Assembly (NCBI RefSeq): GCF_000027125.1 | Contig: NC_017626.1 | Strand: one strand, 5' to 3' | DNA length: 64,000 bases | DNA from: Escherichia coli 042 | GTDB lineage: Bacteria; Pseudomonadota; Gammaproteobacteria; Enterobacterales; Enterobacteriaceae | Shown here: one piece after another, positions 1 to 64,000 of the stretch | Position numbering within the stretch: position 1 is the stretch's first letter | Layout of the letters: every line of letters starts with the position of its first letter | The notes under the pieces: model-generated | Databases searched by the model: none | What the model was told of the DNA's origin: nothing | The model's input: only the letters and a program-made list of their open reading frames with translations | Translations under genes and position numbers: made by a program

Positions 1-154
1 ATACCGCATTCATGCTCCTCGTGGTTATGTCCTGACTAGTCTTTACACTCTTTACAGGAACCATTGTCGTACATGATGGCCCAACCAATTGAGTGTACCG
101 CTGTCGACATGGAATCTTCTGCGATACAACAATTCGTATCTACAGAAGGTAACT

Positions 155-1075
155 ATGTTTCCAAAATGCAAATTTTCCCGCGAGTTTCTGCATCCTCGCT
201 ACTGGCTCACATGGTTTGGGCTTGGTGTACTCTGGCTTTGGGTACAGCTTCCTTATCCTGTTCTCTGCTTTCTCGGCACACGTATCGGCACAATGGCGCG
301 ACCATTCCTGAAACGTCGTGAATCTATCGCCCGTAAAAACCTGGAACTTTGTTTCCCGCAGCATTCTGCTGAAGAGCGCGAGAAGATGATCGCCGAAAAC
401 TTTCGTTCACTCGGCATGGCGCTGGTAGAAACCGGCATGGCATGGTTCTGGCCCGACAGTCGCGTCCGTAAATGGTTTGATGTGGAAGGGCTGGATAACC
501 TTAAACGCGCACAAATGCAAAATCGCGGCGTAATGGTTGTCGGCGTCCATTTTATGTCGCTGGAACTGGGCGGCCGCGTGATGGGACTTTGTCAGCCAAT
601 GATGGCCACCTATCGCCCGCATAATAATCAGCTGATGGAATGGGTGCAGACCCGTGGTCGCATGCGCTCTAACAAAGCGATGATCGGCAGAAATAATCTG
701 CGCGGCATTGTCGGAGCACTGAAGAAAGGTGAAGCGGTATGGTTTGCTCCCGATCAGGATTATGGTCGTAAAGGCAGCTCCTTCGCGCCGTTCTTTGCGG
801 TAGAAAATGTCGCCACAACCAATGGCACCTATGTCCTCTCCCGTCTCTCTGGCGCAGCCATGTTGACCGTAACGATGGTAAGAAAAGCGGATTACAGCGG
901 ATATCGTTTGTTCATCACCCCAGAAATGGAAGGCTACCCGGCAGATGAAAATCAAGCCGCTGCCTATATGAACAAGATTATCGAGAAAGAGATCATGCGC
1001 GCGCCGGAGCAGTACCTCTGGATCCACCGTCGCTTTAAAACGCGCCCGGTGGGTGAATCGTCGTTATACATTTAA
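155..1075 (+). CDS. lpxP: Kdo2-lipid IVA palmitoleoyltransferase (cold-induced lipid A acyltransferase)
   Basis: ORF 89..1075 translation recognised as LpxP; start placed at internal ATG 155 (MFPKCKF...) with GAAGG SD upstream, giving 306 aa. Confidence 0.85.
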   Translation: MFPKCKFSREFLHPRYWLTWFGLGVLWLWVQLPYPVLCFLGTRIGTMARPFLKRRESIARKNLELCFPQHSAEEREKMIAENFRSLGMALVETGMAWFWPDSRVRKWFDVEGLDNLKRAQMQNRGVMVVGVHFMSLELGGRVMGLCQPMMATYRPHNNQLMEWVQTRGRMRSNKAMIGRNNLRGIVGALKKGEAVWFAPDQDYGRKGSSFAPFFAVENVATTNGTYVLSRLSGAAMLTVTMVRKADYSGYRLFITPEMEGYPADENQAAAYMNKIIEKEIMRAPEQYLWIHRRFKTRPVGESSLYI

Positions 1076-1429
1076 CAAACTGCTCTTACTCTTTCCCTCC
1101 TCAAATCAGCCATAATAACCTCATGGTTTTTATGGCTTTTTTCTTAAGGTTTTTTCCTTCGCTGAATCTCTAATTATTACCGTCAGAAATTAAACTGTCG
1201 CCGATATGAGACACCTGTAAGTTACTAAAAGTAAATAAGAAAATGCCTCTTGTCTCGTTTCAGTTTTAGGCGTACATTAGCGCCGTCTCGAGCAGTTTAG
1301 CTCAGAATTCTGGGGTGATGCCCACGGTAAAATACGGACTTTCAATGTCGTTTTGCCCGGTGTCAACTCACTGTATCAGGTGTAATGAAGTCATTCAGGC
1401 GTAACAGTAATTACGCGGAGAGATGTAAA

Positions 1430-1501
1430 GTGAAATATTTCTTTATGGGCATTTCTTTTATGGTCATCGTTTGGGCCGGTACTTTTGCCCTGATGATCTA
1501 A
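1430..1501 (+). CDS. ypdK: small hydrophobic membrane protein, 23 aa
   Basis: GTG-initiated 24-codon ORF encoding VKYFFMGISFMVIVWAGTFALMI, a single TM helix; matches my recollection of K-12 YpdK; not in the ORF track because of its size. Confidence 0.55.
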   Translation: MKYFFMGISFMVIVWAGTFALMI

Positions 1502-1520
1502 AAGCAAACTGTGCAATGAA

Positions 1521-1546
1521 AAACAGGAGCCATCTGGCTCCTGTTT
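1521..1546. terminator. bidirectional stem-loop between convergent ypdK and alaC
   Basis: inverted repeat acaggagcc-atct-ggctcctgt flanked by A-run on one side and T-rich tract on the other. Confidence 0.5.
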
Positions 1547-1566
1547 GCATTTCTGACGACGATTTT

Positions 1567-2805
1567 TTATTCCGCGTTTTCGTGAATATGTTTGCTGCTG
1601 GCGGGTAGTAAACCGTCGGCACGGAACATCGCTTTAATCCCACGAATCGCCTGACGAATACGGTCTCGGTTTTCAATCAGTGCAAAGCGAACATGCGTGT
1701 CGCCGTAGTCGCCAAAGCCGATCCCCGGAGAGACACAGACCTTCGCTTCGTTAAGCAGTTTCTTGGCAAATTCCAGTGAGCCCATGGCCGCATATGGTTC
1801 CGGGATTTTCGCCCAGACATACATCGAAGCCTTCGGCATTTCGACCATCCAGCCCGCTTCATGCAGCCCTTTAACCAGTACATCGCGGCGGCGTTTGTAC
1901 TGTTCGGCAATGTCGCACACGCACTGTTGATCGCCCTCCAGCGCCGCAATTGCCGCTACCTGCAACGGCGTAAAGGTGCCGTAATCGTGATAGCTTTTAA
2001 TACGTGCCAACGCGCTGACCAGCGTTTTGTTACCGACCATAAAGCCGATACGCCAGCCCGCCATGTTGTAGCTTTTCGACAGCGTAAAGAACTCTACCGC
2101 CACATCGCGTGCGCCCGGCACCTGCATGATTGACGGCGCTTTCCAGCCATCGTAGACGATATCGGCATAGGCCAGGTCATGGACCACCAGCACATCGTAG
2201 CGTTTCGCCAGCGCCACAACCTTCTCAAAGAATTCCAGTTCCACGCATTGCGCGGTTGGGTTCGACGGGAAGCCGAGGAGCATCATCTTCGGTTTCGGAT
2301 AACTTTCACGAATGGCGCGTTCCAGTTCGTTGAAGAAATCGACACCTTCCACCAGCGGCACTGAGCGTACCTGCGCCCCGGCAATCACCGCGCCGTAAAT
2401 ATGAATCGGGTAGCTTGGATTAGGCACCAGTACAGTGTCACCATGATCCAGCGTCGCCAGCATCAGATGCGCCAGTCCCTCTTTCGAACCAATGGTGACG
2501 ATAGCCTCTGATTCCGGGTCGATCTCAACGTCGTAGCGATCCTGATACCAGCGGGAAATGGCGCGACGTAACCGCGGAATGCCGCGTGACGTGGAGTAAC
2601 CATGCGTGTCCGGGCGCTGGGCCACCGTACATAATTTTTCGACGATGTGCGGCGGAGTCGCACCGTCCGGGTTACCCATACTGAAATCGATAATATCTTC
2701 GCCGCGCCGACGCGCAGCCATTTTCAGTTCAGCGGTAATATTAAAAACGTAGGGCGGGAGACGATCAATGCGCGTAAAGCGACGTTCAGGGCGAGTGTCA
2801 GCCAT
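1567..2805 (-). CDS. alaC: glutamate-pyruvate aminotransferase (PLP-dependent class I aminotransferase)
   Basis: 412-aa ORF; translation recognised as AlaC/YfdZ. Confidence 0.9.
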
Positions 2806-3181
2806 AATTTCCTCAGATTAACGTTAGCGCCCGGACCGTCCGAGCGACGCTGCCACGATGGTGGCTGTTTTGAAAATAGCCTGATTAATTTCTGTCTGTC
2901 CAGCGTTTTAGAACATTTTTATCAATGGCTTTAAATGAGGAACTCTGCTTTAAAAACAGGAAATTTATCTATGCTAACAAGAAAATTACCACTCAAATTA
3001 TTAACATTATAATTTCAATAAATTTACCAATCAGAAGTGCATTATCAAGAGATGCATTGCTAATACACCATTTATCTTTCAATCCCCTTTTAAAATTGTG
3101 GTTTTTCCTCAAAAATGGCCTGCTGGTCATCAGCCTTCAGGTTACCTATCATAGAGGTTTAATCCTTATTCAGAGTCACCC

Positions 3182-4879
3182 GTGCACGAAATATTCAACA
3201 TGCTGCTAGCGGTCTTCGATCGGGCAGCGTTAATGCTTATCTGCCTGTTCTTTCTCATCCGTATCCGCCTGTTTCGCGAACTGTTGCACAAGTCGGCGCA
3301 CTCCCCAAAAGAGCTGCTCGCTGTTACCGCCATTTTCTCGCTGTTCGCCCTGTTCAGCACCTGGTCCGGCGTTCCCGTAGAAGGCTCGCTGGTGAACGTA
3401 CGTATTATCGCGGTGATGTCAGGCGGGATTCTGTTTGGCCCGTGGGTAGGCATTATTACCGGCGTGATCGCAGGTATTCACCGTTATTTAATTGATATCG
3501 GCGGCGTGACGGCGATCCCCTGCTTTATCACCAGCATTCTGGCGGGTTGTATATCGGGCTGGATCAACCTGAAAATCCCTAAAGCACAGCGCTGGCGCGT
3601 CGGTATTCTCGGCGGCATGTTATGTGAAACGTTGACCATGATTCTGGTGATTGTCTGGGCACCAACTACCGCATTGGGGATCGATATCGTCTCTAAAATC
3701 GGGATTCCAATGATCCTCGGTAGCGTCTGTATCGGCTTTATTGTGCTGCTGGTGCAAAGCGTTGAGGGCGAAAAAGAGGCCAGCGCCGCGCGGCAGGCCA
3801 AGCTGGCGCTGGATATCGCCAACAAAACGCTACCGCTGTTTCGCCATGTCAATAGCGAGTCATTACGCAAAGTTTGTGAAATTATTCGCGATGATATTCA
3901 CGCCGATGCGGTGGCGATTACTAATACCGATCATGTGCTGGCCTATGTCGGCGTGGGCGAACACAACTATCAGAATGGCGATGACTTCATTAGCCCGACT
4001 ACCCGACAGGCGATGAATTACGGAAAAATCATCATTAAAAACAACGATGAAGCCCACCGCACACCAGAGATTCATTCCATGCTGGTGATCCCATTGTGGG
4101 AGAAAGGCGTTGTGACCGGAACACTGAAAATTTACTACTGCCACGCGCATCAGATCACTTCCTCATTACAGGAAATGGCGGTCGGTCTGTCGCAAATCAT
4201 CTCCACGCAACTGGAGGTTTCGCGTGCCGAGCAGTTACGTGAAATGGCAAATAAGGCAGAGCTTCGCGCTCTGCAAAGCAAAATTAATCCCCATTTTCTG
4301 TTTAACGCTCTGAACGCTATTTCATCGTCAATCCGTCTGAATCCAGATACCGCTCGCCAGCTGATCTTTAATCTGTCGCGTTATCTGCGCTATAACATTG
4401 AATTAAAAGACGATGAGCAAATCGATATCAAAAAAGAGCTGTATCAAATTAAAGACTATATTGCCATTGAGCAGGCCCGCTTTGGCGACAAGCTGACGGT
4501 TATCTATGATATTGATGAAGAGGTGAATTGCTGCATTCCCAGCCTGCTGATCCAGCCGTTGGTGGAGAATGCCATTGTCCACGGTATCCAGCCTTGCAAA
4601 GGTAAAGGCGTTGTCACCATCAGCGTTGCAGAGTGCGGCAATCGGGTACGCATTGCGGTGCGAGATACCGGGCACGGCATCGATCCAAAGGTGATTGAGC
4701 GGGTCGAAGCGAATGAAATGCCGGGCAATAAAATTGGTCTGCTGAATGTCCATCATCGCGTGAAGTTATTGTATGGCGAGGGGCTGCATATCCGCCGCCT
4801 GGAACCAGGAACGGAAATTGCGTTTTACATTCCTAACCAACGCACCCCAGTCGCCTCACAGACTACGTTATTGCTTTGA
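3182..4879 (+). CDS. ypdA: LytS-type sensor histidine kinase (5TM-Lyt, GAF, HisKA/HATPase)
   Basis: 565-aa ORF with GTG start; multi-TM N-terminus and C-terminal kinase motifs; recognised as YpdA. Confidence 0.9.
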
Positions 4880-4893
4880 GCCGGAGTGATATT

Positions 4894-5628
4894 GTGAAAG
4901 TCATCATTGTTGAAGACGAATTCCTGGCACAACAGGAACTGAGCTGGCTAATTAAAGAGCACAGCCAGATGGAGATTGTCGGCACCTTTGACGACGGTCT
5001 GGACGTGTTGAAGTTTTTGCAGCATAACCGCGTCGACGCCATTTTTCTGGATATCAATATTCCGTCGCTGGATGGTGTGTTGCTGGCGCAAAACATCAGC
5101 CAGTTCGCCCATAAACCATTTATTGTGTTTATCACCGCGTGGAAAGAACATGCGGTAGAAGCGTTTGAACTGGAGGCGTTTGACTACATTCTCAAACCGT
5201 ATCAGGAGTCACGCATTACCGGGATGCTGCAAAAACTGGAAGCGGCCTGGCAACAACAGCAGACCAGCAGCACGCCTGCCGCGACGGTAACGCGTGAGAA
5301 TGACACCATTAATCTGGTGAAAGATGAGCGAATAATCGTCACGCCAATTAACGATATCTATTACGCCGAAGCGCACGAGAAAATGACCTTTGTCTATACG
5401 CGGCGTGAATCCTACGTAATGCCGATGAACATTACCGAATTTTGCAGCAAACTGCCGCCGTCGCATTTTTTCCGCTGCCATCGCTCATTTTGTGTCAATC
5501 TGAACAAAATCCGCGAGATCGAACCGTGGTTTAATAACACCTACATTCTGCGGCTGAAAGATCTGGATTTTGAAGTGCCAGTCAGCCGCAGCAAAGTTAA
5601 AGAATTCCGCCAGTTAATGCATCTTTAA
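4894..5628 (+). CDS. ypdB: LytTR-family response regulator
   Basis: ORF track starts at TTG 4876; preferred start GTG 4894 (MKVIIVEDE...) with GGAG SD 7 nt upstream; receiver domain plus LytTR; sits just downstream of ypdA stop. Confidence 0.85.
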   Translation: MKVIIVEDEFLAQQELSWLIKEHSQMEIVGTFDDGLDVLKFLQHNRVDAIFLDINIPSLDGVLLAQNISQFAHKPFIVFITAWKEHAVEAFELEAFDYILKPYQESRITGMLQKLEAAWQQQQTSSTPAATVTRENDTINLVKDERIIVTPINDIYYAEAHEKMTFVYTRRESYVMPMNITEFCSKLPPSHFFRCHRSFCVNLNKIREIEPWFNNTYILRLKDLDFEVPVSRSKVKEFRQLMHL

Positions 5629-5640
5629 TCGGGAACTTTC

Positions 5641-6498
5641 ATGAAAGCACCAGGCTTGCCCGCCGATCAACAATTTTTCGCCGATCTGTTCAGCGGCCTG
5701 GTGCTTAACCCGCAACTACTGGGGCGCGTCTGGTTTGCCAGCCAGCCTGCCTCGTTACCGGTGGGCAGTTTATGTATTGATTTTCCCCGTCTGGATATCG
5801 TGCTGCGCGGCGAATACGGCAATCTGCTGGAAGCAAAGCAGCAACGTATGGTTGAAGGAGAAATGCTGTTTATTCCAGCGCGCGCGGCTAATTTACCGAT
5901 CAACAACAAACCGGTGATGCTGTTAAGCCTGGTGTTCGCACCGACCTGGCTTGGGTTATCGTTTTACGATAGCCGTACCACGTCGTTGTTGCATCCTGCT
6001 CGCCAGATCCAACTTCCCAGCCTGCAACGCGGCGAAGGTGAAGCAATGCTTACTGCCCTCACCCATCTTAGCCGTTCGCCGCTGGAGCAGAATATCATTC
6101 AGCCACTGGTGTTAAGTTTGCTGCATCTTTGCCGCAACGTGGTGAATATGCCGCCGGGCAATTCGCAGCCGCGCGGCGATTTTCTTTATCACAGCATTTG
6201 TAACTGGGTTCAGGATAATTATGCGCAGCCGCTCACCCGTGAGAGCGTGGCGCAGTTTTTTAATATCACGCCCAATCATCTGTCAAAACTGTTTGCGCAG
6301 CATGGAACAATGCGTTTTATCGAATATGTGCGTTGGGTGCGAATGGCGAAGGCGAGGATGATTTTGCAGAAATATCATCTGTCGATTCATGAAGTGGCGC
6401 AGCGTTGCGGCTTTCCGGACAGCGACTATTTTTGTCGCGTCTTCCGGCGTCAGTTTGGCCTGACGCCGGGAGAGTACAGCGCCCGTTTTCAGGGCTAA
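5641..6498 (+). CDS. ypdC: AraC-family transcriptional regulator
   Basis: 285-aa ORF; C-terminal AraC HTH; recognised as YpdC. Confidence 0.85.
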   Translation: MKAPGLPADQQFFADLFSGLVLNPQLLGRVWFASQPASLPVGSLCIDFPRLDIVLRGEYGNLLEAKQQRMVEGEMLFIPARAANLPINNKPVMLLSLVFAPTWLGLSFYDSRTTSLLHPARQIQLPSLQRGEGEAMLTALTHLSRSPLEQNIIQPLVLSLLHLCRNVVNMPPGNSQPRGDFLYHSICNWVQDNYAQPLTRESVAQFFNITPNHLSKLFAQHGTMRFIEYVRWVRMAKARMILQKYHLSIHEVAQRCGFPDSDYFCRVFRRQFGLTPGEYSARFQG

Positions 6499-6500
6499 CG

Positions 6501-8996
6501 TCAGAAGGTTAATTCCGTTTCCAGCAGCGTCAGGATGCTTTGCGCATCTTGCGCGGCGAACAGCGACTGGCGGAAGTTTTTATTCACCAGTTTACGCGCC
6601 AGCTGCGAGAAGACTTTCACATGATTCATCCCTTCGTTAGCGCCCAGTGTCAGCATGATCACCAGTTCGACTTCGCCCATTTCTGACTGCCAGTCAACCG
6701 GTTTCACCAGCCGGGCAATGCTGATACTGGAATGACGGATCCACTGAGATTTGGTATGCGGGATCGCTACGCCAAAACCAACGCCAGTAGTAACAATCTC
6801 TTCCCGCTGCCAGACATCTTCTTCCAGCTCAAACGGATGTTCAGTACGCCCGTTAACACCAAGGTTGCCGCACAGGAACTGGATCGCCTGCTCTTTATTA
6901 CTAAAGTCCTGATCAACAAAGATATTCTCCAGCGCCAGCAGTGGGCGAACGTCTTCTTCCGGCGTAAAGGCGGTGAGTAACGCTTCAATTTCCTGCGCAC
7001 TGCGGCATTCACATGCCTGACGCGCCAGTTCCCGACACGCCTCGCTATCCAGTTGACGAAGCTGGCTTTTCACCGCCGGAATGCGCGGGCTACTCATGCT
7101 TAACTCGTCCAGGCCCAGCCCAAGCAGTAGAGGCAGATAACGACTTTCACCGCCTAGTTCACCGCAAATACCTACCCATTTGCCGCGCTGATGCGCAGTG
7201 GTAACAATCTGCTGCAACATGCGCAGGAACGATGGCGTAATCGGGTTATACAGCGGCGATACGCGCGGGTTATTACGATCGACCGCATACAGATACTGGG
7301 TCATATCGTTAGAACCGATACTGAAGAAATCGACCTCATCGCAGAAGTGGTCGATGATGTAGCACACCGACGGCACTTCCACCATGATACCCAGCGTAAT
7401 CGTCTCTGCATGACGCAGACCATCGCGTTTAAGCTCAACGATCGCTTTTTGGATCTCACCCTTCACCCATAAGATCTGATCGAGGCTGTGAACCATCGGG
7501 ATCATCAGCTGGGCGTTGCCGAAACTGGCGGCACGCAAAATAGCCCGCAGTTGAGTGCGGAACAGGCCAGCAAATTCCGGGTAAATTCGTACCGCACGAT
7601 AGCCGAGGAACGGGTTCTCTTCCTGGGGAATGTTGAGGTAAGGAATGCTTTTATCGCCGCCGATGTCCATTGTGCGGAAGATAATCGGCTTGTCGCCCGC
7701 GGCCAGTAGCACCTGCTGGTAGGCTTCAAATTGCTCCTGCTCGTCCGGCGCGCTGTCGCGATCCATATAGAGCATTTCAGTACGGAACAGCCCAACACCT
7801 TCCGCGCCGTTGGCAAACGCGCCAGGCGCTTCCAGAGCAGTGCCAATATTCGCCGCAATATCAATGCGCTTGTTATCACGGGAATAGGCCAGCTGCGCGG
7901 CGGCCTGCGCCTGTTGTTGCTGACGTTTATCCGCCAGCGTCTGCGCAACCTGATAATAACCGCTCACCGCGTCATCAGGATTAATCGCCAGCACGCCGCA
8001 CTGGGCGTCAAGCACCGCCGGTTGCCCGGCATAACGGGCAATCGCATCCAGCGGCAGGCCGCTAAGAACCGGGATCGCCGAGGCGCGGGCCAGAATCAGT
8101 GTATGCGAGGTGCGCCCGGTTTTCTCCAGAATCATGCCCGCAAGATTTTTTAAATCGAGGCTTAAAAACTGGCTTGGGGTTAAATCTTCAGCCACCAGAA
8201 TGGTCGGTTTTTCAAGCACCAGATTGTTGCGCGGCTTCAGTTCCGGCCAGGTGATATGCAGCAACTGTTCGCTGATATCGCGAATGTCGCTAACACGCTC
8301 GCGCAGATAATCGCTGGCAGAAGCAGATAGTTTGGCGCAAACCTGCTCCATATTGCTGATGATCGCCGCCCCCAGCCCCTGATGCTGTTCTGCCATCAGG
8401 CGACGGATATTGCCCGCAAATTCATCATCCTGGATCAGCGACAAATGGGCGCTGAGGATAGTTTTGCTTTCTCCGTCACGCTCACGCAATTGCTGGTTCA
8501 GTTGCTCGGCAAGCGTTGCCAGGCTGTGCTCCAGCAGGGTGGAATCTTGCGCACTGGCGGGGATTGCCCGATAACTATCGAGGCTGTCGCTCTGTAACAG
8601 GGTCAGCGTACCCACGCCGACGCCGCTTGCCAGCACATTGCCGTACAGTAAATCAGGATTCAGACGGCTTAATGAACGCGGCAGCGGATGCGCCGTCAGT
8701 TTTGCCTGTGTTGGCTGGATGCTGTCGCTGTCGATAAAGCGCACCTGGATGTACTCTTCCAGCACGCGCCGCGCCTGCTCTTCATCGCTGCCGCTAATGT
8801 TCAGGCTGCAACTGTCATTAAATAAAGTGCCAGTGCCAATCAGCGCCAGCGAGCTTTTGGCATCTGCCTTTGCGTTCTGGCGATGGTTAATAAAAGTGAT
8901 TTCGCTTTGCCACTGGTTGCACTGTTCTTTAAGTTCCCACGCCGGACGAGCATGCAGACCGTTTGGCAAAGGACAGAGAAATTGAATCGTTAACAT
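6501..8996 (-). CDS. fryA: PTS multiphosphoryl transfer protein (HPr-like, Enzyme I-like and EIIA domains)
   Basis: 831-aa ORF; N-terminal HPr-like segment, central EI PEP-utilising domain, C-terminal EIIA-like region. Confidence 0.9.
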   Translation of the reverse strand: MLTIQFLCPLPNGLHARPAWELKEQCNQWQSEITFINHRQNAKADAKSSLALIGTGTLFNDSCSLNISGSDEEQARRVLEEYIQVRFIDSDSIQPTQAKLTAHPLPRSLSRLNPDLLYGNVLASGVGVGTLTLLQSDSLDSYRAIPASAQDSTLLEHSLATLAEQLNQQLRERDGESKTILSAHLSLIQDDEFAGNIRRLMAEQHQGLGAAIISNMEQVCAKLSASASDYLRERVSDIRDISEQLLHITWPELKPRNNLVLEKPTILVAEDLTPSQFLSLDLKNLAGMILEKTGRTSHTLILARASAIPVLSGLPLDAIARYAGQPAVLDAQCGVLAINPDDAVSGYYQVAQTLADKRQQQQAQAAAQLAYSRDNKRIDIAANIGTALEAPGAFANGAEGVGLFRTEMLYMDRDSAPDEQEQFEAYQQVLLAAGDKPIIFRTMDIGGDKSIPYLNIPQEENPFLGYRAVRIYPEFAGLFRTQLRAILRAASFGNAQLMIPMVHSLDQILWVKGEIQKAIVELKRDGLRHAETITLGIMVEVPSVCYIIDHFCDEVDFFSIGSNDMTQYLYAVDRNNPRVSPLYNPITPSFLRMLQQIVTTAHQRGKWVGICGELGGESRYLPLLLGLGLDELSMSSPRIPAVKSQLRQLDSEACRELARQACECRSAQEIEALLTAFTPEEDVRPLLALENIFVDQDFSNKEQAIQFLCGNLGVNGRTEHPFELEEDVWQREEIVTTGVGFGVAIPHTKSQWIRHSSISIARLVKPVDWQSEMGEVELVIMLTLGANEGMNHVKVFSQLARKLVNKNFRQSLFAAQDAQSILTLLETELTF

Positions 8997-9020
8997 AACC
9001 GCTCCGGGTTAATCAGGAGA

Positions 9021-10058
9021 TCATCTGAAATCCGTCAGTTGAACAACCGTCTCACGCGTAAGACGTTGAATAAGGGCAGATAAAAGCTGCTGCATCTGCA
9101 AAATGTCACGGCAATCGGCAATCGATGCGGCGCAATGTCCGTGGCGGGTCGCAGGCCCCATCACCACTGTGGGTACGCCAGTGCCGGTTAAGTGCACCGC
9201 CCCACCGTCCGTGCCACCGTTGCTGAACATATCTGCCTGTAACGGCACGCTAATTTCTGCCGCCACGGTTTCAATCCACGCGGTAAGTTTTGGCGGCGCA
9301 ATCAGCGATTTATCGCTTAACACCAGCATCGGGCCGTTACCAATCTGACGATGGTTAGCCGCGCCATAATCAAAGTTTTTCGCCCAGCAGGCGGTATCCA
9401 GCACAATCGCAACGTCCGGTGAAACCGCACGGGTAGCGGTTTGCCCGCCGCGTAAGCCGACCTCTTCGCTGGAGCTGGCCACCAACCACACTTCCGCAGG
9501 CAGTTCGGCATCGTGCAGCTCACGTAGTAAGGTAACTAACAGGTAGCAACCGAGGCGATCATCAAAGGCTTTCCCCATCACTCGCTGGTGAGGGAGAACC
9601 TGAAAAGTGGTATCAAAGGTGACGCGATCGCCTGGACGAATTCCCGCCTGCATCACTTCGTCATACGAGCGAGCGCCAATGTCCACGCGCATGGCGCTGA
9701 CGTCATTCCCCTGCCGGTCGCCGTCAAGCAGGCCAGGTATTTTGCACTCTTCACGGGTGGTGATCCGCACCGGCTGAAGCTGTCGGGCAGCCATGCGCAC
9801 GTTGCCAACTGGCAGCACATCAATCGCCCCTTCGCGGGAGATGCTGCGCACCATAAATCCCACTTCGTCCATATGCGCACAGATCATCACCTTCGGACCT
9901 GTCGATTCATTGAGGCGGATCAGCACCGATCCCAGCCCATCAAATCGCACTTCTTTTTGCAGGCGATCCGCTTCTTCCAGCAGGATCTGCCGTACTTCCT
10001 GTTCCGAGGAGGCGATCGCATCTGCCTCGCTCAACGCTTTTAGTAACGATAAATCCAT
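9021..10058 (-). CDS. ypdE: M42-family aminopeptidase
   Basis: 345-aa ORF recognised as YpdE. Confidence 0.85.
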
Positions 10059-11143
10059 TATGCCTCTCCCGTGAGCAACACTGTTTTCGGCATGGCGTAG
10101 AGCACTTCTGCGCCTTGCGGGGTGACCAGCACAACATCTTCGATGCGCACGCCCCCTTGCCCTGGCAAATAAATCCCCGGCTCCACGGTCAGTAACATGC
10201 CTGGCTGTAGCGTCGTGGTATCCCGCGGTGAAAAACGCGGCTCTTCATGGACTTCAATGCCGATAGCATGACCGGTGTTATGACCGAAATAGTCGCCATA
10301 ACCTGCTTCTGTAATGACCCGGCGCGCGGCATCGTCAACCTGCTGGCAGCGCACGCCGGGGCGAATCGCGGAGATTGCTGCGAGCTGTGCCTGCAGGACA
10401 ATCTGATAGACGTTAAACAGCGGGTGAGATTCGGCGCTCACCCCTTCGCCATTCACCAGCAAGGTGCGCGTCATATCAGAGCAGTACCCCTGATAGAGCG
10501 CACCAAAATCAAGAGTGACAAACTCGCCCGCTGCAACAATCTTGTCGCTGGCTTTACCGTGCGGCAGCGCGCCACGCCAGCCGCTGGCGACAATGGTGTC
10601 AAAAGAAGCTTTTTCTGCGCCCTGCTGGCGCATAAACCACTCCAGTTCAGCGGCTATCTCGCGCTCGCTCATCCCCGCCTGAATAAAGCGGCGAATATGC
10701 TCAGCACCGCGATCGGCAATCCCACAGGCGAGGCGGATTTTCTCCACCTCCTCTGGCGTTTTGATTTGCCGCAGCACATCCGGCGTGGCGCTAACCAGTT
10801 TCGCATTGAGTTCAGACTGCCAGCGGTGCGCGGTTTCCCAACTCACCTGCTGGCCCTCAAAACCGAGCGTTTGCAACTGCTCATCGGCAATGATTTGATT
10901 GACGATAGTGGTAAGCGTGTTCGTCGCGTCAAGCAAATGCAGCTGGTAGCCTTGCGTGCGGGCTTCTACATCCGCGTAATAGCGCGAATCCACCAGAATG
11001 TGCGCACTTTCACGGCTAATCACCACATAGCCTGATCCGGTGGAGATCCCCAGATGCGGCTGTTTGTTCTGCCGTGAGGAGAGAAGCACCGCATCCAGTT
11101 GTTGCGCCTTAAGCCAGTCGCGCAGCGAAGCGAGTAATGTCAT
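10058..11143 (-). CDS. ypdF: Xaa-Pro aminopeptidase (M24 family)
   Basis: 361-aa ORF recognised as YpdF; stop overlaps ypdE start by 1 nt. Confidence 0.85.
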
Positions 11144-11157
11144 CTGGATTTTCCTTC

Positions 11158-12405
11158 TTACAGGCTATCGATTAACAATTTGCCTTTACGGAACATCATC
11201 AGACGCAGGAACACCACCATCAGCGCAGTAATGACTGCCCCCAACGCGATCCCCGCCATGTAGACGCCGAGGTTAGTGACCAGCGGCCATGCCCAGATAG
11301 CGGACTCCGGGAACCATTGCACTGCGCCCAGCCAGACTGCAGCGGTTGAGCCGACAATCGCGCCGACCATATAGGACGGAATGGCGGTGATGGGGCTTTC
11401 CAGTGCAAACGGAATCGCACCTTCACTGATCCCCATAAACGCCAGGAACATGGCGGTTTTACCCTGCGGATAAAGCTGAGCACTGAACAGACGTTTGCCG
11501 GTTAAACGGCGGTCGATAATGGTCGCCAGACCCAGACCAATCGGCGGAATAACGATAGCGATAGAACGTGCGGTGACCGGTAATACGTGGTCCGTGGTAA
11601 AGCTGAAGGCAACGAAACCAGCTGCTTTGTTGATCGGGCCACCAAGGTCAATTGCTGTCGCCGCGGCGATCCCCATCGCGTACATCAGCGCGCCCTTCTC
11701 ACCTGCGGCAGTCAGCACGGTACGGATACCGCCGTTGATCCAGCCGCCAAAGGGGGTGATGACGTAGTACATCGCCAGCATGACAAAAATGGCGGAAAGA
11801 ATCGGTAGCAAAAATGTGGTTTTGAACGCTAACAGGAAATCCGGTAACTGGATTTTCTGGTTCATCCATTTCACAAGGTAACCAGCAACGATAGAAATAA
11901 TCAGGGCACCAATGAAGGTGGACGGCACCGGCGAAGAGGTCGCCCATTGCATAGTGCTGGGATCGAAGTTCAGCAGTTGCGTCGGCTGGGTAGACATCAA
12001 GCCGCCAATAAAACCAGCCGGGAACGCCAGTTTGCCGCCGATAGAGTTCGCCACAAAAGCGGCAAACATCGGAATGGCGAAACCAAACAACACGCCGCCG
12101 AAGGACTGCGACAGCCAGGCAAATTTCAGTAAGGAAAGGTCGAAACCGGAGAATTTCCCGCTATTAAGAGCATCCATGATGCCGATATCAGCAGGAATTT
12201 TAAGCCAGCTATAAGCAATCAGCTGGCTGAAAGCGAGGATCACACCGCCCATAATTAAGGTCGGCACCATGCGTGAAATCCCTGACATCACATGCTGCGG
12301 GAGTTCACCCCAGAAGCTGCTTTTAGAGGCCTGCGGATTCTTAACTGCCGCTGCCGCACCGGATGCGCCAGGCACAACGGTTGCACTGCGTTTTTTAATG
12401 GCCAT
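11158..12405 (-). CDS. fryC: PTS fructose-like EIIC component
   Basis: 415-aa polytopic membrane ORF recognised as FryC. Confidence 0.85.
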
Positions 12406-12426
12406 AACAATTATCCCTGTCGAATA

Positions 12427-12753
12427 TTACTGTTGTTCAGAGGCAATCATCTCTTCGATTTCTTTGATGATGCCCGCAGCGTTTTTAATTGCGTCCTGCA
12501 AAGTGATTTCATAAACGTCGCGTGATTCGAAACGTTCGTTATCTTCCGGGGTAACCGCCACGGAGTGGATGATGATGGTCGCTTCGGCGATATCCTGCGC
12601 GGTCAGGCGATTCTGGATGCCGTCCGCGCCCTGAGTTTCAATTTTCACTTCATAGCCTGCTTCCACCGCCGCTTCTTCCAGCGCCTGGGCAGCCATAAAG
12701 GTGTGAGCCAGACCCATCGGGCAGGCACATAAAGCAATCAGTTTCTTACTCAT
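12427..12753 (-). CDS. fryB: PTS fructose-like EIIB component
   Basis: ORF 12427..12804; start trimmed to ATG 12753 (MSKKLIALCACPMG...) giving 108 aa; Cys-containing EIIB motif. Confidence 0.8.
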   Translation of the reverse strand: MSKKLIALCACPMGLAHTFMAAQALEEAAVEAGYEVKIETQGADGIQNRLTAQDIAEATIIIHSVAVTPEDNERFESRDVYEITLQDAIKNAAGIIKEIEEMIASEQQ

Positions 12754-12935
12754 CGTTAATTCCTCGTTCAGTGATAGTTGACGAGTGAAATTATGAACGT
12801 GCAAAACAAATCGCCGTTACCAGACAAATAATGCATTTACTGGAGAATTAATCCCGCTGCACGGAAGTGTGACGCAGGTCGGCCTTGTGAGGGGACACAA
12901 AGGAAAATTGAATTAACTGTATGATTTAAAAGATT

Positions 12936-12957
12936 ATCGGGAGAGTTACCTCCCGAT
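12936..12957 (-). terminator. probable glk terminator hairpin
   Basis: perfect 8-bp inverted repeat atcgggag/ctcccgat 15 nt downstream of glk stop; U-tract is weak. Confidence 0.35.
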
Positions 12958-12971
12958 ATAACAGGAAGGAT

Positions 12972-13937
12972 TTACAGAATGTGACCTAAGGTCTGGCGTA
13001 AATGTGCACCGGAACCGAGAAGACCCGGATTGTCATGGACGATGAGATACACCGGAATATCATGGACATATTCTTTAAAGCGCCCTTTATCTTCAAATGC
13101 GGCACGGAAACCGGAGGCTTTGAAGAACTCAAGGAAGCGCGGCACGATACCACCCGCAATAAACACGCCGCCAAATGTCCCGAGATTGAGCGCCAGATTG
13201 CCGCCAAAACGGCCCATAATGACGCAAAACAGCGACAACGCGCGGCGGCAATCGGTGCAGCTGTCAGCCAGCGCACGTTCGGTAATATCTTTTGGCTTGA
13301 GATTTTCTGGCAGGCGGTTGTCGGCTTTCACAATCGCGCGATACAAATTCACCAGCCCAGGACCAGAAAGCACGCGCTCTGCCGAAACATGACCAATTTC
13401 TGCACGCAGTATTTCGAGGATAATGCCCTCTTCTTCACTATTCGGCGCAAAATCAACGTGACCGCCTTCGCCTGGCAAGCTTACCCAACGCTTATCTACA
13501 TGGACCAGATGCGCAACCCCAAGCCCCGTTCCGGCACCGTAAACCGCAATAGGCTTACCTTCGACCGGTTCTGCGCCACCAAACTGAATCAGATGCTCTT
13601 TTTTCAGCATCGGGATCGCCATCGATACAGCGGTAAAATCGTTAATAATTTCCAGATGGCTAAAACCGAGATTCTTTTTCATTTCGGCAATTGAGAACGC
13701 CCAGGTATGGTTGGTCATTGCCACCCAGTCACCGGTAATTGGGCAAGCGATGGCAATACAGCCGTCTTTCACCTCGACCTTATGTTCTTCAAGATAAACG
13801 CGAATGACCGCTTCGAGGCTGGGGTAATCAAGCCCTGAATAGGTCTTAGCCTGCGAGATTTCACCACTGGCAATATCACACAGAGCAAGACGTGCGTTGG
13901 TGCCGCCCACATCACCGACTAATGCATACTTTGTCAT
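12972..13937 (-). CDS. glk: glucokinase
   Basis: 321-aa ORF recognised as Glk. Confidence 0.92.
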
Positions 13938-14140
13938 TCTTCAACTGCTCCGCTAAAGTCAAAATAATTCTTTCTCACACTGTAAATACCTGGGGGCATA
14001 ACAACAACGCCGGAAAGGCAGGCTCCCTGTAAATATCGATCTGGGTCACACAATTACTTTATCGTTTCAGCACCAATTGCAGCGATGCCTTTTTGCAAGC
14101 TGGGCAAACTAAGTATCTGACCCCGCATAAGGAATAGAAT

Positions 14141-15397
14141 ATGCTCCATCCGCGAGCCAGAACCATGTTGTTATTATCGCTCCCCGCCGTGGCAATTGGG
14201 ATTGCGTCCAGTCTTATTCTGATTGTGGTGATGAAAATCGCCTCGGTATTACAGAATTTGCTCTGGCAACGACTGCCGGGAACTCTGGGGATAGCCCAGG
14301 ATTCACCTTTCTGGATCATCGCCATATTAACGCTAACAGGTATTGCGGTGGGGTTGGTTATCCGTTTCAGCCAGGGGCATGCCGGACCAGACCCCGCCTG
14401 TGAACCGCTGATCGGCGCACCAGTTCCGCCCTCTGCGCTACCAGGACTTATCGTAGCATTAATTCTCGGTCTTGCTGGCGGCGTCAGCCTGGGGCCGGAA
14501 CATCCGATCATGACCGTCAATATCGCCCTTGCGGTTGCCATTGGCGCTCGTCTGTTACCGCGCGTCAACCGAATGGAGTGGACTATTTTAGCCTCTGCCG
14601 GCACCATCGGCGCGCTGTTTGGCACACCTGTTGCGGCGGCGTTGATATTTTCGCAAACCTTAAATGGCAGTAGTGAAGTTCCGCTATGGGATCGTCTTTT
14701 TGCGCCATTAATGGCGGCAGCAGCTGGTGCACTTACTACCGGATTATTTTTCCATCCCCATTTTTCACTGCCCATTGCGCATTACGGACAGATGGAAATG
14801 ACCGATATTCTCAGCGGTGCAATTGTCGCGGCGATTGCCATCGCAGCAGGGATGGTCGCCGTATGGTGCTTACCACGGTTGCACGCGATGATGCATCAAA
14901 TGAAAAATCCGGTGCTCGTGCTGGGTATTGGCGGATTTATTCTCGGTATTCTGGGGGTTATGGGTGGACCAGTTTCGCTGTTTAAAGGGCTGGATGAGAT
15001 GCAGCAGATGGTGGCAAATCAGGCTTTCAGCACCAGCGATTACTTTTTGCTGGCGGTGATTAAACTTGCCGCCCTGGTCGTTGCTGCCGCCAGTGGCTTT
15101 CGCGGTGGACGAATCTTCCCGGCAGTGTTTGTCGGCGTGGCATTAGGGTTGATGCTGCATGAGCACGTTCCCCCCGTTCCAGCGGCAATAACCGTTTCCT
15201 GCGCTATTCTCGGCATCGTGCTGGTGGTAACACGCGATGGCTGGTTAAGTCTTTTTATGGCGGCAGTCGTTGTACCCAATACCACATTGCTACCGCTGCT
15301 CTGTATCGTCATGCTTCCGGCATGGCTGTTATTAGCAGGTAAGCCGATGATGATGGTCAATCGTCCGAAGCAACAGCCACCCCACGATAACGTTTAG
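14141..15397 (+). CDS. yfeO: putative ion-channel/transport membrane protein
   Basis: 418-aa polytopic ORF recognised as YfeO. Confidence 0.85.
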
Positions 15398-15511
15398 CAA
15401 AAAATGCTCTCCTTTATGATTTAAGAGTTATGGCGATGATACGGGGCTTTACCTCCCCGTAATATTGCGTTAACAGGCCGCTGACGGCTTCGATCGTGAA
15501 GGAGAATAACA

Positions 15512-15838
15512 ATGTTCAGGTCACTGTTTCTGGCGGCCGCCCTGATGGCATTTACCCCGCTTGCGGCAAACGCAGGTGAAATCACCCTACTGCCATCAAT
15601 CAAATTACAAATTGGCGATCGCGATCATTACGGTAATTACTGGGACGGTGGTCACTGGCGCGACCGTGACTACTGGCATCGCAATTATGAATGGCGTAAG
15701 AACCGCTGGTGGCGTCATGATAATGGCTACCATCGTGGCTGGGATAAGCGTAAAGCGTATGAGCGTGGCTATCGTGAAGGCTGGCGCGATCGTGACGATC
15801 ATCGCGGAAAAGGCCGCGGACATGGACATCGCCATTAA
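15512..15838 (+). CDS. ypeC: small secreted protein rich in His/Arg/Asp/Trp/Tyr (DUF2502-like)
   Basis: 108-aa ORF with signal peptide ([21 protein letters not shown]) followed by low-complexity RDxxYW / HRGW repeats. Confidence 0.8.
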
Positions 15839-15862
15839 ACGCGTCCGTCAATGGAGCACAAT

Positions 15863-15951
15863 GCCTGATGCGACGCTAGCGCGTCTTATCAGGCCTACAA
15901 ACCGTCTCTTTAACGCGTAGGGCGGATAAGGCGTTTTACGCCGCATCCGCC
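15863..15951. repeat. REP pair (BIME-like) between ypeC and mntH
   Basis: gcctgatgcgacgctagcgcgtcttatcaggcctac and gggcggataaggcgttttacgccgcatccgcc, canonical REP palindromes. Confidence 0.7.
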
Positions 15952-15979
15952 AATGGTGCCAGATGCGACACCAGCTGAA

Positions 15980-17227
<1,248 letters not shown>

Positions 17228-17230
17228 CTA

Positions 17231-17252
17231 AAACATAGCCTTTGCTATGTTT
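17231..17252. promoter_or_regulatory. MntR operator upstream of mntH
   Basis: dyad AAACATAGC-N4-GCTATGTTT, 13 bp upstream of the mntH start codon. Confidence 0.7.
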
Positions 17253-17267
17253 CATGCTATGCCAAAC

Positions 17268-17289
17268 GAGAATGATTATCAAATTCATT
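17268..17289. promoter_or_regulatory. Fur box upstream of mntH
   Basis: gagaatgattatcaaattcatt resembles Fur consensus GATAATGATAATCATTATC. Confidence 0.55.
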
Positions 17290-17553
17290 TAAATGGGTTG
17301 TGGTGATTTCTCTGATAGACCAGGATTATGACTACGAAAAGATTGATGACTTGAATGTTATGGTTATGTTTAATGTTAGCACATTTACATAACTTTCAGC
17401 TTCCATACACAACATAGCAGAAATGTATGACAGCTCACTATTTTTGAAGCTGGTCACAGGACGTCATTATAGTGTGTGTCAGATCTCGTTTTCCTTAACC
17501 ATGTTACATAGAATGTGCACGGAAATTTAACCTGCCTCATATTTGGAGCAAAT

Positions 17554-18756
17554 ATGGACCGCGTCCTTCATTTTGTACTGGCACTTGCCGTTGTTGCGAT
17601 TCTCGCACTGCTGGTAAGCAGCGACCGCAAAAAAATTCGTATCCGTTATGTTATTCAACTGCTTGTTATCGAAGTGTTACTGGCGTGGTTCTTCCTGAAC
17701 TCCGACGTTGGTTTAGGCTTCGTGAAAGGCTTCTCCGAAATGTTCGAAAAACTGCTCGGATTTGCCAACGAAGGGACTAACTTCGTCTTTGGTAGCATGA
17801 ATGATCAAGGCCTGGCATTCTTCTTCCTGAAAGTGCTGTGTCCAATCGTCTTTATCTCTGCACTGATCGGTATTCTCCAGCACATTCGCGTGTTGCCGGT
17901 GATTATCCGCGCAATTGGTTTCCTGCTCTCCAAAGTCAACGGCATGGGCAAACTGGAATCCTTTAACGCCGTCAGCTCCCTGATTCTGGGTCAGTCTGAA
18001 AACTTTATTGCCTATAAAGATATCCTTGGCAAAATCTCCCGTAACCGTATGTACACCATGGCAGCAACGGCGATGTCCACCGTGTCGATGTCCATCGTTG
18101 GTGCATACATGACCATGCTGGAACCGAAATACGTCGTTGCAGCGCTGGTACTGAACATGTTCAGCACCTTTATCGTGCTGTCGCTGATCAACCCTTACCG
18201 TGTTGATGCCAGCGAAGAGAACATTCAGATGTCCAACCTACACGAAGGTCAGAGCTTCTTCGAAATGCTGGGTGAATACATTCTGGCAGGTTTCAAAGTT
18301 GCCATTATCGTTGCCGCAATGCTGATCGGCTTTATCGCCCTGATCGCCGCGCTGAACGCACTGTTTGCTACCGTGACTGGCTGGTTTGGCTACAGCATCT
18401 CCTTCCAGGGCATCCTGGGCTACATCTTCTATCCGATTGCATGGGTGATGGGTGTTCCTTCCAGTGAAGCACTGCAAGTGGGCAGTATCATGGCGACCAA
18501 ACTGGTTTCCAACGAGTTCGTTGCGATGATGGATCTGCAGAAAATTGCTTCCACGCTCTCTCCGCGTGCTGAAGGCATCATCTCTGTGTTCCTGGTTTCC
18601 TTCGCTAACTTCTCTTCTATCGGGATTATCGCCGGTGCGGTTAAAGGCCTGAATGAAGAGCAAGGTAACGTGGTTTCTCGCTTCGGTCTGAAGCTGGTTT
18701 ACGGCTCTACCCTGGTGAGTGTGCTGTCTGCGTCAATCGCAGCACTGGTGCTGTAA
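17554..18756 (+). CDS. nupC: nucleoside:H+ symporter
   Basis: ORF 17515..18756; start trimmed to ATG 17554 ([13 protein letters not shown]...) giving 400 aa. Confidence 0.9.
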
Positions 18757-18766
18757 GACCATACAT

Positions 18767-18798
18767 AAAAAAGCCGGGGATCATTCCCCGGCTTTTTT
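18767..18798. terminator. bidirectional rho-independent terminator between nupC and pdeA
   Basis: aaaaaagccgggga-tcat-tccccggctttttt, perfect hairpin with A/T runs on both sides. Confidence 0.8.
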
Positions 18799-18805
18799 AC
18801 GCCTG

Positions 18806-20995
18806 TTAATCAGCTAATGGCTGCGGGCGACCAATCAAATACCCTTGCAGATATTGCACCCCGAGCTTATGCAATAGCGCCTGCTGCTGTTGCGTCTCGA
18901 CAAACTCCGCGACCACACTCAATGACTTCGCTTTCGCCAGATCGGTAATTGATCTCACAATCATCGCATCCAGCGTATTCGTGACGATATCTTTCACAAA
19001 GACGCCATCAATTTTGATGATATCAGCCTGCAAACGCTTTAACCGTTCGTAGTTGGCATAACCGGTGCCAAAGTCATCAATCGCAATCCGGAAACCAAAC
19101 TTATGCAGTTGCTCGATGTTGTACATGCTGCTTTCTGCGTTAGAAAACGCCTGCTCCTCGGTGATCTCAAGAATGACCGCCTGCGGGGAGATGTTATAAC
19201 GCTTAAACAGACGAATAATCCGCCCGGCAATATTCTTTTGCAGCAGCGTGAGCGGCATTAAATTGACTGAAAAGCGCGGGCCTTTTTTGTCGCAAGGATG
19301 TGTTGCCAGCCACTTCAACAGGGATTCCAGCACTTGCAAATCAAAACGCGCGCTAAGGTTAAACTGAGCAATAAGGGGCAGAAACTTATCCGGGGTCATA
19401 ATGCCACCGTCATATTTCAGTCGCGCGAGGATCTCATCATAACCTTCACCCTCTTTGTTGCGAATTGGCTGGGCGTAGAGCAGCAAATCACCCTGATCTA
19501 ACGCCGTGCGAATGGTATTCAGCAATAGCACCTGTTTAGTGGTCTGCCCGGAAACCATCTCCTCTCTGCTATCCAGCGCCAGCACATGGTGATGTGCGCA
19601 GGATTGCTCCGCCAGCCAGCTTAACTGCCCCAACAAGGGTTGCAGGGTTTCCTGATTTCCATCAAAACGCCCCCAGGCAGCACCATAGCCCATATCCAGC
19701 CCGGTATTGTTCCAGTGAATTTGCCGACTATTCAGGATGTTAACCATATGCTGGAGTCGCCCTTCCGTTTCCGGCCCACTCAGCACTAACAGCAGTTCAC
19801 TACCCGGCAATTGATACAACTTTTCATTTTCCTGCATCAACGGCAGCAGCGTACGGTAAATTGATCGGATACAGTGAACGCGCATCATTAAGCCGTAATG
19901 ACGACTCATAAACTCAAGATTATCAATGCGCAGGCAGCAAAAACTCTTGCCCGCCTCTTGCTCCGGCGCTTGTTCTAACGCACGAAAGTTGGGTAGGAGC
20001 GTTAACGGATCGGTCAGCGCCTGCAAATGCCAGCGGCGATTAAGCCATTCACTGCGATGATAAATGCGCACCATATAGAGCAGGCAAACGCTAAAGGAAA
20101 TCAGCACCGCGAGAATAAATGCCAGCGAATATTCGGTTTCCACCCCTTGCAAAAAGTTCTGGTTGTAATTCAGAAGGCAAAGCGTTGAAACAGCCCAGGT
20201 GAGATTTAAAAACGGATAGCGGAGCTTACCGACCCCGAGGGTAAAGATAATGAAGAAAACGGGCACCAGGTAACCGGCAATAAAGTCATTTTCATACGGT
20301 GTGCACAGCAGAAGTAGCAGCACGCTTAACGCTGCCAGCCAGCTTAAGGTAAATGCGCGTTTCTCTTTGCCCAACGACGGAGCGATATCCCTGCGCCACA
20401 ATATCTGCGCAAAGTGGGGACTTACAATCATGCGAGTGAGATAGTAGAAAAGCATGTTGTAAATCAGCACAGCGGTGAAAAGGCTTAGCAAATCAACGAC
20501 CGTGAAAATGGCATCCGCATCGCCGAAAAAGGTGGATATCTTTAGCGGGAAATCAAAGAAGCTCCCCACAAGATACATGCTGCATTTGATGCCGATCGGC
20601 GTCACCAAACCAAGCCAGAACAGACGTTGCCAGACATATCGGCTGGTCAATCCATAACGCCAACGCGTCCCCAGCTGCCAGCGTAATATTGCGCAGGCAC
20701 ACAACACGACAAACGTCTGGCTGCCGAGCATGACCGCAGTCTGTAAAAAAGAGAGATGAAAGTTCCACAGATTGGTGCAAAACATCCCGCATAAAACGGG
20801 AACGACACCGCGCCAGCCAAAGATAAACAAGATTGACAGCATTACGCACAGTGGCATCCACGCCAGAAAGATATAACTGGAATGGATAATGGCAAGTGGC
20901 GAAATAAAACGGGATAGCTGAATAAGTACCACGGTGAGCGTAAACGCTAGTGTGAATATCTTGATATTTTTTATCAGGTTATGCTCCACAAACAT
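18806..20995 (-). CDS. pdeA: c-di-GMP phosphodiesterase (MASE1, GGDEF-like and EAL domains)
   Basis: ORF 18806..21055; start trimmed to ATG 20995 (MFVEHNLIKN...) giving 729 aa; recognised as YfeA/PdeA. Confidence 0.85.
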   Translation of the reverse strand: MFVEHNLIKNIKIFTLAFTLTVVLIQLSRFISPLAIIHSSYIFLAWMPLCVMLSILFIFGWRGVVPVLCGMFCTNLWNFHLSFLQTAVMLGSQTFVVLCACAILRWQLGTRWRYGLTSRYVWQRLFWLGLVTPIGIKCSMYLVGSFFDFPLKISTFFGDADAIFTVVDLLSLFTAVLIYNMLFYYLTRMIVSPHFAQILWRRDIAPSLGKEKRAFTLSWLAALSVLLLLLCTPYENDFIAGYLVPVFFIIFTLGVGKLRYPFLNLTWAVSTLCLLNYNQNFLQGVETEYSLAFILAVLISFSVCLLYMVRIYHRSEWLNRRWHLQALTDPLTLLPNFRALEQAPEQEAGKSFCCLRIDNLEFMSRHYGLMMRVHCIRSIYRTLLPLMQENEKLYQLPGSELLLVLSGPETEGRLQHMVNILNSRQIHWNNTGLDMGYGAAWGRFDGNQETLQPLLGQLSWLAEQSCAHHHVLALDSREEMVSGQTTKQVLLLNTIRTALDQGDLLLYAQPIRNKEGEGYDEILARLKYDGGIMTPDKFLPLIAQFNLSARFDLQVLESLLKWLATHPCDKKGPRFSVNLMPLTLLQKNIAGRIIRLFKRYNISPQAVILEITEEQAFSNAESSMYNIEQLHKFGFRIAIDDFGTGYANYERLKRLQADIIKIDGVFVKDIVTNTLDAMIVRSITDLAKAKSLSVVAEFVETQQQQALLHKLGVQYLQGYLIGRPQPLAD

Positions 20996-21165
20996 GAGTA
21001 CACTACTCTCACTGATCGGGGTTTTCAGGCACACAAATAATAAGTTTATTCGCATCGCGAAGCAAACAGGGGCCAGCCTGTTGCCGATTTTTCATCCAAT
21101 GATGCTTTCACCAGGCGGCACTAACCCGGACGTAGACTGTATTACAAAAGCGGCAAAAAGCAGAG

Positions 21166-21194
21166 ACAAAAAACCCCCGCTTTGCAGCGAGGGT
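21166..21194 (-). terminator. probable terminator of the alaW-alaX tRNA operon
   Basis: GC hairpin (cccccgc / gcgaggg, one mismatch) followed on the minus strand by a U6 tract, 9 nt past the tRNA 3-prime end. Confidence 0.5.
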
Positions 21195-21202
21195 TGGAAA
21201 TT

Positions 21203-21278
<76 letters not shown>

Positions 21279-21317
21279 ACGATGCGTTTACGTACCAAAT
21301 TTGCTGGGTGCAAAATT

Positions 21318-21393
<76 letters not shown>

Positions 21394-21425
21394 GTCACGT
21401 AAAGCTTGTCGAGTTGACGGGCGGC

Positions 21426-21454
21426 ATCATATGAATTCCGCCCGAATGTGTCAA
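21426..21454 (-). promoter_or_regulatory. sigma70 promoter of the alaW-alaX operon
   Basis: minus strand reads TTGACA-17 bp-TATGAT followed by GC-rich discriminator GCCGCCC, about 30 nt upstream of alaW. Confidence 0.55.
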
Positions 21455-21628
21455 CGGCAAAATGCAGCGTGTAGTTTCAATCGCTGAAAAATCAGGCAAA
21501 TGAACAATTTTGGAAAACCGCTCGCATTCAGTAGTTATTCATGTCACGGTTTCCTGTAAAGTGGTGTTATAAAATGAACTACTAATAGACCCACATACAT
21601 TCAGGGAATTGTTATGTTCAAGGAGAGG

Positions 21629-21973
21629 ATGACACCAGATGAACTTGCCAGATTGACCGGCTATAGCCGCCAGACCATCAATAAATGGGTACGCAAGGAA
21701 GGCTGGACAACGTCACCAAAACCAGGCGTCCAGGGTGGCAAAGCCCGACTGGTTCACGTCAATGAACAGGTTCGTGAATATATTCGCAATGCTGAACGTC
21801 CAGAAGGTCAGGGAGAAGCGCCTGCCCTGTCTGGTGATGCGCCGCTTGAAGTGTTGCTGGTGACACTGGCGAAAGAGATGACGCCAGTTGAACAAAAACA
21901 GTTTACATCCTTGCTTCTGCGGGAAGGGATTATCGGATTGTTACAACGCTTAGGGATTCGCGATAGCAAATAA
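21629..21973 (+). CDS. yfeC: small putative DNA-binding protein (YfeC/YfeD family)
   Basis: ORF 21614..21973; start moved to ATG 21629 (MTPDELARL...), which has the AGGAG SD; 114 aa. Confidence 0.75.
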   Translation: MTPDELARLTGYSRQTINKWVRKEGWTTSPKPGVQGGKARLVHVNEQVREYIRNAERPEGQGEAPALSGDAPLEVLLVTLAKEMTPVEQKQFTSLLLREGIIGLLQRLGIRDSK

Positions 21974-21974
21974 T

Positions 21975-22367
21975 ATGAAAAGATTACGCAATAAAATGAC
22001 CACCGAAGAACTGGCTGAATGCCTCGGTGTGGCTAAACAAACTGTTAACCGTTGGATCAGAGAAAAAGGCTGGAAAACGGAAAAATTTCCTGGCGTGAAA
22101 GGCGGTCGTGCCAGACTTATTCTGGTCGATACGCAAGTTTGTGAGTTTATTCAGAACACGCCAGCCTTCCATAACACGCCGATGCTTCTGGAAGCCGAAG
22201 AACCCCTTGCCGAATACGCACCGGGTATTCGCACCCCTGCTTATCGGCAAATCATCAGCGCAATAGACAACATGACTCATAGCGAGCAGGAAAAAGTTGC
22301 GCAATTTTTGTCACGCGAAGGAATTCGTCATTTCCTTGCTCGTCTCGACATAGATGAATCAGCATAA
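21975..22367 (+). CDS. yfeD: small putative DNA-binding protein, paralog of yfeC
   Basis: 130-aa ORF; aligns along its length with YfeC (MTTEELAECLGVAKQTVNRWIREKGW... versus MTPDELARLTGYSRQTINKWVRKEGW...). Confidence 0.8.
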   Translation: MKRLRNKMTTEELAECLGVAKQTVNRWIREKGWKTEKFPGVKGGRARLILVDTQVCEFIQNTPAFHNTPMLLEAEEPLAEYAPGIRTPAYRQIISAIDNMTHSEQEKVAQFLSREGIRHFLARLDIDESA

Positions 22368-22370
22368 ATT

Positions 22371-22409
22371 AAAAACGGCAGGGGTATCTCTCCTGCCGTT
22401 TATCTTTTT
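22371..22409. terminator. bidirectional terminator between yfeD and gltX
   Basis: aaaaa-acggcagg-ggtatctct-cctgccgt-ttatcttttt. Confidence 0.7.
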
Positions 22410-22418
22410 ACACGCTAA

Positions 22419-23834
22419 TTACTGCTGGTTTTCGCGTTCAGCAATAAAAGCCAGCGCTTTGTTGATACGCTCGATACTGCGGGTCTTACCGATTGCGTGA
22501 ACAGTAACATCCAGCGCCGGAGACTGCCCCGCACCGGTTACGGCGACACGCAGCGGCATACCAACTTTACCCATACCCACTTCCAGCTCATCCGCCGTCG
22601 CCTGAATAGCGTGATGAACGTTTTCAGCGGTCCAGTCAGTAATCGCAGTCAGTTTGTCACGAACCACTTCCAGCGGCTGACGCGCTACTGGGCGCAGATG
22701 TTTTTTCGCGGCGTCGGCATCGAACTCAGCAAAATCTTCGTAGAAATAGCGGCAGCTCTGTGCCATCTCTTTCAGCGTCTTGCAGCGTTCACCCAGCAGT
22801 TTCACTAGATCAGCCAGCTGCGGGCCGTTACGGGTATCGATATTTTCCTGCTCAATGTGCCACTGTAAGTGAGTAGCAACATACTCCGGCGGCAGCGCGT
22901 TAATGTAGTGATGGTTCAGCCACAGCAGCTTGTCGGTGTTGAACGCACTGGCAGATTTGCTGACGGCATTCAGAGTGAAGTATTTGATCATCTCTTCACG
23001 AGTGAAGATTTCCTGATCGCCGTGGGACCAGCCCAGACGCACCAGATAGTTCAGCAGTGCTTCTGGCAGATAACCGTCATCACGATACTGCATTACGCTG
23101 ACCGCCCCGTGACGTTTGGACAGTTTTTTACCGTCATCGCCGTTGATCATAGAAACGTGTGCGTAAACCGGTACCGGCGCTTTCAGAGCCTTAAGAATGT
23201 TGATCTGGCGCGGTGTGTTGTTGATATGGTCTTCGCCACGGATAACGTGGGTGATTTCCATATCCCAGTCATCGACAACCACACAGAAGTTATAGGTTGG
23301 GGAACCATCGGTACGGCGAATGATCAGATCATCCAGTTCCTGGTTGCTGAACTCGATCGGACCACGGATCTGATCGTCAAAAACAACAGAACCTTCCTGC
23401 GGGTTAGCAAAACGTACAACGCACGGTTCATCATCAGCATGATGATCATGGCTGTGGCGGCAGCGACCGTCATAACGCGGCTTCTCACCTTTCGCCATTT
23501 GCTCTTCGCGCAGCGCTTCCAGGCGCTCTTTAGAACAATAGCATTTATAAGCTGTGCCCTCTTCCAGCATCTGATCGATCACCGCGTTGTAGCGATCAAA
23601 ACGTTTGGTCTGGTAGTACGGACCTTCATCCCACTCCAGGCTCAGCCAGTTCATGCCATCCATAATGGCTTCGATAGCTTCCGGCGTGGAACGCTCAAGA
23701 TCGGTGTCTTCAATACGCAGCACGAACTCACCGCCGTGGTTACGTGCAAAAAGCCAGGAGTAAAGAGCAGTACGCGCGCCGCCAACGTGCAGATAGCCTG
23801 TTGGGCTTGGCGCGAAGCGAGTTTTGATTTTCAT
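22419..23834 (-). CDS. gltX: glutamyl-tRNA synthetase
   Basis: 471-aa ORF recognised as GltX. Confidence 0.95.
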
Positions 23835-24047
23835 GAAATGGCCTTACGTTTAGAAAGATGCCGACAACCGGCAAATCCTGGAAAAATTGAGTGGGCGATA
23901 TTCTATCACTCCCGCCTGATTCCTCAATGTAGTTCGGGTTGCAACCTTACGCATTATTGTTTTCGTTGACAAATTGCGCAACACGGTCTGTTTTGCGATC
24001 ATCTTGCTTAAATTTACGACGAACGAACAATTTCTTTAGAAAATGCG

Positions 24048-24075
24048 TTGACTCATTTTGAACTCTCCCTATAAT
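24048..24075 (+). promoter_or_regulatory. sigma70 promoter of the valU-valX-valY-lysV tRNA operon
   Basis: TTGACT-16 bp-TATAAT followed by GC-rich discriminator gcgactcc; first tRNA starts 18 nt downstream. Confidence 0.65.
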
Positions 24076-24092
24076 GCGACTCCACACAGCGG

Positions 24093-24168
24093 GGGTGATT
24101 AGCTCAGCTGGGAGAGCACCTCCCTTACAAGGAGGGGGTCGGCGGTTCGATCCCGTCATCACCCACCA
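24093..24168 (+). tRNA. valU: tRNA-Val (UAC)
   Basis: GGGTGATTAGCTCAGCTGGGAGAGCACCTCCCTTACAAGGAGGGGGTCGGCGGTTCGATCCCGTCATCACCCACCA; anticodon loop CUUACAA. Confidence 0.95.
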
Positions 24169-24212
24169 ACTACTTTATGTAGTCTCCGCCGTGTAGCAAG
24201 AAATTGAGAAGT

Positions 24213-24288
24213 GGGTGATTAGCTCAGCTGGGAGAGCACCTCCCTTACAAGGAGGGGGTCGGCGGTTCGATCCCGTCATCACCCACCA
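24213..24288 (+). tRNA. valX: tRNA-Val (UAC)
   Basis: identical second copy. Confidence 0.95.
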
Positions 24289-24334
24289 CTTTCTCGCCAG
24301 CTAAATTTCTTGTAACAATGTGAAGTACCGAAGT

Positions 24335-24410
24335 GGGTGATTAGCTCAGCTGGGAGAGCACCTCCCTTACAAGGAGGGGGTCGGCGGTTCGATCCCGTCA
24401 TCACCCACCA
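24335..24410 (+). tRNA. valY: tRNA-Val (UAC)
   Basis: identical third copy. Confidence 0.95.
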
Positions 24411-24414
24411 CTTC

Positions 24415-24490
24415 GGGTCGTTAGCTCAGTTGGTAGAGCAGTTGACTTTTAATCAATTGGTCGCAGGTTCGAATCCTGCACGACCCACCA
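24415..24490 (+). tRNA. lysV: tRNA-Lys (UUU)
   Basis: GGGTCGTTAGCTCAGTTGGTAGAGCAGTTGACTTTTAATCAATTGGTCGCAGGTTCGAATCCTGCACGACCCACCA; 4 nt after valY. Confidence 0.95.
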
Positions 24491-24494
24491 ATGT

Positions 24495-24521
24495 AAAAAA
24501 GCGCCCTAAAGGCGCTTTTTT
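24495..24521 (+). terminator. rho-independent terminator of the tRNA operon
   Basis: aaaaaagcgccc-taaa-gggcgctttttt immediately after lysV. Confidence 0.85.
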
Positions 24522-24609
24522 GCTATATGCGGTTTGTAAGATTGATTTTTCTTCTCAAGTTCCTTGTTCTTCTGCCGATATTACCTCGTACAGTGACGAG
24601 GACTGAACA

Positions 24610-24951
24610 ATGGCCACTATCTCTCCAACTTCAATTCCTTCCATACAAACACAGAGTAGTAACAGGGCATCAGAAGGTAGCGATGTTGCTTCACAAATTG
24701 CGCGGATAAGTCAGCAAATCATCAAACTCACTCAACAAATTAAAGAGATTGCAGACACTAGCGGCAGTGCTGAAGACAAGCAAAAACAGGCCGAATTGAT
24801 TCAGCAGCAAATCACCCTACTGGAAACACAACTGGCGCAGTTGCAAAGACAGCAGGCAGAAAAAGCGCAGGAGAAAGAGCAGCGTTTGTCTCTGAATGCA
24901 TCCCTTCCAAATCCTGTTGAAAAAACGACTCAGATCGATATCTATATCTGA
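24610..24951 (+). CDS. orphan Q/E-rich coiled-coil protein, possibly FlxA-like (113 aa)
   Basis: ORF with GAGGA SD 7 nt upstream; Ser/Thr-rich N-terminus, heptad-like Q/L/I repeats, C-terminal QIDIYI; FlxA-like call is from memory only. Confidence 0.5.
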
Positions 24952-25868
24952 TACAGCGGATCCCCTTCCCGCCCAGCCATTAGAGCACGGCCCTGGCCTC
25001 GTACCACGTCCCATAACGCTTGTGCGGCGGTGGAAAGTGAACGGTTCTTCCTGCGCACCAGCATCAACTGGCGTTCCACCACCGGCGTAATGCGCTTTAC
25101 CACCAGCGGGCTACCTTCAGGTAACGGCAGCGCCAGTGCGGGAAGAATACTAATGCCGATGCCTGCGGCTACCATCGGGAACAGCGTCGCCGGATGTCCA
25201 ATCTCCTGCACAATATTCGCCTGAATACCATTGCGCGCCAGCGCTGCGTCAATCAGCGGTCGGCTGCCTGACGCGTAATCCTGCAACACCAATTTCGCTC
25301 CCTGTAATGCCTGCCAGGGTACATAATCTTCCGCGGCCAAAGCGCTATCGCGATGGCAAAGCAAGAAGAAAGGCTCGGAAAGAATCGCTTCACATTGCAG
25401 ATCGCCCACTGGGCCTGGATCGATGACGATGCCAAAATCGACATCTCCCTGGCGAATACTTTCCATCACCCACTGCTGCGGACGATCGTGCAGGATAAAC
25501 TGAATATCTGGATAGCGGCGATGGCTTTCAGCAATGCATTGCGGAATAAGATGCGCGGAAATGGTCTGGCTGGCAGCGACCCGAACTTTTCCGCTCAGTT
25601 GTTGCCCCATACGCCCGGTATCGCGCAACGTGCTGTTAAGTTCATCCAGCAGTCGCTCAAGACGCAAAGCCAACTGCTGCCCTGCATCTGTAAGCACCAC
25701 TTCACGCGTGGTTCTGTCCAGCAGGCGAACACCAGTATGATTTTCCAGCTCCTTCACACTGTGACTTACTGCCGACTGACTCAGGCCGATACGCTCTCCT
25801 GCACGACTAAAACTTTTCTCCTGCGCTACTGTGACGAAAACCTTTAATTGTTTTAAAGAATAATTCAT
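24942..25868 (-). CDS. yfeR: LysR-family transcriptional regulator
   Basis: 308-aa ORF; N-terminal LysR HTH ([13 protein letters not shown]); recognised as YfeR. Confidence 0.88.
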
Positions 25869-25957
25869 CTGTTTTATTCATGAATGGATGCAATAAATCA
25901 ATTTTATTTCTCAAACTGGAAGAAGCACAATAGAACCATCGATCATCTGGAGTCTTT

Positions 25958-26956
25958 ATGAAACTTTTTCGTATCCTCGATCCTTTCACCTTAACCCTGA
26001 TCACGGTGGTGTTGCTGGCCTCTTTCTTTCCGGCCAGAGGCGATTTCGTCCCCTTCTTTGAAAATCTGACCACTGCAGCTATTGCCCTGCTGTTCTTTAT
26101 GCACGGCGCGAAGTTGTCGCGTGAGGCGATTATTGCTGGCGGTGGGCACTGGCGACTGCATTTGTGGGTAATGTGCAGCACCTTCGTATTGTTTCCGATT
26201 CTGGGCGTGCTGTTTGCCTGGTGGAAACCGGTAAATGTCGACCCGATGCTCTACTCCGGTTTTCTCTACTTGTGCATTCTCCCCGCTACCGTGCAGTCTG
26301 CAATCGCCTTTACTTCAATGGCGGGCGGTAACGTCGCGGCAGCGGTTTGTTCTGCGTCAGCATCCAGCCTGTTGGGGATTTTCCTTTCACCATTGCTGGT
26401 TGGTCTGGTGATGAATGTTCACGGTGCAGGGGGCAGCCTTGAGCAGGTCGGTAAAATTATGCTGCAACTGCTGCTGCCGTTTGTGTTGGGGCATCTTTCC
26501 CGGCCGTGGATTGGTGACTGGGTGTCGCGCAATAAAAAATGGATTGCGAAAACTGACCAGACGTCCATTCTGTTGGTGGTTTATACAGCGTTCAGCGAAG
26601 CCGTCGTTAATGGTATCTGGCATAAAGTTGGCTGGGGATCATTGCTGTTTATCGTGGTGGTCAGCTGCGTTCTTCTGGCTATCGTGATCGTAGTTAACGT
26701 CTTTATGGCACGCCGACTGGGCTTCAATAAGGCAGATGAAATTACTATCGTCTTTTGTGGTTCGAAAAAGAGTCTGGCAAATGGCATCCCGATGGCAAAC
26801 ATTCTTTTCCCCACATCGGTGATCGGTATGATGGTGCTGCCTCTGATGATTTTCCATCAGATCCAATTGATGGTCTGTGCGGTGCTGGCGCGTCGATACA
26901 AACACCAGACCGAACAGTTACAGGCGCAGCAGGAAAGCCGCGCCAATAAAGCTTAA
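25958..26956 (+). CDS. yfeH: putative Na+-dependent solute symporter (BASS-like)
   Basis: 332-aa polytopic ORF recognised as YfeH; divergent from yfeR. Confidence 0.85.
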   Translation: MKLFRILDPFTLTLITVVLLASFFPARGDFVPFFENLTTAAIALLFFMHGAKLSREAIIAGGGHWRLHLWVMCSTFVLFPILGVLFAWWKPVNVDPMLYSGFLYLCILPATVQSAIAFTSMAGGNVAAAVCSASASSLLGIFLSPLLVGLVMNVHGAGGSLEQVGKIMLQLLLPFVLGHLSRPWIGDWVSRNKKWIAKTDQTSILLVVYTAFSEAVVNGIWHKVGWGSLLFIVVVSCVLLAIVIVVNVFMARRLGFNKADEITIVFCGSKKSLANGIPMANILFPTSVIGMMVLPLMIFHQIQLMVCAVLARRYKHQTEQLQAQQESRANKA

Positions 26957-27171
26957 AGAGGACGCTTCAGGGGCTGGACCAGTTGCGTCAGCCCCTCAGT
27001 TTTAATCAGCAGCGTGATTTGCATTAGCTCACCGAGCTTCCCTGCCGGGAACTCATCTTTGCGGGCAAACCACAGAAGATACTCCTCCGGCAGGTCGATT
27101 AAGCGACGCCCTTTGTATTTGCCAAACGGCATTATCGTATTGGCTATTTCAATCAGCTGCTCTTTTTCCAT
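26953..27171 (-). CDS. ypeB: small conserved protein (DUF3820-like)
   Basis: ORF 26953..27264 trimmed to ATG 27171 (MEKEQLIEIANTIMPFGKYKGRR...), 72 aa, starting right after ligA stop. Confidence 0.7.
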   Translation of the reverse strand: MEKEQLIEIANTIMPFGKYKGRRLIDLPEEYLLWFARKDEFPAGKLGELMQITLLIKTEGLTQLVQPLKRPL

Positions 27172-27172
27172 C

Positions 27173-29197
<2,025 letters not shown>

Positions 29198-29205
29198 TCA
29201 ATGCT

Positions 29206-29230
29206 AAAAACCCCCGACAAGCGGGGGTTC
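29206..29230 (-). terminator. rho-independent terminator downstream of zipA
   Basis: minus strand reads gaacccccgc-ttgt-cgggggttttt. Confidence 0.75.
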
Positions 29231-29258
29231 GAAGAGGAGTTAATTTGCCTTAAGTGTA

Positions 29259-30257
29259 TCAGGCGTTGGCGTCTTTGACTTCGCGGATGATGTCCTGGTA
29301 CTCGCGCAATTTCTGCGGAGTCATCATACGGCGCTGATCGTCAAGCACTACACCGCCCACTTCATCGGCAATATGCTGCGCAGATTGCAGCATCAGCTTG
29401 AAGTTCTGCAGCTCGTCACCGTAAGACGGTACCTGCATAAAGATAGTGACACCCGGAGTAGTGAAATCCTTCATTTCAGGATCAAAGGTTCCCGGTTTCA
29501 CCATATTCGCCAGGCTGAATAACGCCGGGCCGCTGCCATCCGGGCTAAGATGACGATGGTAAATATTCATATCGCCAAAAATGAAGCCCGCTTGTTGAAT
29601 GCTGTTAAGAAGCAGTTCACCGTTTAGCTCGCTACCGTGATGCGCCGCGACGTTCATGATAATCACCGCTTCTTTGCGCTTCGGTTTATCCATAACTGGA
29701 GCCGGTTCCGCTACAGGCTCAGGCTGTGGTGCCGCTACAGGCTCTGCAGGCTGGAAAGCCTGTTGTGCCGGTTGCGGTGCTGAATGCACTGGCTGCGGCG
29801 CTGATGCGACCTTTGGCGAAACTGGCTGCTGCAACGGCTGTTCAGGCTGCGGCTGATAGGCAGGCTGCTGCACGGGTTGCTGCACCGGCTGCGCTGGACG
29901 CGGAGCATGTTGCGGCGGTACCTGCGCTTCAGGCGGCGGCTGGACCGGTTGACGCGGCTGCGCAGACGCATAAGGCGGTTGGTACTGGTGTTGCGGCGAC
30001 GGACGAGCAGCCTCATGCTCCTGGGCGTTAGCCGGGGCATGATTCACGCGGTGAACACGAACCTCACCAACGCCCTCATCATCTTCGACATCCTCGTCAT
30101 AAGAATCGTCGTCACGTTTTGACTTCATTCGTTTTAGTGGCCGATCGCGGAACATAGAAGATCGTTCTTTACGGCTGGTCCAGAAACCATGTACCAGTAA
30201 AGCGATTATGGCGATCGCGCCAACAATGATTAATATCAGACGCAAATCCTGCATCAT
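29259..30257 (-). CDS. zipA: cell-division protein ZipA (FtsZ membrane anchor)
   Basis: ORF 29259..30308 trimmed to ATG 30257 ([16 protein letters not shown]...); TM anchor, long P/Q-rich linker, C-terminal FtsZ-binding domain. Confidence 0.88.
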
Positions 30258-30486
30258 TATATTCTCTGTTGTTCTAACACCTTGCCACCACGGCAAACAT
30301 TTACTCACTAAGAGTATTTGCCGATTACCTCAAGTGCAAGTGCACTATTAACTTTCACAGCACAAAGATAGATGAAATCGTGCTTTTTGCTGTTTTTTCG
30401 AACATATCCTAACTGTCCATTGCGCAATTACCCGGTAAAATACGCAGAATTTTCCTGGGATTGGTCAAAAGGAGCTCATCCTGATT

Positions 30487-31248
30487 ATGGTTTCATCATT
30501 CACATCTGCCCCACGCAGCGGTTTTTACTATTTTGCGCAAGGCTGGAAGCTCGTCTCGCAACCTGGGATTCGGCGTTTCGTTATTTTACCGCTGCTGGTC
30601 AATATTTTGTTGATGGGGGGCGCATTCTGGTGGCTCTTTACGCAACTCGATGTCTGGATCCCGACTCTCATGAGTTATGTTCCGGACTGGTTACAATGGC
30701 TGAGCTATCTGTTGTGGCCTCTGGCAGTCATCTCCGTGCTGTTAGTGTTTGGCTATTTCTTCTCAACGATTGCTAACTGGATTGCCGCTCCGTTTAACGG
30801 TTTATTGGCTGAACAACTGGAAGCACGATTGACTGGCGCTACACCGCCAGATACCGGGATTTTCGGTATCATGAAAGATGTGCCGCGAATCATGAAACGC
30901 GAATGGCAAAAATTTGCCTGGTATCTGCCGCGCGCAATTGTATTACTAATTCTTTACTTCATCCCTGGTATTGGGCAAACCGTCGCGCCGGTACTGTGGT
31001 TCCTGTTTAGCGCCTGGATGTTAGCCATCCAGTATTGCGATTACCCCTTCGATAACCACAAAGTGCCGTTTAAAGAGATGCGCACCGCCCTGCGCACACG
31101 CAAAATCACCAATATGCAGTTTGGTGCTTTAACCAGCCTGTTTACGATGATCCCGCTGCTTAATCTGTTCATCATGCCCGTTGCCGTTTGTGGTGCGACG
31201 GCGATGTGGGTCGATTGCTATCGCGATAAACACGCGATGTGGCGGTAA
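30487..31248 (+). CDS. cysZ: sulfate transporter CysZ
   Basis: 253-aa membrane ORF recognised as CysZ. Confidence 0.9.
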
Positions 31249-31432
31249 CAATCTACCGGTTATTTTGTAAACCGCTTGTGTGAAACAGGGGTGGCTTATG
31301 CCGCCCCTTATTCCATCTTGCATGTCATTATTTCCCTTCTGCATATAGATATGCTAAATCCTTACTTCCGCATATTCTCTGAGCGGGTATGCTAGCTGTT
31401 GTATCCCAATTTCATACAGTTAAGGACAGGCC

Positions 31433-32404
31433 ATGAGTAAGATTTTTGAAGATAACTCGCTGACTATCGGTCACACGCCGCTGGTTCGCCTGAATCGCAT
31501 CGGTAACGGACGCATTCTGGCGAAGGTGGAATCTCGTAACCCCAGCTTCAGCGTTAAGTGCCGTATCGGTGCCAACATGATTTGGGATGCCGAAAAGCGC
31601 GGCGTGCTGAAACCAGGCGTTGAACTGGTTGAACCAACCAGCGGTAATACCGGGATTGCACTGGCCTATGTCGCTGCCGCTCGCGGTTACAAACTCACCC
31701 TGACCATGCCAGAAACCATGAGTATTGAACGCCGCAAGCTGCTGAAAGCGTTAGGTGCAAACCTGGTGCTGACCGAAGGTGCTAAAGGCATGAAAGGCGC
31801 AATCCAAAAAGCAGAAGAAATTGTCGCCAGCAATCCAGAGAAATACCTGCTGCTGCAACAATTCAGCAATCCGGCAAACCCTGAAATTCACGAAAAAACC
31901 ACCGGTCCGGAGATCTGGGAAGATACCGACGGTCAGGTTGATGTATTTATTGCTGGCGTTGGGACTGGCGGTACGCTGACCGGCGTCAGCCGCTACATTA
32001 AAGGCACCAAAGGCAAGACCGATCTTATCTCTGTCGCCGTTGAGCCAACCGATTCTCCAGTTATCGCCCAGGCGCTGGCAGGTGAAGAGATTAAACCTGG
32101 CCCGCATAAAATTCAGGGTATTGGCGCTGGTTTTATCCCGGCGAACCTCGATCTCAAGCTGGTCGATAAAGTCATTGGCATCACCAATGAAGAAGCCATT
32201 TCTACCGCGCGTCGTCTGATGGAAGAAGAAGGTATTCTTGCAGGTATCTCTTCTGGAGCAGCTGTTGCTGCGGCGTTGAAACTACAAGAAGATGAAAGCT
32301 TTACCAACAAGAATATTGTGGTTATTCTACCGTCATCGGGTGAGCGTTATTTAAGCACCGCATTGTTTGCCGATCTCTTCACTGAGAAAGAATTGCAACA
32401 GTAA
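31433..32404 (+). CDS. cysK: cysteine synthase A (O-acetylserine sulfhydrylase A)
   Basis: 323-aa ORF recognised as CysK. Confidence 0.95.
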
Positions 32405-32426
32405 TGCCAGCTTGTTAAAAATGCGT

Positions 32427-32455
32427 AAAAAAGCACCTTTTCAGGTGCTTTTTTG
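32427..32455 (+). terminator. rho-independent terminator after cysK
   Basis: aaaaaagcacc-ttttca-ggtgcttttttg. Confidence 0.8.
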
Positions 32456-32787
32456 TGGCCTGCTTCAAACTTTCGCCCCTCCTGGCATTGATTCAGCCTG
32501 TCGGAACTGGTATTTAACCAGACTAATTATTTTGATGCGCGAAATTAATCGTTACAGGAAAAGCCAAAGCTGAATCGATTTTATGATTTGGTTCAATTCT
32601 TCCTTTAGCGGCATAATGTTTAATGACGTACGAAACGTCAGCGGTCAACACCCGCCAGCAATGGACTGTATTGCGCTCTTCGTGCGTCGCGTCTGTTAAA
32701 AACTGGCGCTAACAATACAGGCTAAAGTCGAACCGCCAGGCTAGACTTTAGTTCCACAACACTAAACCTATAAGTTGGGGAAATACA

Positions 32788-33045
32788 ATGTTCCAGCAAG
32801 AAGTTACCATTACCGCTCCGAACGGTCTGCACACCCGCCCTGCTGCCCAGTTTGTAAAAGAAGCTAAGGGCTTCACTTCTGAAATTACTGTGACTTCCAA
32901 CGGCAAAAGCGCCAGCGCGAAAAGCCTGTTTAAACTGCAGACTCTGGGCCTGACTCAAGGTACCGTTGTGACTATCTCCGCAGAAGGCGAAGACGAGCAG
33001 AAAGCGGTTGAACATCTGGTTAAACTGATGGCGGAACTCGAGTAA
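32788..33045 (+). CDS. ptsH: PTS phosphocarrier protein HPr
   Basis: 85-aa [26 protein letters not shown]..., canonical HPr. Confidence 0.97.
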
Positions 33046-33089
33046 TTTCCCGGGTTCTTTTAAAAATCAGTCACAAGTAAGGTAGGGTT

Positions 33090-34817
33090 ATGATTTCAGG
33101 CATTTTAGCATCCCCGGGTATCGCTTTCGGTAAAGCTCTGCTTCTGAAAGAAGACGAAATTGTCATTGACCGGAAAAAAATTTCTGCCGACCAGGTTGAT
33201 CAGGAAGTTGAACGTTTTCTGAGCGGTCGTGCCAAGGCATCAGCCCAGCTGGAAACGATCAAAACGAAAGCTGGTGAAACGTTCGGTGAAGAAAAAGAAG
33301 CCATCTTTGAAGGGCATATTATGCTGCTCGAAGATGAGGAGCTGGAGCAGGAAATCATAGCCCTGATTAAAGATAAGCACATGACAGCTGACGCAGCTGC
33401 TCATGAAGTTATCGAAGGTCAGGCTTCTGCCCTGGAAGAGCTGGATGATGAATACCTGAAAGAACGTGCGGCTGACGTACGTGATATCGGTAAGCGCCTG
33501 CTGCGCAACATCCTGGGCCTGAAGATTATCGACCTGAGCGCCATTCAGGATGAAGTCATTCTGGTTGCCGCTGACCTGACGCCGTCCGAAACCGCACAGC
33601 TGAACCTGAAGAAGGTGCTGGGTTTCATCACCGACGCGGGTGGCCGTACTTCCCACACCTCTATCATGGCGCGTTCTCTGGAACTGCCTGCTATCGTGGG
33701 TACCGGTAGCGTCACCTCTCAGGTGAAAAATGACGACTATCTGATTCTGGATGCCGTAAATAATCAGGTTTACGTCAATCCAACCAACGAAGTTATTGAT
33801 AAAATGCGCGCTGTTCAGGAGCAAGTGGCTTCTGAAAAAGCAGAGCTTGCTAAACTGAAAGATCTGCCAGCTATTACGCTGGACGGTCACCAGGTAGAAG
33901 TGTGCGCTAACATTGGTACGGTTCGTGACGTTGAAGGTGCAGAGCGTAACGGCGCTGAAGGCGTTGGTCTGTATCGTACTGAGTTCCTGTTCATGGACCG
34001 CGACGCGCTGCCCACTGAAGAAGAACAGTTTGCTGCTTACAAAGCAGTGGCTGAAGCGTGTGGCTCGCAGGCGGTTATCGTTCGTACCATGGACATCGGC
34101 GGCGACAAAGAGCTGCCATACATGAACTTCCCGAAAGAAGAAAACCCGTTCCTCGGCTGGCGCGCTATCCGTATCGCGATGGATCGTAAAGAGATCCTGC
34201 GCGATCAGCTCCGCGCTATCCTGCGTGCCTCGGCTTTCGGTAAATTGCGCATTATGTTCCCGATGATCATCTCTGTTGAAGAAGTGCGTGCACTGCGCAA
34301 AGAGATCGAAATCTACAAACAGGAACTGCGCGACGAAGGTAAAGCGTTTGACGAGTCAATTGAAATCGGCGTAATGGTGGAAACACCGGCTGCCGCAACA
34401 ATTGCACGTCATTTAGCCAAAGAAGTTGATTTCTTTAGTATCGGCACCAATGATTTAACGCAGTACACTCTGGCAGTTGACCGTGGTAATGATATGATTT
34501 CACACCTTTACCAGCCAATGTCACCGTCCGTGCTGAACTTGATCAAGCAAGTTATTGATGCTTCTCATGCTGAAGGCAAATGGACTGGCATGTGTGGTGA
34601 GCTTGCTGGCGATGAACGTGCTACACTTCTGTTGCTGGGGATGGGTCTGGACGAATTCTCTATGAGCGCCATTTCTATCCCGCGCATTAAGAAGATTATC
34701 CGTAACACGAACTTCGAAGATGCGAAGGTGTTAGCAGAGCAGGCTCTTGCTCAACCGACAACGGACGAGTTAATGACGCTGGTTAACAAGTTCATTGAAG
34801 AAAAAACAATCTGCTAA
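33090..34817 (+). CDS. ptsI: PTS Enzyme I
   Basis: 575-aa ORF recognised as PtsI. Confidence 0.97.
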
Positions 34818-34857
34818 TCCACGAGATGCGGCCCAATTTACTGCTTAGGAGAAGATC

Positions 34858-35367
34858 ATGGGTTTGTTCGATAAACTGAAATCTCTGGTTTCCGACGACA
34901 AGAAGGATACCGGAACTATTGAGATCATTGCTCCGCTCTCTGGCGAGATCGTCAATATCGAAGACGTGCCGGATGTCGTTTTTGCGGAAAAAATCGTTGG
35001 TGATGGCATTGCTATCAAACCAACTGGAAACAAAATGGTCGCGCCTGTAGACGGCACCATTGGTAAAATCTTTGAAACCAACCACGCGTTCTCTATCGAA
35101 TCTGATAGCGGCGTTGAACTGTTCGTCCACTTCGGTATCGACACCGTTGAACTGAAAGGCGAAGGCTTCAAGCGTATTGCTGAAGAAGGTCAGCGCGTGA
35201 AAGTTGGCGATACTGTCATTGAATTCGATCTGCCGCTGCTGGAAGAGAAAGCCAAGTCTACCCTGACTCCGGTTGTTATCTCCAACATGGACGAAATCAA
35301 AGAACTGATCAAACTGTCCGGTAGCGTAACCGTGGGTGAAACCCCGGTTATCCGCATCAAGAAGTAA
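34858..35367 (+). CDS. crr: glucose-specific PTS EIIA (EIIA-Glc)
   Basis: 169-aa ORF recognised as Crr. Confidence 0.97.
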
Positions 35368-35381
35368 TTCTTGCCGCAGTG

Positions 35382-35410
35382 AAAAATGGCGCCCATCGGC
35401 GCCATTTTTT
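35382..35410. terminator. bidirectional terminator between crr and pdxK
   Basis: aaaaatggcgcc-catc-ggcgccatttttt. Confidence 0.8.
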
Positions 35411-36260
35411 ATGCTTCCGCCAGCGGCGGCAAAATCAATTCATCGCTCTCATGCTGCTGGGTGTAGCGCATCACTTCCAGTACGCGCAACCCCGCACGGT
35501 GCACCGCATCGTTTAACGCCTTCCCTTTCAGCAAACCACTGATAAGCTGAGCACAAAACAGGTCGCCAGTCCCTTTCAGGTCGGTTTTTACCCGTGAATG
35601 GGAAATGACATTCACGCTGTCGGCAGTGACCACCACCACCTGCATCTCCTGATTTTCTTCATTACCGGAGGCGCTGGTAATCACCACCCATTTTAATGTG
35701 TCTGAAAGCAGACTTTTTGCGGCAGCAATGGCACTGTCGAGATCGCGGCAATTTTTACCGGTCAGGATTTCCAGCTCAAAAATATTGGGGGTAATTCCCT
35801 GCGCCAGCGGCAGTAAATATTGTCGATACGCCTCGGGAAGGTCAGGTTTGACATAAATTCCGCTATCAATATCGCCAATCACTGGATCGACCATGATCAA
35901 TAGGTCAGGATGATCTTTGCGTAGCGCAGTCAGCCACTCGGCAAGGATTTTGATTTGCGATGCCGTTCCCATATAGCCCGTGGTTACAGCACGAAGTTGG
36001 CGCAACGCATCACGCTCCTGAAGCGCACGCAAATAGCCGCTAAACCATTCGTCCGGAATCGCACCACCGTAGAAAGTGTCATAATGCGGTGTATTGCTCA
36101 GCAATACAGTCGGCACGGCAAAGACATTCAAGCCGTTCTGTTTGATAGCAGGCACGGCAATGCTGTTGCCTACGCTGCCGTACACTACCTGCGACTGCAC
36201 GGCGACGATATCCGCCTGCAATGCCCTGCTCTTATCGTTAAACAACAACAAACTACTCAT
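35409..36260 (-). CDS. pdxK: pyridoxal/pyridoxine/pyridoxamine kinase
   Basis: 283-aa ORF recognised as PdxK. Confidence 0.92.
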
Positions 36261-36273
36261 TTAATTTTTTCTC

Positions 36274-36339
<66 letters not shown>

Positions 36340-36364
36340 CACAAAACAAGGATAAGGTAATTCA

Positions 36365-36739
36365 ATGAAGAAAATCATTTGTCTGGTCATTACGCTGCTA
36401 ATGACACTCCCCGTTTACGCGAAGTTAACTGCCCATGAAGAAGCCCGTATCAACGCCATGCTGGAGGGATTAGCACAGAAAAAGGATTTGATATTTGTGC
36501 GTAACGGCGATGAACACACCTGTGATGAAGCGGTTTCCCACCTGCGTCTGAAGCTCGGCAACACGCGCAACCGCATTGACACCGCCGAGCAGTTTATTGA
36601 TAAGGTGGCCTCGTCGTCATCGATTACCGGGAAGCCGTATATCGTGAAGATGCCCGGTAAAAGCGATGAGAACGCACAACCTTTTTTACATGCGCTAATT
36701 GCGCAGACGGATAAAACGGTGCCTGCGGAAGGGAATTAA
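36365..36739 (+). CDS. yfeK: uncharacterised secreted protein
   Basis: 124-aa ORF with signal peptide [19 protein letters not shown]; recognised as YfeK. Confidence 0.8.
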
Positions 36740-36771
36740 TCCGCTCTGGCAAGGTAGTTACAGGAGGTAAC

Positions 36772-37506
36772 ATGAAAAAATGCTTTATTTATAACGATGA
36801 AAAATCGAATAAATTTTGGTGGATAGATTACAAAGAGGATAGTTTAGCGGTCAACTATGGCAAGGTAGGTAGTATTGGTAAATTCCAGACAAAAGAGTTC
36901 GATAATGAAGAACAGTGTCTGAAAGCAGCCAGTAAATTGATTGCCGCAAAAATGAAGAAAGGCTATCAAGAAGATCCAAACGTTAACTTCATGGATCGCT
37001 ACTATTTTGATGATGAAGAAATTGGGTTACATGTTAAAACGTCACACCCAAACTTCCAGTGCCATTTTACTGATCCACTTTATATGTGTTGCTGGGATGA
37101 AGAATCTCCTTTTGGCAGCGATGAAGGTGCTGATGCTCTAAACGTTCTTGAAAATAGCCTCCGTAAAGAGCCGGATCTGGACTGTGCTGATTTCCCTCAA
37201 ATGTTAATTGAAACTGTGTGGGGTATGAAATACATCGCTATGGACAGTATTCTTGAAGAGGATGTTCGTGCGCAATTACTAGTCGATGAAATGAGCACTA
37301 TCCAGAGCAATATGATTACCTACGCGACTGCATTCGGTCAGATTAAAGTCATGGGTAAAATCTCCCATAAACTTAAAAAGATGGGACTCAATGCACTAGC
37401 GCGTCATCAGCTTACCGCAAAAATTCTTCAATGGGGTGACGGTCAGGACTCACCAATACTTCAAAAAATGATTGACGATCTAACCGCTTTTCCACACGAA
37501 AATTAA
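36772..37506 (+). CDS. yfeS: WGR-domain protein of unknown function
   Basis: 244-aa ORF recognised as YfeS; coding sequence is visibly AT-rich. Confidence 0.8.
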   Translation: MKKCFIYNDEKSNKFWWIDYKEDSLAVNYGKVGSIGKFQTKEFDNEEQCLKAASKLIAAKMKKGYQEDPNVNFMDRYYFDDEEIGLHVKTSHPNFQCHFTDPLYMCCWDEESPFGSDEGADALNVLENSLRKEPDLDCADFPQMLIETVWGMKYIAMDSILEEDVRAQLLVDEMSTIQSNMITYATAFGQIKVMGKISHKLKKMGLNALARHQLTAKILQWGDGQDSPILQKMIDDLTAFPHEN

Positions 37507-37557
37507 ATACTGTATTTGCCGGCAGCAACAACTGTTGACAAAGTGCGCTCTGTTTAT

Positions 37558-37655
37558 GCCGGATGCGGCGCAAACGCCTTATCCGGCCTACAAAATCATG
37601 CTAATTCAATATATTGCAGAAATATCGTAGGCCTGATAAGCGTAGCGCATCAGGC
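37558..37655. repeat. REP pair (BIME) between yfeS and cysM
   Basis: gccggatgcggcgcaaacgccttatccggcctac and gtaggcctgataagcgtagcgcatcaggc. Confidence 0.7.
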
Positions 37656-37694
37656 AGTTTTGCATTTGTCATCAATCTCAAGTGCTATTAATCC

Positions 37695-38606
37695 TTAAAT
37701 CCCCGCCCCCTGGCTAAAATGCTCTTCCCCAAACACCCCGGTAGAAAGGTAGCGATCGCCGCGATCGCAGATGATCGCGACCACCACCGCGCCGGGGTTA
37801 GCTTTTGCCACGCGCAGTGCTCCGGCAACCGCGCCGCCGGAGCTGACGCCACAGAATATTCCTTCCCGCACTGCCAGTTCGCGCATGGTGTTTTCCGCTT
37901 CTCGCTGATGAATATCCAGCACCTCATCCACCAGAGAAGCGTTGAAAATCCCCGGCAGATATTCCGCAGGCCAGCGGCGAATGCCGGGAATGCTACTGCC
38001 CTCTTCCGGCTGCAGGCCAACAATGGTCACCGGTTTGGATTGTTCGCGCATAAAGCGTGAAACGCCGGTGATAGTGCCGGTTGTTCCCATGCTGGAGACA
38101 AAATGGGTAATGCGCCCGCCAGTTTGCTGCCAGATTTCCGGCCCGGTGGTGGTGTAATGGGCGTAGGGATTATCAGGATTATTGAACTGATCGAGCAGCT
38201 TTCCTTCACCACGATTCGCCATCTCCAGCGCCAGATCGCGCGCACCTTCCATGCCCTGCTCTTTGGTGACAAGAATCAGTTCCGCACCATAAGCACGCAT
38301 CGCCGCACGGCGTTCCTGGCTCATGTTGTCGGGCATCAGCAATTTCATGCGATAGCCTTTAAGCGCGGCAATCATTGCCAGCGCAATGCCGGTGTTACCA
38401 CTGGTGGCTTCGATCAGCACGTCCCCCGGTTTAATTTCCCCGCGCTTTTCCGCCTCGACGATCATCGAAAGTGCCGCACGATCTTTTACCGAACCTGCCG
38501 GGTTATTGCCTTCCAGTTTCAACCAGATTTCACTGCCGTTATTCGGCCCCATTCGCTGCAACTTCACCAGAGGCGTATTGCCAATTGTTTGTTCTAATGT
38601 ACTCAC
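37695..38606 (-). CDS. cysM: cysteine synthase B (O-acetylserine sulfhydrylase B)
   Basis: ORF 37695..38684 trimmed to GTG 38606 (MSTLEQTIGNTPLV...) giving 303 aa. Confidence 0.88.
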   Translation of the reverse strand: MSTLEQTIGNTPLVKLQRMGPNNGSEIWLKLEGNNPAGSVKDRAALSMIVEAEKRGEIKPGDVLIEATSGNTGIALAMIAALKGYRMKLLMPDNMSQERRAAMRAYGAELILVTKEQGMEGARDLALEMANRGEGKLLDQFNNPDNPYAHYTTTGPEIWQQTGGRITHFVSSMGTTGTITGVSRFMREQSKPVTIVGLQPEEGSSIPGIRRWPAEYLPGIFNASLVDEVLDIHQREAENTMRELAVREGIFCGVSSGGAVAGALRVAKANPGAVVVAIICDRGDRYLSTGVFGEEHFSQGAGI

Positions 38607-38629
38607 GATCTCTATCCATACGTGGTGTT

Positions 38630-38665
38630 GCCTGATGCGACGCTTACGCGTCTTATCAGGCTTAC
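38630..38665. repeat. single REP element between cysA and cysM
   Basis: gcctgatgcgacgcttacgcgtcttatcaggcttac. Confidence 0.65.
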
Positions 38666-38739
38666 AGGTTACAAACCTTGCCATTAAAAAGCCCGGATCG
38701 CGGGAAGCGCCTCCGGGCGTTTAACATTCACTCAACCTA

Positions 38740-39837
38740 TCAGGCGCTTTGTGCGAGAGCAAGTTCCTCATCGCGGGTTTCAATACGCTCGTCGCCGTTA
38801 TACAGCCGCGCATGTTGCAGACCAACGAATAAACGCTCGCCACGTTGCGGGGCGTCGTCGCCGTGCATCACGACCGTCAGCGCTTCGTTGTACCACCCCA
38901 GCGGCTGCACGACTAATTGGGTGTAGTGGCCTTTCGGGCTGGCTTCCAGTACCTGTACCGGCAGCGGCGAATCGAGGCTGGTACGGCGGCTGATATCCAC
39001 TTCCCAAGGGCGCAGGAAGAGATCCACCGGCCCCTGATACGCAGGTGTGTAGCCCAGCGGCCAGCGATGCGCGCCAACATGGAACTGCCCGCCGCGAATG
39101 GTTCCCTGCAGGCGGTTCACTTCGCCCATAAATTCGAGCACAAAGCGGGTCGCTGGTTCGCGCCATACCTGATCCGGCGCATCAGACTGCTCGATATTGC
39201 CCTGGCTCATCACCACTACACGATCGGCTACTTCGGTCGCTTCTTCCTGGTCATGGGTAACGAATACGCTGGTAAATTTCAGTTCTTCATGCAGTTGACG
39301 CAACCAGCGACGCAGCTCTTTACGCACCTGCGCATCCAGCGCGCCAAACGGTTCATCAAGCAGCAGAATTTGCGGTTCCACAGCCAGCGCACGCGCCAGC
39401 GCCACGCGCTGTTTCTGCCCGCCGGAAAGCTGTGCCGGATAACGATCCGCCAGATGCGCAAGCTGCACCATCTCCAGCAATTTTGTCACTTTCGCTTTGA
39501 TGGCTGCGGCATTCGGGCGCTCGCGACGCGGCAGCACCGTCAGGCCAAAAGCGATATTGTCGAATACCGTCATATGACGGAACAGCGCGTAATGCTGGAA
39601 CACGAAACCGACTTTGCGATCGCGCGCGTGCAGACGGCTGACGTCGGTGCCGTGGAAGCGAATATGCCCGCTGGTTTGATGCTCCAGCCCAGCAATAATG
39701 CGCAGCAGCGTGGTTTTCCCGGAACCAGACGGCCCCAGCAATGCGACCATCTGACCAGAAGGAATATCCAGTGAGATATCGTTCAGCACCTGGGTGCGAC
39801 CAAAAGACTTCTTAATATTGGCAATCTCAATGCTCAT
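38740..39837 (-). CDS. cysA: sulfate/thiosulfate ABC transporter ATP-binding protein
   Basis: 365-aa ORF with Walker [10 protein letters not shown]; recognised as CysA. Confidence 0.95.
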
Positions 39838-40702
39838 GATGCTCCTCCTGCTGCGCGCGTTTTTCCTGATTCTCCAGACGCCACTGCAACATACTCTTTA
39901 AAAACAGGGTGATAATCGCCATCAGCGTCAACAACGCGGCAGCGGTAAAGGAGCCGACGGTGTTGTAGTCTTGCTCCAGCAATTCAATCTGTAACGGCAG
40001 CGAAAGTGTTTCGCCGCGAATCGAGCCGGAAACCACCGACACCGCACCAAACTCGCCAATCGCGCGGGCGTTGGTCAGCACCACGCCATAAAGCAGCGCC
40101 CAGCGAATGTTCGGCAATGTGACGCGGCGAAACATCTGCCAGCCAGACGCGCCAAGCAAAATCGCCGCTTCGTCTTCCTGGCTGCCCTGGCTTAACATCA
40201 CCGGCACCAGCTCGCGCACCACAAACGGACACGTCACAAAGATGGTGACCAGCACCATTCCCGGCCAGGAGAACATAATTTGCAGATTATGTTCATCCAG
40301 CCAGCCACCGAGCGGGCCGTTAGAGCCGTAAAACAGCAGATACACCAGACCGGCTACCACAGGCGACACGGCAAACGGAATGTCCAGCAGCGTCAGCAGT
40401 AACTGGCGTCCAGGGAAGTTAAAGCGCGTCACCAGCCAGGCCAGCAGAATGCCGAACACCAGGTTTACCGGTACGGCAATCAGCGCGATCATCACCGTCA
40501 GCCAGATGGCGTGCAGCATGTCCGGATCGGCCAGATTCTGTAAAACCGGCATCAGCCCTTTGCTGAACGCCTGTACGAAGATATAAATCATCGGCACCAG
40601 CAGGATGAACGCCGAAACCAGCATCCCGATACCAATCAGAAACCACTTGCCCCAGTTAATCGGGCGCGCGCCATAACGCTTCAATTGGGTAACTTCCGCC
40701 AT
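39827..40702 (-). CDS. cysW: sulfate/thiosulfate ABC transporter permease
   Basis: 291-aa ORF; overlaps cysA start by 11 nt. Confidence 0.95.
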
Positions 40703-41535
40703 TAATGACCTACCACACGCCGACCAAAGCGACTTTGCAGAGTGTTAATTGAGAACAACAGCAGCAGGGATGCCGCGAGGATCACCGAAGCAATCGCGCT
40801 CGCCGCCGGGTAATCAAACTCCTGCAAGCGCACAAAAATCATCAGCGACGTCACTTCCGTCTTCCAGGCGATGTTCCCGGCGATAAAAATCACCGCGCCA
40901 AACTCACCAAGACTACGAGTAAACGACAGCGCCACGCCCGCCACCAGCGCCGGAGAAAGTTCCGGCAGCACCACTTTGCAGAAACTCTGCCAGCGCGTTG
41001 CACCAAGCGTTTCTGCAGCTTCTTCATATTCCGGGCCTAACTCTTCCAGCACCGGCTGCACGGTACGCACCACAAACGGAATACTGGTAAAAGCCATCGC
41101 CACCGCAATCCCCAGCCAGGTATAGGTAACTTTGATATCAAACTTCGCCAGCCATTCACCGTAAAAACCGTTCACGGAAAAGAGCGAGGCCAGCGTTAAA
41201 CCGGCGACTGCCGTTGGCAGCGCAAAGGGTAAATCCATCAGCGCATCAAGCAGCGTGCGGCCCGGAAAGCGATAACGGGTTAAGATCCACGCCATCAGCA
41301 GGCCGAAAACGCCGTTAAAAATTGATGCCACAAACGCCGACAGCAGCGTCACTTTGTAGGCCGCGACCACCTGCGGGTTGGTGATCACCTCCCAGTACTG
41401 CGCCCAGCTCATCTCAGAGAGCTGCATCACCAGCGCGGAGAGCGGCAGCAGCAAAATCAGGCACACAAACAGCAGACTGGTGCCGAGGCTTAAGGTAAAG
41501 CCCGGCAGCACGCGTCTTGATGAAACTGCAAACAT
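40702..41535 (-). CDS. cysU: sulfate/thiosulfate ABC transporter permease
   Basis: 277-aa ORF; 1-nt overlap with cysW start. Confidence 0.95.
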   Translation of the reverse strand: MFAVSSRRVLPGFTLSLGTSLLFVCLILLLPLSALVMQLSEMSWAQYWEVITNPQVVAAYKVTLLSAFVASIFNGVFGLLMAWILTRYRFPGRTLLDALMDLPFALPTAVAGLTLASLFSVNGFYGEWLAKFDIKVTYTWLGIAVAMAFTSIPFVVRTVQPVLEELGPEYEEAAETLGATRWQSFCKVVLPELSPALVAGVALSFTRSLGEFGAVIFIAGNIAWKTEVTSLMIFVRLQEFDYPAASAIASVILAASLLLLFSINTLQSRFGRRVVGH

Positions 41536-42551
41536 TAATTACGCCCCGCCGCTAACAGCTTGTCTAACTCGCCGCCGCTGGTGAAGTGGGTTTTCATCAC
41601 TTCCGGCCAGGAGCCAAATTTGTCTTCCACGCGGAACAGTTCGGTCTGCGGGAATTTGTCTTTCAGTTTGTCCATGACTTCCGGGTTATTTACGCGGTAG
41701 TAATAGTCGGTGATGATGGTTTGCGCCTGCGGGCTGTAGAGCCAGTTCAGGTAAGCTTTTGCTGCTTTTTCCGTACCGTTGGCCTGCACATTTTTATCGA
41801 CCCACGCCACCGGGAATTCCGCAAGAATGTTAGTTTTCGGAATAACTACTTCGAAGCCCTGCGCTTCATACTGTTTACGAATGTTGTTCACTTCCGATTC
41901 GAAGCTAATCAGCACATCGCCCAGCCCGCGCTCGGCAAAGGTGGTGGTCGCGCCACGGCCACCGGTATCGAACACTTCAACGTTTTTCAGGAACTGGGTC
42001 ATAAACTGTTCGGTTTTGGCTTTGTCGCCACCGTCAGCTTTATCCGCTGCGCCCCATGCCGCCAGATAGGTGTAACGTGCGTTACCCGACGTTTTCGGGT
42101 TCGGGAAAATCAGCTTCACGTCGGAGCGCACCAGATCGTTCCAGTCGTGGATATTTTTCGGGTTGCCCTTACGCACCAGGAAACCCATGGTGGAGTAGAA
42201 CGGCGAGCTGTTATTCGGCAGGCGCGTTTGCCAGTCGGCCGGGATCAGCTTGCCTTTGTCGTGCAGGATTTGTACGTCAGTCACCTGGTTATAAGTGACA
42301 ACGTCGGCTTTTAAGCCCTGCAAAATCGCCAACGCCTGTTTTGATGACCCGGCATGAGATTGTTTTATCGTCAGTTTGTCGCCGCCGTTATCTTTGGCCC
42401 ATTGTTGCTCAAACGGCGGGTTCAGGGCGGCAAACAGCTCGCGGGAGACGTCATAAGAACTGTTCAGCAGTTCCGTTGCCTGTACATGGCCCGCCAGCAG
42501 CAGAGAAGCGACCAGCGCGAGTGAGTTCTTTTTCAGTAAGTTAACGGCCAT
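41535..42551 (-). CDS. cysP: thiosulfate-binding periplasmic protein
   Basis: 338-aa ORF with signal peptide; recognised as CysP. Confidence 0.95.
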
Positions 42552-42721
42552 TGCGCACCCTTATAAATTTAATGACTTTCTAATAGCCATCATATTTATA
42601 ACGGACGTGAAAGGAGTAACGGTTTTATATACCGTTTGGTGATTTGGAAGTTGAAAAGGGAATAAGAACCGGGTTCAAGACGAAATCCTCCCCACAAATG
42701 CAGGGAGGAAACAGAGGTGAA

Positions 42722-43513
42722 TCAGATGCCGACGCTAACCGTCTCCGGCAGTGTGCTGCCGCCATCAATCACATTCTGTGTACCGGTTAAATAACTTGAT
42801 TCATCCGATGCGAGGAAGGCTGCCAGTTCGCCGACTTCCAGCGGATCGGCGAGGCGACGCATCGGGATTGCTTTTGCCATTTCAGTCAGCACCGATTCTG
42901 GATCTTCCGGGTTCGACTGGCGGGCAATGCTTTCCGCCATTGGCGTGCGTACGTATCCCGGGCAGATGGCGTTAACGCGAATACCAGACCGCGCGTACTC
43001 CACCGCCAGCGATTTAGTCAGGCCAACAATCGCCGCTTTCGTTAAGGCATACGCCGTTTCACCCGGATCGGCCACCATATCGCCAGTGACTGAAGACATC
43101 ATCACAATGCGACCATCTTTGCGGGCAATCATCTCCGGCAGCACCGCCTTCGTGACGTTCCATACACCTTTAATATTGATATCAATATGGAAATCGCGAT
43201 CTTCATCGCTCATATCGAGGAAACTGCCCAGACGACAAACGCCTGCGTTATTCACCAGGATATCAATGCGCCCTTCTTTTTCCTTCGCGCGCTTGATAGC
43301 TGCGGCGACCGACGCCGGGTCACGCACATCGGCGACAACCGCCGTACAGCGATGACCACGACCACACAGTTCGTCCGCCAGCTTTTCGATCTCAGGGGAG
43401 ATATCCAGCAAGATTAGGTTTGCGCCATGACGCGCAAAAGTTCTGGCAATTCCTTCGCCAATTCCCTGCAATGCGCCCGTAATCAGTGCTGTCTTGCCCG
43501 TGAGTTTACCCAT
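42722..43513 (-). CDS. ucpA: short-chain dehydrogenase/reductase
   Basis: ORF 42722..43579 trimmed to ATG 43513 (MGKLTGKTALITGALQGIG...) with AGGAGA SD; 263 aa. Confidence 0.88.
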   Translation of the reverse strand: MGKLTGKTALITGALQGIGEGIARTFARHGANLILLDISPEIEKLADELCGRGHRCTAVVADVRDPASVAAAIKRAKEKEGRIDILVNNAGVCRLGSFLDMSDEDRDFHIDINIKGVWNVTKAVLPEMIARKDGRIVMMSSVTGDMVADPGETAYALTKAAIVGLTKSLAVEYARSGIRVNAICPGYVRTPMAESIARQSNPEDPESVLTEMAKAIPMRRLADPLEVGELAAFLASDESSYLTGTQNVIDGGSTLPETVSVGI

Positions 43514-43641
43514 TTTAATGCTCTCCTTGTTAATACAGAGCGTTACACTCCATTCCCTCTGAAAATACAGGATAAACAAAATATTGCTGCGGATCAGCTC
43601 ACTAATTCAGGAAAATCTCAATTCAGTCGCTGCTTTATGCA

Positions 43642-44499
43642 TCATTTCAGGCGTTGCGTTAGCTCACTGCTGCGCTCAATCATTTTCAATGACTCCACAT
43701 CATTGAGTTGCACAAGGCCAACAAACAGTAAATCGGTAACAGAATTTTGCGCCGTGCGGGTAGACATCGACGAGCTACGCCATTCGGTTTCACCGGAAAC
43801 GGTATCGAGCGTGAAATGCGCCAGCCGCCGCAGCGGAGAATCGGTTAACGAGGTAATGGCAATCACCGTTGCCCCCTGCTTTCGTGCTGCCTCGGCGCAC
43901 AAGACAATCTCTTTTTTACTGCCGCTGTAAGAGATAGCGATTTGTACATCGCCTTTTTTTAGCGCCTGAGAAACGGTGGCTTGTACGTGCGTGTCGGCTT
44001 CACAGGCCACGCGATAGCCAATTTTCATCAGTTTGAACGACAGATCGCGCCCCACCAGCGCCGACCCGCCCAGGCCCGTTATCTGGATAAACGGTGCTTT
44101 ACTGATGGCCTCAATGATTTTTTGCAGCCGCGCGTAGTCGAACAACGCGCAGGTTTGCTCCAGCGCCAGCTCTTTTTCGCGATTCAGTTTGCGGGCAATC
44201 ACTTCCAGCGAATCATCACTGGTAATCGAACTGTGCAGGTGCAGCGCCGTGGCATTCGTTTTCTCCCGGCTGGCACTGTATTCGCCAATTAACGCCATAC
44301 GCAATTCAGTAAATCCTTGCGCGCCGAGCTTCTGGGCAAACTTCACAATACTCGACTGACTGATGCCGAGCTGTTTCGCCATCTTGCGCGAAGAGACAGA
44401 TTTCAGCTCACTCACGTTGGCCCGCAGAAAGTCAGCAATTTTTTGCTCGTTCCCGGTAAATTCACTTTCCGCATTGCGTATTTTCGTCAGGTACAACAT
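43642..44499 (-). CDS. murR: RpiR/SIS-family repressor of MurNAc catabolism
   Basis: ORF 43642..44832 trimmed to ATG 44499 ([14 protein letters not shown]...) giving 285 aa; the longer reading would overlap murQ. Confidence 0.85.
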
Positions 44500-44662
44500 C
44501 TTCCACTCTCCTGGGCTGGCAGCAAAAATTCCGCTTAAGTTCTTATGACGCTCTTCACACTCTGCGAGTGTAGACTCAATGATTCCTTTAAGTCTGTCAA
44601 TTCGGGATATATGATTCCATACATCTGCAATTATTTGATCGTAAATAGTAAGGTCACCACCG

Positions 44663-45559
44663 ATGCAACTTGAAAAGATGATTACCGAAGGCTCGAACGC
44701 CGCCTCGGCTGAAATTGACCGCGTATCAACGCTGGAAATGTGCCGGATTATCAACGATGAAGATAAAACCGTGCCGCTTGCCGTTGAGCGCGTACTGCCG
44801 GATATCGCCGCGGCGATCGATGTTATCCACACCCAGGTAAGCGGCGGCGGGCGTCTGATTTATCTCGGTGCGGGAACATCCGGTCGTCTGGGGATTCTGG
44901 ATGCCAGCGAATGTCCGCCCACCTACGGCGTGAAACCAGGCCTGGTAGTTGGATTAATTGCTGGCGGCGAATATGCCATTCAGCACGCGGTGGAAGGCGC
45001 GGAAGATAGCCGGGAAGGTGGTGTTAACGATCTGAAAAATCTTAATTTAACGGCACAGGATGTGGTGGTTGGGATTGCGGCCAGCGGACGCACGCCGTAT
45101 GTGATTGCCGGACTGGAATACGCGCGCCAGCTCGGCTGCCGCACAGTGGGAATTTCCTGTAATCCGGGGAGCGCCGTTTCAACCACCGCAGAGTTTGCCA
45201 TTACACCGATTGTAGGTGCCGAAGTAGTCACCGGTTCTTCGCGAATGAAAGCAGGCACGGCGCAGAAACTGGTGCTCAATATGCTTTCCACCGGGCTGAT
45301 GATTAAATCCGGCAAAGTGTTCGGCAACCTGATGGTCGATGTGGTCGCCACCAACGAAAAACTGCATGTGCGCCAGGTCAATATCGTCAAAAACGCTACC
45401 GGATGTAGCGCAGAGCAAGCGGAAGCGGCATTGGTTGCCTGCGAGCGCAACTGTAAAACGGCCATTGTGATGGTGCTGAAAAATCTCGATGCCGCAGAAG
45501 CTAAAAAACGCCTGGATCAACACGGCGGCTTTATTCGTCAGGTTTTAGACAAGGAATAA
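44663..45559 (+). CDS. murQ: N-acetylmuramic acid 6-phosphate etherase
   Basis: 298-aa ORF with SIS domain; recognised as MurQ. Confidence 0.92.
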
Positions 45560-45562
45560 CCC

Positions 45563-46987
<1,425 letters not shown>

Positions 46988-46991
46988 TAAT

Positions 46992-47081
46992 ATGAAACGG
47001 ACAATGCTCTGTCTTTCTCTGCTGGCTGTCAGCTGTAGCGTCAGCGCCGCAAAATACCCTGTTCTGACAGAAAGTAGTTGA
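46992..47081 (+). pseudogene. 29-codon remnant ORF, possibly the 5-prime end of yfeW (PBP4B)
   Basis: ATG 4 nt after murP stop encodes MKRTMLCLSLLAVSCSVSAAKYPVLTESS then stop (signal-peptide-like); K-12 has the ~430-aa yfeW here (from memory). Confidence 0.4.
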
Positions 47082-47109
47082 TCAAGTGTATGCGGCGTTA
47101 AAGCAGTAA

Positions 47110-47146
47110 TAAAAAGGCCAGTCAGTTGTGATACTGGCTGGCCTTT
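47110..47146 (-). terminator. rho-independent terminator of yfeX
   Basis: minus strand: hairpin aaaggccagccag/ctgactggccttt with one G-U pair, followed by a U-tract. Confidence 0.6.
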
Positions 47147-47166
47147 AATCATCGAATCAGAAACGA

Positions 47167-48150
<984 letters not shown>

Positions 48151-48161
48151 TCAGACGCAAA

Positions 48162-48737
48162 TTAACGCCGCCAGATAATTTTACTGACTTTCCAGTTTTT
48201 CAGGGTATCGTCCGAAGGCATTAACCCTTCAGGACCACTCCATTCCCCGCTGAACTGGTAGCTAATATGTTGACTGCCTTCGGCTTTACATTCGACGGCA
48301 CGATTATCATCACCATCAGCTTTTTGGCAATTGCCAAATGCTTTGCTGTAAAGGTCGCTAAACGGTGTACCGATTTTAACACCGGTGTCAGCAGGAATAT
48401 CGCTATCCAGCACATCAATGCGGCTGATCGTACCCTGATCGCCGTTAATCACCATCGCCACGTTGTCGCCTTTCATCACTTCAAAAAAGCGCACCACGTT
48501 GCCGTTCGCGGTTTTCATTCCGCTGCGCAGGCGATAATCGCCATCAAGCGCATCGGCAATGGGTTGTTCTTGCAGTGGTGTGGACGCCGTTAATTCACCA
48601 ACGCCCTGCTCGCTCACTTTGGTGGACGACCCAAACCAGTTCCACGGGTTAGCGGCAGACCAGTTAACTGACGACATCGTGGAACAGCCGGTCAGCATCA
48701 GCGGCATAGCGCATAACATTAAACGCAGCGATTTCAT
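48162..48737 (-). CDS. yfeY: lipoprotein
   Basis: 191-aa ORF with lipobox LTGC; recognised as YfeY. Confidence 0.85.
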   Translation of the reverse strand: MKSLRLMLCAMPLMLTGCSTMSSVNWSAANPWNWFGSSTKVSEQGVGELTASTPLQEQPIADALDGDYRLRSGMKTANGNVVRFFEVMKGDNVAMVINGDQGTISRIDVLDSDIPADTGVKIGTPFSDLYSKAFGNCQKADGDDNRAVECKAEGSQHISYQFSGEWSGPEGLMPSDDTLKNWKVSKIIWRR

Positions 48738-48797
48738 GTCACTTCCTTTGGTTATTCAATAACGTTGCTTGGAGTGCAAATTCACCAAAAAGTGCCG

Positions 48798-49247
48798 TTA
48801 TTCTTTTTCTTCATTAAAACAAGCGCGTAAACGTCGATTGGTCAGCAGCCAGATTAACGCCACAATATCCGCCACTACCAGCGCCAGCCCGATACCGCTA
48901 ACGGATTCACCGTTCAGCCACAGCCACGGTTGCCAGCAAAGTAAAACCACTTGCGCCAACAGCAACAGAAAATAGAGCACATGCCAGATACGGGGAAATG
49001 AAGCCCGCCGACCACTCAGCAAAAACGCCAGCACCGCCGGAATGCCGGGAATCAACCCCAGCCAGAAATTATCGTGATCGGGATAAAACAGATTTAGCAG
49101 CGCAGTACCCTGCTCGCGCGACGCACCGGCAATGACAAACAGCACCCAGGTTCGCGCCTGAAGCAATAGCACAAGCCAGAAGAGCAAGGGTAAACGCAGG
49201 CGACCGTGCGCATCATAATGGACAGGATGAAACTCAGTACTCTTCAT
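48798..49247 (-). CDS. yfeZ: inner-membrane protein
   Basis: ORF 48798..49253 (TTG) trimmed to ATG 49247 ([15 protein letters not shown]...), 149 aa. Confidence 0.8.
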
Positions 49248-49659
49248 CTTCAATCAAACGCTTACCCAGACTTAGCACGTCGGCGTGTTCATATCCCAGG
49301 CGTTCATACATTCCGAGCACCATGTCGTTATCTTCCGGCACGTTGATCTGAATTTTCGGGCAGCCGCGAGCAATCAGCTTTTTCTCCAGCCGATTAAGCA
49401 ACGCATTAGCAATCCCACGCCCACGAAACTCTGGATGCACGCCAAGATAATAAGCAGACCCGCGATGCCCGTCATAACCGCCCATCACCGTTCCGACCAC
49501 TTCACCGTTTACCTCAGCGACCAGAAACAAACTGACGTCATGGTTCATCTTACGCTCGATGTCCATTTCCGGATCGTTCCACGGACGCAGCAAGTCGCAA
49601 CGCTCCCAAAGGGTGATGACCTCTTCGAAATCTTCCTGGCGAAATACGCGTATCTCCAT
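49234..49659 (-). CDS. ypeA: GNAT-family N-acetyltransferase
   Basis: ORF 49234..49770 trimmed to ATG 49659 ([14 protein letters not shown]...) giving 141 aa. Confidence 0.85.
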
Positions 49660-49872
49660 GGTATTCGTTACCTTTTTGCGGGTTAAAAGGCTGATTATGG
49701 CGTGAACGGTCGAATTAGCCAATATCTGACGAAAATCGGTTGAAAAAGTGGCATAATGAGGAGTTGTCAACTATTGAAATGAAAAGTAAAACAATTCTCA
49801 ACAGCAAACGGTCGTAACGGATTACGCGATACGATATAACATCTGGAACTTTATTATTACAACTCAGGCCGT

Positions 49873-50742
49873 ATGAGCACTTTTAAACCACTAAAAACAC
49901 TCACTTCGCGCCGCCAGGTGCTGAAAGCCGGTTTGGCTGCCCTGACGTTGTCAGGAATGTCGCAAGCCATCGCCAAAGACGAACCTTTAAAAACCAGCAA
50001 CGGACACAGCAAGCCGAAAGCTAAAAAATCTGGCGGCAAACGTGTCGTTGTTCTCGATCCAGGCCACGGCGGGATTGATACCGGAGCGATCGGGCGCAAC
50101 GGTTCGAAAGAAAAACATGTGGTGCTGGCGATTGCTAAAAACGTCCGTTCCATTTTGCGTAATCATGGGATTGATGCGCGTTTAACGCGTTCTGGCGATA
50201 CGTTTATCCCACTTTACGATCGCGTTGAAATCGCCCATAAACATGGCGCAGATCTGTTTATGTCAATTCATGCCGATGGCTTTACCAACCCGAAAGCTGC
50301 CGGTGCTTCGGTATTTGCCCTCTCTAACCGTGGGGCAAGTAGCGCAATGGCGAAATACCTGTCTGAACGCGAAAACCGCGCCGATGAAGTTGCCGGTAAA
50401 AAGGCGACTGACAAGGATCACCTATTGCAGCAAGTGCTGTTTGATCTGGTGCAAACCGATACTATTAAAAACAGCCTGACGCTCGGCTCGCATATTCTGA
50501 AAAAGATTAAGCCGGTGCATAAACTGCACAGCCGCAACACCGAACAAGCCGCGTTTGTGGTGTTGAAATCGCCGTCGGTTCCTTCGGTGCTGGTGGAAAC
50601 CTCGTTTATCACCAACCCGGAAGAAGAGCGGCTGTTAGGCACGGCAGCATTTCGCCAGAAAATCGCCACAGCGATTGCCGAAGGCGTGATCAGTTATTTT
50701 CACTGGTTTGACAACCAGAAAGCACACTCGAGAAAGCGGTAA
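49873..50742 (+). CDS. amiA: N-acetylmuramoyl-L-alanine amidase A (Tat-exported)
   Basis: 289-aa ORF with twin-arginine signal (TSRRQVLKAGLAALTLSG). Confidence 0.92.
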   Translation: MSTFKPLKTLTSRRQVLKAGLAALTLSGMSQAIAKDEPLKTSNGHSKPKAKKSGGKRVVVLDPGHGGIDTGAIGRNGSKEKHVVLAIAKNVRSILRNHGIDARLTRSGDTFIPLYDRVEIAHKHGADLFMSIHADGFTNPKAAGASVFALSNRGASSAMAKYLSERENRADEVAGKKATDKDHLLQQVLFDLVQTDTIKNSLTLGSHILKKIKPVHKLHSRNTEQAAFVVLKSPSVPSVLVETSFITNPEEERLLGTAAFRQKIATAIAEGVISYFHWFDNQKAHSRKR

Positions 50743-51645
<903 letters not shown>

Positions 51646-51650
51646 CTCCC

Positions 51651-52703
51651 TCACCCCCATTCCCGCATCCGCTGATGCAGCGTCAACGACGGCTTCTCGG
51701 CAAACAGCTGCTGGTAATCCGTGGCAAATTGCCCCAGATGCCAGAATCCCCACTGCATGGCGGCGTCTTTTACCGTTGTGCTTTGCGACCAAGGGCTTAT
51801 CAGTTCGCGGCGTACGGCGTTCAGGCGAATGCGTTTCAGCCACGCATTTGGGCCAATGCCTAAAATAGCGTGAAACGCGTTTTGTAGCGTGCGGCGGCTG
51901 ACATGCAGTTGATTACACAAGTCCAGCACCGTCACCGGTTCGGACATGTTTTCCAGCACATATTCACGGGCGCGGGAAAGCAACCGACGGTAACTCTGAT
52001 GACTGATGCTTTCCGCCGTCACCATTGGCTGCGCTTCTTCCAGCATCGCCCCCATCGCCATGAGCAAATTATCCCCCAGCACTTTACGCACAGCAGGCTG
52101 ATGAAGATTTTCCGGGTTCTCGCAAAATGTCGCCAGCGCCTGTTGGACAAAGCCCCACAGCGCGGCTTTATGCTGTTCTTTCACTTCCAGCGCCGACTGG
52201 CTACGCAGCATATGTAATACCCGATCCGGATTATGCAAAAAGTTAGCCTGACGGGTGATGACATCTTCAGAAAGCACTACGCCCAGGATCGTGTAATCGT
52301 CCGGCGTACTTAATTCAAACTCGGTTCCACCGGGGCGCGTCGCTATTTCTGCGCTTCCCAGACATTGCGAACCGATAAATCCCTGCTCACCGCGCGTCGC
52401 CGGAATGCCAAACCAGAACGAGTTCGGCCAGACCAGGCACGACTGACGCAGCGCCAGACCGGTGTATTCACGAAAAACCTGAATATCATCGAGTAGAATT
52501 TCCGTAAATTCACCATGAAACTTGCCCGGATGCAGCTGATCGTAAATCTGCTGCCAGGCGGTAATCGTTAAAGCATGTTCATAGACATCCGTTGTCTGTC
52601 GTTGATGAACATTATCCACTTCGACCTTCGGCGTGAGCTTCAGGTTTTCGGGTAAGGGTTCATGATAAAGATGGTGCAAATTGGCTGTACGGGTCTTTTT
52701 CAT
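51651..52703 (-). CDS. eutR: AraC-family activator of the eut operon
   Basis: 350-aa ORF recognised as EutR. Confidence 0.92.
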
Positions 52704-52748
52704 GATGTTAATGCCGGGTGTTGTAGGACACCCGGCACCTCCGACAGG

Positions 52749-53249
52749 TTAATGGGGCTTGAGACGATAACGACTACTGCGTTTACGTAACGTCCCGGCA
52801 GAAAAGAGCTGTTCGAGCGCATTTCTGGCTTTTTCGAGCGGCCAGCCAAAGTGGGCTGCCACTTCTCCTGCCGTCATTCCCTGACGTACTGATGTTAACA
52901 GCGCCAACAACTCGTCAGCAGATTCCGCGACGATAACTGGCGCGTCGGGTTCCTTTACGGGTTGCTTCGGCTGGCGGTTAAAGCCAGTAACCAGCCACTG
53001 GATGTCATCGTCTGGCCGACCGATCTCCTTGCGGCTGATGACACGCCCGGTACGCATCGCGGCAGCACAACCTGCGTCCAGCGCCGCACGACACGCCGCC
53101 AGATCGCCTTCCACCACCAGCGTTAGGCGACCAGGGTCAAGCACTTCGTGACTGAGCAGACGAACGTTAGCTGCTTTGAGCATGGCATCAGCTGCATCTA
53201 TCGCGGCGACCATGCCGTCCACTTCCAGCAATCCCAGTGCATTGATCAT
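52749..53249 (-). CDS. eutK: microcompartment shell protein EutK
   Basis: ORF 52749..53255 (TTG) trimmed to ATG 53249 (MINALGLLEV...); BMC domain plus C-terminal extension. Confidence 0.88.
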   Translation of the reverse strand: MINALGLLEVDGMVAAIDAADAMLKAANVRLLSHEVLDPGRLTLVVEGDLAACRAALDAGCAAAMRTGRVISRKEIGRPDDDIQWLVTGFNRQPKQPVKEPDAPVIVAESADELLALLTSVRQGMTAGEVAAHFGWPLEKARNALEQLFSAGTLRKRSSRYRLKPH

Positions 53250-53261
53250 CGGCAACCTCCG

Positions 53262-53921
53262 TTACGCACGCTGGATAGGATTACGCGCGATTTCCAGCAC
53301 TGCATCGGTAAAGGCGTTACAGGCTGCTTTACACGCTGCCTGGCTACCGGTTAAAAATGCTGCCGAGTAGTTGGTTTCAGACGGTGGCGGGACATAGGTC
53401 ACCAGCTGTACGTCGGCAGATTTCAGGGCTGCATCAATGCCATAGGTCGCTTCCAGCGGCGGTGCCACCAGATACGCCATCGGATCGCCAAGCGTGATCC
53501 CGGCGGTTGATGAGAGATAAGAACCGGTACGCGAAACTACATGTGCCAGGAAGGCTGTATTTTCTGCGTCATTAGCCCACTGGAAAGCAGCGCCATTTTC
53601 AATATGCGCAACCATCGCATCCAGACCAGCACGCACTTCCGCCGGGTTTGGCCCACCGAGCATAATCAGCACTTCACCGGCAGTCGGTGACGGTCCGTGT
53701 GCAGCGCCCGCATACAGCGAGCGGCCATACACCACTTCGACCATCGCCTGCTTGGTCGCTTCGTCAGCCGCAATGTAGGTGACGTCATCGGAATCAGCAG
53801 AAATCAGCCCGAGGCTACGAATATGCGGCGGCAATTTCAGTTCACGCGCAAATTCGGCGTTAACGGAGGCAATCACCCGCATGGCGGTGACCGACGGTCG
53901 AATCAAATCTAAAGCTGGCAT
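53262..53921 (-). CDS. eutL: microcompartment shell protein EutL (tandem BMC)
   Basis: 219-aa ORF recognised as EutL. Confidence 0.92.
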
Positions 53922-53930
53922 GATGCCTCC

Positions 53931-54818
53931 TTATCGGGTCATGTTGATGCCGGATGCTTTCTGCTCCAGCATACGTTTCGCCAAATCCACAATGACGGCT
54001 GCGGCTTCAACCGGCGGCGTGCCGCCCTGGTGAATGTTAGAAATACAGGTGCGATCGGCCTCAACGGTGGTCGCCATACGCGGCGAGTAAACGGCGTAGC
54101 AGGAGAGGCTTTCTGACTGCCCTAATCCCGGGCGTTCCCCCACCAGCAGGATCACTACTTTCGCGCCGAGGATCTCACCGATCTGATCTTCAATCTTCAC
54201 GCGACCATAACGAACAAAGAATGGCGTACCGACTTTCAGCCCGGCCTGTTTCAGGCCCGCCATCAGCGGCGGCAGGATCTCTTCGTAGTTCACGGTGATC
54301 GCATCAGTTGACAGGCCATCAGAAATAACGACCTGCACGTCCGGATTAGCAACACACTGTGCTTTCAGCGCTTCAACAGCTTCTGCACACAGGCGGCGGC
54401 CCATATCCGGACGAGTCAGGTAGAGATTTTTGTCGCTAATTTCAGAGCGGACTTCCAGCAAGCCCTGCGCTTTCACCCACTCTTCTGGCACTTCTTTCAG
54501 TACGGTATCTTTCGAACGAGAGTGATCGGCCAGGAAACGCAGCAACGCCTGGGTACGCGGACGCGGACCGGCACGACCGGTACAAACGCGGGCCACGGTG
54601 CTGCGACGCAGTTCTGTTAATACGTCTGCGCGATGCGGGTTTTCAACGCCAATCCACGCTTTTGCTTCCGCAGAGCCTAAATCCAGCGCGCAGCTTTCCG
54701 AGGTCACCGGTGCCGCACAGGTGGTGGTGGCGCACTTTGCTTCTGACGGCGCGGGGGCCGCTTGTCCCATTGACGCCATCACGCTGCGTACAATTTCTTC
54801 AATCTGTTTTTGATCCAT
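53931..54818 (-). CDS. eutC: ethanolamine ammonia-lyase small subunit
   Basis: 295-aa ORF recognised as EutC. Confidence 0.95.
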
Positions 54819-54838
54819 GATGTGTTATCTCCGCGTCA

Positions 54839-56200
54839 TCAGAAGAACAGTGACGGATCGCCCGCCCGTTTGGTCAGGCGACCGTTTGCCATAATGCCCA
54901 TGCTTTCCAGCCAGCGTTCAAACTCCGGTGACGGGCGCAGGTTGAGTAACTGACGCACAGTGGCGGTATCGTGGAAGGCGGTGGTCTGGTAGTTGAGCAT
55001 GATGTCATCACCCAGCGGCATCCCCATGATGTAGTTACAGCCTGCGGTGGCGAGCAGGATCATCAGGTTTTCGTTGAGGTTCTGGTCAGCGTCAGCGTGG
55101 TTGGTGTAGCAGCAGTCACAGCCCATAGAGATGCCGCTCAGCTTACCCATAAAGTGATCTTCTAAGCCCGCACGGATAATCTGGCGGTCGTTGTAGAGAT
55201 ACTCCGGCCCAATAAAGCCGACCACGGTGTTGACGATAAACGGATCGTAATGACGCGCCAGCCCATAGTTACGCGCTTCCATCGTCACCTGGTCAGCGCC
55301 GAAGTTCGCGCCAGCGGACAGCGCAGAACCCTGCCCGGTTTCGAAGTAGAGGCAGTTTTCCCCGGCGATACGGTTGAACTCCGCGCCCACTGCGCGTGCT
55401 TCATCGAGCATCGCCAGCTCCACGCCAAATTCTTTCAGCCCTTTTTCGCTGCCGCAGATACTCTGGAAAATCAGCCCGCCTGGTGCGCCACGACGGATCG
55501 CTTCAATCTGGGTGGTGACGTGCGCCAGCACGCAGCCCTGGGTCGGAATGTTGAATTTGTCGATCACGCCGCAAATGGTGTCCAACACGCGGCTTAAGTT
55601 TTCCACGTCGTCAGTCACCGGGTTAACGCCGATCACCGCATCGCCCACCCCGAAGGAAAGCCCTTCGTAGATTTGCGCGGCGATACTTTGCACGTCGTCA
55701 CGGGTGTCGTTTGGCTGCAAGCGGGCGCTGAAGGTGCCCGGAATACCGATGGTGGTATTGGCCTTTTTGATCACCGGCATTTTCTTCGCGCCGTAGATCA
55801 GGTCCGCGTTGGAGCAAATCTTCGCTACCGCCGCGACCACTTCCGAGGTCAGCCCTTTGCGGGTAAAGGCAATGTCGTCCACGCTGGTTTCATCGCTCAG
55901 CACATACTCACGCAGTTCGCTGATGCTCCAGTTTTTAATCTGGTTGTAGGCCGTTTCGTTAACGTCGTCCTGAATCAGCCGCGTCACGCAGTCATCTTCA
56001 TAGGCAATCACCGGATTATTGCGGATGTCCGCTACGGTCATTTCCGACAACACCTGCTTTGCCGCCACGCGCTCTTGTGAGCTTGCCGCTGCAACGCCCG
56101 CCAGCACATCCCCCGAACGCAGTTCGTTGGCTTTAGCCAGCACCTCTTTTACATCCTTAAACTGATATACATTGCCGAACAATGTGGTCTTTAGTTTCAT
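54839..56200 (-). CDS. eutB: ethanolamine ammonia-lyase large subunit
   Basis: 453-aa ORF recognised as EutB. Confidence 0.95.
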   Translation of the reverse strand: MKLKTTLFGNVYQFKDVKEVLAKANELRSGDVLAGVAAASSQERVAAKQVLSEMTVADIRNNPVIAYEDDCVTRLIQDDVNETAYNQIKNWSISELREYVLSDETSVDDIAFTRKGLTSEVVAAVAKICSNADLIYGAKKMPVIKKANTTIGIPGTFSARLQPNDTRDDVQSIAAQIYEGLSFGVGDAVIGVNPVTDDVENLSRVLDTICGVIDKFNIPTQGCVLAHVTTQIEAIRRGAPGGLIFQSICGSEKGLKEFGVELAMLDEARAVGAEFNRIAGENCLYFETGQGSALSAGANFGADQVTMEARNYGLARHYDPFIVNTVVGFIGPEYLYNDRQIIRAGLEDHFMGKLSGISMGCDCCYTNHADADQNLNENLMILLATAGCNYIMGMPLGDDIMLNYQTTAFHDTATVRQLLNLRPSPEFERWLESMGIMANGRLTKRAGDPSLFF

Positions 56201-56211
56201 AAGTCGTTCCC

Positions 56212-57615
56212 TCAGGAAGGAAATGCGAGTGATTTCACCGTCACCGGCACAACCGATCCGCCAAAAAGAGGCGTACCAATGTCGATATAGTCCCCCGCGC
56301 GGACAATCACTTCGTCAATGACTGCCAACGGGAGTTGCTGTAGCTGTGGGCGCAACAACATGCCCAGAGCTTTACCAAAGTCCTGCCCGGCCACCACCAG
56401 CAGGGGATGCGGATTCGGAAAACGCGCGACGAAATCGACCAGCGCGTTGATGACCGTCAGTACCGCGGCGTAACGCACAGGCAGCGAGGCGGGAAGCGCC
56501 AGCACGTACGCGTCAGTTTTGGGGCAAAGATCCAGCTGAATCAGCGCCTGTTGCCAGGCACTCACCAGATCCGTTTCATCAATTGGGATCGCCACCGGCA
56601 AATTGCGCAGCGGCAGTTGTACGCCCTCCAGCCAGATTGTGCTGCCAGAGAGCGAAAGGGTATGTGCACCCGCGCCAATCACCGTGGCACGTACGGTTTG
56701 CGCTGGAAACTGCACGTTCATCTCACGCAGGCGCGGATGGTCATGCAGCGCCGTTGCCAGAAGCGGGCCGATATCGGCAAAACAGAACGGATCGGCGGGC
56801 TGGTGGCGATAACATTCGCCCACGCCGCCAGAAAGCGTAATGATTTCGGGCGTAACACCTGCGGGCAGCAAACCGGTTTGCATCAATGCCTGCGCGAGCG
56901 GCGAGAGCGTTCCGTCGATCACTTCGACAATCAGCTCTGCCATCCGGCGGGTAACCTGCACCAGCTGCGCGCCGGTCAGCGAACGGGCGTCAGTGCCAGC
57001 ACCGAAGCACTCATCCACAATCATCTGCCCCGGTTTATGAGCGTAAACCACGCGCCCCTGGCTGTCGGTTTCCAGCAGGCGACCGCCGACGTTGAGGCAG
57101 GCGGTGCCGCTGATTTTTCCGGCATCGAACAGGGCGTAGTTCGCGGTGCCACCGCCGATATCGATATTCAGTACCCGACACAACCGTTGTTCAGAAAGGG
57201 TTTGCGCCCCGGCACCGTGACCGGCGATCACGGATTCGAGATGCGGCCCGGCGCTGGCGACGACAAAATCGCCCAGCGATTGGGAGAGCGTCATCACCGC
57301 CGGGCGAGCATTGCGGGTTTTCGCGCTTTCACCGGTGATGATGATGGCACCAGAATCAACGCTTTCCGGCGCAATGCCCGCAGCCTGGTATTGCTCGAGG
57401 ATTAAGGTTTTCAGTTCCGCTTCTTTTAAACCACCCTGTTTATCGACAGGGGTAAAGAACACCGGGCTTTGCCAGCTAATTTCGCGTTTGATGAATTCGT
57501 AGCGCGGCACCTGCGACACCGCCGCACGGTTAACCAGCTCCAGGTGGGAGAAGATCACCTGGGTGGTGGTGGTGCCGATATCGATACCGACGCTCAGTAG
57601 CTGGCGAGTGTTCAC
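56212..57615 (-). CDS. eutA: ethanolamine ammonia-lyase reactivating factor
   Basis: 467-aa ORF recognised as EutA; ends 11 nt upstream of eutB start. Confidence 0.95.
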   Translation of the reverse strand: MNTRQLLSVGIDIGTTTTQVIFSHLELVNRAAVSQVPRYEFIKREISWQSPVFFTPVDKQGGLKEAELKTLILEQYQAAGIAPESVDSGAIIITGESAKTRNARPAVMTLSQSLGDFVVASAGPHLESVIAGHGAGAQTLSEQRLCRVLNIDIGGGTANYALFDAGKISGTACLNVGGRLLETDSQGRVVYAHKPGQMIVDECFGAGTDARSLTGAQLVQVTRRMAELIVEVIDGTLSPLAQALMQTGLLPAGVTPEIITLSGGVGECYRHQPADPFCFADIGPLLATALHDHPRLREMNVQFPAQTVRATVIGAGAHTLSLSGSTIWLEGVQLPLRNLPVAIPIDETDLVSAWQQALIQLDLCPKTDAYVLALPASLPVRYAAVLTVINALVDFVARFPNPHPLLVVAGQDFGKALGMLLRPQLQQLPLAVIDEVIVRAGDYIDIGTPLFGGSVVPVTVKSLAFPS

Positions 57616-58838
57616 GATTGTGCCTCCGCTTCGGTTTTAGCCGCGGTCGCGTCTTCTTTTGGCACCAGCATCATCGCCACGCCAATCGCCGTTACGCCGC
57701 CGATCAATTTGCCGACAATCATCGGGAAAATCATGGCGTTCATGTTGGCAGCGGCGAAGCCTAAGTGGTCGCCCAGGGCGAAAGCAGCGGAAACGGCGAA
57801 GGCGCAGTTGATGACTTTGCCGCGGGTATCCATCTGCTTCATCATGCCGAACATCGGGATGTTGTTAGCAAGCGTTGCCACCATGCCAGCTGCCGCGATG
57901 TTGTTCATATTCAGCACTTTACCGACGCTCATCAGCGGTTTTTCAAACCAGCGGGTCAGCAGCAGCACCATCGGGTACGCCCCTAACAGAACGCAGGAGA
58001 TAGAACCGATAACTTCAATGGCGCGCATCACTTCACCGGGTTTGTCGCCAGGGGCCATAAAGATAGGATCCAGACCGGGGATCAGTTCCCAGCCAAGGAG
58101 GAATTTCACTACCGCGGCAGCAAGACCGAGGGTGATCAATGCAACGAGGAATTTGGCGAAGATCTGGAAGCCGTTGATCATTTTTTCCGGGATGAATTTC
58201 AGCCCCAGCGCCACCAGCACCGCAACGATAAGTACCGGGATCATGTTCATCAGGATCAGCGCAAAGGTGAATTCCACCGGCTGACCGTTGATCTGCACAC
58301 CGGAGTACATAGCAACCAGACCACCAGCAATACAGCCAATCGGAATGGTCACAATGCCCGCCAGCACGCCGAGCGCCAGATAACGACGGTCAGAAGGTTC
58401 GATAATGCCGAGCGCCACCGGAATGGAAAACACAATCGTTGGCCCCATCATCGACCCGAGAATTAACCCAGAGTATAGCCACGCTGCTACGTCGCCGCCC
58501 GCCAGCTCTTTGGCGAGGAAGAACCCGCCCATATCGCACGCCAGCAGTGTTCCGGCGAACATCGATGGGTTTGCGCCGAGCATTTCGTAAACCGGGATAA
58601 TCACCGGTCCGAGTACGTGGGCCAGAACAGGTGCCAGCGCGGTCATACCAACCATCGCCAGGCCCAGTGCGCCCATCGCCATAAAGCCTTCTTCAAACTG
58701 CCCGCCGGATCCTTCGATACTTTTACCGAACTTACCGAGGAAACGAGCAGAACCGCCGAACTGCGACAGGATCCTGTCTACGGCAGCTATCAGCATAAAG
58801 AACATCATGATGTACATGATGATTTCGTTAATTCCCAT
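57612..58838 (-). CDS. eutH: ethanolamine permease
   Basis: 408-aa polytopic ORF; 4-nt overlap with eutA start. Confidence 0.95.
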   Translation of the reverse strand: MGINEIIMYIMMFFMLIAAVDRILSQFGGSARFLGKFGKSIEGSGGQFEEGFMAMGALGLAMVGMTALAPVLAHVLGPVIIPVYEMLGANPSMFAGTLLACDMGGFFLAKELAGGDVAAWLYSGLILGSMMGPTIVFSIPVALGIIEPSDRRYLALGVLAGIVTIPIGCIAGGLVAMYSGVQINGQPVEFTFALILMNMIPVLIVAVLVALGLKFIPEKMINGFQIFAKFLVALITLGLAAAVVKFLLGWELIPGLDPIFMAPGDKPGEVMRAIEVIGSISCVLLGAYPMVLLLTRWFEKPLMSVGKVLNMNNIAAAGMVATLANNIPMFGMMKQMDTRGKVINCAFAVSAAFALGDHLGFAAANMNAMIFPMIVGKLIGGVTAIGVAMMLVPKEDATAAKTEAEAQS

Positions 58839-58868
58839 CGCCTTTACTCCCTGTTAGTTGTTATTTAT

Positions 58869-59351
<483 letters not shown>

Positions 59352-59353
59352 AT

Positions 59354-60541
59354 TTATTGTGCCGCTGCGTACAGGCCGACAATCTGCTCCAGGCTGGCGG
59401 TACGCGGGTTGCTGCGCAGACAAATATCTTCCAGCGCGGCCTGCGCCCATGCGCCGTAATGTCCGGTGGTTGCGCCCACGTCTGCCAGCCGCTTGTTGAT
59501 CCCGACTTCCGCAATCAGCTCACTTACCGCGTTAATAGCGTCACGATCGTCGGATTTTTTAGTTCGCAGCGCCCGACCAATCTGACTAAAGCGTTCACGA
59601 CAAACCATCCGGTTAAATTCCATCACCGTTGGCAGCAACATGGCGTTCGCCAGACCGTGCGGAATATGCAGCGCCGCCCCCGTTTGATGCGCCATCGCGT
59701 GGCATATCCCAAGCCCCGCACTGGAAAACGCCATTCCCGCCATGCATGAAGCCAGCAACATACTCTCGCGCGCGGCAAGGTCGTGACCGTAGCCCACCGC
59801 TTTCGGCAGTGATTTACCAATCATCGCGATTGCGCCAATCGCCAGGCTGTCGGTAAACGGTGTAGCGTTCAGCGCGCTGTACGCTTCAATGGCATGGGTT
59901 AACGCATCAATGCCAGTCATCGCCGTGACATGCGACGGCACGCCTTCGGTCAGCGCGGCGTCGAGGATCGCCACATCCGGCATCAACGAGGCATGTGCTA
60001 ACACCTGCTTGCGCCCGCTCACCGCGTCGATAATCACCGTTACGTTGGTGGTTTCAGAACCGGTTCCGGCAGTAGTTGGAATGGCAATCAGCGGCAGGCG
60101 CGGTTGCAGAACGCTGGTTTCTGACATTTCTGCCAGCGTGCTATCCGGGTTCGTCACCAGTAGTGCCACCGCTTTCGCCGCATCCAGCACCGAGCCGCCG
60201 CCAAACGCAATCACCCCATCGCACCCCGATTCACGCAACTGCGCCACGGCTGCACACACGTCGGTGATGCACGGTTCGCCCACCGGACATGACCAGAGCG
60301 TCATGGCGATACCTTTAACGGCCAGGCTACGCGTCAGCCCGGCGGTCATCCCTGCCTGATGCAAAAAGCTGTCTGCCATCACGAACAGATGTTTCAGCCC
60401 ACGCGTTTGCGCTTGCTGTCCGCAACTGCTCACCGCGCCCGGACCGCAAAGCGTCACCGGTGGAACGCTAAATGTTTTTACCCGTTGCAGATTCAGGGTA
60501 TCGAACGCCTGAAAGAGCGCGGTCTGCAATTCATTTTGCAT
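59354..60541 (-). CDS. eutG: iron-containing alcohol dehydrogenase of the eut pathway
   Basis: 395-aa ORF recognised as EutG. Confidence 0.93.
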   Translation of the reverse strand: MQNELQTALFQAFDTLNLQRVKTFSVPPVTLCGPGAVSSCGQQAQTRGLKHLFVMADSFLHQAGMTAGLTRSLAVKGIAMTLWSCPVGEPCITDVCAAVAQLRESGCDGVIAFGGGSVLDAAKAVALLVTNPDSTLAEMSETSVLQPRLPLIAIPTTAGTGSETTNVTVIIDAVSGRKQVLAHASLMPDVAILDAALTEGVPSHVTAMTGIDALTHAIEAYSALNATPFTDSLAIGAIAMIGKSLPKAVGYGHDLAARESMLLASCMAGMAFSSAGLGICHAMAHQTGAALHIPHGLANAMLLPTVMEFNRMVCRERFSQIGRALRTKKSDDRDAINAVSELIAEVGINKRLADVGATTGHYGAWAQAALEDICLRSNPRTASLEQIVGLYAAAQ

Positions 60542-61367
60542 AGATCCCCTCCGCTTTCTCTCGCCCGCTACTGGCGATCGCCAGCGGGGTCATAAACAAA
60601 CTGTGCTGCGGTAGATGCACCTGTAACGCCGGGAATTGTTTGCAAAACAGTTCCGCTACGCCCGGTTGCATACAGGAGCCGCCCGCCAGCCATAAATCAG
60701 TAATGCCCTGCCCTTCAATATGCCGGGCGACAATGTCCGCCATTTTTTCGTACACCGGTTTCACCGCAGGCCAAATCTCTTCACCGTGACCGCGCTTGTA
60801 CTGCTCCGCCTCTTCCAGCGAAATACGGCGATTTCCGGCGAGAGTCAGAGAGATGTGATGTCCGCCAGTGGCTTCATCCGCCGAGTACGTCACCTTGCCC
60901 TTTTTCACGATGGCAATGCCGGTGGTGCCGCCGCCGATATCCACTACGCCTGCGTTGTCCAGTTGCAGCAGATCCGCGACTGCGGTTGGCTCATCCAGCA
61001 CATGGCTCACTTCCAGTCCAGCAGACTCCAGCACGTTGATGGAAATACGCGGGTCCGTACCTGGAGGAAATGAGGTCGCCGCATGGCTAAAACGGCGACC
61101 GAATTGCTGCTCAAGAGTGTCGAGATGGCGACGAACAATGGTGACCGCACCGAAGAAATCCCAGACGATGCCGTCGCGGACCACATCGGCCCAGTCGAGA
61201 CATACCGCCACCGGCTGACCGTCGCAGTCGACAACCATCGACACCACATCGCAGGTGCCCAGATCCACCCCCAGCCACAGCGGAGATTCCGTTGCGGCAG
61301 GTGTCTGGTTACACAGCGTTGCCGCCGTTTGCAGACGCGGGGTGAGCCATTGTTCGTCGTGCGCCAT
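60531..61367 (-). CDS. eutJ: EutJ chaperone-like protein (actin/Hsp70 fold)
   Basis: 278-aa ORF; overlaps eutG start by 11 nt. Confidence 0.93.
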   Translation of the reverse strand: MAHDEQWLTPRLQTAATLCNQTPAATESPLWLGVDLGTCDVVSMVVDCDGQPVAVCLDWADVVRDGIVWDFFGAVTIVRRHLDTLEQQFGRRFSHAATSFPPGTDPRISINVLESAGLEVSHVLDEPTAVADLLQLDNAGVVDIGGGTTGIAIVKKGKVTYSADEATGGHHISLTLAGNRRISLEEAEQYKRGHGEEIWPAVKPVYEKMADIVARHIEGQGITDLWLAGGSCMQPGVAELFCKQFPALQVHLPQHSLFMTPLAIASSGREKAEGIYAK

Positions 61368-61377
61368 CGGTTACTCC

Positions 61378-62781
61378 TTAAACAATGCGAAACGCATCAA
61401 CTAATACACAGCGACGCAGACGGACAAACGTACGCGCGCTGGTTACCCCTTCACCGGTTGGCGTGGTGATGGTCATGGTGGTCCAGCCTTCCCCGCCCAG
61501 CCCCAGCCCGGCAATGCACGGTCCGTTCTTAACGAAAATGCTGGTATCAATGGCGTTCGCCATCTGGTTCATGTTCTCGATGTTGCGCGAGTGCATTGCC
61601 GCCGTGTGATGGCAACCGCCTTCCAGTTTCACCGCCAGCGCAATGGCATCCGCCACGTTGGCGACGCGCACGACGGGCAGCACCGGCATCATCAGTTCGG
61701 TCACGGCAAACGGATGTTCTGCAGTGGTTTCCACAAACAGCAAACGCGTTTCTTGCGGCACGTTCAGGCCGATTGCCGCCGCGATTTTCGCCGCATCGCG
61801 ACCTACCCAGTCACGGCTGACGGTGCCTTTTCCGCGCTCGTCGATATTTTTCAGCAACACCGGTTGCAGCTGCTGCGCCTGTTCTGCGGTCAGTTTCACC
61901 GCGTGCTGGCCTTCCATCAGACGCATCAGTTCATCGGCTACGCTATCAACAACAATCAGTACCTTTTCGTCGGCACAAATGATGTTGTTATCGAAAGAAG
62001 CGCCTTTGACGATGGACTGAGCGGCACGGGCGAGGTCGGCGGTTTCATCCACCACTACCGGCGGGTTGCCAGCGCCTGCGGCAATCAGACGTTTATTGGT
62101 GTGTTTACGCGCCGCTTCTACTACCGCTTCGCCGCCCGTCACCACCAAAAGGCCGATGCCCGGAAACTTGAATAAGCGTTGCGCGGTTTCGATATCCGGA
62201 TTTGCCACAGTAACCAGTAAGTTTTCCGGCCCGCCTGCGGCAACAATCGCCTGGTTGAGCAGCGTGATCGCCCGCTGGGAGACTTTTTTCGCCGCCGGAT
62301 GCGGGGCAAAAATGACGCTGTTGCCCGCGGCAATCAGGCTGATGGCGTTGTTAATTACGGTTGCCGCCGGGTTAGTGGAAGGCGTCACCGAAGCCACCAC
62401 GCCCCAGGGCGCGTTTTCAATTAAAGTCAGGCCGTTGTCGCCGGTCAGCACCTGTGGTGAGAGGCACTCAACGCCTGGTGTGCCGCACGCCTGAGCGACG
62501 TTTTTGGCAAATTTATCTTCGACGCGGCCCATGCCGGTTTCACTGACGGCAAGTTCCGCTAAATCTCTGGCGTGTTTTTCGCCTGCCTCACGAATGGCAG
62601 CAATGGCTAACTGGCGCATTGCCACGCTTTTTAACCCTTGCTGGGCAATTTTGGCTGCCGCAACGGCGTCATCCAGGGACGCGAAAACGCCCATCTCATG
62701 AACGGCGGCGGGCGGCGTATCACTGCTTTGCATTTTCAGCAGTACCGCTTTCACCACCTGTTCAATATCCTGTTGATTCAT
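61378..62781 (-). CDS. eutE: CoA-acylating acetaldehyde dehydrogenase
   Basis: 467-aa ORF recognised as EutE. Confidence 0.95.
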   Translation of the reverse strand: MNQQDIEQVVKAVLLKMQSSDTPPAAVHEMGVFASLDDAVAAAKIAQQGLKSVAMRQLAIAAIREAGEKHARDLAELAVSETGMGRVEDKFAKNVAQACGTPGVECLSPQVLTGDNGLTLIENAPWGVVASVTPSTNPAATVINNAISLIAAGNSVIFAPHPAAKKVSQRAITLLNQAIVAAGGPENLLVTVANPDIETAQRLFKFPGIGLLVVTGGEAVVEAARKHTNKRLIAAGAGNPPVVVDETADLARAAQSIVKGASFDNNIICADEKVLIVVDSVADELMRLMEGQHAVKLTAEQAQQLQPVLLKNIDERGKGTVSRDWVGRDAAKIAAAIGLNVPQETRLLFVETTAEHPFAVTELMMPVLPVVRVANVADAIALAVKLEGGCHHTAAMHSRNIENMNQMANAIDTSIFVKNGPCIAGLGLGGEGWTTMTITTPTGEGVTSARTFVRLRRCVLVDAFRIV

Positions 62782-62792
62782 GATGTTCTGCC

Positions 62793-63080
62793 TTATTTGT
62801 GGAAAATTACCTGACCGCCAGACACCACCTCATCGACGATGCCAATCACGCACAGATCGACCGGTGACGTTTCGCTTTTATGCGCCTGGCGGGCGGAACT
62901 GCCACTCACCAGCAACACCCACTCCCCGGTTCCCGCGCCAATATTGTCGATTGCGACGGCGCATTGCCCGTCAGGATTACCTTGTGGATCAATCATTTCC
63001 ACCATCAGCAATTTGTCATGCGCCAGTCCGTGATGGCGTACGGTACAAACAATTTGTCCAGTGACGACTGCCAGTTTCAT
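62793..63080 (-). CDS. eutN: microcompartment vertex protein (EutN/CcmL family)
   Basis: 95-aa ORF MKLAVVTGQIVCTVRH... Confidence 0.93.
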   Translation of the reverse strand: MKLAVVTGQIVCTVRHHGLAHDKLLMVEMIDPQGNPDGQCAVAIDNIGAGTGEWVLLVSGSSARQAHKSETSPVDLCVIGIVDEVVSGGQVIFHK

Positions 63081-63186
63081 ACCCGCCTCCGTGGCGTATT
63101 TCAGGTAAAAGCTCCCCCTACCCTCCGCGGAAGGTAAACTGAAAAATGAGAGAGCGTGACGCCCGAATCGACGTCACACAGGGTGA

Positions 63187-63480
63187 TTACAGGTTGCTGC
63201 TATCGCCTTTCAGGCCGATCGGGAAGACTTCTTCCAGGTCGCCGTGCGGACGCGGGATAACGTGTACAGATACCAGCTCGCCGATACGCTGTGCCGCTGC
63301 AGCACCTGCGTCGGTCGCGGCTTTACAGGCTGCAACATCACCACGAACCATGGCAGTACACAGGCCGCCGCCAATCTGCTTAACACCAACCAGCTTGACG
63401 CGCGCAGCTTTCACCATCGCGTCAGAAGCCTCAATCAGTGCAACCAGGCCCCGGGTTTCGATCATTCCTAATGCTTCCAT
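63187..63480 (-). CDS. eutM: major microcompartment shell protein EutM (BMC domain)
   Basis: ORF 63187..63522 trimmed to ATG 63480 ([18 protein letters not shown]...) with AGAGGA SD; 97 aa. Confidence 0.93.
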
Positions 63481-63518
63481 TGTGCTTTCCTCTTTATCAG
63501 GGTCCAGAACGGGACCGT

Positions 63519-64000
63519 TCATTCAACCAGTGTTTGTAAACTGCTTTCGCGGTTCACTTCTGTCTGACGCGGCACAGCTGCCACCAGCGCCAGTTCGATA
63601 ATTTCCTGCACGCTACAACCACGAGAGAGATCGTGCATCGGCGCGGCAAGTCCTTGTATCAATGGCCCGACGGCACGATATCCGCCGAGTCGTTGTGCGA
63701 TTTTGTAGCCAATATTTCCGGCTTCCAGCGACGGAAAAACCATCACATTGGCCTTGCCTTGTAGCGGGCTGGCAGGCGCTTTTTGCGCCGCCACTTCCGG
63801 CACGAAGGCGGCGTCAAACTGCAACTCGCCATCGACTACCAACTGCGGCGCGCGCTCACGGACGATTTCTGTCGCCTGCTGGACATTGGCAACGCAGGGG
63901 TGACGGGCGCTGCCGTTACTGGAAAACGACAACATCGCCACGCGCGGCTCTTCTCCGGTGATGGCGCGCCAGGTTTCGGCGCTGGCAAGCGCGATATCCG
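63519..64000 (-). CDS. eutD: phosphotransacetylase, 3-prime portion only (gene continues past the window edge)
   Basis: open frame from stop at 63519 to the window edge; C-terminal Pta-like sequence ([24 protein letters not shown]...). Confidence 0.85.

Follow-up and report, generated by a model that had tools for sequence, protein, structure and literature searches.

A conserved control region across overlapping divergent promoters as a predicted YfeR operator in the yfeR-yfeH intergenic spacer of Escherichia coli 042

The intergenic spacer between the divergent genes yfeR and yfeH of Escherichia coli 042 is best explained as holding a compact control region at approximately positions 25877-25931, which overlaps two sigma-70 promoters; the functional element is not the conspicuous palindrome ATTCATGAAT that had drawn attention to this spacer. 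All positions refer to the window, i.e. the whole stretch of 64,000 nucleotides of contig NC_017626.1 that was analyzed. Within this region, two tandem dyads, referred to here as site A and site B, are predicted to form the operator of the LysR-type regulator YfeR, a reading towards which we lean with somewhat better than even confidence.

The regulator gene yfeR (24942-25868, minus strand) encodes a protein of 308 aa with the Pfam domains HTH_1 and LysR_substrate and is annotated under this name in E. coli genomes; against NCBIfam, its product did not reach the cut-off of any equivalog family. The gene yfeH (25958-26956, plus strand) is annotated as encoding a transporter of the SBF_like/BASS family (332 aa; Pfam SBF_like, E = 3.9e-113). 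Over 24400-27300, the window is 100% identical to several complete E. coli genomes. The initial annotation of this locus had rightly recognized a LysR-family gene divergent from a transporter gene, and its spacer length of 90 bp has to be corrected to 89 bp (25869-25957, 33% G+C). Scanning species-representative genomes for YfeR provided 36 loci from Escherichia, Pseudocitrobacter, Citrobacter, Kluyvera, Pluralibacter, Silvania and Salmonella, and loci from Enterobacter and Lelliottia were added to this set later. The divergent arrangement of regulator and transporter is present at 36 enterobacterial loci and at three loci of the Rhodanobacteraceae type. In every enterobacterial locus reaching far enough upstream of yfeR, the spacer measures 88-90 bp and yfeH is divergent. 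The alignment used in the following comprises 35 spacers from at least eight genera, and base pairs of the dyads were counted in 32 distinct enterobacterial spacers.

The sequence ATTCATGAAT at 25876-25885 (axis 25880.5) is a perfect palindrome, for which both the position and the symmetry first assigned to it were borne out. The outer motif TTATT...AATAA, placed at 25873-25895 by the initial annotation, is actually located one base further on, at 25874-25896, and the maximal outer dyad reads TTTATT-N13-AATAAA (25873-25897); its right arm is at the same time the left arm of the conserved site B. The palindrome had also been described as nested in the outer motif, but the outer axis lies at 25885 and the two are not concentric. 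Neither motif is of the T-N11-A type, as the outer arms are N13 apart (T-N13-A between the inner bases) and ATTCATGAAT has no spacer at all. Neither the palindrome nor the outer dyad exceeds chance. Across the window, 59 perfect 10-bp palindromes were observed compared with 78.5 +/- 9.3 in dinucleotide-preserving shuffles, and 15% of shuffled 89-bp spacers contain such a palindrome. If dyads are counted whose arms reach 6 bp or more and whose spacer does not exceed 21 bp, 56% of shuffled 89-bp spacers contain one.

In addition, the palindrome includes a SNP with three alleles (A, C or T) at position 25876, where only A completes both the 10-bp palindrome and the TTATT arm. The window carries A; C was found in K-12, O145:H28, BL21 and RM10740, and T in FDAARGOS_1293, AH21H025 and B2.3. 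The spacer of K-12 MG1655 shows a single difference from that of the window, the C at 25876, and consequently reads CTTCATGAAT and TTCTT. Exact identity to the window over 25862-25915 was found in 3.2% (171/5389) of E. coli records, and all genomes in our allele survey (six fetched non-identical E. coli genomes and K-12) differ from the window at 25876. Other E. coli carry C or T at this position, so that only a minority allele provides the complete palindrome together with the TTATT arm.

Among the 32 distinct enterobacterial spacers, all five palindrome pairs are complementary in 4/32 and the central C-G pair is kept in 10/32. The outer dyad is complete in 5/32, and its left arm is not conserved. 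At the position of the palindrome, Citrobacter and Salmonella read ATTCATATAT and several other genera ATTCATCAAT; ATTCATGAAT itself is also carried by Enterobacter, Kluyvera and Lelliottia, and it is absent from the three Rhodanobacteraceae-type spacers. Of the flagged motifs, only the TTCAT half and the AATAA arm belong to conserved elements, in which each of them pairs with another partner: the symmetric conserved partner of TTCAT is ATG.A at 25888-25892, not the neighbouring TGAAT.

It has been proposed that the palindrome, nested in TTATT-N13-AATAA, is itself the operator of YfeR. The palindrome does exist, and its axis lies within the 26-nt yfeR leader (approximately +14 of yfeR) and at approximately -57 of the yfeH start, near the customary position of LysR-type recognition sites; moreover, the TTCAT half and the A-T at 25884-25885 are conserved, and three further genera share the complete sequence. 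However, its occurrence is at chance level, it is broken in approximately 97% of E. coli genomes by the polymorphism at 25876, it is missing from Salmonella, Citrobacter and Rhodanobacteraceae, its axis is not conserved, and the outer dyad is spaced by N13, not N11. Altogether, we regard this proposal as very improbable. From the original suggestion that YfeR controls yfeH through this site, an operator in the spacer in general is retained as a prediction, and the nominated palindrome and dyad, which are neither conserved nor above chance level, are dropped.

A different picture emerged for the adjacent sequence. In the alignment of 35 spacers, a block of 29 bp, GATGCAATAAATCAATTTTATTTCTCAAA (25887-25915), is near-invariant; it occurs once in the window. 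The exceptions are three single bases, namely G25890T in one E. coli genome, A25913C in strain RM10740 of this species and, at the centre of the dyad, A25900G in Lelliottia. Of the four-fold degenerate sites of yfeH in these genomes, just 1/102 is invariant, and we therefore conclude that the block is under strong purifying selection. Its conservation is beyond neutral expectation, whereas that of the palindrome and of the outer dyad is not. Outside the block, the conserved elements are TTCAT (25877-25881), AT (25884-25885) and GCAMAAT (25925-25931).

Near the centre of the block lies the dyad of site B, AATAAA-N5-TTTATT (25892-25908, axis 25900), with the T-N11-A core T25894...A25906; the initial annotation had passed over this dyad. 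Its six arm pairs are all complementary in 32/32 distinct enterobacterial spacers. For the shorter form ATAAA-N5-TTTAT, 0.06 occurrences would be expected per window, and a single one was observed, at 25893-25907. Unlike the flagged motif, site B has the form of an LTTR box, that is, an interrupted dyad with a T-N11-A core. Its register is ambiguous, because AT-rich DNA yields several overlapping symmetry axes, and site B can alternatively be read at 25893-25911 with its axis at 25902. Site A is an interrupted dyad of the form TnCAT-N6-ATGnA (TTCATGAATGGATGCA; 25877-25892, axis 25884.5), and the centres of the two sites are 15.5-17.5 bp apart. Within Enterobacteriaceae no covariation is seen, since the block does not vary there.

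The position of these dyads was related to published transcription starts. In the operon tables obtained by SMRT-Cappable-seq of MG1655, yfeR (b2409) has a start at 2526882 on the reverse strand and yfeH (b2410) one at 2526925 on the forward strand (PMC6131387, Supplementary Data 2). Adding 2,500,988 to a window coordinate gives that of K-12, and the starts therefore correspond to 25894 (yfeR, minus strand) and 25937 (yfeH, plus strand). The forward coordinates of this table seem to be 0-based, with thrL given as 147 for a start that we take to be 148, so the yfeH start is 25937 or 25938. Starts at 25894 and 25938 had been predicted from the conserved hexamers before the start data were located. 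The resulting 5' UTRs measure 26 nt for yfeR and approximately 20 nt for yfeH; the latter contains the Shine-Dalgarno sequence GGAG (25949-25952, plus strand), which is invariant in the alignment.

The -10 element of yfeR, TAAAAT (25901-25906, minus strand), is located at -12 to -7 inside site B and is invariant in Enterobacteriaceae. Sequence and start together suggest a -35-like element TTGTGC (25925-25930, minus strand) at an 18-bp spacer, which overlaps the -10 of yfeH and in which GCAMAA is conserved. On the plus strand, the yfeH -10 CACAAT (25926-25931; CAAAAT in other genera) is located at -12 to -7 if transcription starts at 25938. The -35 region of yfeH, deduced in the same way, would be TTTATT (25903-25908, plus strand), a poor 3/6 match at a 17-bp spacer, which also lies inside site B. 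In this layout, the two promoters run back to back from starts separated by 43-44 bp, and the -10 of either one falls in the -35 region of the other. The published starts place the block 25887-25915 across the -10/+1 of yfeR and the -35 of yfeH. The centre of site B is found at approximately -6 of yfeR and at approximately -36 to -38 of yfeH, that of site A at approximately -53 of yfeH. That site B overlaps the promoter of yfeR itself follows from position alone, given a start at 25894 and a -10 inside the site.

A scan of 25700-26100 for consensus promoters found nothing, and no entry for a yfeR or yfeH start was found in the ROSE and Romero 2014 TSS files. The genomic SELEX catalogue (Shimada) predicts the hexamers TTCTCA-17-TAGAAC as the yfeH promoter (PMC3946193). 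We rejected this promoter: TAGAAC is not conserved and ends at 25936, at the mapped start. Besides that, a structured RNA leader or riboswitch was considered for this region. An Rfam scan gave no match at E <= 1, and the yfeR leader folds with -4.9 kcal/mol (z = -0.18 versus shuffled controls), which is no better than the shuffles. With an unremarkable fold, no Rfam match and UTRs of merely 26 nt and approximately 20 nt, this reading was rejected. The yfeR 5' UTR also contains an upstream AUG (25879-25881, minus strand), located 13 nt ahead of the main AUG and out of frame with it, which starts a 24-codon uORF in E. coli 042; TCAT is invariant in the alignment of Enterobacteriaceae.

Further evidence comes from outside the family. 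The closest full-length homologues beyond Enterobacteriaceae which keep the transporter neighbour were those of Rhodanobacter umsongensis (L056), Dyella jiangningensis (L057) and a metagenome contig (L050). Their regulators are 44-47% identical to YfeR, and their transporters share 56-58% identity with YfeH in Rhodanobacter and Dyella, and 51% over just 43 residues in the metagenome contig. YfeR homologues at 39-49% identity without a yfeH neighbour (L048, L049, L052-L055) were left out. An apparent orthologue with 54% identity (L047) was discarded, as its DNA is almost free of G and looks like an assembly of bisulfite-type converted reads.

The three Rhodanobacteraceae-type spacers are AT-rich over about the first 45 bp and align with that of E. 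coli free of gaps over the first 64 columns from the regulator start codon. Identity over these columns amounts to 28-34/64, compared with approximately 18 expected, and in all three cases zero shift was the best of 21 shifts. The bases invariant in both families include T25894-A-A, C25899, A25901-T-T-T, T25908 and the AAT closing the yfeH -10, which persists even in Rhodanobacteraceae; within the T-N11-A core, the T at 25894 thus never varies between the two families, and the conservation of A25906 reaches at least 90%. We then scanned 95 axes over the first 64 bp for symmetry, scoring a pair when it was complementary in at least 90% of the enterobacterial and at least 2/3 of the distant spacers. 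Only two of the 95 axes, 25884.5 (site A) and 25902 (site B), have five symmetric pairs that are kept in both families, and the palindrome axis 25880.5 is not among the conserved ones. At site A, two pairs (25877/25892 and 25879/25890) have exchanged both of their bases between the families, T-A having become C-G and C-G having become T-A, and site B, read around axis 25902 (25893-25911), shows one compensatory pair. Scans of the Rhodanobacteraceae spacers for -10 elements gave no interpretable outcome.

One possible explanation for the conservation could be promoter architecture alone, i.e. two overlapping divergent promoters that share 44 bp, in which every base acts as -10, -35, spacer or discriminator of either promoter, possibly with an AT-rich UP-like tract, and no dedicated regulator. 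The interlocked geometry of the two promoters agrees with this explanation, as do the bases ATTT (25901-25904) and AAT (25929-25931), which are invariant in both families and fall within the -10 hexamers. Likewise, the spacer was recovered as a 'constitutive promoter' when RNA polymerase holoenzyme was the only protein used in genomic SELEX (PMC3946193), and a fragment of this region was not shifted by YfeR in an EMSA (PMC11227560). However, invariance is also observed at 25887-25900, comprising the yfeR start and its initial transcribed bases, and at 25909-25915, in the spacer of both promoters. Changes at spacer and initial-transcribed positions are tolerated by sigma-70 promoters. The same promoter spacers also contain a stretch that does vary, 25916-25923, so a place in a spacer does not by itself enforce conservation. 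Moreover, dyad symmetry with compensatory changes between families would be unexpected of promoter elements. We consider promoter architecture alone an unlikely explanation. The extension of invariance over bases that RNA polymerase alone does not constrain speaks for an operator; even so, the two -10 hexamers by themselves could account for part of what is conserved, ATTT and AAT among it.

The main case for YfeR as the protein binding to sites A and B is the co-inheritance of the regulator-transporter pair with the conserved spacer layout, from which we infer that the regulator probably reads this element. Besides RNA polymerase, the regulator is the sole candidate DNA-binding protein known to be encoded at the locus in both families. 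The open literature that was searched for YfeR contained one direct binding test, which was negative: purified E. coli YfeR at 1-10 nM gave no shift of a 150-bp yfeR promoter fragment in an EMSA, while the fnr promoter was shifted (PMC11227560). Neither ChIP or SELEX data for YfeR nor a mapped YfeR site was found in the literature searched. The pyfeR construct of the EMSA study carries the promoter (PMC11227560), and its cloning primer lies 150 bp upstream of the yfeR start codon; if the EMSA fragment is the same 150 bp, it should span the whole spacer. A study on yfeR of Salmonella (Banos et al. 2011, FEMS Microbiol Lett 315:63) is cited in the same paper (PMC11227560).

The initial annotation had named failure of YfeR to bind this fragment as a finding that would speak against its proposal, and this is what the EMSA reported; we count it as weak evidence against the operator and not as decisive. 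The YfeR protein was expressed from a construct cloned in pET28a via NdeI/HindIII (PMC11227560), and its His tag was presumably N-terminal, beside the DNA-binding domain. In addition, we found no motif common to the spacer and the fnr promoter; the best matches, 16/29 for the block and 11/15 for the dyad, are uninformative, the dyad match seemingly overlapping the box of FNR itself. We gave the EMSA modest weight because the control lane was run at low protein, the tag is likely N-terminal and no motif is shared with the fnr promoter. If the negative result were correct, the block would be read by a factor other than YfeR, and YfeR would be uncoupled from its conserved neighbour gene, which appears quite improbable to us.

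A related possibility is that the block represents the target of another protein, such as YbfA, which is reported to activate yfeR, a nucleoid protein such as H-NS, or another LysR-family protein such as Nac. YbfA did shift the 150-bp yfeR promoter fragment, and yfeR and yfeH mRNA were reduced 2.09-fold and 2.02-fold, respectively, in a ybfA mutant (PMC11227560). This joint drop is, weakly, also compatible with the operator model. YbfA (68 aa) is not known to have a DNA-binding fold. Its binding has been published in one EMSA (PMC11227560). In the case of H-NS, the block is AT-rich and GCAATAAATC matches 7/10 positions of the high-affinity motif (TCGATAAATT), but base-by-base invariance would be abnormal for H-NS sites. 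Similarly, ATAAATCAATTTTAT in Enterobacteriaceae fits the Nac-type consensus ATA-N9-TAT, but this sequence is absent at the aligned position of the Rhodanobacter, Dyella and metagenome (L050) loci. More generally, Rhodanobacteraceae that possess the regulator-transporter pair also possess the element, at exactly the same position, which is hard to reconcile with enterobacterial factors. We therefore judge binding by another protein to be an improbable basis of the conservation. An IHF site was also considered and rejected: by eye, WATCAANNNNTTR fits WATCAA at 25896-25901 and fails at TTR.

Returning to YfeR, sites A and B may represent tandem sites for a YfeR tetramer placed across two mutually exclusive promoters. 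Occupancy of site B would cover the -10 and the start of yfeR and might thereby cause autorepression, which is usual among LysR-type regulators. At the same time, YfeR at site B, approximately -37 of yfeH, might recruit RNA polymerase in a class-II-type manner and offset the weak -35 of this promoter, and yfeH would then be activated rather than repressed. A ligand might tip the balance between the two promoters.

Classical divergent promoters of LysR-type regulators (CbnR, BenM, CatR, OccR) comprise a recognition site with the T-N11-A motif and an activation site and are subject to autorepression; in the target promoter, the former is located near -65 and the latter near -35. At yfeH, site B agrees with the -35 position, and site A lies nearer to the start than is usual for the upstream site. 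The yfeR-yfeH spacer resembles these systems in having a regulator divergent from its presumed target, a short spacer, a dyad with a T-N11-A core (25894-25906), a site over the regulator's own -10 and start, an adjacent second site and a weak target -35. It differs from them in that the best dyad is located at approximately -37 of the target instead of approximately -65, and in that the two sites abut, their centres being separated by 15.5-17.5 bp compared with approximately 21-30 bp. Furthermore, its operator is a predicted one, and the one EMSA with YfeR was negative. The dyad position and the close site centres count against the operator model, as do the ambiguous symmetry register and the cross-family support from three distant loci.

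The closest well-studied parallel is the ilvY-ilvC locus of E. coli, for which Wek and Hatfield as well as Rhee et al. reportedly described two tandem operators of IlvY, O1 and O2, at overlapping divergent promoters. There, too, the promoters are said to be back to back, with starts approximately 45 bp apart compared with 43-44 bp at yfeR-yfeH, and two tandem dyads reportedly lie one over the regulator start region and the other over the target -35. Unlike at yfeR-yfeH, where the sites are known from sequence, binding, cooperativity and ligand response are reported to have been demonstrated for IlvY. Within the orthologous group, Salmonella has the same divergent yfeH neighbour, and the 29-bp block of Salmonella arizonae and diarizonae is identical to that of E. 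coli, whereas ATTCATATAT takes the place of ATTCATGAAT in the Salmonella spacer. In Salmonella Typhimurium, expression of yfeR is reportedly osmoregulated, and yfeH is said to be modulated in a YfeR-dependent manner.

If the Salmonella work did report such modulation, the regulatory link between YfeR and yfeH is not new; what is added here is where the likely operator and the promoters lie, and that the palindrome is dropped as a candidate. The palindrome is a strain-specific accident, which makes it unsuitable as an operator despite its conspicuous appearance. The hexamers listed for yfeH in the genomic SELEX catalogue conflict with the mapped start. Furthermore, the 2024 paper used its yfeR fragment as a control not bound by YfeR (PMC11227560), and given the conservation of this region, re-examination of that fragment would be worthwhile. 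In other respects, regulatory sites like this one are well known and routine. For YfeR and YfeH, both poorly characterised, the map of the proposed operator and the promoters helps to choose bases for mutagenesis and a fragment for footprinting.

Directly 3' of yfeR, the genome of E. coli 042 carries an ORF for a FlxA-like protein of 113 aa (24610-24951, ORF call), which is convergent with yfeR and overlaps its 3' end by 10 bp. In K-12, this position is occupied by xapA and yfeN instead, and ORFs of 113 and 148 aa are found in the equivalent place in Enterobacter and Lelliottia. Upstream of the FlxA-like ORF lies a tRNA cluster (24093-24490) comprising three genes for tRNA-Val(UAC) and one for tRNA-Lys(UUU); several ORFs called mechanically in this interval are artefacts of the tRNA genes. 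On the other side of the locus, ypeB (DUF3820/PF12843; 26953-27171, corresponding to 3942-4160 of the K-12 locus L037) is encoded on the strand opposite to yfeH, with a 4-bp overlap at the yfeH stop codon, and is located directly upstream of ligA. The genes ligA and ypeB are listed as a single operon (b2411|b4546) in a SMRT-Cappable-seq dataset (PMC6131387).

With regard to expression, published RNA-seq data of a ybfA mutant revealed a joint decrease of yfeR (-2.09-fold) and yfeH (-2.02-fold) mRNA. In the same dataset, yfeH was also reduced in nirC (-1.42-fold) and wzb (-1.73-fold) mutants, whereas yfeR remained unchanged in both (PMC11227560, Supplementary Data 1).

Among the loci from other genomes, three appear to carry a damaged copy of one of the two genes. 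In E. coli B2.3 (L043), the annotation gives yfeR as a pseudogene containing an internal stop; in Salmonella enterica subsp. arizonae (L031), the yfeR match is restricted to residues 1-42 and 152-308, which suggests an internal deletion; and in Kluyvera genomosp. 3 (L010), yfeH is split into two separate matches. The near-invariant 29-bp block of the yfeR-yfeH spacer (25887-25915) is intact in all three. A further contig, L047 (Logan SRR18107614), resembles over its whole length a yfeR-yfeH locus with A in place of almost every G, as seen in bisulfite-type converted reads. The protein database lists its product as a homologue of YfeR ('54% identical'), but it is considered an assembly artefact and not a genuine relative.

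Reading the sequence of the 26-nt yfeR leader, we located an upstream AUG at 25879-25881 (minus strand). The main yfeR AUG follows 13 nt downstream in a different frame, and the uORF starting at the leader AUG comprises 24 codons, overlaps the yfeR start and ends at approximately 25807 (minus strand). The TCAT encoding this upstream AUG is invariant across Enterobacteriaceae and doubles as the left arm of a candidate YfeR site (site A), the interrupted dyad TnCAT-N6-ATGnA at 25877-25892.

Follow-up and report, generated by a model that had tools for sequence, protein, structure and literature searches.

Within the 64-kb window analyzed here (64,000 nucleotides of the Escherichia coli 042 chromosome), the genes surrounding the segment of interest are arranged in the order crr, pdxK, yfeK, yfeS, and cysM. 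The coordinates of the features discussed below are provided in Table 1. The yfeK and yfeS genes lie on the same strand and are separated by a gap of 32 bp. As a genome feature, yfeS is ordinary, being an annotated y-gene with a foreign composition and REP elements behind it.

Table 1 Features of the yfeK-yfeS-cysM region (positions are those of the window)
Feature	Coordinates	Strand	Basis
Candidate sigma-E-type promoter upstream of yfeK (GAAACTT, 16 nt, TCAAA)	36304..36331	+	Sequence reading; exact site putative
yfeK, small exported DUF5329 protein	36365..36739	+	Pfam, composition, genome counts, homologues
Presence/absence segment, 967 bp (last three codons and stop of yfeK, yfeS, BIME)	36728..37694	+	Alignment of occupied and empty alleles
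Left 8-bp direct repeat ATTAATCC, overlapping the yfeK stop codon	36735..36742	+	Allele alignment
yfeS ribosome-binding site, AGGAGG	36762..36767	+	Sequence reading; strong Shine-Dalgarno, 4 nt before ATG
yfeS, AT-rich single-gene cassette, 244-aa acidic cytoplasmic protein	36772..37506	+	Composition, intact ORF, dN/dS, AF2 model
WGR domain of variant type (N-Y-G-K in place of W-G-R), aa 9-70	36796..36981	+	
Helical domain at the C-terminus (aa 72-244; net charge -15) with TSHPxF and PFGxDxGxD motifs	36985..37503	+	
REP, first arm of the BIME	37558..37591	+	Exact match to REP consensus; internal hairpin
Central part of the BIME, Rfam ES036 (CssrF)	37592..37634	+	41.1 bits versus gathering score of 37.6, E = 4e-6
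REP, second arm of the BIME, inverted	37627..37655	-	Consensus match; inverted repeat with first REP
Right 8-bp direct repeat ATTAATCC, immediately next to the stop codon of cysM (37695-37697, - strand)	37687..37694	+	

The 58 open reading frames of the window, with a mean GC content of 53.3% (sd 3.9) and a mean GC3 of 58.2% (sd 6.5), served as the baseline for base composition. Both the GC content of yfeS (39.2%, z = -3.6) and its GC3 (37.1%, z = -3.3) are the lowest of the set, which places the gene outside of the genomic range, taken here as that of the 64-kb window alone, whereas the window as a whole has a GC content of 52.7%. The initial annotation, which had called yfeS strikingly AT-rich in comparison with its neighbors, was correct on this point. 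It had, however, drawn the islet around both genes, and the composition of yfeK is ordinary with a GC content of 49.3% (z = -1.0) and a GC3 of 58.4% (z = 0.0). The AT-rich unit is yfeS alone.

YfeK is a member of the DUF5329 family (Pfam E = 1.9e-31, 108.6 bits versus a threshold of 27) and matches NCBIfam PRK10318.1-3 with 278.5 bits as compared to the required 171. Its N-terminus, as read from the sequence, resembles a Sec signal peptide, in agreement with the initial description of a small secreted protein. The gene is found in 5425 of 5426 complete E. coli genomes, and homologues displaying 64-85% identity are present in Klebsiella, Salmonella, Citrobacter, and Enterobacter. Accordingly, yfeK is a core enterobacterial gene that forms the flank of an insert rather than foreign DNA.

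In strain K-12, yfeK and yfeS have been reported to constitute a single unit within the sigma-E regulon (PMC2731931, PMC2685091, PMC11502571). A scan for sigma-70 promoters revealed none on the + strand, and no terminator was found between the two genes, such that yfeS would be read from the sigma-E promoter of yfeK. The shared transcript thus looks like an inserted yfeS making use of the promoter of its neighbor.

It had been proposed initially that yfeK and yfeS represent a single module acquired in ancient times, and in this view the two would act together. Indeed, the genes are closely spaced and co-transcribed (PMC2731931, PMC2685091), and the same adjacency is seen in Pseudocitrobacter and on the enterobacterial contig SRR33112897_261595, hereafter referred to as L101. 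Additionally, over-expressed YfeK halts growth whereas over-expressed YfeS is harmless (PMC2731931, PMC2685091), a behavior with a superficial likeness to that of a toxin/antidote pair. The module view is nevertheless largely refuted, and we consider it highly improbable. Apart from having a normal GC content and GC3, yfeK is conserved across the Enterobacteriaceae, and it stands without yfeS in Salmonella, in Klebsiella, and in 4039 of the 5426 E. coli genomes, or about 74%. The co-occurrence of the two genes holds for Pseudocitrobacter and L101 but not beyond the enterobacteria, given that no YfeK homologue is encoded at any of the 90 non-enterobacterial loci carrying a YfeS homologue. Finally, YfeK has an export signal and YfeS has none, which assigns the proteins to different compartments. 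A YfeK/YfeS toxin-antitoxin pair was likewise rejected in view of compartment and distribution.

Alignment of the occupied and empty alleles revealed that the 967-bp segment is replaced in the latter by 8 bp (CAATAATC). Of the 5426 complete genomes, 1386 carry the segment and 4039 have the empty allele (about 25% versus 75%), the two states thus accounting for 5425 of them, and the empty junction is identical everywhere. As can be seen in Table 1, the segment is accompanied by two copies of an 8-bp direct repeat (ATTAATCC), which lie 952 bp apart. The repeat could have arisen as a target-site duplication, or it could be the microhomology at which a deletion occurred. Note that the empty allele, in which GCGCAATAATC directly precedes TTA, fits neither a simple excision nor a simple target duplication exactly. 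Apart from the 8-bp repeat, the borders (35300-38800) are free of mobility genes, tRNA genes, and IS elements, and a transposon-type structure was likewise rejected, since neither terminal inverted repeats nor a transposase or integrase gene is present within the segment or close to it. A seemingly divergent, plasmid-borne yfeS (68.6% identity, NZ_CP098226.1) was set aside because the record is a frameshift-ridden copy of the same chromosomal region (95% nucleotide identity over 10 kb), and its low identity is therefore an artifact.

The distal part of the segment is formed by a BIME, with two copies of the REP consensus in inverted orientation that recur elsewhere in the genome. Six REP copies are found in the window with the consensus at 37558-37591 as compared to zero expected by chance, and the chance expectation for the inverted REP is also zero. 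A query including the REPs matched each E. coli genome at a median of 21 places. Matches to Rfam ES036/CssrF and to a naRNA4-like family fall on the same stretch. The REP pair noted initially behind yfeS is therefore real, but the islet is not bounded by REPs on both sides inasmuch as none could be read between pdxK and yfeK. A further REP is located beyond cysM, near 38626-38665. The BIME is absent from the orthologous locus of L101, which argues that it arrived after yfeS.

The slot between yfeK and cysM is occupied differently in different enterobacteria. In Pseudocitrobacter it contains a YfeS orthologue with 93% amino acid identity to the E. coli protein. On L101, a YfeS with 65% amino acid identity is encoded between the 3' ends of yfeK and cysM. 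Its gene has a GC content of 38.5%, the synonymous sites are saturated relative to E. coli, and the two proteins are reciprocal closest relatives. The stretch GTTAC[A/G]GGAG..AACATG preceding yfeS is common to E. coli and this deep orthologue. In the Salmonella and Klebsiella loci, yfeS is absent and other genes fill the slot. The acquisition of yfeS is old, and its composition has not drifted toward that of the host. Between E. coli and Pseudocitrobacter, however, the synonymous divergence of yfeS is 3-6 times below that of the flanks, and thus a later lateral spread, or a re-acquisition through homologous recombination, must be added to the history. The initial wording "anciently acquired" can be retained for yfeS on the basis of its foreign composition, its same-slot orthologues in Pseudocitrobacter and L101, and its patchy distribution (1386 of 5426 E. 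coli genomes, absence from the Salmonella and Klebsiella loci, and scattered phyla). Given that yfeS is still AT-rich after a genus-level divergence, low GC content is a poor clock for acquisition.

With dN/dS values of 0.13-0.33, yfeS is under purifying selection. This bears upon the possibility that the E. coli gene is a neutral leftover of an old transfer without a current function, kept by chance and linkage. In keeping with such a view, yfeS is missing from about 75% of strains, no strong phenotype is known for it, it is disrupted by an insertion-like sequence in Escherichia sp. MOD1-EC7003, and truncated forms of the protein occur in Shigella and in some E. coli. The open reading frame is, on the other hand, full length in 1382 of the 1386 carrier genomes, 20 invariant and 36 nearly invariant positions are maintained in the YfeS alignment across phyla, and the gene has outlasted a divergence that saturated synonymous sites. 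Moreover, its deletion results in sensitivity to boric acid that is partly complementable, which is the only phenotype reported (PMC11502571). In light of these observations, a gene devoid of function appears improbable. The boric-acid phenotype itself suggests no link to toxins.

YfeS is an acidic protein of 244 amino acid residues with a pI of 4.9, and its AF2 model (pLDDT 96, pTM 0.92) displays a two-domain architecture. Residues 9-70 match the WGR family (PF05406, 63.5 bits versus a cut-off of 22, E = 2e-17), as do all 52 members of the YfeS family, and thus the earlier assignment of a WGR-domain protein is confirmed. The domain adopts the fold of solved WGR domains, but the Trp-Gly-Arg signature is not retained, there being neither a tryptophan nor an arginine at the aligned positions. 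Within the family alignment, Gly 30 is invariant whereas Asn 28 and Lys 31 are nearly so. In the structural check proposed initially, the model is confident and the WGR fold is recognizable in it, but the C-terminal domain has no fold relative in the PDB, nor was one detected there by sequence, and no Pfam family matches it. A relationship to DUF4259 is at most a tentative lead, given that only 2 of the 52 members produced a match, with an E value of about 0.05, and the stand-alone members produced nothing. The C-terminal domain is nevertheless widespread, being carried by 688 representative proteins either alone or together with a WGR domain or other N-termini, and its acidic character is family-wide. 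One protein of 821 residues joins DUF4240, WGR, the YfeS C-terminal domain, and DUF4253. Taken together, these features argue for a cytoplasmic, acidic, two-domain binding protein that lacks a catalytic signature.

The presence of a WGR domain had led to the initial suggestion of a connection with nucleic acids. In this scheme YfeS would be a stress factor, the WGR domain of which senses the ends or nicks of DNA or RNA as in PARP, while the helical domain recruits or regulates a partner during envelope or other stress. That suggestion was derived from the WGR name only, and we regard it as rather unlikely. The W-G-R motif is replaced by Y-G-K throughout the family, the protein is acidic with a net charge of -15 on its C-terminal domain, and no enzyme of nucleic acid metabolism is fused to, or consistently positioned beside, its homologues. 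In the closest known structure (PDB 2ra8), this type of WGR domain is paired with a leucine-rich repeat, which is a protein-binding module. Dispensability in about 75% of strains would also be odd for a core stress function.

Searches for relatives provided 83 matches in the protein collection and 173 in species-representative genomes. In the latter, the only enterobacterial genera represented are Escherichia and Pseudocitrobacter, with the remaining relatives belonging to Firmicutes, Bacteroidota, Neisseria, Fusobacterium, and one archaeon. After the enterobacterial proteins, the nearest relatives are from Paenibacillus and Bacteroides (55-58% identity). One homologue (P0022, loci L008-L010) is encoded in co-directional arrays of 33% GC located behind a 379-residue tyrosine recombinase, and its neighbors include Imm10, Imm19, Barstar, SUKH, DUF4304, and Macro genes. 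By description, these arrays fit the published definition of rAID-1 (bioRxiv 10.1101/471110). The Paenibacillus homologue adjoins Imm10, that of Neisseria lies with DUF4303 and DUF6714 between gatC and gatA, and Bacteroides arrays with YfeS homologues contain Imm43, DUF4303, DUF1963, DUF4241, and Ank genes. Rhs toxins have been reported to have DUF4303, SUKH, and LRR proteins as their cognate immunities (bioRxiv 10.64898/2026.07.13.738213). Such settings are a minority, however. In 8 of 73 species-representative loci (11%) the homologue lies inside a run of at least six co-directional small genes, some of these runs are ordinary operons such as ruvABC, and 29 loci are solitary. No partner gene is conserved: the 150 non-redundant neighbors matched 184 different families, the commonest of which occurs only three times. 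A cognate toxin was not found adjoining any of the family members examined, the large neighbors being a CWB2 cell-wall protein, a BrxC-like ATPase, and a multidomain kinase.

Our best guess as to function, which we offer tentatively, is that YfeS is an orphan toxin-immunity protein. It would bind and neutralize a toxin delivered by a competitor. Members of its family move between phyla as single genes, repeatedly lodging in orphan-immunity arrays (rAID-1-like in Bacteroidales, polyimmunity in Firmicutes) or forming small inserts flanked by housekeeping genes, and it is this behavior that makes orphan immunity the most likely role. It should be noted that neither YfeS nor its family matches an Imm, SUKH, or other immunity family in Pfam, and that the available portion of the immunity catalog of Zhang et al. 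2012 (PMC3482391) mentions neither WGR nor YfeS. A broader version of the proposal, which we put forward just as tentatively, holds that YfeS and the 688-representative C-terminal domain family form an unrecognized toxin-immunity family, with the variant WGR domain serving as a common adaptor before interchangeable toxin-binding modules such as the YfeS C-terminal domain, the LRR of 2ra8, and others.

Some of the same observations would be accommodated if YfeS functioned in phage defense or counter-defense rather than in immunity to bacterial toxins. Accessory defense genes likewise move as single cassettes and gather in variable slots, of which that between the convergent core genes here is an example, and the distribution of YfeS is both patchy and mobile. 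One homologue is found near a BrxC-like gene, the WGR part recurs in PHROG families without an assigned function, and a relative of the C-terminal domain (33% identity along roughly half of the query) is encoded on short Listeria phage records. The PHROG matches are confined to the WGR region, however, and the PADLOC models gave no match to YfeS, to its homologues, or to the C-terminal domain. YfeS is not joined to a nuclease, an ATPase, or any other effector, and the 150 neighbors include no consistent defense-island genes. A role directed against phage therefore seems to us a poor prospect.

The following account of the locus is well supported. A yfeS gene equipped with its own strong ribosome-binding site was inserted long ago at the tail-to-tail junction of yfeK and cysM in an enterobacterial ancestor. 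It came from a gene pool of low GC content, and its closest relatives outside the enterobacteria are those of Paenibacillus and Bacteroidales. The REP pair settled behind it later, and the segment now segregates in E. coli as a presence/absence polymorphism while surviving in Pseudocitrobacter as well as in a single deeper lineage of enterobacteria. We are confident of the genetic anatomy of the insertion as described, whereas the complete account, anatomy and history together with function, has an even chance of being correct.

The two genes ought not to be handled as one unit, and their division into a core yfeK and an accessory yfeS matters for the reading of sigma-E regulon data and of phenotypes determined in K-12, and the locus demonstrates that strong AT-richness can persist in one slot since the divergence of enterobacterial genera. 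The link to polyimmunity and rAID provides a concrete and inexpensive hypothesis for a remaining K-12 protein of unknown function, and the hypothesis extends to a widespread C-terminal domain that has neither a Pfam model nor a solved structure. If it is true, K-12 bears one orphan immunity gene of ancient origin that has become part of the sigma-E envelope-stress regulon, and in a quarter of E. coli strains YfeS guards the cell against a delivered toxin.

With respect to known systems, the yfeS segment resembles the small acquired islets found between convergent core genes in its atypical composition, its strain-variable presence, and a slot cargo that differs by genus. It is distinct in consisting of one gene, in lacking an integrase, tRNA, or IS at its borders, and in having a composition that is still foreign even though the insertion dates back to when enterobacterial genera diverged. 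Its repeat element is a typical BIME of E. coli, namely an inverted REP pair downstream of a gene with a match to the consensus and many genomic copies, and differs only in being contained within a presence/absence segment. The N-terminal domain of YfeS shares its fold, and a profile match over residues 1-70, with the WGR domains of PARP1/2/3 and bacterial proteins (PF05406; PDB 2ra8, 2eoc, and 2cr9), the identity to the Bacteroides fragilis protein 2ra8 being 44% over the WGR region. It departs from these proteins in its Y-G-K motif, in the absence of an ADP-ribosyltransferase domain as present in the PARPs, and in an acidic helical partner domain found nowhere in the PDB.

The comparison most pertinent to function is that with the orphan immunity genes of rAID-1 and polyimmunity loci (bioRxiv 10.1101/471110; PMC3482391). 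The E. coli gene differs from these in that it stands alone and lacks a recombinase, an array, and an intergenic repeat motif. The combination of an array with a XerD-like tyrosine recombinase is thus missing from E. coli, whereas it is present for P0022. Like them, however, yfeS is a short gene within the range of 100-300 codons, it is mobile across phyla, and it encodes a small, cytoplasmic, predicted binding protein without enzyme motifs. Its GC content of 39.2%, as compared to 52.7% for the window, conforms to the rAID-1 definition (41% or less, and below that of the host), as do the 33% GC arrays of the homologues. Indeed, homologues with 51-54% identity to YfeS reside in arrays that fit the rAID-1 description, among Imm10, Imm19, Barstar, and SUKH genes.

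The locus is already known and annotated. Compared with E. coli chromosomes, the window is 100% identical to that of strain Ecol_316 and about 96% identical to that of K-12; the features around yfeS are collected in the table. YfeK was expected to be a small secreted protein, and its N-terminus does resemble a Sec signal peptide.

Features of the pdxK-cysM region
Feature	Coordinates	Strand	Remarks
crr	34858-35367	+	
pdxK	35409-36260	-	
candidate sigma-E promoter	36304-36331		GAAACTT-N16-TCAAA; fits the reported sigma-E promoter (sequence reading)
yfeK	36365-36739	+	DUF5329 protein
yfeS	36772-37506	+	WGR domain, residues 9-70
direct repeat ATTAATCC	36735-36742 and 37687-37694		flanks the variable segment
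REP, exact consensus	37558-37591	+	pattern search, 0 expected by chance
REP, inverted	37627-37655	-	pattern search, 0 expected by chance
cysM	37695-38606	-	beyond the REP pair; cysA next

Base composition was compared across 58 non-overlapping ORFs, all from the 64-kb window, for which the mean GC content is 53.3% (sd 3.9) and the mean GC3 58.2% (sd 6.5). The lowest of these ORFs, and outside the window range, is yfeS with a GC of 39.2% (z -3.6) and a GC3 of 37.1% (z -3.3); the sliding GC profile dips to 36% at 36750-37049. The composition of yfeK is ordinary (49.3% and 58.4%, respectively), and thus the AT-rich islet ascribed to both genes in the initial annotation is yfeS alone. The next most deviant ORFs, at 24610-24951 and 21975-22367, display GC contents of 44.2% and 46.8% and GC3 values of 41% and 43%.

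Of 5426 complete E. coli genomes, all but one (5425) contain the yfeK portion of the query, and only about 1370 contain the whole of it. With yfeS as the sole query 1386 genomes were positive (1382 at full length), and the junction of a yfeS-less strain is intact in 4039. The occupied and empty alleles together account for 5425 genomes, and the polymorphism is therefore a clean two-allele one: yfeS is present or absent within E. coli. Carriers include K-12, W3110, a BL21 derivative, and ETEC H10407; O157:H7 and O55:H7 lack the gene. The occupied allele contains 967 bp (36728-37694) where the empty allele has 8 bp (CAATAATC). In the latter, yfeK is two codons shorter (…PAQ* versus …PAEGN*) and 2 bp separate its end from the cysM stop codon. 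Neither clean excision nor a clean target accounts for the sequence of the empty site, so the two alleles have diverged after the original event. Strain M00057 matches the window at 100% as far as the junction but has the common empty allele there, so recombination shuffles the two states. A 50-kb PLSDB entry listed as an E. coli plasmid (NZ_CP098226.1) holds a copy of 30791-40856 that is 95% identical and riddled with frameshifts; it was set aside as an apparently mis-assembled or mis-labelled piece of chromosome.

Overall, the initial annotation was half right, and its reading of yfeK and yfeS as a two-gene module is wrong. Of 90 loci with YfeS relatives outside the enterobacteria, none also encodes a YfeK relative. 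The foreign-looking unit is firmly a single gene, yfeS. The two genes are induced as a pair within the sigma-E regulon and also upon restriction-enzyme-triggered death; in the study of the latter, over-expressed YfeK halts growth and over-expressed YfeS is without effect (PMC2731931, PMC2685091). A terminator was looked for in the yfeK-yfeS gap and none detected, which together with the published co-regulation suggests that yfeS transcription rides on the yfeK promoter.

The REP pair anticipated after yfeS is indeed present. The islet is not bounded by such elements, however, for they lie downstream only, with no REP between pdxK and yfeK. The Rfam model for the ES036 (CssrF) sRNA matches the centre of this inverted pair, or BIME, at 37592-37634 (41.1 bits versus a gathering score of 37.6), and naRNA4-like matches fall on the same stretch; the ES036/CssrF family may be no more than a transcript derived from a BIME. 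Additional REP copies occur elsewhere in the window. A REP-like palindrome lies between cysM and cysA (38626-38665), with a sub-threshold naRNA4 match at 38629-38661. Five tandem copies, each with two mismatches to the REP pattern, are spaced about 100 bp apart at 58870-59302, and the overlapping 104-residue ORF at 58904-59218 (GC 60.6%) is probably no gene.

Homologues of YfeK occur throughout the Enterobacteriaceae (Klebsiella, 75-81%; Salmonella, 74%; Citrobacter, 73%; Enterobacter, 69%). The yfeK/cysM slot is variable: it holds an unrelated 116-residue ORF in Salmonella, a SnoaL-like gene in Klebsiella, and, in Pseudocitrobacter, a yfeS of 40% GC (93-94% amino acid identity) with the BIME. 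A 1.1-kb metagenome contig, SRR33112897_261595, contains the 3' end of yfeK (89% at the amino acid level), a complete YfeS (65% identity), and the 3' end of cysM (90%); its yfeS has a GC of 38.5%, and the BIME is absent. Relative to E. coli, its synonymous sites are saturated in yfeS (pS 0.78) and in the yfeK fragment (pS 0.75), and dS in cysM is high at 0.77, a divergence at least equal to that from Salmonella or Klebsiella. The two YfeS proteins are mutual nearest relatives (65% versus at most 58% to any other). For yfeS the ancient acquisition proposed earlier is thus borne out, and the gene is firmly shown to be old. Read most simply, the gene entered this slot once, long ago, was then inherited vertically and lost repeatedly, and was joined later by the BIME. 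At synonymous sites yfeS is 3-6 times less diverged than cysM or yfeK, both between E. coli alleles (dS 0.06 versus 0.16-0.30) and between E. coli and Pseudocitrobacter (0.14-0.19 versus 0.43-1.27), a pattern suggesting that recombination in the flanking DNA subsequently carried the segment laterally among these lineages. Its dN/dS of 0.13-0.33 indicates purifying selection; where present, the gene is clearly kept by selection, and it is very unlikely that it has no current function. Despite its age, its GC content stays at 38-40% in all three lineages. What goes beyond the ordinary at this locus is this un-ameliorated old gene and a testable immunity hypothesis, nothing else.

In the cryptic lineage Escherichia sp. 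MOD1-EC7003, a 585-bp contig retains only the 3' 60% of yfeS (89% nucleotide identity); its ends (1-55 and 523-585) are unrelated and resemble repeat or IS boundaries, and the gene seems to be disrupted by foreign sequence. The stretch from pdxK to yfeK (35409-36364) includes a second variable slot, adjacent to the first: between these two genes Pseudocitrobacter has a SnoaL-like gene, and both Salmonella and Klebsiella have a GntR/aminotransferase gene together with a GATase gene. Between genera pdxK itself is far more divergent (66-73% amino acid identity) than cysM and cysA (94-97%). In the Salmonella enterica locus (L097, 5027-6126), cysA is apparently split into ORFs of 278 and 88 residues, reflecting a pseudogene or else an error in the sequence.

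The AlphaFold2 model of YfeS, built from a 52-sequence alignment, has a pLDDT of 96 and a pTM of 0.92. The WGR domain (residues 1-70), recognized correctly at the outset, is a four-stranded sheet plus a helix packed on an all-helical domain, with N-Y-G-K replacing W-G-R as the family motif. A nucleic-acid-related role in stress via this domain is the main rival to immunity, albeit an unlikely one. Deletion of yfeS confers sensitivity to boric acid, with partial complementation, and the function is listed as unknown (PMC11502571). Matches to PHROG families are confined to the WGR part and PADLOC returned none for YfeS; a phage-related role appears improbable. The remaining 170 or so residues (the C-domain, 72-244) have no Pfam match or model and no solved relative by fold or by sequence. 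A profile search with the C-domain gathered 688 representatives, many of which stand alone at about 170 residues; some carry other N-termini, and one 821-residue chain reads DUF4240-WGR-C-domain-DUF4253. The signature is TSHPxF … [FY]YxDC.DE..PFG[SN]D.G.D.L … AFGQ.KI.G. The C-domain has a marked acidic character, with a net charge of about -15 and, across the family, a pI of 4.3-5.1; the WGR half is near neutral. Neither a catalytic motif nor a signal peptide was found in YfeS, and the protein is inferred to act by binding, not by catalysis.

Full-length two-domain relatives beyond these enterobacteria (30-58% identity, 98% coverage) occur in Paenibacillus, Lysinibacillus, Sporosarcina, Clostridia, Exiguobacterium, Fusobacterium, Bacteroides, Dysgonomonas, Porphyromonas, Flavobacterium, Neisseria, Eikenella, a Pseudomonas, and a methanogen MAG; the family unquestionably moves between phyla. 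No conserved partner emerged, in that 150 non-redundant neighbours match 184 Pfam families, none more than three times (Ank and DUF4303 most often; SUKH twice). The homologue is solitary at 29 of 73 species-representative loci, and runs of at least six co-directional small genes occur at only eight, some of them plain operons. The genes gatC and gatA normally form one operon; in Neisseria (L052, 5131-9623; similarly L054-L058) they are split by a four-gene islet encoding an unknown 161-residue ORF, the YfeS-like protein, DUF6714, and DUF4303. In Dysgonomonas sp. 25 the homologue lies within the trp operon, flanked by an MFS transporter gene and trpC; here too a lone copy has been inserted among housekeeping genes. 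No toxin gene lies directly beside a family member in the loci examined.

The likeliest role of YfeS, tentatively held, would be orphan immunity to a delivered toxin, given its association with rAID and polyimmunity arrays and its small, acidic, modular architecture. In the portion of the Zhang et al. 2012 immunity-family catalogue available (PMC3482391), neither WGR nor YfeS is mentioned. Cognate immunity to Rhs toxins has been reported for proteins of the DUF4303, SUKH, and LRR types (bioRxiv 10.64898/2026.07.13.738213). The Paenibacillus homologue is followed by Imm10, DUF2750, GrpB, and NUDIX genes, and arrays around the Bacteroides, Muribaculaceae, and Ruminococcus homologues contain Imm43, DUF4303, DUF1963, DUF4241, DUF4274, and Ank. 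The Bacteroidales homologue P0022 (51-54% identity) occurs on 49 contigs; it belongs to extended arrays of small, co-directional genes (33% GC) that follow a 379-residue tyrosine recombinase, with Imm10, Imm19, Barstar, SUKH, DUF4304, DUF6678, and Macro genes as neighbours. These arrays fit the published description of the rAID-1 clusters, the recombinase-associated orphan immunity gene clusters of Bacteroidales (bioRxiv 10.1101/471110).

Follow-up and report, generated by a model that had tools for sequence, protein, structure and literature searches.

In Escherichia coli 042 only 179 bp (46988..47166) lie between murP and the convergent yfeX in the window, by which we mean the whole 64,000-nt stretch analysed here. 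The order in K-12 MG1655 is murR (minus strand), murQ, murP, yfeW (434 aa, 'penicillin binding protein 4B') and the convergent yfeX. This raises the question of whether yfeW was lost from the 042 locus or was never there, and what the short open reading frame (ORF) found in the gap represents. The original prediction had held that K-12 carries a ~430-aa yfeW here, co-oriented with murQP, that about 1.2 kb of this gene was lost, and that its 5' end survives as a 29-codon ORF followed by the yfeX terminator. It proposed aligning the gap to the K-12 murP-yfeX interval, comparing the 29-aa peptide with the YfeW N-terminus and surveying yfeW presence. As contrary outcomes it named a peptide unlike that N-terminus, or an ancestral murP-yfeX adjacency with yfeW gained in the K-12 lineage.

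The dimensions given for the gap proved to be correct, and K-12 yfeW follows directly after murP with the predicted size and orientation. The ATG of the ORF is at 46992, 4 nt after the TGA of murP as predicted. The features of the interval and its two neighbours are as follows.

45563..46987, plus strand: murP, intact, 474 aa (ORF list, Pfam PTS_EIIB and PTS_EIIC, K-12 length)
46992..47075, plus strand: yfeW 5' remnant with the start, the signal-peptide codons and the first mature codons, comprising yfeW nt 1-82 plus the ambiguous GT (gap-free alignment)
46992..47081, plus strand: 29-codon ORF, created by the deletion; an incomplete pseudogene in RefSeq
47074..47075, no strand: deletion junction, a GT microhomology assignable to either side, with 1,184 bp of yfeW absent (BLAST overlap and multiple alignment)
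47076..47109, plus strand: yfeW 3' remnant, the last ~34-35 nt, out of frame relative to the 5' part, with the original TAA at 47107..47109 and a marker A at 47085
47113..47146, no strand: stem-loop with a 14-bp stem, located after the yfeW stop in intact alleles too (folding)
47167..48066, minus strand: yfeX, Dyp-type porphyrinogen peroxidase, intact and convergent, 299 codons (Dyp peroxidase domain matches)

The ORF encodes MKRTMLCLSLLAVSCSVSAAKYPVLTESS and ends with a TGA stop at 47079..47081. Its product was predicted to resemble a signal peptide with a few mature residues, and it is identical to residues 1-29 of K-12 YfeW at 28 of 29 positions, the sole difference being Y7C. The N-terminal signal peptide and the position as third gene of murQ-murP-yfeW are thus both present in the remnant, with the ATG spaced as in K-12.

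The window region 46500..47700 was compared with the K-12 region by BLAST, which returned two collinear blocks overlapping by one base. The first (46500..47074; 95.3% identity, no gaps) corresponds to K-12 murP and yfeW nt 1-83, and the second (47074..47144; E = 8e-23) to the last 39 nt of yfeW and the terminator hairpin. The window therefore shares with K-12 yfeW/pbp4B (b2430; NCBIfam NF002968, PF00144) the locus, the orientation and the start context after murP, and the first 27 codons (Y7C aside), the last ~12 codons and the terminator are homologous, whereas the interior of the gene is gone. Judged by these alignments, the likeness of the ORF to YfeW is homology and not chance.

The missing segment amounts to 1,184 bp, close to the ~1.2 kb predicted, and is wholly intragenic, joining yfeW nt ~83 to nt ~1267/1268 (K-12 numbering). 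In most intact alleles the left side reads GAAAGT|TCG and the right side GGGT|AGTT, so that the GT at the junction constitutes a microhomology of 2 nt (1 nt relative to K-12). The codons across the junction are GAA AGT AGT TGA, with the frame disrupted and a premature stop. As 1,184 cannot be divided by 3, the frame of the 5' part is not continued in the 3' part; codon 28 spans the junction and draws on both sides, and codon 29 and the stop come from the retained yfeW 3' end, read in another frame. It is in this respect that the prediction had to be amended. The 5' end of yfeW is indeed left over (~83 nt), but not alone, as ~35 nt of the 3' end including the TAA are kept as well. Since an empty site would have neither end, the presence of both identifies a deletion, and the retained 3' end is the most direct proof of a deletion versus an empty site. 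A single illegitimate recombination at 1-2 nt of microhomology (G or GT) would have excised the 1,184 bp. There remain the start, the signal peptide and ~9 more codons, then two that belong to the junction or are read out of frame, a stop, ~34 nt of 3' end and the hairpin; murQ and murP are untouched.

What was removed corresponds to YfeW residues ~29-422. The Beta-lactamase domain recognised by Pfam in the K-12 protein (PF00144, E = 4e-69) spans residues 44-412, and the whole catalytic domain by which a functional PBP4B is recognised is therefore gone. That domain contains the SxxK active-site motif, and PBP4B belongs to the class C-like low-molecular-weight PBPs with a serine beta-lactamase fold. 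A Pfam search with the 29-aa remnant returned no family match. With no catalytic beta-lactamase-fold domain left, the strain makes no PBP4B, and murP is the last functional gene of its murQP operon. MurNAc uptake (MurP) and MurNAc-6-P etherase (MurQ) are kept, and PBP4B alone is missing. In the literature pbp4B is the third gene of the operon and encodes a low-affinity PBP (PMC5061867), co-regulated with murQP by MurR (PMC9177960); that it is not essential for growth is stated in the title of Vega and Ayala 2006, cited in PMC5061867. Because PBP4B is dispensable and binds penicillin with low affinity, no consequence for resistance or growth is expected.

The ancestry of the locus was examined by a YfeW scan of species-representative genomes, followed by tblastn with the K-12 neighbours. 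The order murR-murQ-murP-yfeW-yfeX-yfeY was intact and collinear in Escherichia whittamii, Escherichia sp. MOD1-EC7003 and Escherichia sp. E1V33, and murQ-murP-yfeW-yfeX-yfeY was intact in Salmonella enterica subsp. arizonae and one Citrobacter. In C. sedlakii the order murR-murP-yfeW-yfeX-yfeY was found, with no hit for murQ. None of these outgroup genomes contained the junction of the window. As the outgroups carry intact yfeW at the same place, the gene is ancestral and the window represents a loss, which bears out the prediction against a gain in the K-12 lineage.

A separate case was met in E. albertii NBRC 107761, where yfeW at the same locus is, like in the window, inactivated by internal deletion. 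Unlike in the window, two deletions leave yfeW nt 1-172 and 482-685 (locus L065, 1152..1730), a REP spacer is kept and no junction is shared. This separate loss indicates that yfeW is expendable in more than one lineage, and it shows what an independent loss looks like. By tblastn, murP of the same genome is split at residues 398/413, possibly through an error of the draft assembly. One further sequence, DXKH01000140.1, is labelled as a Citrobacter sp. metagenome-assembled genome (MAG); its MurP, YfeW, YfeX and YfeY are 98-99.7% identical to those of E. coli K-12, compared with ~80-86% for real Citrobacter, and the contig most likely derives from E. coli and was misbinned.

The distribution of the allele was determined in 5,426 complete E. 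coli genomes. A 1.2-kb query spanning the junction gave a one-piece match in 1,274 of these, and a 71-nt junction query matched 1,268, including Nissle 1917 (100% identical) and UTI89. A 1.1-kb internal yfeW probe found a match in 4,153 genomes but not in the other 1,273, with at most one copy per genome. The junction and probe sets are complementary, and hence one allele explains essentially all absence of yfeW in the species, with no hidden second copy elsewhere. Found in ~23% of the complete genomes, the deletion is not private to this strain. Ten carriers were extracted, namely the window, KK19-02, AST215, Nissle 1917, UTI89, XJ6.1, A20, EcPF18, E4 and PEC41. In every one of them the junction falls on the same base and the ORF has 29 codons. 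Additionally, all ten carry A at 47085 where six of six intact Escherichia alleles have G, a position 10 nt away from the junction. A microhomology of 1-2 nt gives nothing that would direct recurrence, from which a single event was concluded. From the identical junction and this one linked SNP we infer that the deletion had a single origin, recurrence at a 2-nt microhomology being very unlikely.

The backgrounds that carry the deletion are diverse. Nissle 1917 and UTI89 are strains which we take to belong to B2. Named strains were sampled here, and their membership of B2 or D was taken from such well-known strains and from one table (PMC13248637). KK19-02 (deleted) and DG351-2 (intact pbp4b; ST69, phylogroup D according to the same table) show 0 differences over the 2,329 nt of murQ-murP and diverge only from the remnant onward. 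The genomes nearest to the window include ECA64, CB209, CB6837 and O17_K12a, which are O77g/O17:H18 members of phylogroup D with ST663, ST449 and ST925 (PMC13248637). The identical flanks of KK19-02 and DG351-2 and this phylogroup D kinship show that the allele is polymorphic among close relatives.

Over 22 kb the window is 99.4% identical to the complete genomes closest to it (phylogroup D O77g). About 125 SNPs are packed into ~44000-50500 (6.5 kb, murQ to amiA) and only ~5 lie elsewhere; this clustering marks the segment as a recombination patch. From the junction to 48800 its right flank shows no difference from AST215, and for its left flank (murQ-murP) no match was found among the genomes examined. 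Such mosaicism is normal in E. coli. To judge from these sequence comparisons, the present distribution of the allele reflects homologous exchange as well as descent. The deletion would be old enough to have become fixed in B2-type genomes and would later have been moved among backgrounds by homologous recombination.

Two observations concern the neighbouring genes. When murQ and murP of the window (44663..46987) were compared with those of five other sequences, differences in murQ reached 67 of 900 (7.4%) between AST215 and Nissle 1917, and murQ/murP differed by ~3-5% between most pairs. Core genes typically diverge much less; the diversity is a hint that sequence was often imported at this locus or that old haplotypes persist there. 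In KK19-02, the complete genome nearest to the window, amiA is annotated as frameshifted (13874..14742), which could be a long-read assembly error; amiA of the window (49873..50742) is intact with 289 codons.

The 29-codon ORF has been treated as debris in public annotation. In all nine carrier genomes inspected, PGAP describes it as 'hypothetical protein, incomplete; partial in the middle of a contig; missing C-terminus'. The annotated pseudogenes CIW80_RS26390 of Nissle 1917 and IFE20_RS24620 of UTI89 represent the same allele as in the window, with the same junction, 29 codons and neighbours. The window copy differs from them by few SNPs, its Y7C being shared with AST215 and XJ6.1, and the window keeps murR. 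Over the ten alleles the amino acid varies at 7 of 29 positions (Y7C, V13I, Y22F, P23T, L25Q, T26A/I, S28G), and, among the alleles compared, V13I, L25Q, T26A, T26I and S28G were confined to deleted ones. In total, the ten alleles hold ten non-synonymous and four synonymous codon variants, 28 codons being a small sample. With this many variable positions, the purifying selection on amino acids across carriers that is expected of a micropeptide was not found. The codons of the ORF look unconstrained, in a sample too small to prove neutrality. The ORF may be translated by coupling to murP, which would yield a signal peptide with a tail of ~10 residues; no sign of a function was seen.

Upstream of murQ the window is complete, with an ORF for ucpA at 42722..43579 (annotated end 43513), murR retained at 43642..44499 on the minus strand, and murQ starting at 44663. 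B2-type genomes lack murR as well, with ~872 bp absent between ucpA and murQ (Nissle 1917, locus L067, 846..1126; also L069, L071, L072). After this second deletion, 59 nt from the murR 3' end and only 90 nt ahead of murQ remain; the corresponding region of the window (43513..44663) is intact. The murR-deletion junction is present in 1,047 of the 5,426 complete genomes. It occurs in four of the ten yfeW-deleted genomes (Nissle, UTI89, A20, EcPF18) and is absent from the other six, including the window. As far as the sequences allow, this suggests that murR loss leaves murQP without its repressor, and derepressed, in B2. A literature search found nothing on murR loss in B2.

Homologues of YfeW with 55-61% identity, unusually close across phyla, were found in Bacillaceae (loci L021, L025, L031, L032). 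One of these (L031, 3971..5323) scored 704 bits on the NCBIfam PBP4B equivalog model (cut-off 385). They sit in clusters of the order murQ-murR-murP-x-[homologue]-nagZ-ybbC. The B. subtilis cluster is murQ-murR-murP-amiE-nagZ-ybbC, with amiE (ybbE) encoding a MurNAc-L-alanine amidase (PMC5061867). The Bacillaceae homologues of YfeW thus occupy the amiE slot, a likeness of position. By this analogy 'PBP4B' may be an AmiE orthologue acquired horizontally, and it may act as an amidase scavenging muropeptides. This concerns the protein that the strain has lost rather than the remnant. A sequence search of the PDB with YfeW gave distant beta-lactamase-fold esterases and peptidases only, with no structure of YfeW or AmiE.

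Taken as a whole, we read the interval as a yfeW pseudogene remnant that arose from one illegitimate-recombination deletion and was spread by recombination, with an ORF that shows no sign of function, and give this reading a probability of about 0.93. An artefact of assembly or sequencing in the window can be dismissed outright, as more than 1,260 complete genomes from independent sequencing show the identical junction. It is hardly conceivable that murP-yfeX adjacency is the ancestral state and that yfeW was inserted in the K-12 lineage. The absence of the gene from 23% of genomes would fit an insertion, as would the close relatives in Bacillaceae with their hint of an old horizontal origin in enterobacteria, but the ~83 nt and ~35 nt kept from the two ends and joined out of frame refute it, and intact yfeW occupies the same site in three other Escherichia representatives, in S. 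enterica subsp. arizonae and in Citrobacter. That the deletion arose several times at a hotspot, in B2, D and other backgrounds, is highly improbable. In its favour, murQ/murP differ by up to 4-7% between deleted alleles, and certain deleted and intact genomes share identical left flanks. However, the junction is base-identical in ten of ten alleles despite a microhomology of only 1-2 nt, the derived A at 47085 is found in ten of ten deleted and none of six intact alleles, and the loss in E. albertii involved entirely different deletions.

Two alternatives bear on the meaning of the remnant rather than on its origin. The ORF might be maintained as a small gene, for instance one that is coupled in translation to murP and encodes a secreted or lipid-anchored micropeptide, in keeping with a start codon held 2-4 nt past the murP stop, an intact signal peptide, an AVSC motif that can alternatively be read as a putative lipobox, and a length of 29 codons in every one of the ten alleles. 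We regard this as highly improbable, since constant length is also expected of an 87-nt neutral sequence, the variants (ten non-synonymous, four synonymous) cluster in the would-be mature part (T26A, T26I, L25Q, S28G), there is no match in Pfam or Rfam and PGAP calls a pseudogene. Rather doubtful, too, is the proposal that yfeW loss was an adaptive trimming of the MurNAc-salvage locus, a favoured allele spread by recombination and joined in B2 by the loss of murR, with YfeW being an amidase of the AmiE type. It is compatible with the sharing of one allele across unlike backgrounds, with the paired deletion of murR (1,047 genomes) and with the place of the YfeW homologues at the amiE position in Bacillaceae, and none of these demonstrates selection or activity. 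If it were true, B2 would keep a bare, presumably derepressed murQP, and YfeW would be no true penicillin-binding carboxypeptidase.

Within the preferred reading, that of a non-functional remnant of a single deletion, the yfeW deletion is an ordinary, old gene-loss polymorphism, already recorded in public annotation as a pseudogene. No paper describing the deletion or its distribution was found in the literature searched. The ORF is best annotated as a yfeW pseudogene fragment instead of a hypothetical protein. K-12 is unrepresentative for the murQ-murP-yfeW operon, and the yfeW locus can serve as a presence/absence marker of a single event whose distribution has been shaped by recombination. 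For cell-wall recycling, the loss of murR in B2-type genomes and the putative AmiE orthology of YfeW are of more interest than the loss of yfeW itself.

The remainder of the gap is taken up by the hairpin. Its predicted folding energy is -26.5 kcal/mol on the plus strand (z = -5.3; 0 of 200 shuffles equal) and -23.1 kcal/mol on the minus strand (z = -4.2). Past the stem the minus strand continues with TTTTTATT and the plus strand only with TTTAATCAT. A consensus promoter/terminator scan did not call this hairpin and returned no consensus terminator, a miss attributed to the short T-run on the plus strand and to a C-A mismatch in the stem on the minus strand. The yfeX terminator named in the original prediction is present as a hairpin, but it is not that of yfeX alone, since in intact alleles it follows the yfeW stop and is shared by both genes. 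From its position and folding it would be the original, and likely bidirectional, terminator between convergent yfeW and yfeX. The murQP transcript would now end at a hairpin that formerly came after yfeW. The scan gave one promoter-like site, on the minus strand, which was weak and at the level expected from shuffles.

Further scans of this region were negative, with no RNA family found by Rfam in 46800..47400 (E <= 1) and no Pfam family for the 110-aa minus-strand ORF at 46820..47152. This antisense ORF was treated as a by-product of the facing coding sequence.

The yfeW-yfeX spacer itself comes in two forms. In K-12, E. albertii and E. whittamii it contains a REP/BIME element of ~182 bp (K-12, locus L001, 6443..6594), and in K-12 this element is flanked by two copies of the hairpin, as if duplicated on insertion. 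A short spacer with a single hairpin is found in the window (47110..47166), DG351-2, Salmonella and Citrobacter. The deletion would have arisen once, on a haplotype with this short spacer lacking the REP insert.

Follow-up and report, generated by a model that had tools for sequence, protein, structure and literature searches.

The junction between eutA and eutB raises a question about the ethanolamine (eut) operon: is it intact and native in the window (the whole 64,000-nucleotide stretch of DNA analysed here), at a site where a prophage interrupts it in Escherichia coli K-12 MG1655? The MG1655 record places 'cryptic prophage CPZ-55' between the two genes, as the original prediction had stated. 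CPZ-55 is annotated there at 2558691-2565480 (6,790 bp; b2442-b2450, intZ-yffS), with the eutB start at 2558679 and the eutA stop at 2565481. The corresponding part of the window carries the following features.

54839 to 56200, minus strand: eutB, ethanolamine ammonia-lyase large subunit (open reading frame, 453 amino acids)
56201 to 56211, minus strand: 11-nt eutA-eutB spacer (from the sequence; identical in 35 loci of other species)
56212 to 57615, minus strand: eutA, lyase reactivating factor (open reading frame, 467 amino acids)
56207 to 56223, minus strand: imperfect inverted repeat UUUCCUU-CCU-GAGGGAA (centroid structure, -4.6 kcal/mol)

Reading the plus strand across the junction (...tttagtttCATaagtcgttcccTCAggaaggaaatgcgag...), we found CAT at 56198-56200, the reverse complement of the eutB ATG, and TCA at 56212-56214, the reverse complement of the eutA TGA stop. 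The two minus-strand signals are 11 nt apart with no insert between them, as had been predicted. Both proteins were full length by NCBIfam models, EutB with NF011649 (664 bits; cutoff 554) and EutA with NF007991 (1074 bits; cutoff 799), and were identical to their MG1655 counterparts at 452 of 453 and 460 of 467 residues, respectively. The eutB ribosome-binding site (UGAGGGAACGACUUAUG) consists of the spacer plus the eutA TGA stop codon. Because the eutA stop thus overlaps the eutB ribosome-binding site (UGAGGGA, 6 nt, AUG), eutB and the later genes eutC, eutL, eutK and eutR would be read from the same long transcript, which probably starts upstream of eutS, and ribosomes terminating on eutA probably start eutB translation (translational coupling). 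An EutA-EutB fusion produced by frameshifting was considered and rejected: upstream of its ATG, the eutB frame stays open but offers no start codon, and no slippery heptamer was seen. As RNA, the inverted repeat is predicted to form a weak 7-bp hairpin that covers the Shine-Dalgarno sequence of eutB; the stop codon of eutA then runs from the loop into the beginning of the 3' arm. At the DNA level, the repeat is the dyad around the integrase crossover discussed below. An equivalent hairpin was predicted in Hafnia and Entomohabitans, and the folding energy of the hairpin was no better than that of shuffled sequence (z = 0.28, 60 nt). The hairpin may have a functional role.

The two ends of CPZ-55 in MG1655 carry an 8-bp repeat, TCAGGAAG (locus coordinates 6692-6699 and 13482-13489). 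Two further features of the window overlap the junction.

56212 to 56219, no strand assigned: core TCAGGAAG, single copy, read as the unoccupied attachment-site core for CPZ-55 and other IntZ-type elements
56178 to 56292, minus strand: near-invariant nucleotide block (~80 nt at the 3' end of eutA, then the spacer, then the opening ~22 nt of eutB)

An attachment core had been sought at 56200-56212; it was found, at a position offset to 56212-56219, where it opens with three bases complementary to the eutA stop codon. The 8-mer is nonspecific by itself, with four occurrences in the window over both strands, about the chance expectation, and the core is therefore identified from the alignment of its flanks. 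Megablast aligned MG1655 locus positions 1-6710 to window positions 49521-56234 and 13482-16323 to 56212-59052. The two alignments abut at the core, and on each side the window is co-linear with the host DNA at the corresponding prophage junction (left or right) of MG1655. Searches of the whole window returned neither CPZ-55 DNA (blastn) nor an IntZ-like protein (tblastn), which also disposes of the idea that CPZ-55 had moved elsewhere within it. With a single core copy and no element, the window junction is, on its sequence, an unoccupied attachment site (attB) of CPZ-55 and IntZ-type elements.

IntZ contains Arm-DNA-bind_3, Phage_int_M and Phage_integrase domains and matches a PHROG integrase family. 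We infer that IntZ is the enzyme that recombines this site and lies behind the insertion, given its integrase domains, the repeated independent occupancy at the same nucleotide (see below) and the clean empty site of K-12 strain W3110. In MG1655 and its relatives, the 6.8-kb CPZ-55, encoding this tyrosine integrase with an arm-binding domain, occupies precisely this site, with its crossover inside the 8-bp core that takes in the eutA stop codon. The insertion keeps eutA and eutB intact and separates them by 6.8 kb of oppositely oriented foreign DNA; according to papers, this abolishes ethanolamine use. Prophages that attach at the 3' ends of protein-coding genes, such as e14 at icd, offer a parallel, as there too a tyrosine integrase targets a conserved gene at its end without damaging the coding sequence (PMC6379469 and general knowledge). 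In contrast to e14, identity at the CPZ-55 site amounts to only 8 bp plus weak flank similarity, not a long duplicated gene end, and the harm lies in splitting an operon, not in altering a gene.

CPZ-55 is not alone in using the site. CPZ-55 proper was present in 213 complete E. coli genomes, mostly laboratory K-12 derivatives among the matches listed, and roughly 200 further genomes matched little beyond its integrase end, at 80-90% nucleotide identity. In both of the latter that we inspected, the site was occupied by a different element whose crossover fell at the identical point. EC-107 has an unrelated 11.6-kb element with gadC-like, murI-like and IS genes as cargo; two core copies flank it, and its crossover is identical to that of CPZ-55. 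The left junction of 14EC033 has the same crossover point, and there an IS1 adjoins a deletion spanning eutA to eutS. A urinary isolate, UPEC U71, has also been reported with a different prophage at this site (PMC6652756). The IntZ-type elements of these three strains share the crossover core, the orientation and an integrase beside eutB, whereas their cargo differs; the window has none of them.

The CPZ-55 attachment site lies inside a block of ~115 nt that is nearly invariant across genera, synonymous positions included. Across 19 species, the 115 columns of 56178-56292 contained five singleton substitutions. Third codon positions were invariant in 24 of 33 cases within the block and in 58 of 433 in the rest of eutA (Fisher p = 4e-13), and the longest invariant run, 79 nt, was the highest within the 5.4 kb from eutH to eutL. 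Literature searches found no described element at the eutA-eutB junction.

Quite possibly, although we stop a little short of expecting it, the block is a sum of ordinary constraints: the ribosome-binding site and start region of eutB, together with conservation of the protein termini and codon preference. Consistent with this, the eutB-eutC junction also has an invariant run, albeit a shorter one (28 nt), and distant genera keep only ~30 nt, comprising the UUUCCUUCC tract, the stop codon and the Shine-Dalgarno sequence. Nor did the block give any sign of structured RNA, a known RNA family or a promoter-like site: folding z-scores were 0.13 (171 nt) and 0.28 (60 nt), not beyond shuffled sequence, and the sole Rfam match was at chance level (E = 6.6; 13 bits against a gathering score of 75). 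Ordinary constraints sit less easily with the freezing of synonymous positions to ~90 nt upstream of the stop codon, well past a ribosome footprint, or with a metagenomic lineage in which EutA is only 79% identical and the block is 100% identical over ~107 nt.

There is a more speculative reading, which we consider rather doubtful: the block may be an undescribed cis-acting element of enterobacterial eut operons beyond the ribosome-binding site, and its near-invariance would then be why IntZ-type integrases land there. Conjecturally, the signal could act at the mRNA or the DNA level, for example in EutB translation, mRNA processing or internal transcription. The conservation is measured; a function beyond translational coupling is conjecture. 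By adopting the centre of the block, IntZ-type integrases would gain a landing site workable in many hosts.

Several specific candidates for the block were rejected. We found no sigma-70 promoter or terminator on the relevant strand; two terminator-like matches lay on the antisense strand inside eutB, in a number close to chance. An intragenic sigma-54 site was dismissed as well, since TGGCGGATCGGTTGT lacks the -12 GC of TGGCAC-N5-TTGCW; a relaxed sigma-54 pattern gave 8 matches in the window against 8.1 expected, and the supplements of published E. coli and Salmonella sigma-54 maps do not mention eutA or eutB. Homogenization by a mobile element with its own copy of the block found no backing in phage and plasmid collections, which yielded only chromosomal eut fragments, and the CPZ-55 and EC-107 junctions share with the host site only 8 bp plus weak similarity. 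An antisense small open reading frame at 56172-56321 (49 codons, with an internal ATG at 56224 after AGGAAGGA) is a weak candidate and was set aside. Its 49-codon length is kept in most core species, but its last nine codons vary freely and it is broken in more distant lineages; in one lineage, changes synonymous in eutA convert antisense Pro to Leu (twice), Ile to Thr and Cys to Tyr.

Of 5,426 complete E. coli genomes, 4,964 (91.5%) have an intact eutA-eutB junction, and it was uninterrupted in all of the approximately 45 other Enterobacterales loci examined. These comprised 35 loci from other species of Citrobacter, Klebsiella, Salmonella arizonae, Yokenella, Pluralibacter and Escherichia, and further outgroups in S. 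enterica, Hafnia, Photorhabdus, Buttiauxella and Entomohabitans. With the majority of E. coli and every outgroup empty, the empty state is best read as ancestral, which supports the earlier description of this junction as ancestral and intact. W3110, E. coli Nissle 1917 and Salmonella enterica (17-gene EUT1 locus) have the same uninterrupted junction and 11-nt spacer as the window, and Salmonella matches it exactly between roughly -92 and +31, counted from the eutB ATG. These three use ethanolamine (PMC7617246, PMC11334477).

We are nearly certain that the window comes from a non-K-12 E. coli with a native eutA-eutB junction that was never interrupted (or was precisely restored). On its sequence, it is genotypically eut+ at this junction. 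Precise excision from a formerly occupied site, which would make the junction secondarily empty, seems very improbable to us. Such a history has precedents of a kind, in that IntZ-type elements fill the site in several hundred genomes and the W3110 junction is clean while its sister strain MG1655 has CPZ-55, so that occupied and cleanly empty states coexist in one recent lineage. Parsimony nevertheless argues against it, given the genome and outgroup counts above, and the sequence carries no evidence of past occupancy, although a scar is expected in neither case.

The original prediction had also taken the missing prophage to mean that the window is not K-12-like at this site. That holds against MG1655 but fails as a general claim: the W3110 reference genome also has an empty site, with no difference from the window across ±60 nt or more, and prophage absence therefore cannot show that a strain is not K-12. 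It is the flanking eut DNA, 3-4% diverged, that sets the window apart from K-12. MG1655 and BW25113 have the same eut genes, order, flanks and 8-bp core at the eutA stop as the window; relative to MG1655, the window has one core copy, no 6,790-bp element and this diverged DNA. That the window is itself a K-12 strain of the W3110 type, its empty site being uninformative on lineage, has next to no probability and is already refuted, because although W3110 is K-12 and shares the empty junction, the window is only 96.3-96.9% identical to MG1655 at the nucleotide level across ~13 kb of eut DNA, differs at seven EutA residues, has a eutG-eutH gap of 515 nt instead of 216 nt, lacks the pbp4b that K-12 has between murP and yfeX, and has the clinical isolate Ecol_316 as its best match.

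The remainder of the operon is in keeping with a native arrangement, with these genes around the junction.

51651 to 52703, minus strand: eutR (open reading frame; NCBIfam EutR; co-linear Ecol_316 annotation)
52749 to 53255, minus strand: eutK (open reading frame; Ecol_316 annotation)
53262 to 53921, minus strand: eutL (open reading frame; Ecol_316 annotation)
53931 to 54818, minus strand: eutC (open reading frame; NCBIfam EutC; Ecol_316 annotation)
57612 to 58838, minus strand: eutH (open reading frame; NCBIfam EutH)
58869 to 59352, no strand assigned: tandem array, 4.8 copies of a 100-nt unit (Tandem Repeats Finder: period 100, 97% matches, score 912)
59354 to 60541, minus strand: eutG (open reading frame; NCBIfam EutG)
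60531 to 61367, minus strand: eutJ (open reading frame; Ecol_316 annotation)
61378 to 62781, minus strand: eutE (open reading frame; Ecol_316 annotation)
62793 to 63080, minus strand: eutN (open reading frame; Ecol_316 annotation)
stop at 63187, minus strand: eutM (open reading frame; Ecol_316 annotation)
63519 to the window end at 64000, minus strand: 3' part of eutD, running off the window (translation without a stop to the edge)

The genes follow the canonical order, eutD' M N E J G H A B C L K R, on the minus strand with no foreign genes between them, and eutR, eutK, eutL and eutC lie downstream of the junction. Relative to the EUT1 reference locus (eutSPQTDMNEJGHABCLKR), the window covers eutR to the 3' part of eutD; eutT, eutQ, eutP and eutS fall outside it; Ecol_316, the complete genome that matches the junction best, has all four. 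The junctions from eutR to eutD had been described as coupled or overlapping throughout. Most are, with gaps of -11 to +20 nt, but three are not: eutG-eutH (515 nt), eutM-eutN (106 nt) and eutK-eutR (45 nt). An apparent truncation of eutD near 63941 (140 amino acids in the open reading frame list) is an artefact of the window end, as its frame has no stop before the edge. The tandem array fills the eutG-eutH gap, and its 100-nt unit resembles REP/BIME palindromic repeats. The MG1655 gap holds two such units, and that of Ecol_316, which is not identical to the window, measures 315 nt.

Much of what concerns occupancy is already published: the site, its 8-bp repeat and a prevalence of ~8% (PMC6379469), and the fact that interrupted strains lose ethanolamine use. 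With the insertion, BW25113 fails to form microcompartments or to induce eutB (PMC7617246); once the insertion is removed scarlessly, growth on ethanolamine as a nitrogen source returns (PMC11334477). Strains with an intact operon grow on ethanolamine with vitamin B12 and form microcompartments (PMC7617246, PMC11334477).

For the window strain itself the result matters little: it has the normal eut arrangement, like about nine-tenths of E. coli, and is not of the MG1655 type at this locus. More broadly, the state of the junction bears on predicting ethanolamine use, a fitness trait in the gut and urinary tract, and cautions against treating MG1655 or BW25113 as typical, since the insertion makes both eut-negative. 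If the block proves to be regulatory, it would add an extra control point to a well-studied operon and would provide a protein-gene counterpart to the ultra-conserved targets that integrases choose in tRNA genes.

The original prediction held that eutA and eutB are uninterrupted here, and this was borne out. Both genes are encoded by ORFs whose NCBIfam scores exceed the curated cutoffs:

54839-56200, minus strand: eutB, 453-codon ORF with its ATG at 56200-56198, full-length match to NCBIfam EutB (664 bits)
56212-57615, minus strand: eutA, 467-codon ORF with its TGA at 56214-56212, full-length match to NCBIfam EutA (1074 bits)

The eutA stop and the eutB start are 11 nt apart (plus-strand sequence of 56160-56230: aactgatatacattgccgaacaatgtggtctttagtttCATaagtcgttcccTCAggaaggaaatgcgag), and the ORFs around them match NCBIfam EutC, EutH, EutG and EutR. 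The anatomy suggests that eutB may be translated by ribosomes ending at the overlapping eutA stop. The position given for CPZ-55 in K-12 MG1655 was also right: the NC_000913.3 annotation places the 'cryptic prophage CPZ-55' (2558691-2565480; 6,790 bp) between the eutB start and the eutA stop, with intZ and yffL to yffS oriented opposite to eut. Its two junctions read ...gttccc TCAGGAAG aatcgatgatt... and ...accgcat TCAGGAAG gaaatgcgag..., so that the prophage is bracketed by an 8-bp direct repeat. Aligning the window junction to K-12 and searching for this core revealed a single copy at the junction, 56212-56219, whose first three bases are complementary to the eutA stop codon; when the MG1655 locus is aligned to the window by megablast, the two host flanks meet at this core. 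Because the 8-mer occurs four times in the whole window, roughly the number expected by chance, the identity of the site rests on the flank alignment and not on the 8-mer. Searches of the whole window found no match to CPZ-55 DNA or to an IntZ-like protein.

The insertion has been reported to adjoin the eutA stop, to be flanked by the 8-bp repeat, described there as a 'transposon-like' target duplication, and to occur in about 8% of 638 genomes (PMC6379469). Because IntZ, the CPZ-55 integrase, has arm-type DNA-binding, phage integrase central and tyrosine-recombinase catalytic domains and matches a PHROG integrase family, and because YffO of CPZ-55 resembles a small terminase subunit, the repeat is more plausibly the common core of a site for site-specific recombination. 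In BW25113, a carrier of the insertion, there was no growth on ethanolamine, no microcompartments formed and eutB was not induced, whereas Nissle 1917 grew, formed microcompartments and induced eutB (PMC7617246). Once the insertion had been removed scarlessly, BW25113 again grew with ethanolamine as a nitrogen source (PMC11334477).

To establish how common each state is in E. coli, we searched complete genomes with a 181-nt probe spanning the junction, which aligned as a single uninterrupted match in 4,964 of 5,426, including O157:H7 Sakai and B strains; a 1-kb probe gave an equal count. CPZ-55 proper (at least 80% coverage) was found in 213 genomes, nearly all at 99% identity or more, and the carriers among the matches listed were mostly laboratory K-12 derivatives. 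In about 200 further genomes the match, at 80-90% identity, extended little beyond the end of CPZ-55 that holds the integrase; two of this class were inspected. E. coli EC-107 (locus L004, 16002-27624) has an 11.6-kb element between eutB and eutA with an IntZ-like integrase and different cargo (gadC-like, murI-like and decarboxylase-fragment genes plus IS copies). In E. coli 14EC033 (locus L003, 16001-25051), an element with an IntZ-like integrase at the eutA/eutB site is followed by IS1 and then maeB, and the stretch of genes running from eutA to eutS has been lost. Both elements share their crossover nucleotide with CPZ-55, which makes the site a recurrent landing place for this element family. 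A urinary isolate has been described with a different prophage at the eutA/eutB site (PMC6652756).

The empty site had been taken to mean that the window is not K-12-like at this locus. The window is indeed non-K-12, but by the divergence of its flanks; the empty site is no proof, since the K-12 W3110 reference (L050, NC_007779.1, 12126-12138) also lacks CPZ-55, with the same 11-nt spacing and a junction identical to that of the window. K-12 is itself polymorphic at this site, W3110 being empty and MG1655 occupied, a pattern that fits precise excision in the K-12 lineage. The window differs from MG1655 in its flanking DNA (96.3-96.9% identical), in seven EutA substitutions, in a longer eutG-eutH gap and in lacking pbp4b, which K-12 has. 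The window nevertheless belongs to E. coli: the best-matching strain, Ecol_316, is 100% identical to the window over 1 kb (most other complete genomes, 95-99%) and likewise lacks pbp4b, with a short remnant annotated. The intervals concerned are:

46988-47166: murP-yfeX interval, 179 nt, missing the pbp4b (yfeW) found here in K-12
58839-59353: eutG-eutH gap, 515 nt
58869-59352: tandem array in that gap, 4.8 copies of a 100-nt palindromic REP/BIME-like unit with 97% matches between copies

The eutG-eutH gap is 216 nt in MG1655, with two units of the repeat, and 315 nt in Ecol_316, so the copy number varies among strains. This gap and that between eutM and eutN (106 nt) depart from the coupling or overlap originally described for the operon junctions. 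The operon can be called intact only from eutR up to the 3′ part of eutD, a gene that the window end cuts; eutT, eutQ, eutP and eutS lie outside.

We examined outgroups in two ways. A degenerate EutB N-terminus pattern, applied to one genome per species, gave 35 loci (Citrobacter, Klebsiella, Salmonella arizonae, Yokenella, Pluralibacter, Intestinirhabdus, Pseudocitrobacter and other Escherichia), and eutA lay directly upstream of eutB in all 35. Loci retrieved through EutA proteins, which avoids selection bias from the EutB pattern, were also uninterrupted (S. enterica, Hafnia, Photorhabdus, Buttiauxella, Entomohabitans and four metagenomic lineages). With every outgroup locus uninterrupted, parsimony makes the empty site ancestral. 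Two metagenome gene calls (P0091 and P0092, 792 aa) join EutA and EutB as one product; the eutB frame is open upstream through the eutA end, so that a single-base indel yields such a fusion ORF, and these are probably sequencing errors.

The same comparisons revealed a near-invariant block around the junction, and an antisense ORF coincides with it:

56178-56292, minus strand: near-invariant block in the cross-species alignment, -92 to +22 relative to the eutB ATG
56172-56321, plus strand: antisense small ORF, 49 codons from a TTG or 32 from an ATG at 56224

All 35 species loci share the 70 nt before the eutB ATG with few or no differences, and the block is near-invariant even at synonymous sites in Escherichia, Salmonella, Citrobacter, Klebsiella, Yokenella, Pluralibacter and others. 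Across 19 species, columns -92 to +22 contain only five singleton changes, whereas divergence from the window in the remaining eutA-eutB DNA amounts to 3-16%. Over the final 99 nt of eutA, 24 of 33 codons have an invariant third position; elsewhere in the gene 58 of 433 do (Fisher test, p = 4e-13). In a 10-species alignment of 5.4 kb from eutH to eutL, the block holds the three most conserved 60-nt windows and the longest invariant run (79 nt; the next, 28 nt, is at the eutB-eutC junction). Among E. coli genomes, 94% are at least 99% identical at the 181-nt junction probe, compared with 2% and 75% for equal-length control probes inside eutA and eutB. In the EutA-retrieved sample, S. enterica matches the window at every position of the block, ~107 nt are unchanged in a lineage whose EutA is only 79% identical, and two other lineages and distant genera keep ~30 nt (UCACU-GC-UUUCCUUCC, the stop codon and GGGA). 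Citrobacter koseri NCTC10786 (L025) has a one-base insertion ~55 nt upstream of the eutB ATG (GGATCGGGTTG versus GGATCGGTTG) that would frameshift the last ~20 eutA codons; this may reflect an assembly error or a pseudogene.

Our reading assigns the inner ~30 nt of the block, as distinct from its outer ~85 nt, to the start of eutB translation and to coupling. The IntZ attachment core sits mid-block, and the constancy of the block plausibly explains why this integrase family targets its centre. An imperfect dyad, TTTCCTT-CCT-GAGGGAA, encloses the core and as RNA forms a weak hairpin that covers the eutB Shine-Dalgarno and whose stability does not exceed that of shuffled sequence. The antisense ORF, whose ATG is preceded by AGGAAGGA and whose second codon positions are eutA third positions, keeps its length in most core species; it is probably not coding, because its C-terminus is not conserved and radical substitutions occur in one lineage. 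Searches of the block for an RNA-structure signal, an Rfam family, a promoter or sigma-54 support, and for copies on phages and plasmids, found none. The block is noted as a side observation. The junction is a known polymorphism in its common state, ordinary and already described; at the same spot lies a modest conservation signal.

Follow-up and report, generated by a model that had tools for sequence, protein, structure and literature searches.

The spacer between eutM and eutN in the eut operon of Escherichia coli 042 is a real, conserved RNA structure. Covariation within its helices, together with the recurrence of the same layout in distant lineages, leads to this conclusion, and this comparative evidence is much stronger than the fold statistic of the single sequence. 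The element is a genuine conserved RNA motif that had not previously been catalogued, with a probable mechanism of an ordinary kind. The function that we favor, at somewhat less than an even chance, is that of an intercistronic boundary element, which would provide a protected 3' end for the eutM segment of the message and would leave eutN uncoupled.

Microcompartment shells require their components in fixed and very unequal proportions, thousands of hexamer subunits as against about 60 vertex subunits, and either an excess or a shortage of the vertex protein leads to malformed shells. Deletion of eutN results in elongated structures (PMC12487888). For E. coli K-12 cultured with ethanolamine and B12, the relative iBAQ values were 96 for EutM, 1 for EutN, 27 for EutE, 10 for EutD, 37 for EutB and 39 for EutL (PMC11334477). 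As to how adjacent Eut genes of one operon yield a ratio of 100:1, the spacer is a concrete and testable candidate for part of the answer.

Layout and folding of the spacer

The window analyzed here is a stretch of 64,000 nucleotides, in which the direction of the eut operon is that of the minus strand; all of the features described below lie on that strand. From the list of open reading frames and its translations, eutM (63187..63480) encodes the major shell protein, a BMC-domain protein of 97 amino acids, and ends with a TAA codon at 63187-63189. The gene is annotated in more than 5,400 E. coli genomes, and also in K-12. The eutN coding sequence (62793..63080) specifies the pentameric vertex protein, 95 amino acids in length, and its ATG is at 63078-63080. 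The intervening spacer, which comprises the whole structured element (63081..63186), is exactly 106 nt long, the length given by a first-pass annotation of this DNA. The entire eutM-eutN region (62793-63480) is 100% identical to that of strain Ecol_316. The annotation had also set this spacer apart from most eut junctions, described as overlaps or gaps of 20 nt or less. That description applies to 8 of the 11 junctions in the window, but the eutM-eutN gap is less isolated than was implied: eutD-eutM (38 nt) and eutK-eutR (~45 nt) also exceed 20 nt, and the largest gap is that between eutG and eutH, where 515 nt are occupied by tandem REP/BIME elements.

Read as sense RNA, the spacer begins with UCACCCU and continues through the hairpin GUGUGACGUC-GAUUCG-GGCGUCACGC (H1), UCUCUC, AUUUUUCAGUU and the hairpin UACCUUC-CGCG-GAGGGUA (H2); it is completed by GGGGGAGC, UUUUACCUGAAAUA and the small hairpin CGCC-ACGGA-GGCG, after which GGU precedes the AUG. 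Folding places H1 at 63154..63179, starting 8 nt past the eutM stop. It is a GC-rich stem of 10 bp with a loop of 6 nt and an 8-bp core (63156-63177), and its energy is ~-16 kcal/mol. In plus-strand coordinates H1 contains the inverted repeat that had been noticed earlier, gtgacg (63156-63161) and cgtcac (63172-63177). The CCGCGG palindrome reported with it is also present (63125-63130) and forms the center of H2 (63119..63136). As DNA the palindrome is imperfect, with a mismatch that becomes a U.G pair in the sense RNA, and two pairs of H2 show compensatory changes (A-U to G-C and C-G to U-A).

A third helix, H3, had been overlooked. Its arms, GCUCUCUC (63148..63155) and GGGGGAGC (63111..63118), were identified from the consensus fold (alifold) and from pair counts; the helix encloses H2 and directly abuts H1. 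The 5' arm is a pyrimidine tract adjoining H1, and its first two bases provide an alternative extension of that hairpin. In the set of close sequences 97.8% of the cells of H3 are paired and one pair shows a compensatory change; the energy of H3 and H2 together is ~-18 kcal/mol. Between these two helices lies a U-rich asymmetric internal loop, AUUUUUCAGUU (63137..63147). A U-run is kept at this position in all full-length versions of the spacer, and the loop holds both of the bases that separate this strain from typical E. coli.

Beyond H3 there is a single-stranded tract, UUUUACCUGAAAUA (63097..63110), defined by invariant alignment columns and unpaired in all folds. Within it the unpaired UUUUACCUGAAAU is kept in Pluralibacter and is degenerate at two further loci, L055 and L056. 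RNase E cuts unstructured RNA at RN|WUU (PMC5927463), a motif matched by the 5' edge of the tract (G-C|U-U-U) at the foot of H3, and judging from this match the enzyme may cleave there. The last element is the small hairpin (63084..63096), a 4-bp stem that is 100% paired and varies by one-sided changes only. It includes the Shine-Dalgarno (SD) sequence of eutN, a GGAGG at 63090-63086, 5 nt before the AUG, as the annotation had stated.

The minimum free energy (MFE) of the sense strand is -41.4 kcal/mol (z = -2.47), a value equalled by 3 of 200 shuffled sequences. Folding, which had been suggested as a check on the proposed mRNA structure, therefore yields structure beyond chance on this strand. 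The antisense strand folds more weakly (MFE -29.5 kcal/mol, z = -0.94) because several of the pairs are G.U and are turned into A.C mismatches on the other strand. This asymmetry argues for a structure of the eut mRNA rather than for a DNA palindrome.

Conservation and covariation across species

When one genome per species was scanned with EutN, 48 loci were obtained. These gave 42 eutM-eutN spacers, and 8 further spacers were added from EutN homologues in a protein collection. The resulting 50 junctions comprise 47 from enterobacteria and 3 from other Proteobacteria. In one alignment, A1, the spacer is clearly homologous across Escherichia, the C. freundii complex, a second Citrobacter group, Klebsiella spallanzanii and Phytobacter. 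When E. coli is compared with the Citrobacter freundii group, identity amounts to 87-89% over the last 75 nt of the spacer, as against 53-59% for the four-fold synonymous sites of eutM, eutN and eutE. Comparison with Citrobacter R56 and K. spallanzanii gives 74-79% for the same 75 nt and 56-61% for the four-fold synonymous sites. A generic block to exonucleases would leave this strong conservation of primary sequence, including that of the unpaired UUUUACCUGAAAU, unexplained.

The consensus fold contains four helices. In A1, which consists of 19 close sequences, pairing extends to 98.9% of cells, with compensatory changes at 3 pairs. An alignment of 25 sequences fitted to the model, which adds Buttiauxella and Entomohabitans, is 97.4% paired and has 9 compensatory pairs. 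An alignment of this kind favors the structure, and a fairer comparison is offered by a control in which the partners were slid by 1-3 columns; this control gave 2-4 compensatory pairs. Another alignment, A4, was left out of the evidence, as reverse-strand palindromic matches inflate its compensatory counts. The covariation analysis across enterobacterial eut operons that the annotation had recommended thus finds helices that are 97-99% paired, with compensatory changes.

The H1 core GUGACG/CGUCAC is common to Escherichia, Citrobacter, Phytobacter, Buttiauxella and Entomohabitans, with loops that range from 5 to 22 nt. Its invariance from Escherichia through Buttiauxella might be taken to mark a sequence-specific protein site, a reading that we rejected when the deeper lineages proved to covary. 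There the 5' arm passes from GUGACG to GUGGCG to GUGGUG and, in Yokenella, to AUGACG, the complete stem in this last organism being AUGACG/CGUCAU. The corresponding stems are GCGUGGCG/CGCCACGC in Pluralibacter gergoviae and GCGUGGUGUUA/UAAUACCACGC in a metagenomic relative, and compensated changes in H1 are found in Yokenella, Pluralibacter and L056. In Pluralibacter, L055 and L056 the stem of H2 is wholly different and yet the hairpin is kept, for example as GCCGCC-GCCCU-GGCGGC. When the spacers of these three and of Entomohabitans were each folded alone, the same layout of H1 followed by H3(H2) was obtained, with different stem sequences.

The spacer is unannotated and is present as a single copy in 5,407 of 5,426 complete E. 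coli genomes. In K-12 the same 106 nt are found at 2572051-2572156, also without annotation. A covariance model of the element, R1, has one match in the window, the spacer itself (121.7 bits), and none elsewhere in it. Rfam gave no relevant match at E <= 10 for positions 62000-64000 of the window or at E <= 1 for four homologous loci. No description of a eutM-eutN element was found in the searchable literature, a scope outside which the 1995 Salmonella cchA-cchB paper (PMC176743) falls.

In several enterobacteria, including most Klebsiella, the same slot is occupied by one or two REP elements. These species are Salmonella enterica, K. pneumoniae, the K. oxytoca group, C. koseri and C. amalonaticus, as well as C. 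sedlakii, Pseudocitrobacter and a Pluralibacter represented by a metagenome-assembled genome. Only the last ~14 nt of the spacer (ACGGAGGCGGGU) are retained at REP-type junctions, and in most of these species the ACGGAGGCGGGU AUG context is kept as well. Ten of the REP-type spacers share exact matches of 14-19 nt with the REP units of the eutG-eutH array in our window. REP elements are recognized as a multi-copy family of imperfect palindromes of ~35 nt with the consensus …GCCGGATG…TTATCCGGCCTAC. The E. coli spacer resembles the REP/BIME inserts in its identical position within the operon and in the similar stability of a hairpin that begins a few nt past the eutM stop. It differs from them in that it is single-copy and has no sequence similarity to REP, the two grounds on which a dispersed repeat was rejected, and in carrying a second, compound stem-loop and a conserved single-stranded tract. 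A BLAST search with the REP units of the window located them at 13 places within it, 10 of these in the eutG-eutH array and none in 63081-63186.

Other occupants of the slot are known. The shortest spacers (50-52 nt), in Yokenella and at locus L058, contain H1 alone, that of ESL0689 contains an unrelated 12-bp hairpin, and those of Pseudomonas, Rhodocyclaceae and Pseudothauera are GC-rich, structured and 131-211 nt long, giving a range of 50-211 nt across the loci. Each of the 42 junctions collected first has a hairpin of -9 to -33 kcal/mol whose start lies 1-19 nt past the eutM stop, and the 8 loci collected later agree, with the result that a stable hairpin is found soon after this stop in 50 of 50 junctions. 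The shared denominator is a stable hairpin directly 3' of eutM followed by eutN at a distance of at least 50 nt from the eutM stop. The presence of unrelated REP hairpins in the same slot amounts to a natural experiment, which suggests that a hairpin directly after eutM matters.

Expression across the junction and initiation at eutN

Published RNA-seq data for strain LF82 provide RPKM values in minimal medium and with bile salts, respectively, of 13 and 83 for eutT, 108 and 357 for eutD, 55 and 177 for eutM, 5 and 62 for eutN, 14 and 149 for eutE, 13 and 147 for eutJ, and 106 and 514 for eutH (PMC6379400). From these values the message drops between eutM and eutN, exactly at the spacer, by 11-fold in uninduced and 2.9-fold in induced cells, and eutN is the lowest message of the operon. 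The eutM/eutE mRNA ratio is 3.9 in one of these conditions and 1.2 in the other, a shift that a fixed stabilizer does not simply predict. The RNA-seq and the proteomics cited above were obtained with different strains and under different conditions and consist of single tabulated values. The induced drop in mRNA of ~3-fold is far smaller than the ~100-fold ratio of the proteins, and most of the scarcity of EutN must therefore be translational or else post-translational, for instance a matter of protein stability. The hairpins would explain only a part of the difference between EutM and EutN. K-12 Term-seq tables, from conditions in which eut is uninduced, list no sense-strand 3' end at the spacer, and the supplements of three E. 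coli studies of 3' ends yielded nothing but an antisense end located within eutM.

The predicted energy needed to open the eutN initiation region is 14.6 kcal/mol in species with the E. coli type of spacer (type A) and 12.4 kcal/mol in those with a REP-type spacer, whereas the initiation regions of eutM and eutE are predicted to require 6.5-7.0 kcal/mol. This comparison was made at 32 enterobacterial loci, and in all 32 the value for eutN is about twice that of the others. When the flanking sequences were shuffled in E. coli, the cost was unchanged or higher (16.2 +/- 2.9 as against the native 14.6). The cost therefore belongs to the G-rich eutN initiation region and not to the hairpins of the spacer. 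If anything, these self-contained hairpins would keep the pyrimidine tracts of the spacer, which resemble an anti-SD sequence, away from the SD.

The first-pass annotation had supposed that an mRNA structure in the spacer tunes the translation of eutN relative to that of EutM. One part of this proposal stands, in that a conserved structure of the sense strand does separate the most abundant of these shell proteins (96) from the rarest (1). The part that invokes the ribosome-binding site is unsupported: the SD is left unpaired by the self-contained helices H1, H2 and H3, and no conserved helix sequesters it. Across 31 species the consensus fold has an energy of only -7.4 kcal/mol and contains one compensatory pair, and the only helix to touch the SD is the 4-bp stem, which involves two SD bases and shows one-sided changes without compensatory ones. 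We also rejected sequestration by the spacer or by early eutN coding sequence, as the E. coli MFE structure pairs the SD with codons 13-20 in an arrangement that is neither conserved nor better than shuffled. The location of the hairpins at the eutM end, together with their replacement by REP elements, points to the 3' end of eutM and to uncoupling rather than to occlusion of the SD.

Candidate functions of the element

If the spacer is a boundary element, its 5' three-quarters (H1 plus H3/H2, ~70 nt) would form a compact double-hairpin module that marks the 3' boundary of the eutM segment of the mRNA. An endonuclease, probably RNase E, would cut in the single-stranded UUUUACC... tract or within the poorly translated eutN; the hairpins would then block 3'-to-5' exonucleases, with a possible weak role as a terminator, and the eutM message would outlive that of eutN. 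The structured gap of 106 nt would at the same time prevent re-initiation at eutN by ribosomes that terminate on the heavily translated eutM; initiation at eutN would then be independent and take place from its G-rich, poorly accessible initiation region. In combination these effects may allow EutM and EutN to be made at ~100:1 from one transcript. The REP elements found in this slot in other enterobacteria would do the same job. We infer that the spacer is causal in the step-down of message which coincides with it. Hairpins placed 15 nt or less from a stop codon have been reported, in work on REP elements, to lower the expression of the upstream gene, which is opposite in direction to what we propose.

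Elements of this type are familiar. REP and other 3' hairpins are textbook stabilizers of upstream operon segments, as in malE-malF and papA, and in operons that decay differentially a protective structure is present at the 3' edge of the stabilized, heavily translated gene, next to a poorly translated and unstable neighbor (PMC5927463). The eut junction has a stable, conserved structure at the 3' boundary of the more abundant segment, and mRNA steps down there. By the indirect measures available, its downstream gene may be the less densely translated one (EutN 1 as against EutM 96; predicted opening 14.6 as against 7 kcal/mol), and the predicted poor opening of eutN agrees with the published operons, where instability goes with poor translation. 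As with the malE-malF, papB-papA and puf stabilizers, a stable stem-loop stands directly after the gene needed in excess and a rarer and probably poorly translated gene comes next; an AU-rich single-stranded tract with an RNase E motif adjoins the structure, the mRNA steps down and the arrangement is conserved between species. There are also differences from this class: the putative role in eut is drawn from sequence and published tables; the gene that would be stabilized is the sixth of a 17-gene operon, not the first; the element is neither a REP nor a simple hairpin but a three-helix module of unique sequence whose unpaired bases are strongly conserved; and the genes farther downstream, from eutE onward, are still well expressed.

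The continued expression of these downstream genes bears on a rather unlikely alternative, namely that H1 and the U- or pyrimidine-rich tract after it constitute a leaky intrinsic terminator, or attenuator, which ends some transcripts after eutM and lowers everything downstream. Like an intrinsic terminator, the element has a GC-rich stem of 8-10 bp, a short loop and then a tract containing U residues. A consensus scan, which found 4 sites where 1.3 were expected, flags H1 in E. coli (10-bp stem, tail TCTCTCATTT) and also in Buttiauxella, with the tail TTTCTTTAAC, while CGUUUUUAAG and GUUUUA directly follow H1 in Pluralibacter and L056. In uninduced LF82 the message not only falls 11-fold from eutM to eutN, it is still low through eutE and eutJ. 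The stem in E. coli contains 6 GC pairs among its 10, followed by UCUCUCAUUUUU, with CCUCUCUCCU in the equivalent position in Citrobacter, and the agreement is better in Buttiauxella and Pluralibacter. Unlike the tract of a terminator, however, that of E. coli and Citrobacter is interrupted (UCUCUCAUUU, CCUCUCUCCU) and is paired as the 5' arm of H3, a helix that would compete, and Yokenella has no U-run at all. Downstream eut genes are expressed comparably to or above upstream ones: their products are abundant (EutE 27, EutB 37 and EutL 39 as against EutD 10), and the induced eutE message (149) is so close to that of eutM (177) that net termination is probably small. Read-through is in any case needed for eutR, which encodes the activator and lies at the end of the operon, and REP elements, which take the place of the motif elsewhere, are no intrinsic terminators. 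That the downstream genes are not globally depressed argues against a strong terminator.

The large discrepancy between protein and message (96:1 as against ~3:1) would be best accommodated if the spacer were a translational operator in which a structure, or a bound trans-acting factor, hides the SD and holds EutN at ~1% of EutM. EutN is 27 times less abundant than the product of the next gene, EutE, despite a consensus GGAGG at optimal spacing, and the predicted cost of opening at the eutN start is high (14.6 as against ~7 kcal/mol). The small hairpin that includes the SD is conserved and presents a GGA in its loop, and the unpaired bases are conserved strongly enough to suggest that a specific partner is involved. 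One candidate is CsrA, which would act through two GGA motifs, one in H2 and the other in the ACGGA loop of the SD hairpin; alternatively, Hfq and a small RNA might act at the AU-rich tract. The putative CsrA pattern consists of the ACGGA loop (63088-63092) and a GGA at the edge of the loop and stem of H2 (63124-63126), and CACGGAGG presumably fits the CsrA core motif. In Salmonella CsrA binds the eut leader at eutS (PMC10433801), a precedent for such an operator. The eut junction shares with CsrA-dependent and structural SD operators a GGA loop at the SD, a second GGA at a hairpin ~38 nt upstream and very low protein output from a strong SD. It departs from them in having no conserved SD-sequestering helix and in that the predicted inaccessibility resides in the G-rich initiation region. 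The weak 31-species fold, with its single compensatory pair, the one-sided changes in the SD stem and the failure of shuffled flanks to lower the opening cost all stand against an operator; H1-H3 lie 30-100 nt upstream, self-contained and fully replaceable by REP elements, and a GGA within GGAGG is trivial for any SD. We regard an operator as unlikely. We attach still less probability to a dedicated cis-regulatory RNA motif, in which the conserved unpaired bases (UUUUACCUGAAAU, the U-rich loop and the GGA loops) would be read by a specific partner such as CsrA, Hfq with a small RNA, or an Eut protein such as EutK, whose C-terminal nucleic-acid-binding domain has no known target. Were there a specific partner of this kind, EutM:EutN stoichiometry would be under active control, for instance through feedback from the assembling shell, instead of being hard-wired. 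A very improbable reading is that the spacer has no dedicated function, being a gap that is tolerated and accumulates palindromes and mobile repeats, or that it is a site at the DNA level, such as a protein-binding palindrome. It is true that REP elements, which spread into permissive intergenic DNA, fill the slot in many genera, that IS911 is inserted within the spacer of one E. coli strain, and that the length varies as widely as described above. Conservation and covariation largely refute this reading, given a spacer identity far above that of the synonymous sites, three helices maintained by compensatory changes and the hairpin beside every eutM stop examined. A palindrome bound by a dimeric protein was rejected, since the 5-22 nt between the arms of H1 exclude a fixed dimeric site and the pairing needs G.U pairs and is thus confined to the sense strand. 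A promoter was rejected as well: the consensus scan detected no sigma-70-like site on either strand of the spacer, and by eye the hexamers TTTACC and TGAAAT have no partners.

Two further candidates were examined and set aside. The sole in-sense small open reading frame, a GUG followed by 19 codons, has no SD, and indels in the loop of H1 that are not multiples of three break its frame between species. A pseudoknot, in which the U-rich internal loop would pair with the GAAA in the conserved tail, would have 5 U-A/C-G pairs that are kept in the close set, but it shows no compensatory changes; the duplex is predicted at -0.2 to -5.6 kcal/mol, mostly no better than with shuffled tails, and reaches 6 bp only in the allele of this strain.

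For the boundary element that we favor, the type of mechanism has been known since malEFG and pap, and its conceptual novelty is limited. Its relevance is mainly to the study and engineering of microcompartment stoichiometry. There it has a practical side, in that groups rebuilding Eut shells in E. coli from re-assembled genes usually discard spacers of this sort.

Candidate boundaries upstream of eutM and eutH

The 38-nt gap between eutD and eutM (63481-63518, minus strand) holds a small hairpin, GGUCC-CGUUCU-GGACC, immediately followed by the ribosome-binding site of eutM (AAGAGGAAAGCACAAUG). This hairpin could mark the 5' end of a stabilised eutM segment. In uninduced LF82 cells, RPKM values rise from 13 for eutT to 108 for eutD (PMC6379400), hinting either that eutD-eutM survives as a stable fragment or that a promoter lies within the operon.

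A much longer element lies between eutG and eutH (58839-59353, minus strand), where five BIME-like units are arranged in tandem with a period of 100 nt; within each unit, REPs of two distinct types face in opposite directions. This gap measures 515 nt in the window, compared with only 216 nt in K-12. Because eutH, directly downstream of the array, has the highest RPKM in the LF82 operon (106 in minimal medium and 514 in bile salts; PMC6379400), the array may carry a promoter or form a second boundary in the mRNA. Both of its REP types also have additional copies at 15862-15952 and 37560-37591 of the window.

Antisense transcription across the spacer

Published Term-seq data from K-12 include a low-count 3' end at K-12 position 2572217 on the plus strand, equivalent to approximately 63247 in the window, where it lies antisense to the 3' portion of eutM. 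Since this plus-strand end falls inside eutM, it implies that an antisense transcript spans the eutM-eutN spacer region in non-inducing conditions. A search of the plus strand from 62600 to 63600 for a promoter-like site found none.

Variation in the spacer and the operon

Two bases, 63139 and 63147 (G for U, A for C), set the spacer of the window strain apart from the typical E. coli form, and both lie in the unpaired internal loop; across the spacer, most E. coli genomes share about 97% identity with the window allele. In E. coli strain 90-1 (NZ_CP050047.1; positions 3080-4358 of locus L050), a copy of IS911 has entered after spacer base 79, inside the conserved UUUUACC tract, so that the hairpin module and the ribosome-binding site of eutN lie on either side of it. 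Elsewhere in the operon, the CPZ-55 prophage separates eutA from eutB in K-12; in the window these genes are neighbours with an 11-nt gap (56200-56212), and the window strain therefore lacks this prophage.

Among loci L001-L045, the C-terminus of EutM correlates with spacer type. In most loci with the E. coli-like structured spacer (type A), EutM is 97 aa long and ends in …GDSSNL or …GDSNDM, and in most of those with REP elements in the same slot (REP-type) it is 96 aa long and ends in …GDSNI. Given this correlation, the replaced segment may include the final codons of eutM, or recombination may have exchanged two long-standing alleles. Type A is found in K. spallanzanii, and its sister species are REP-type.
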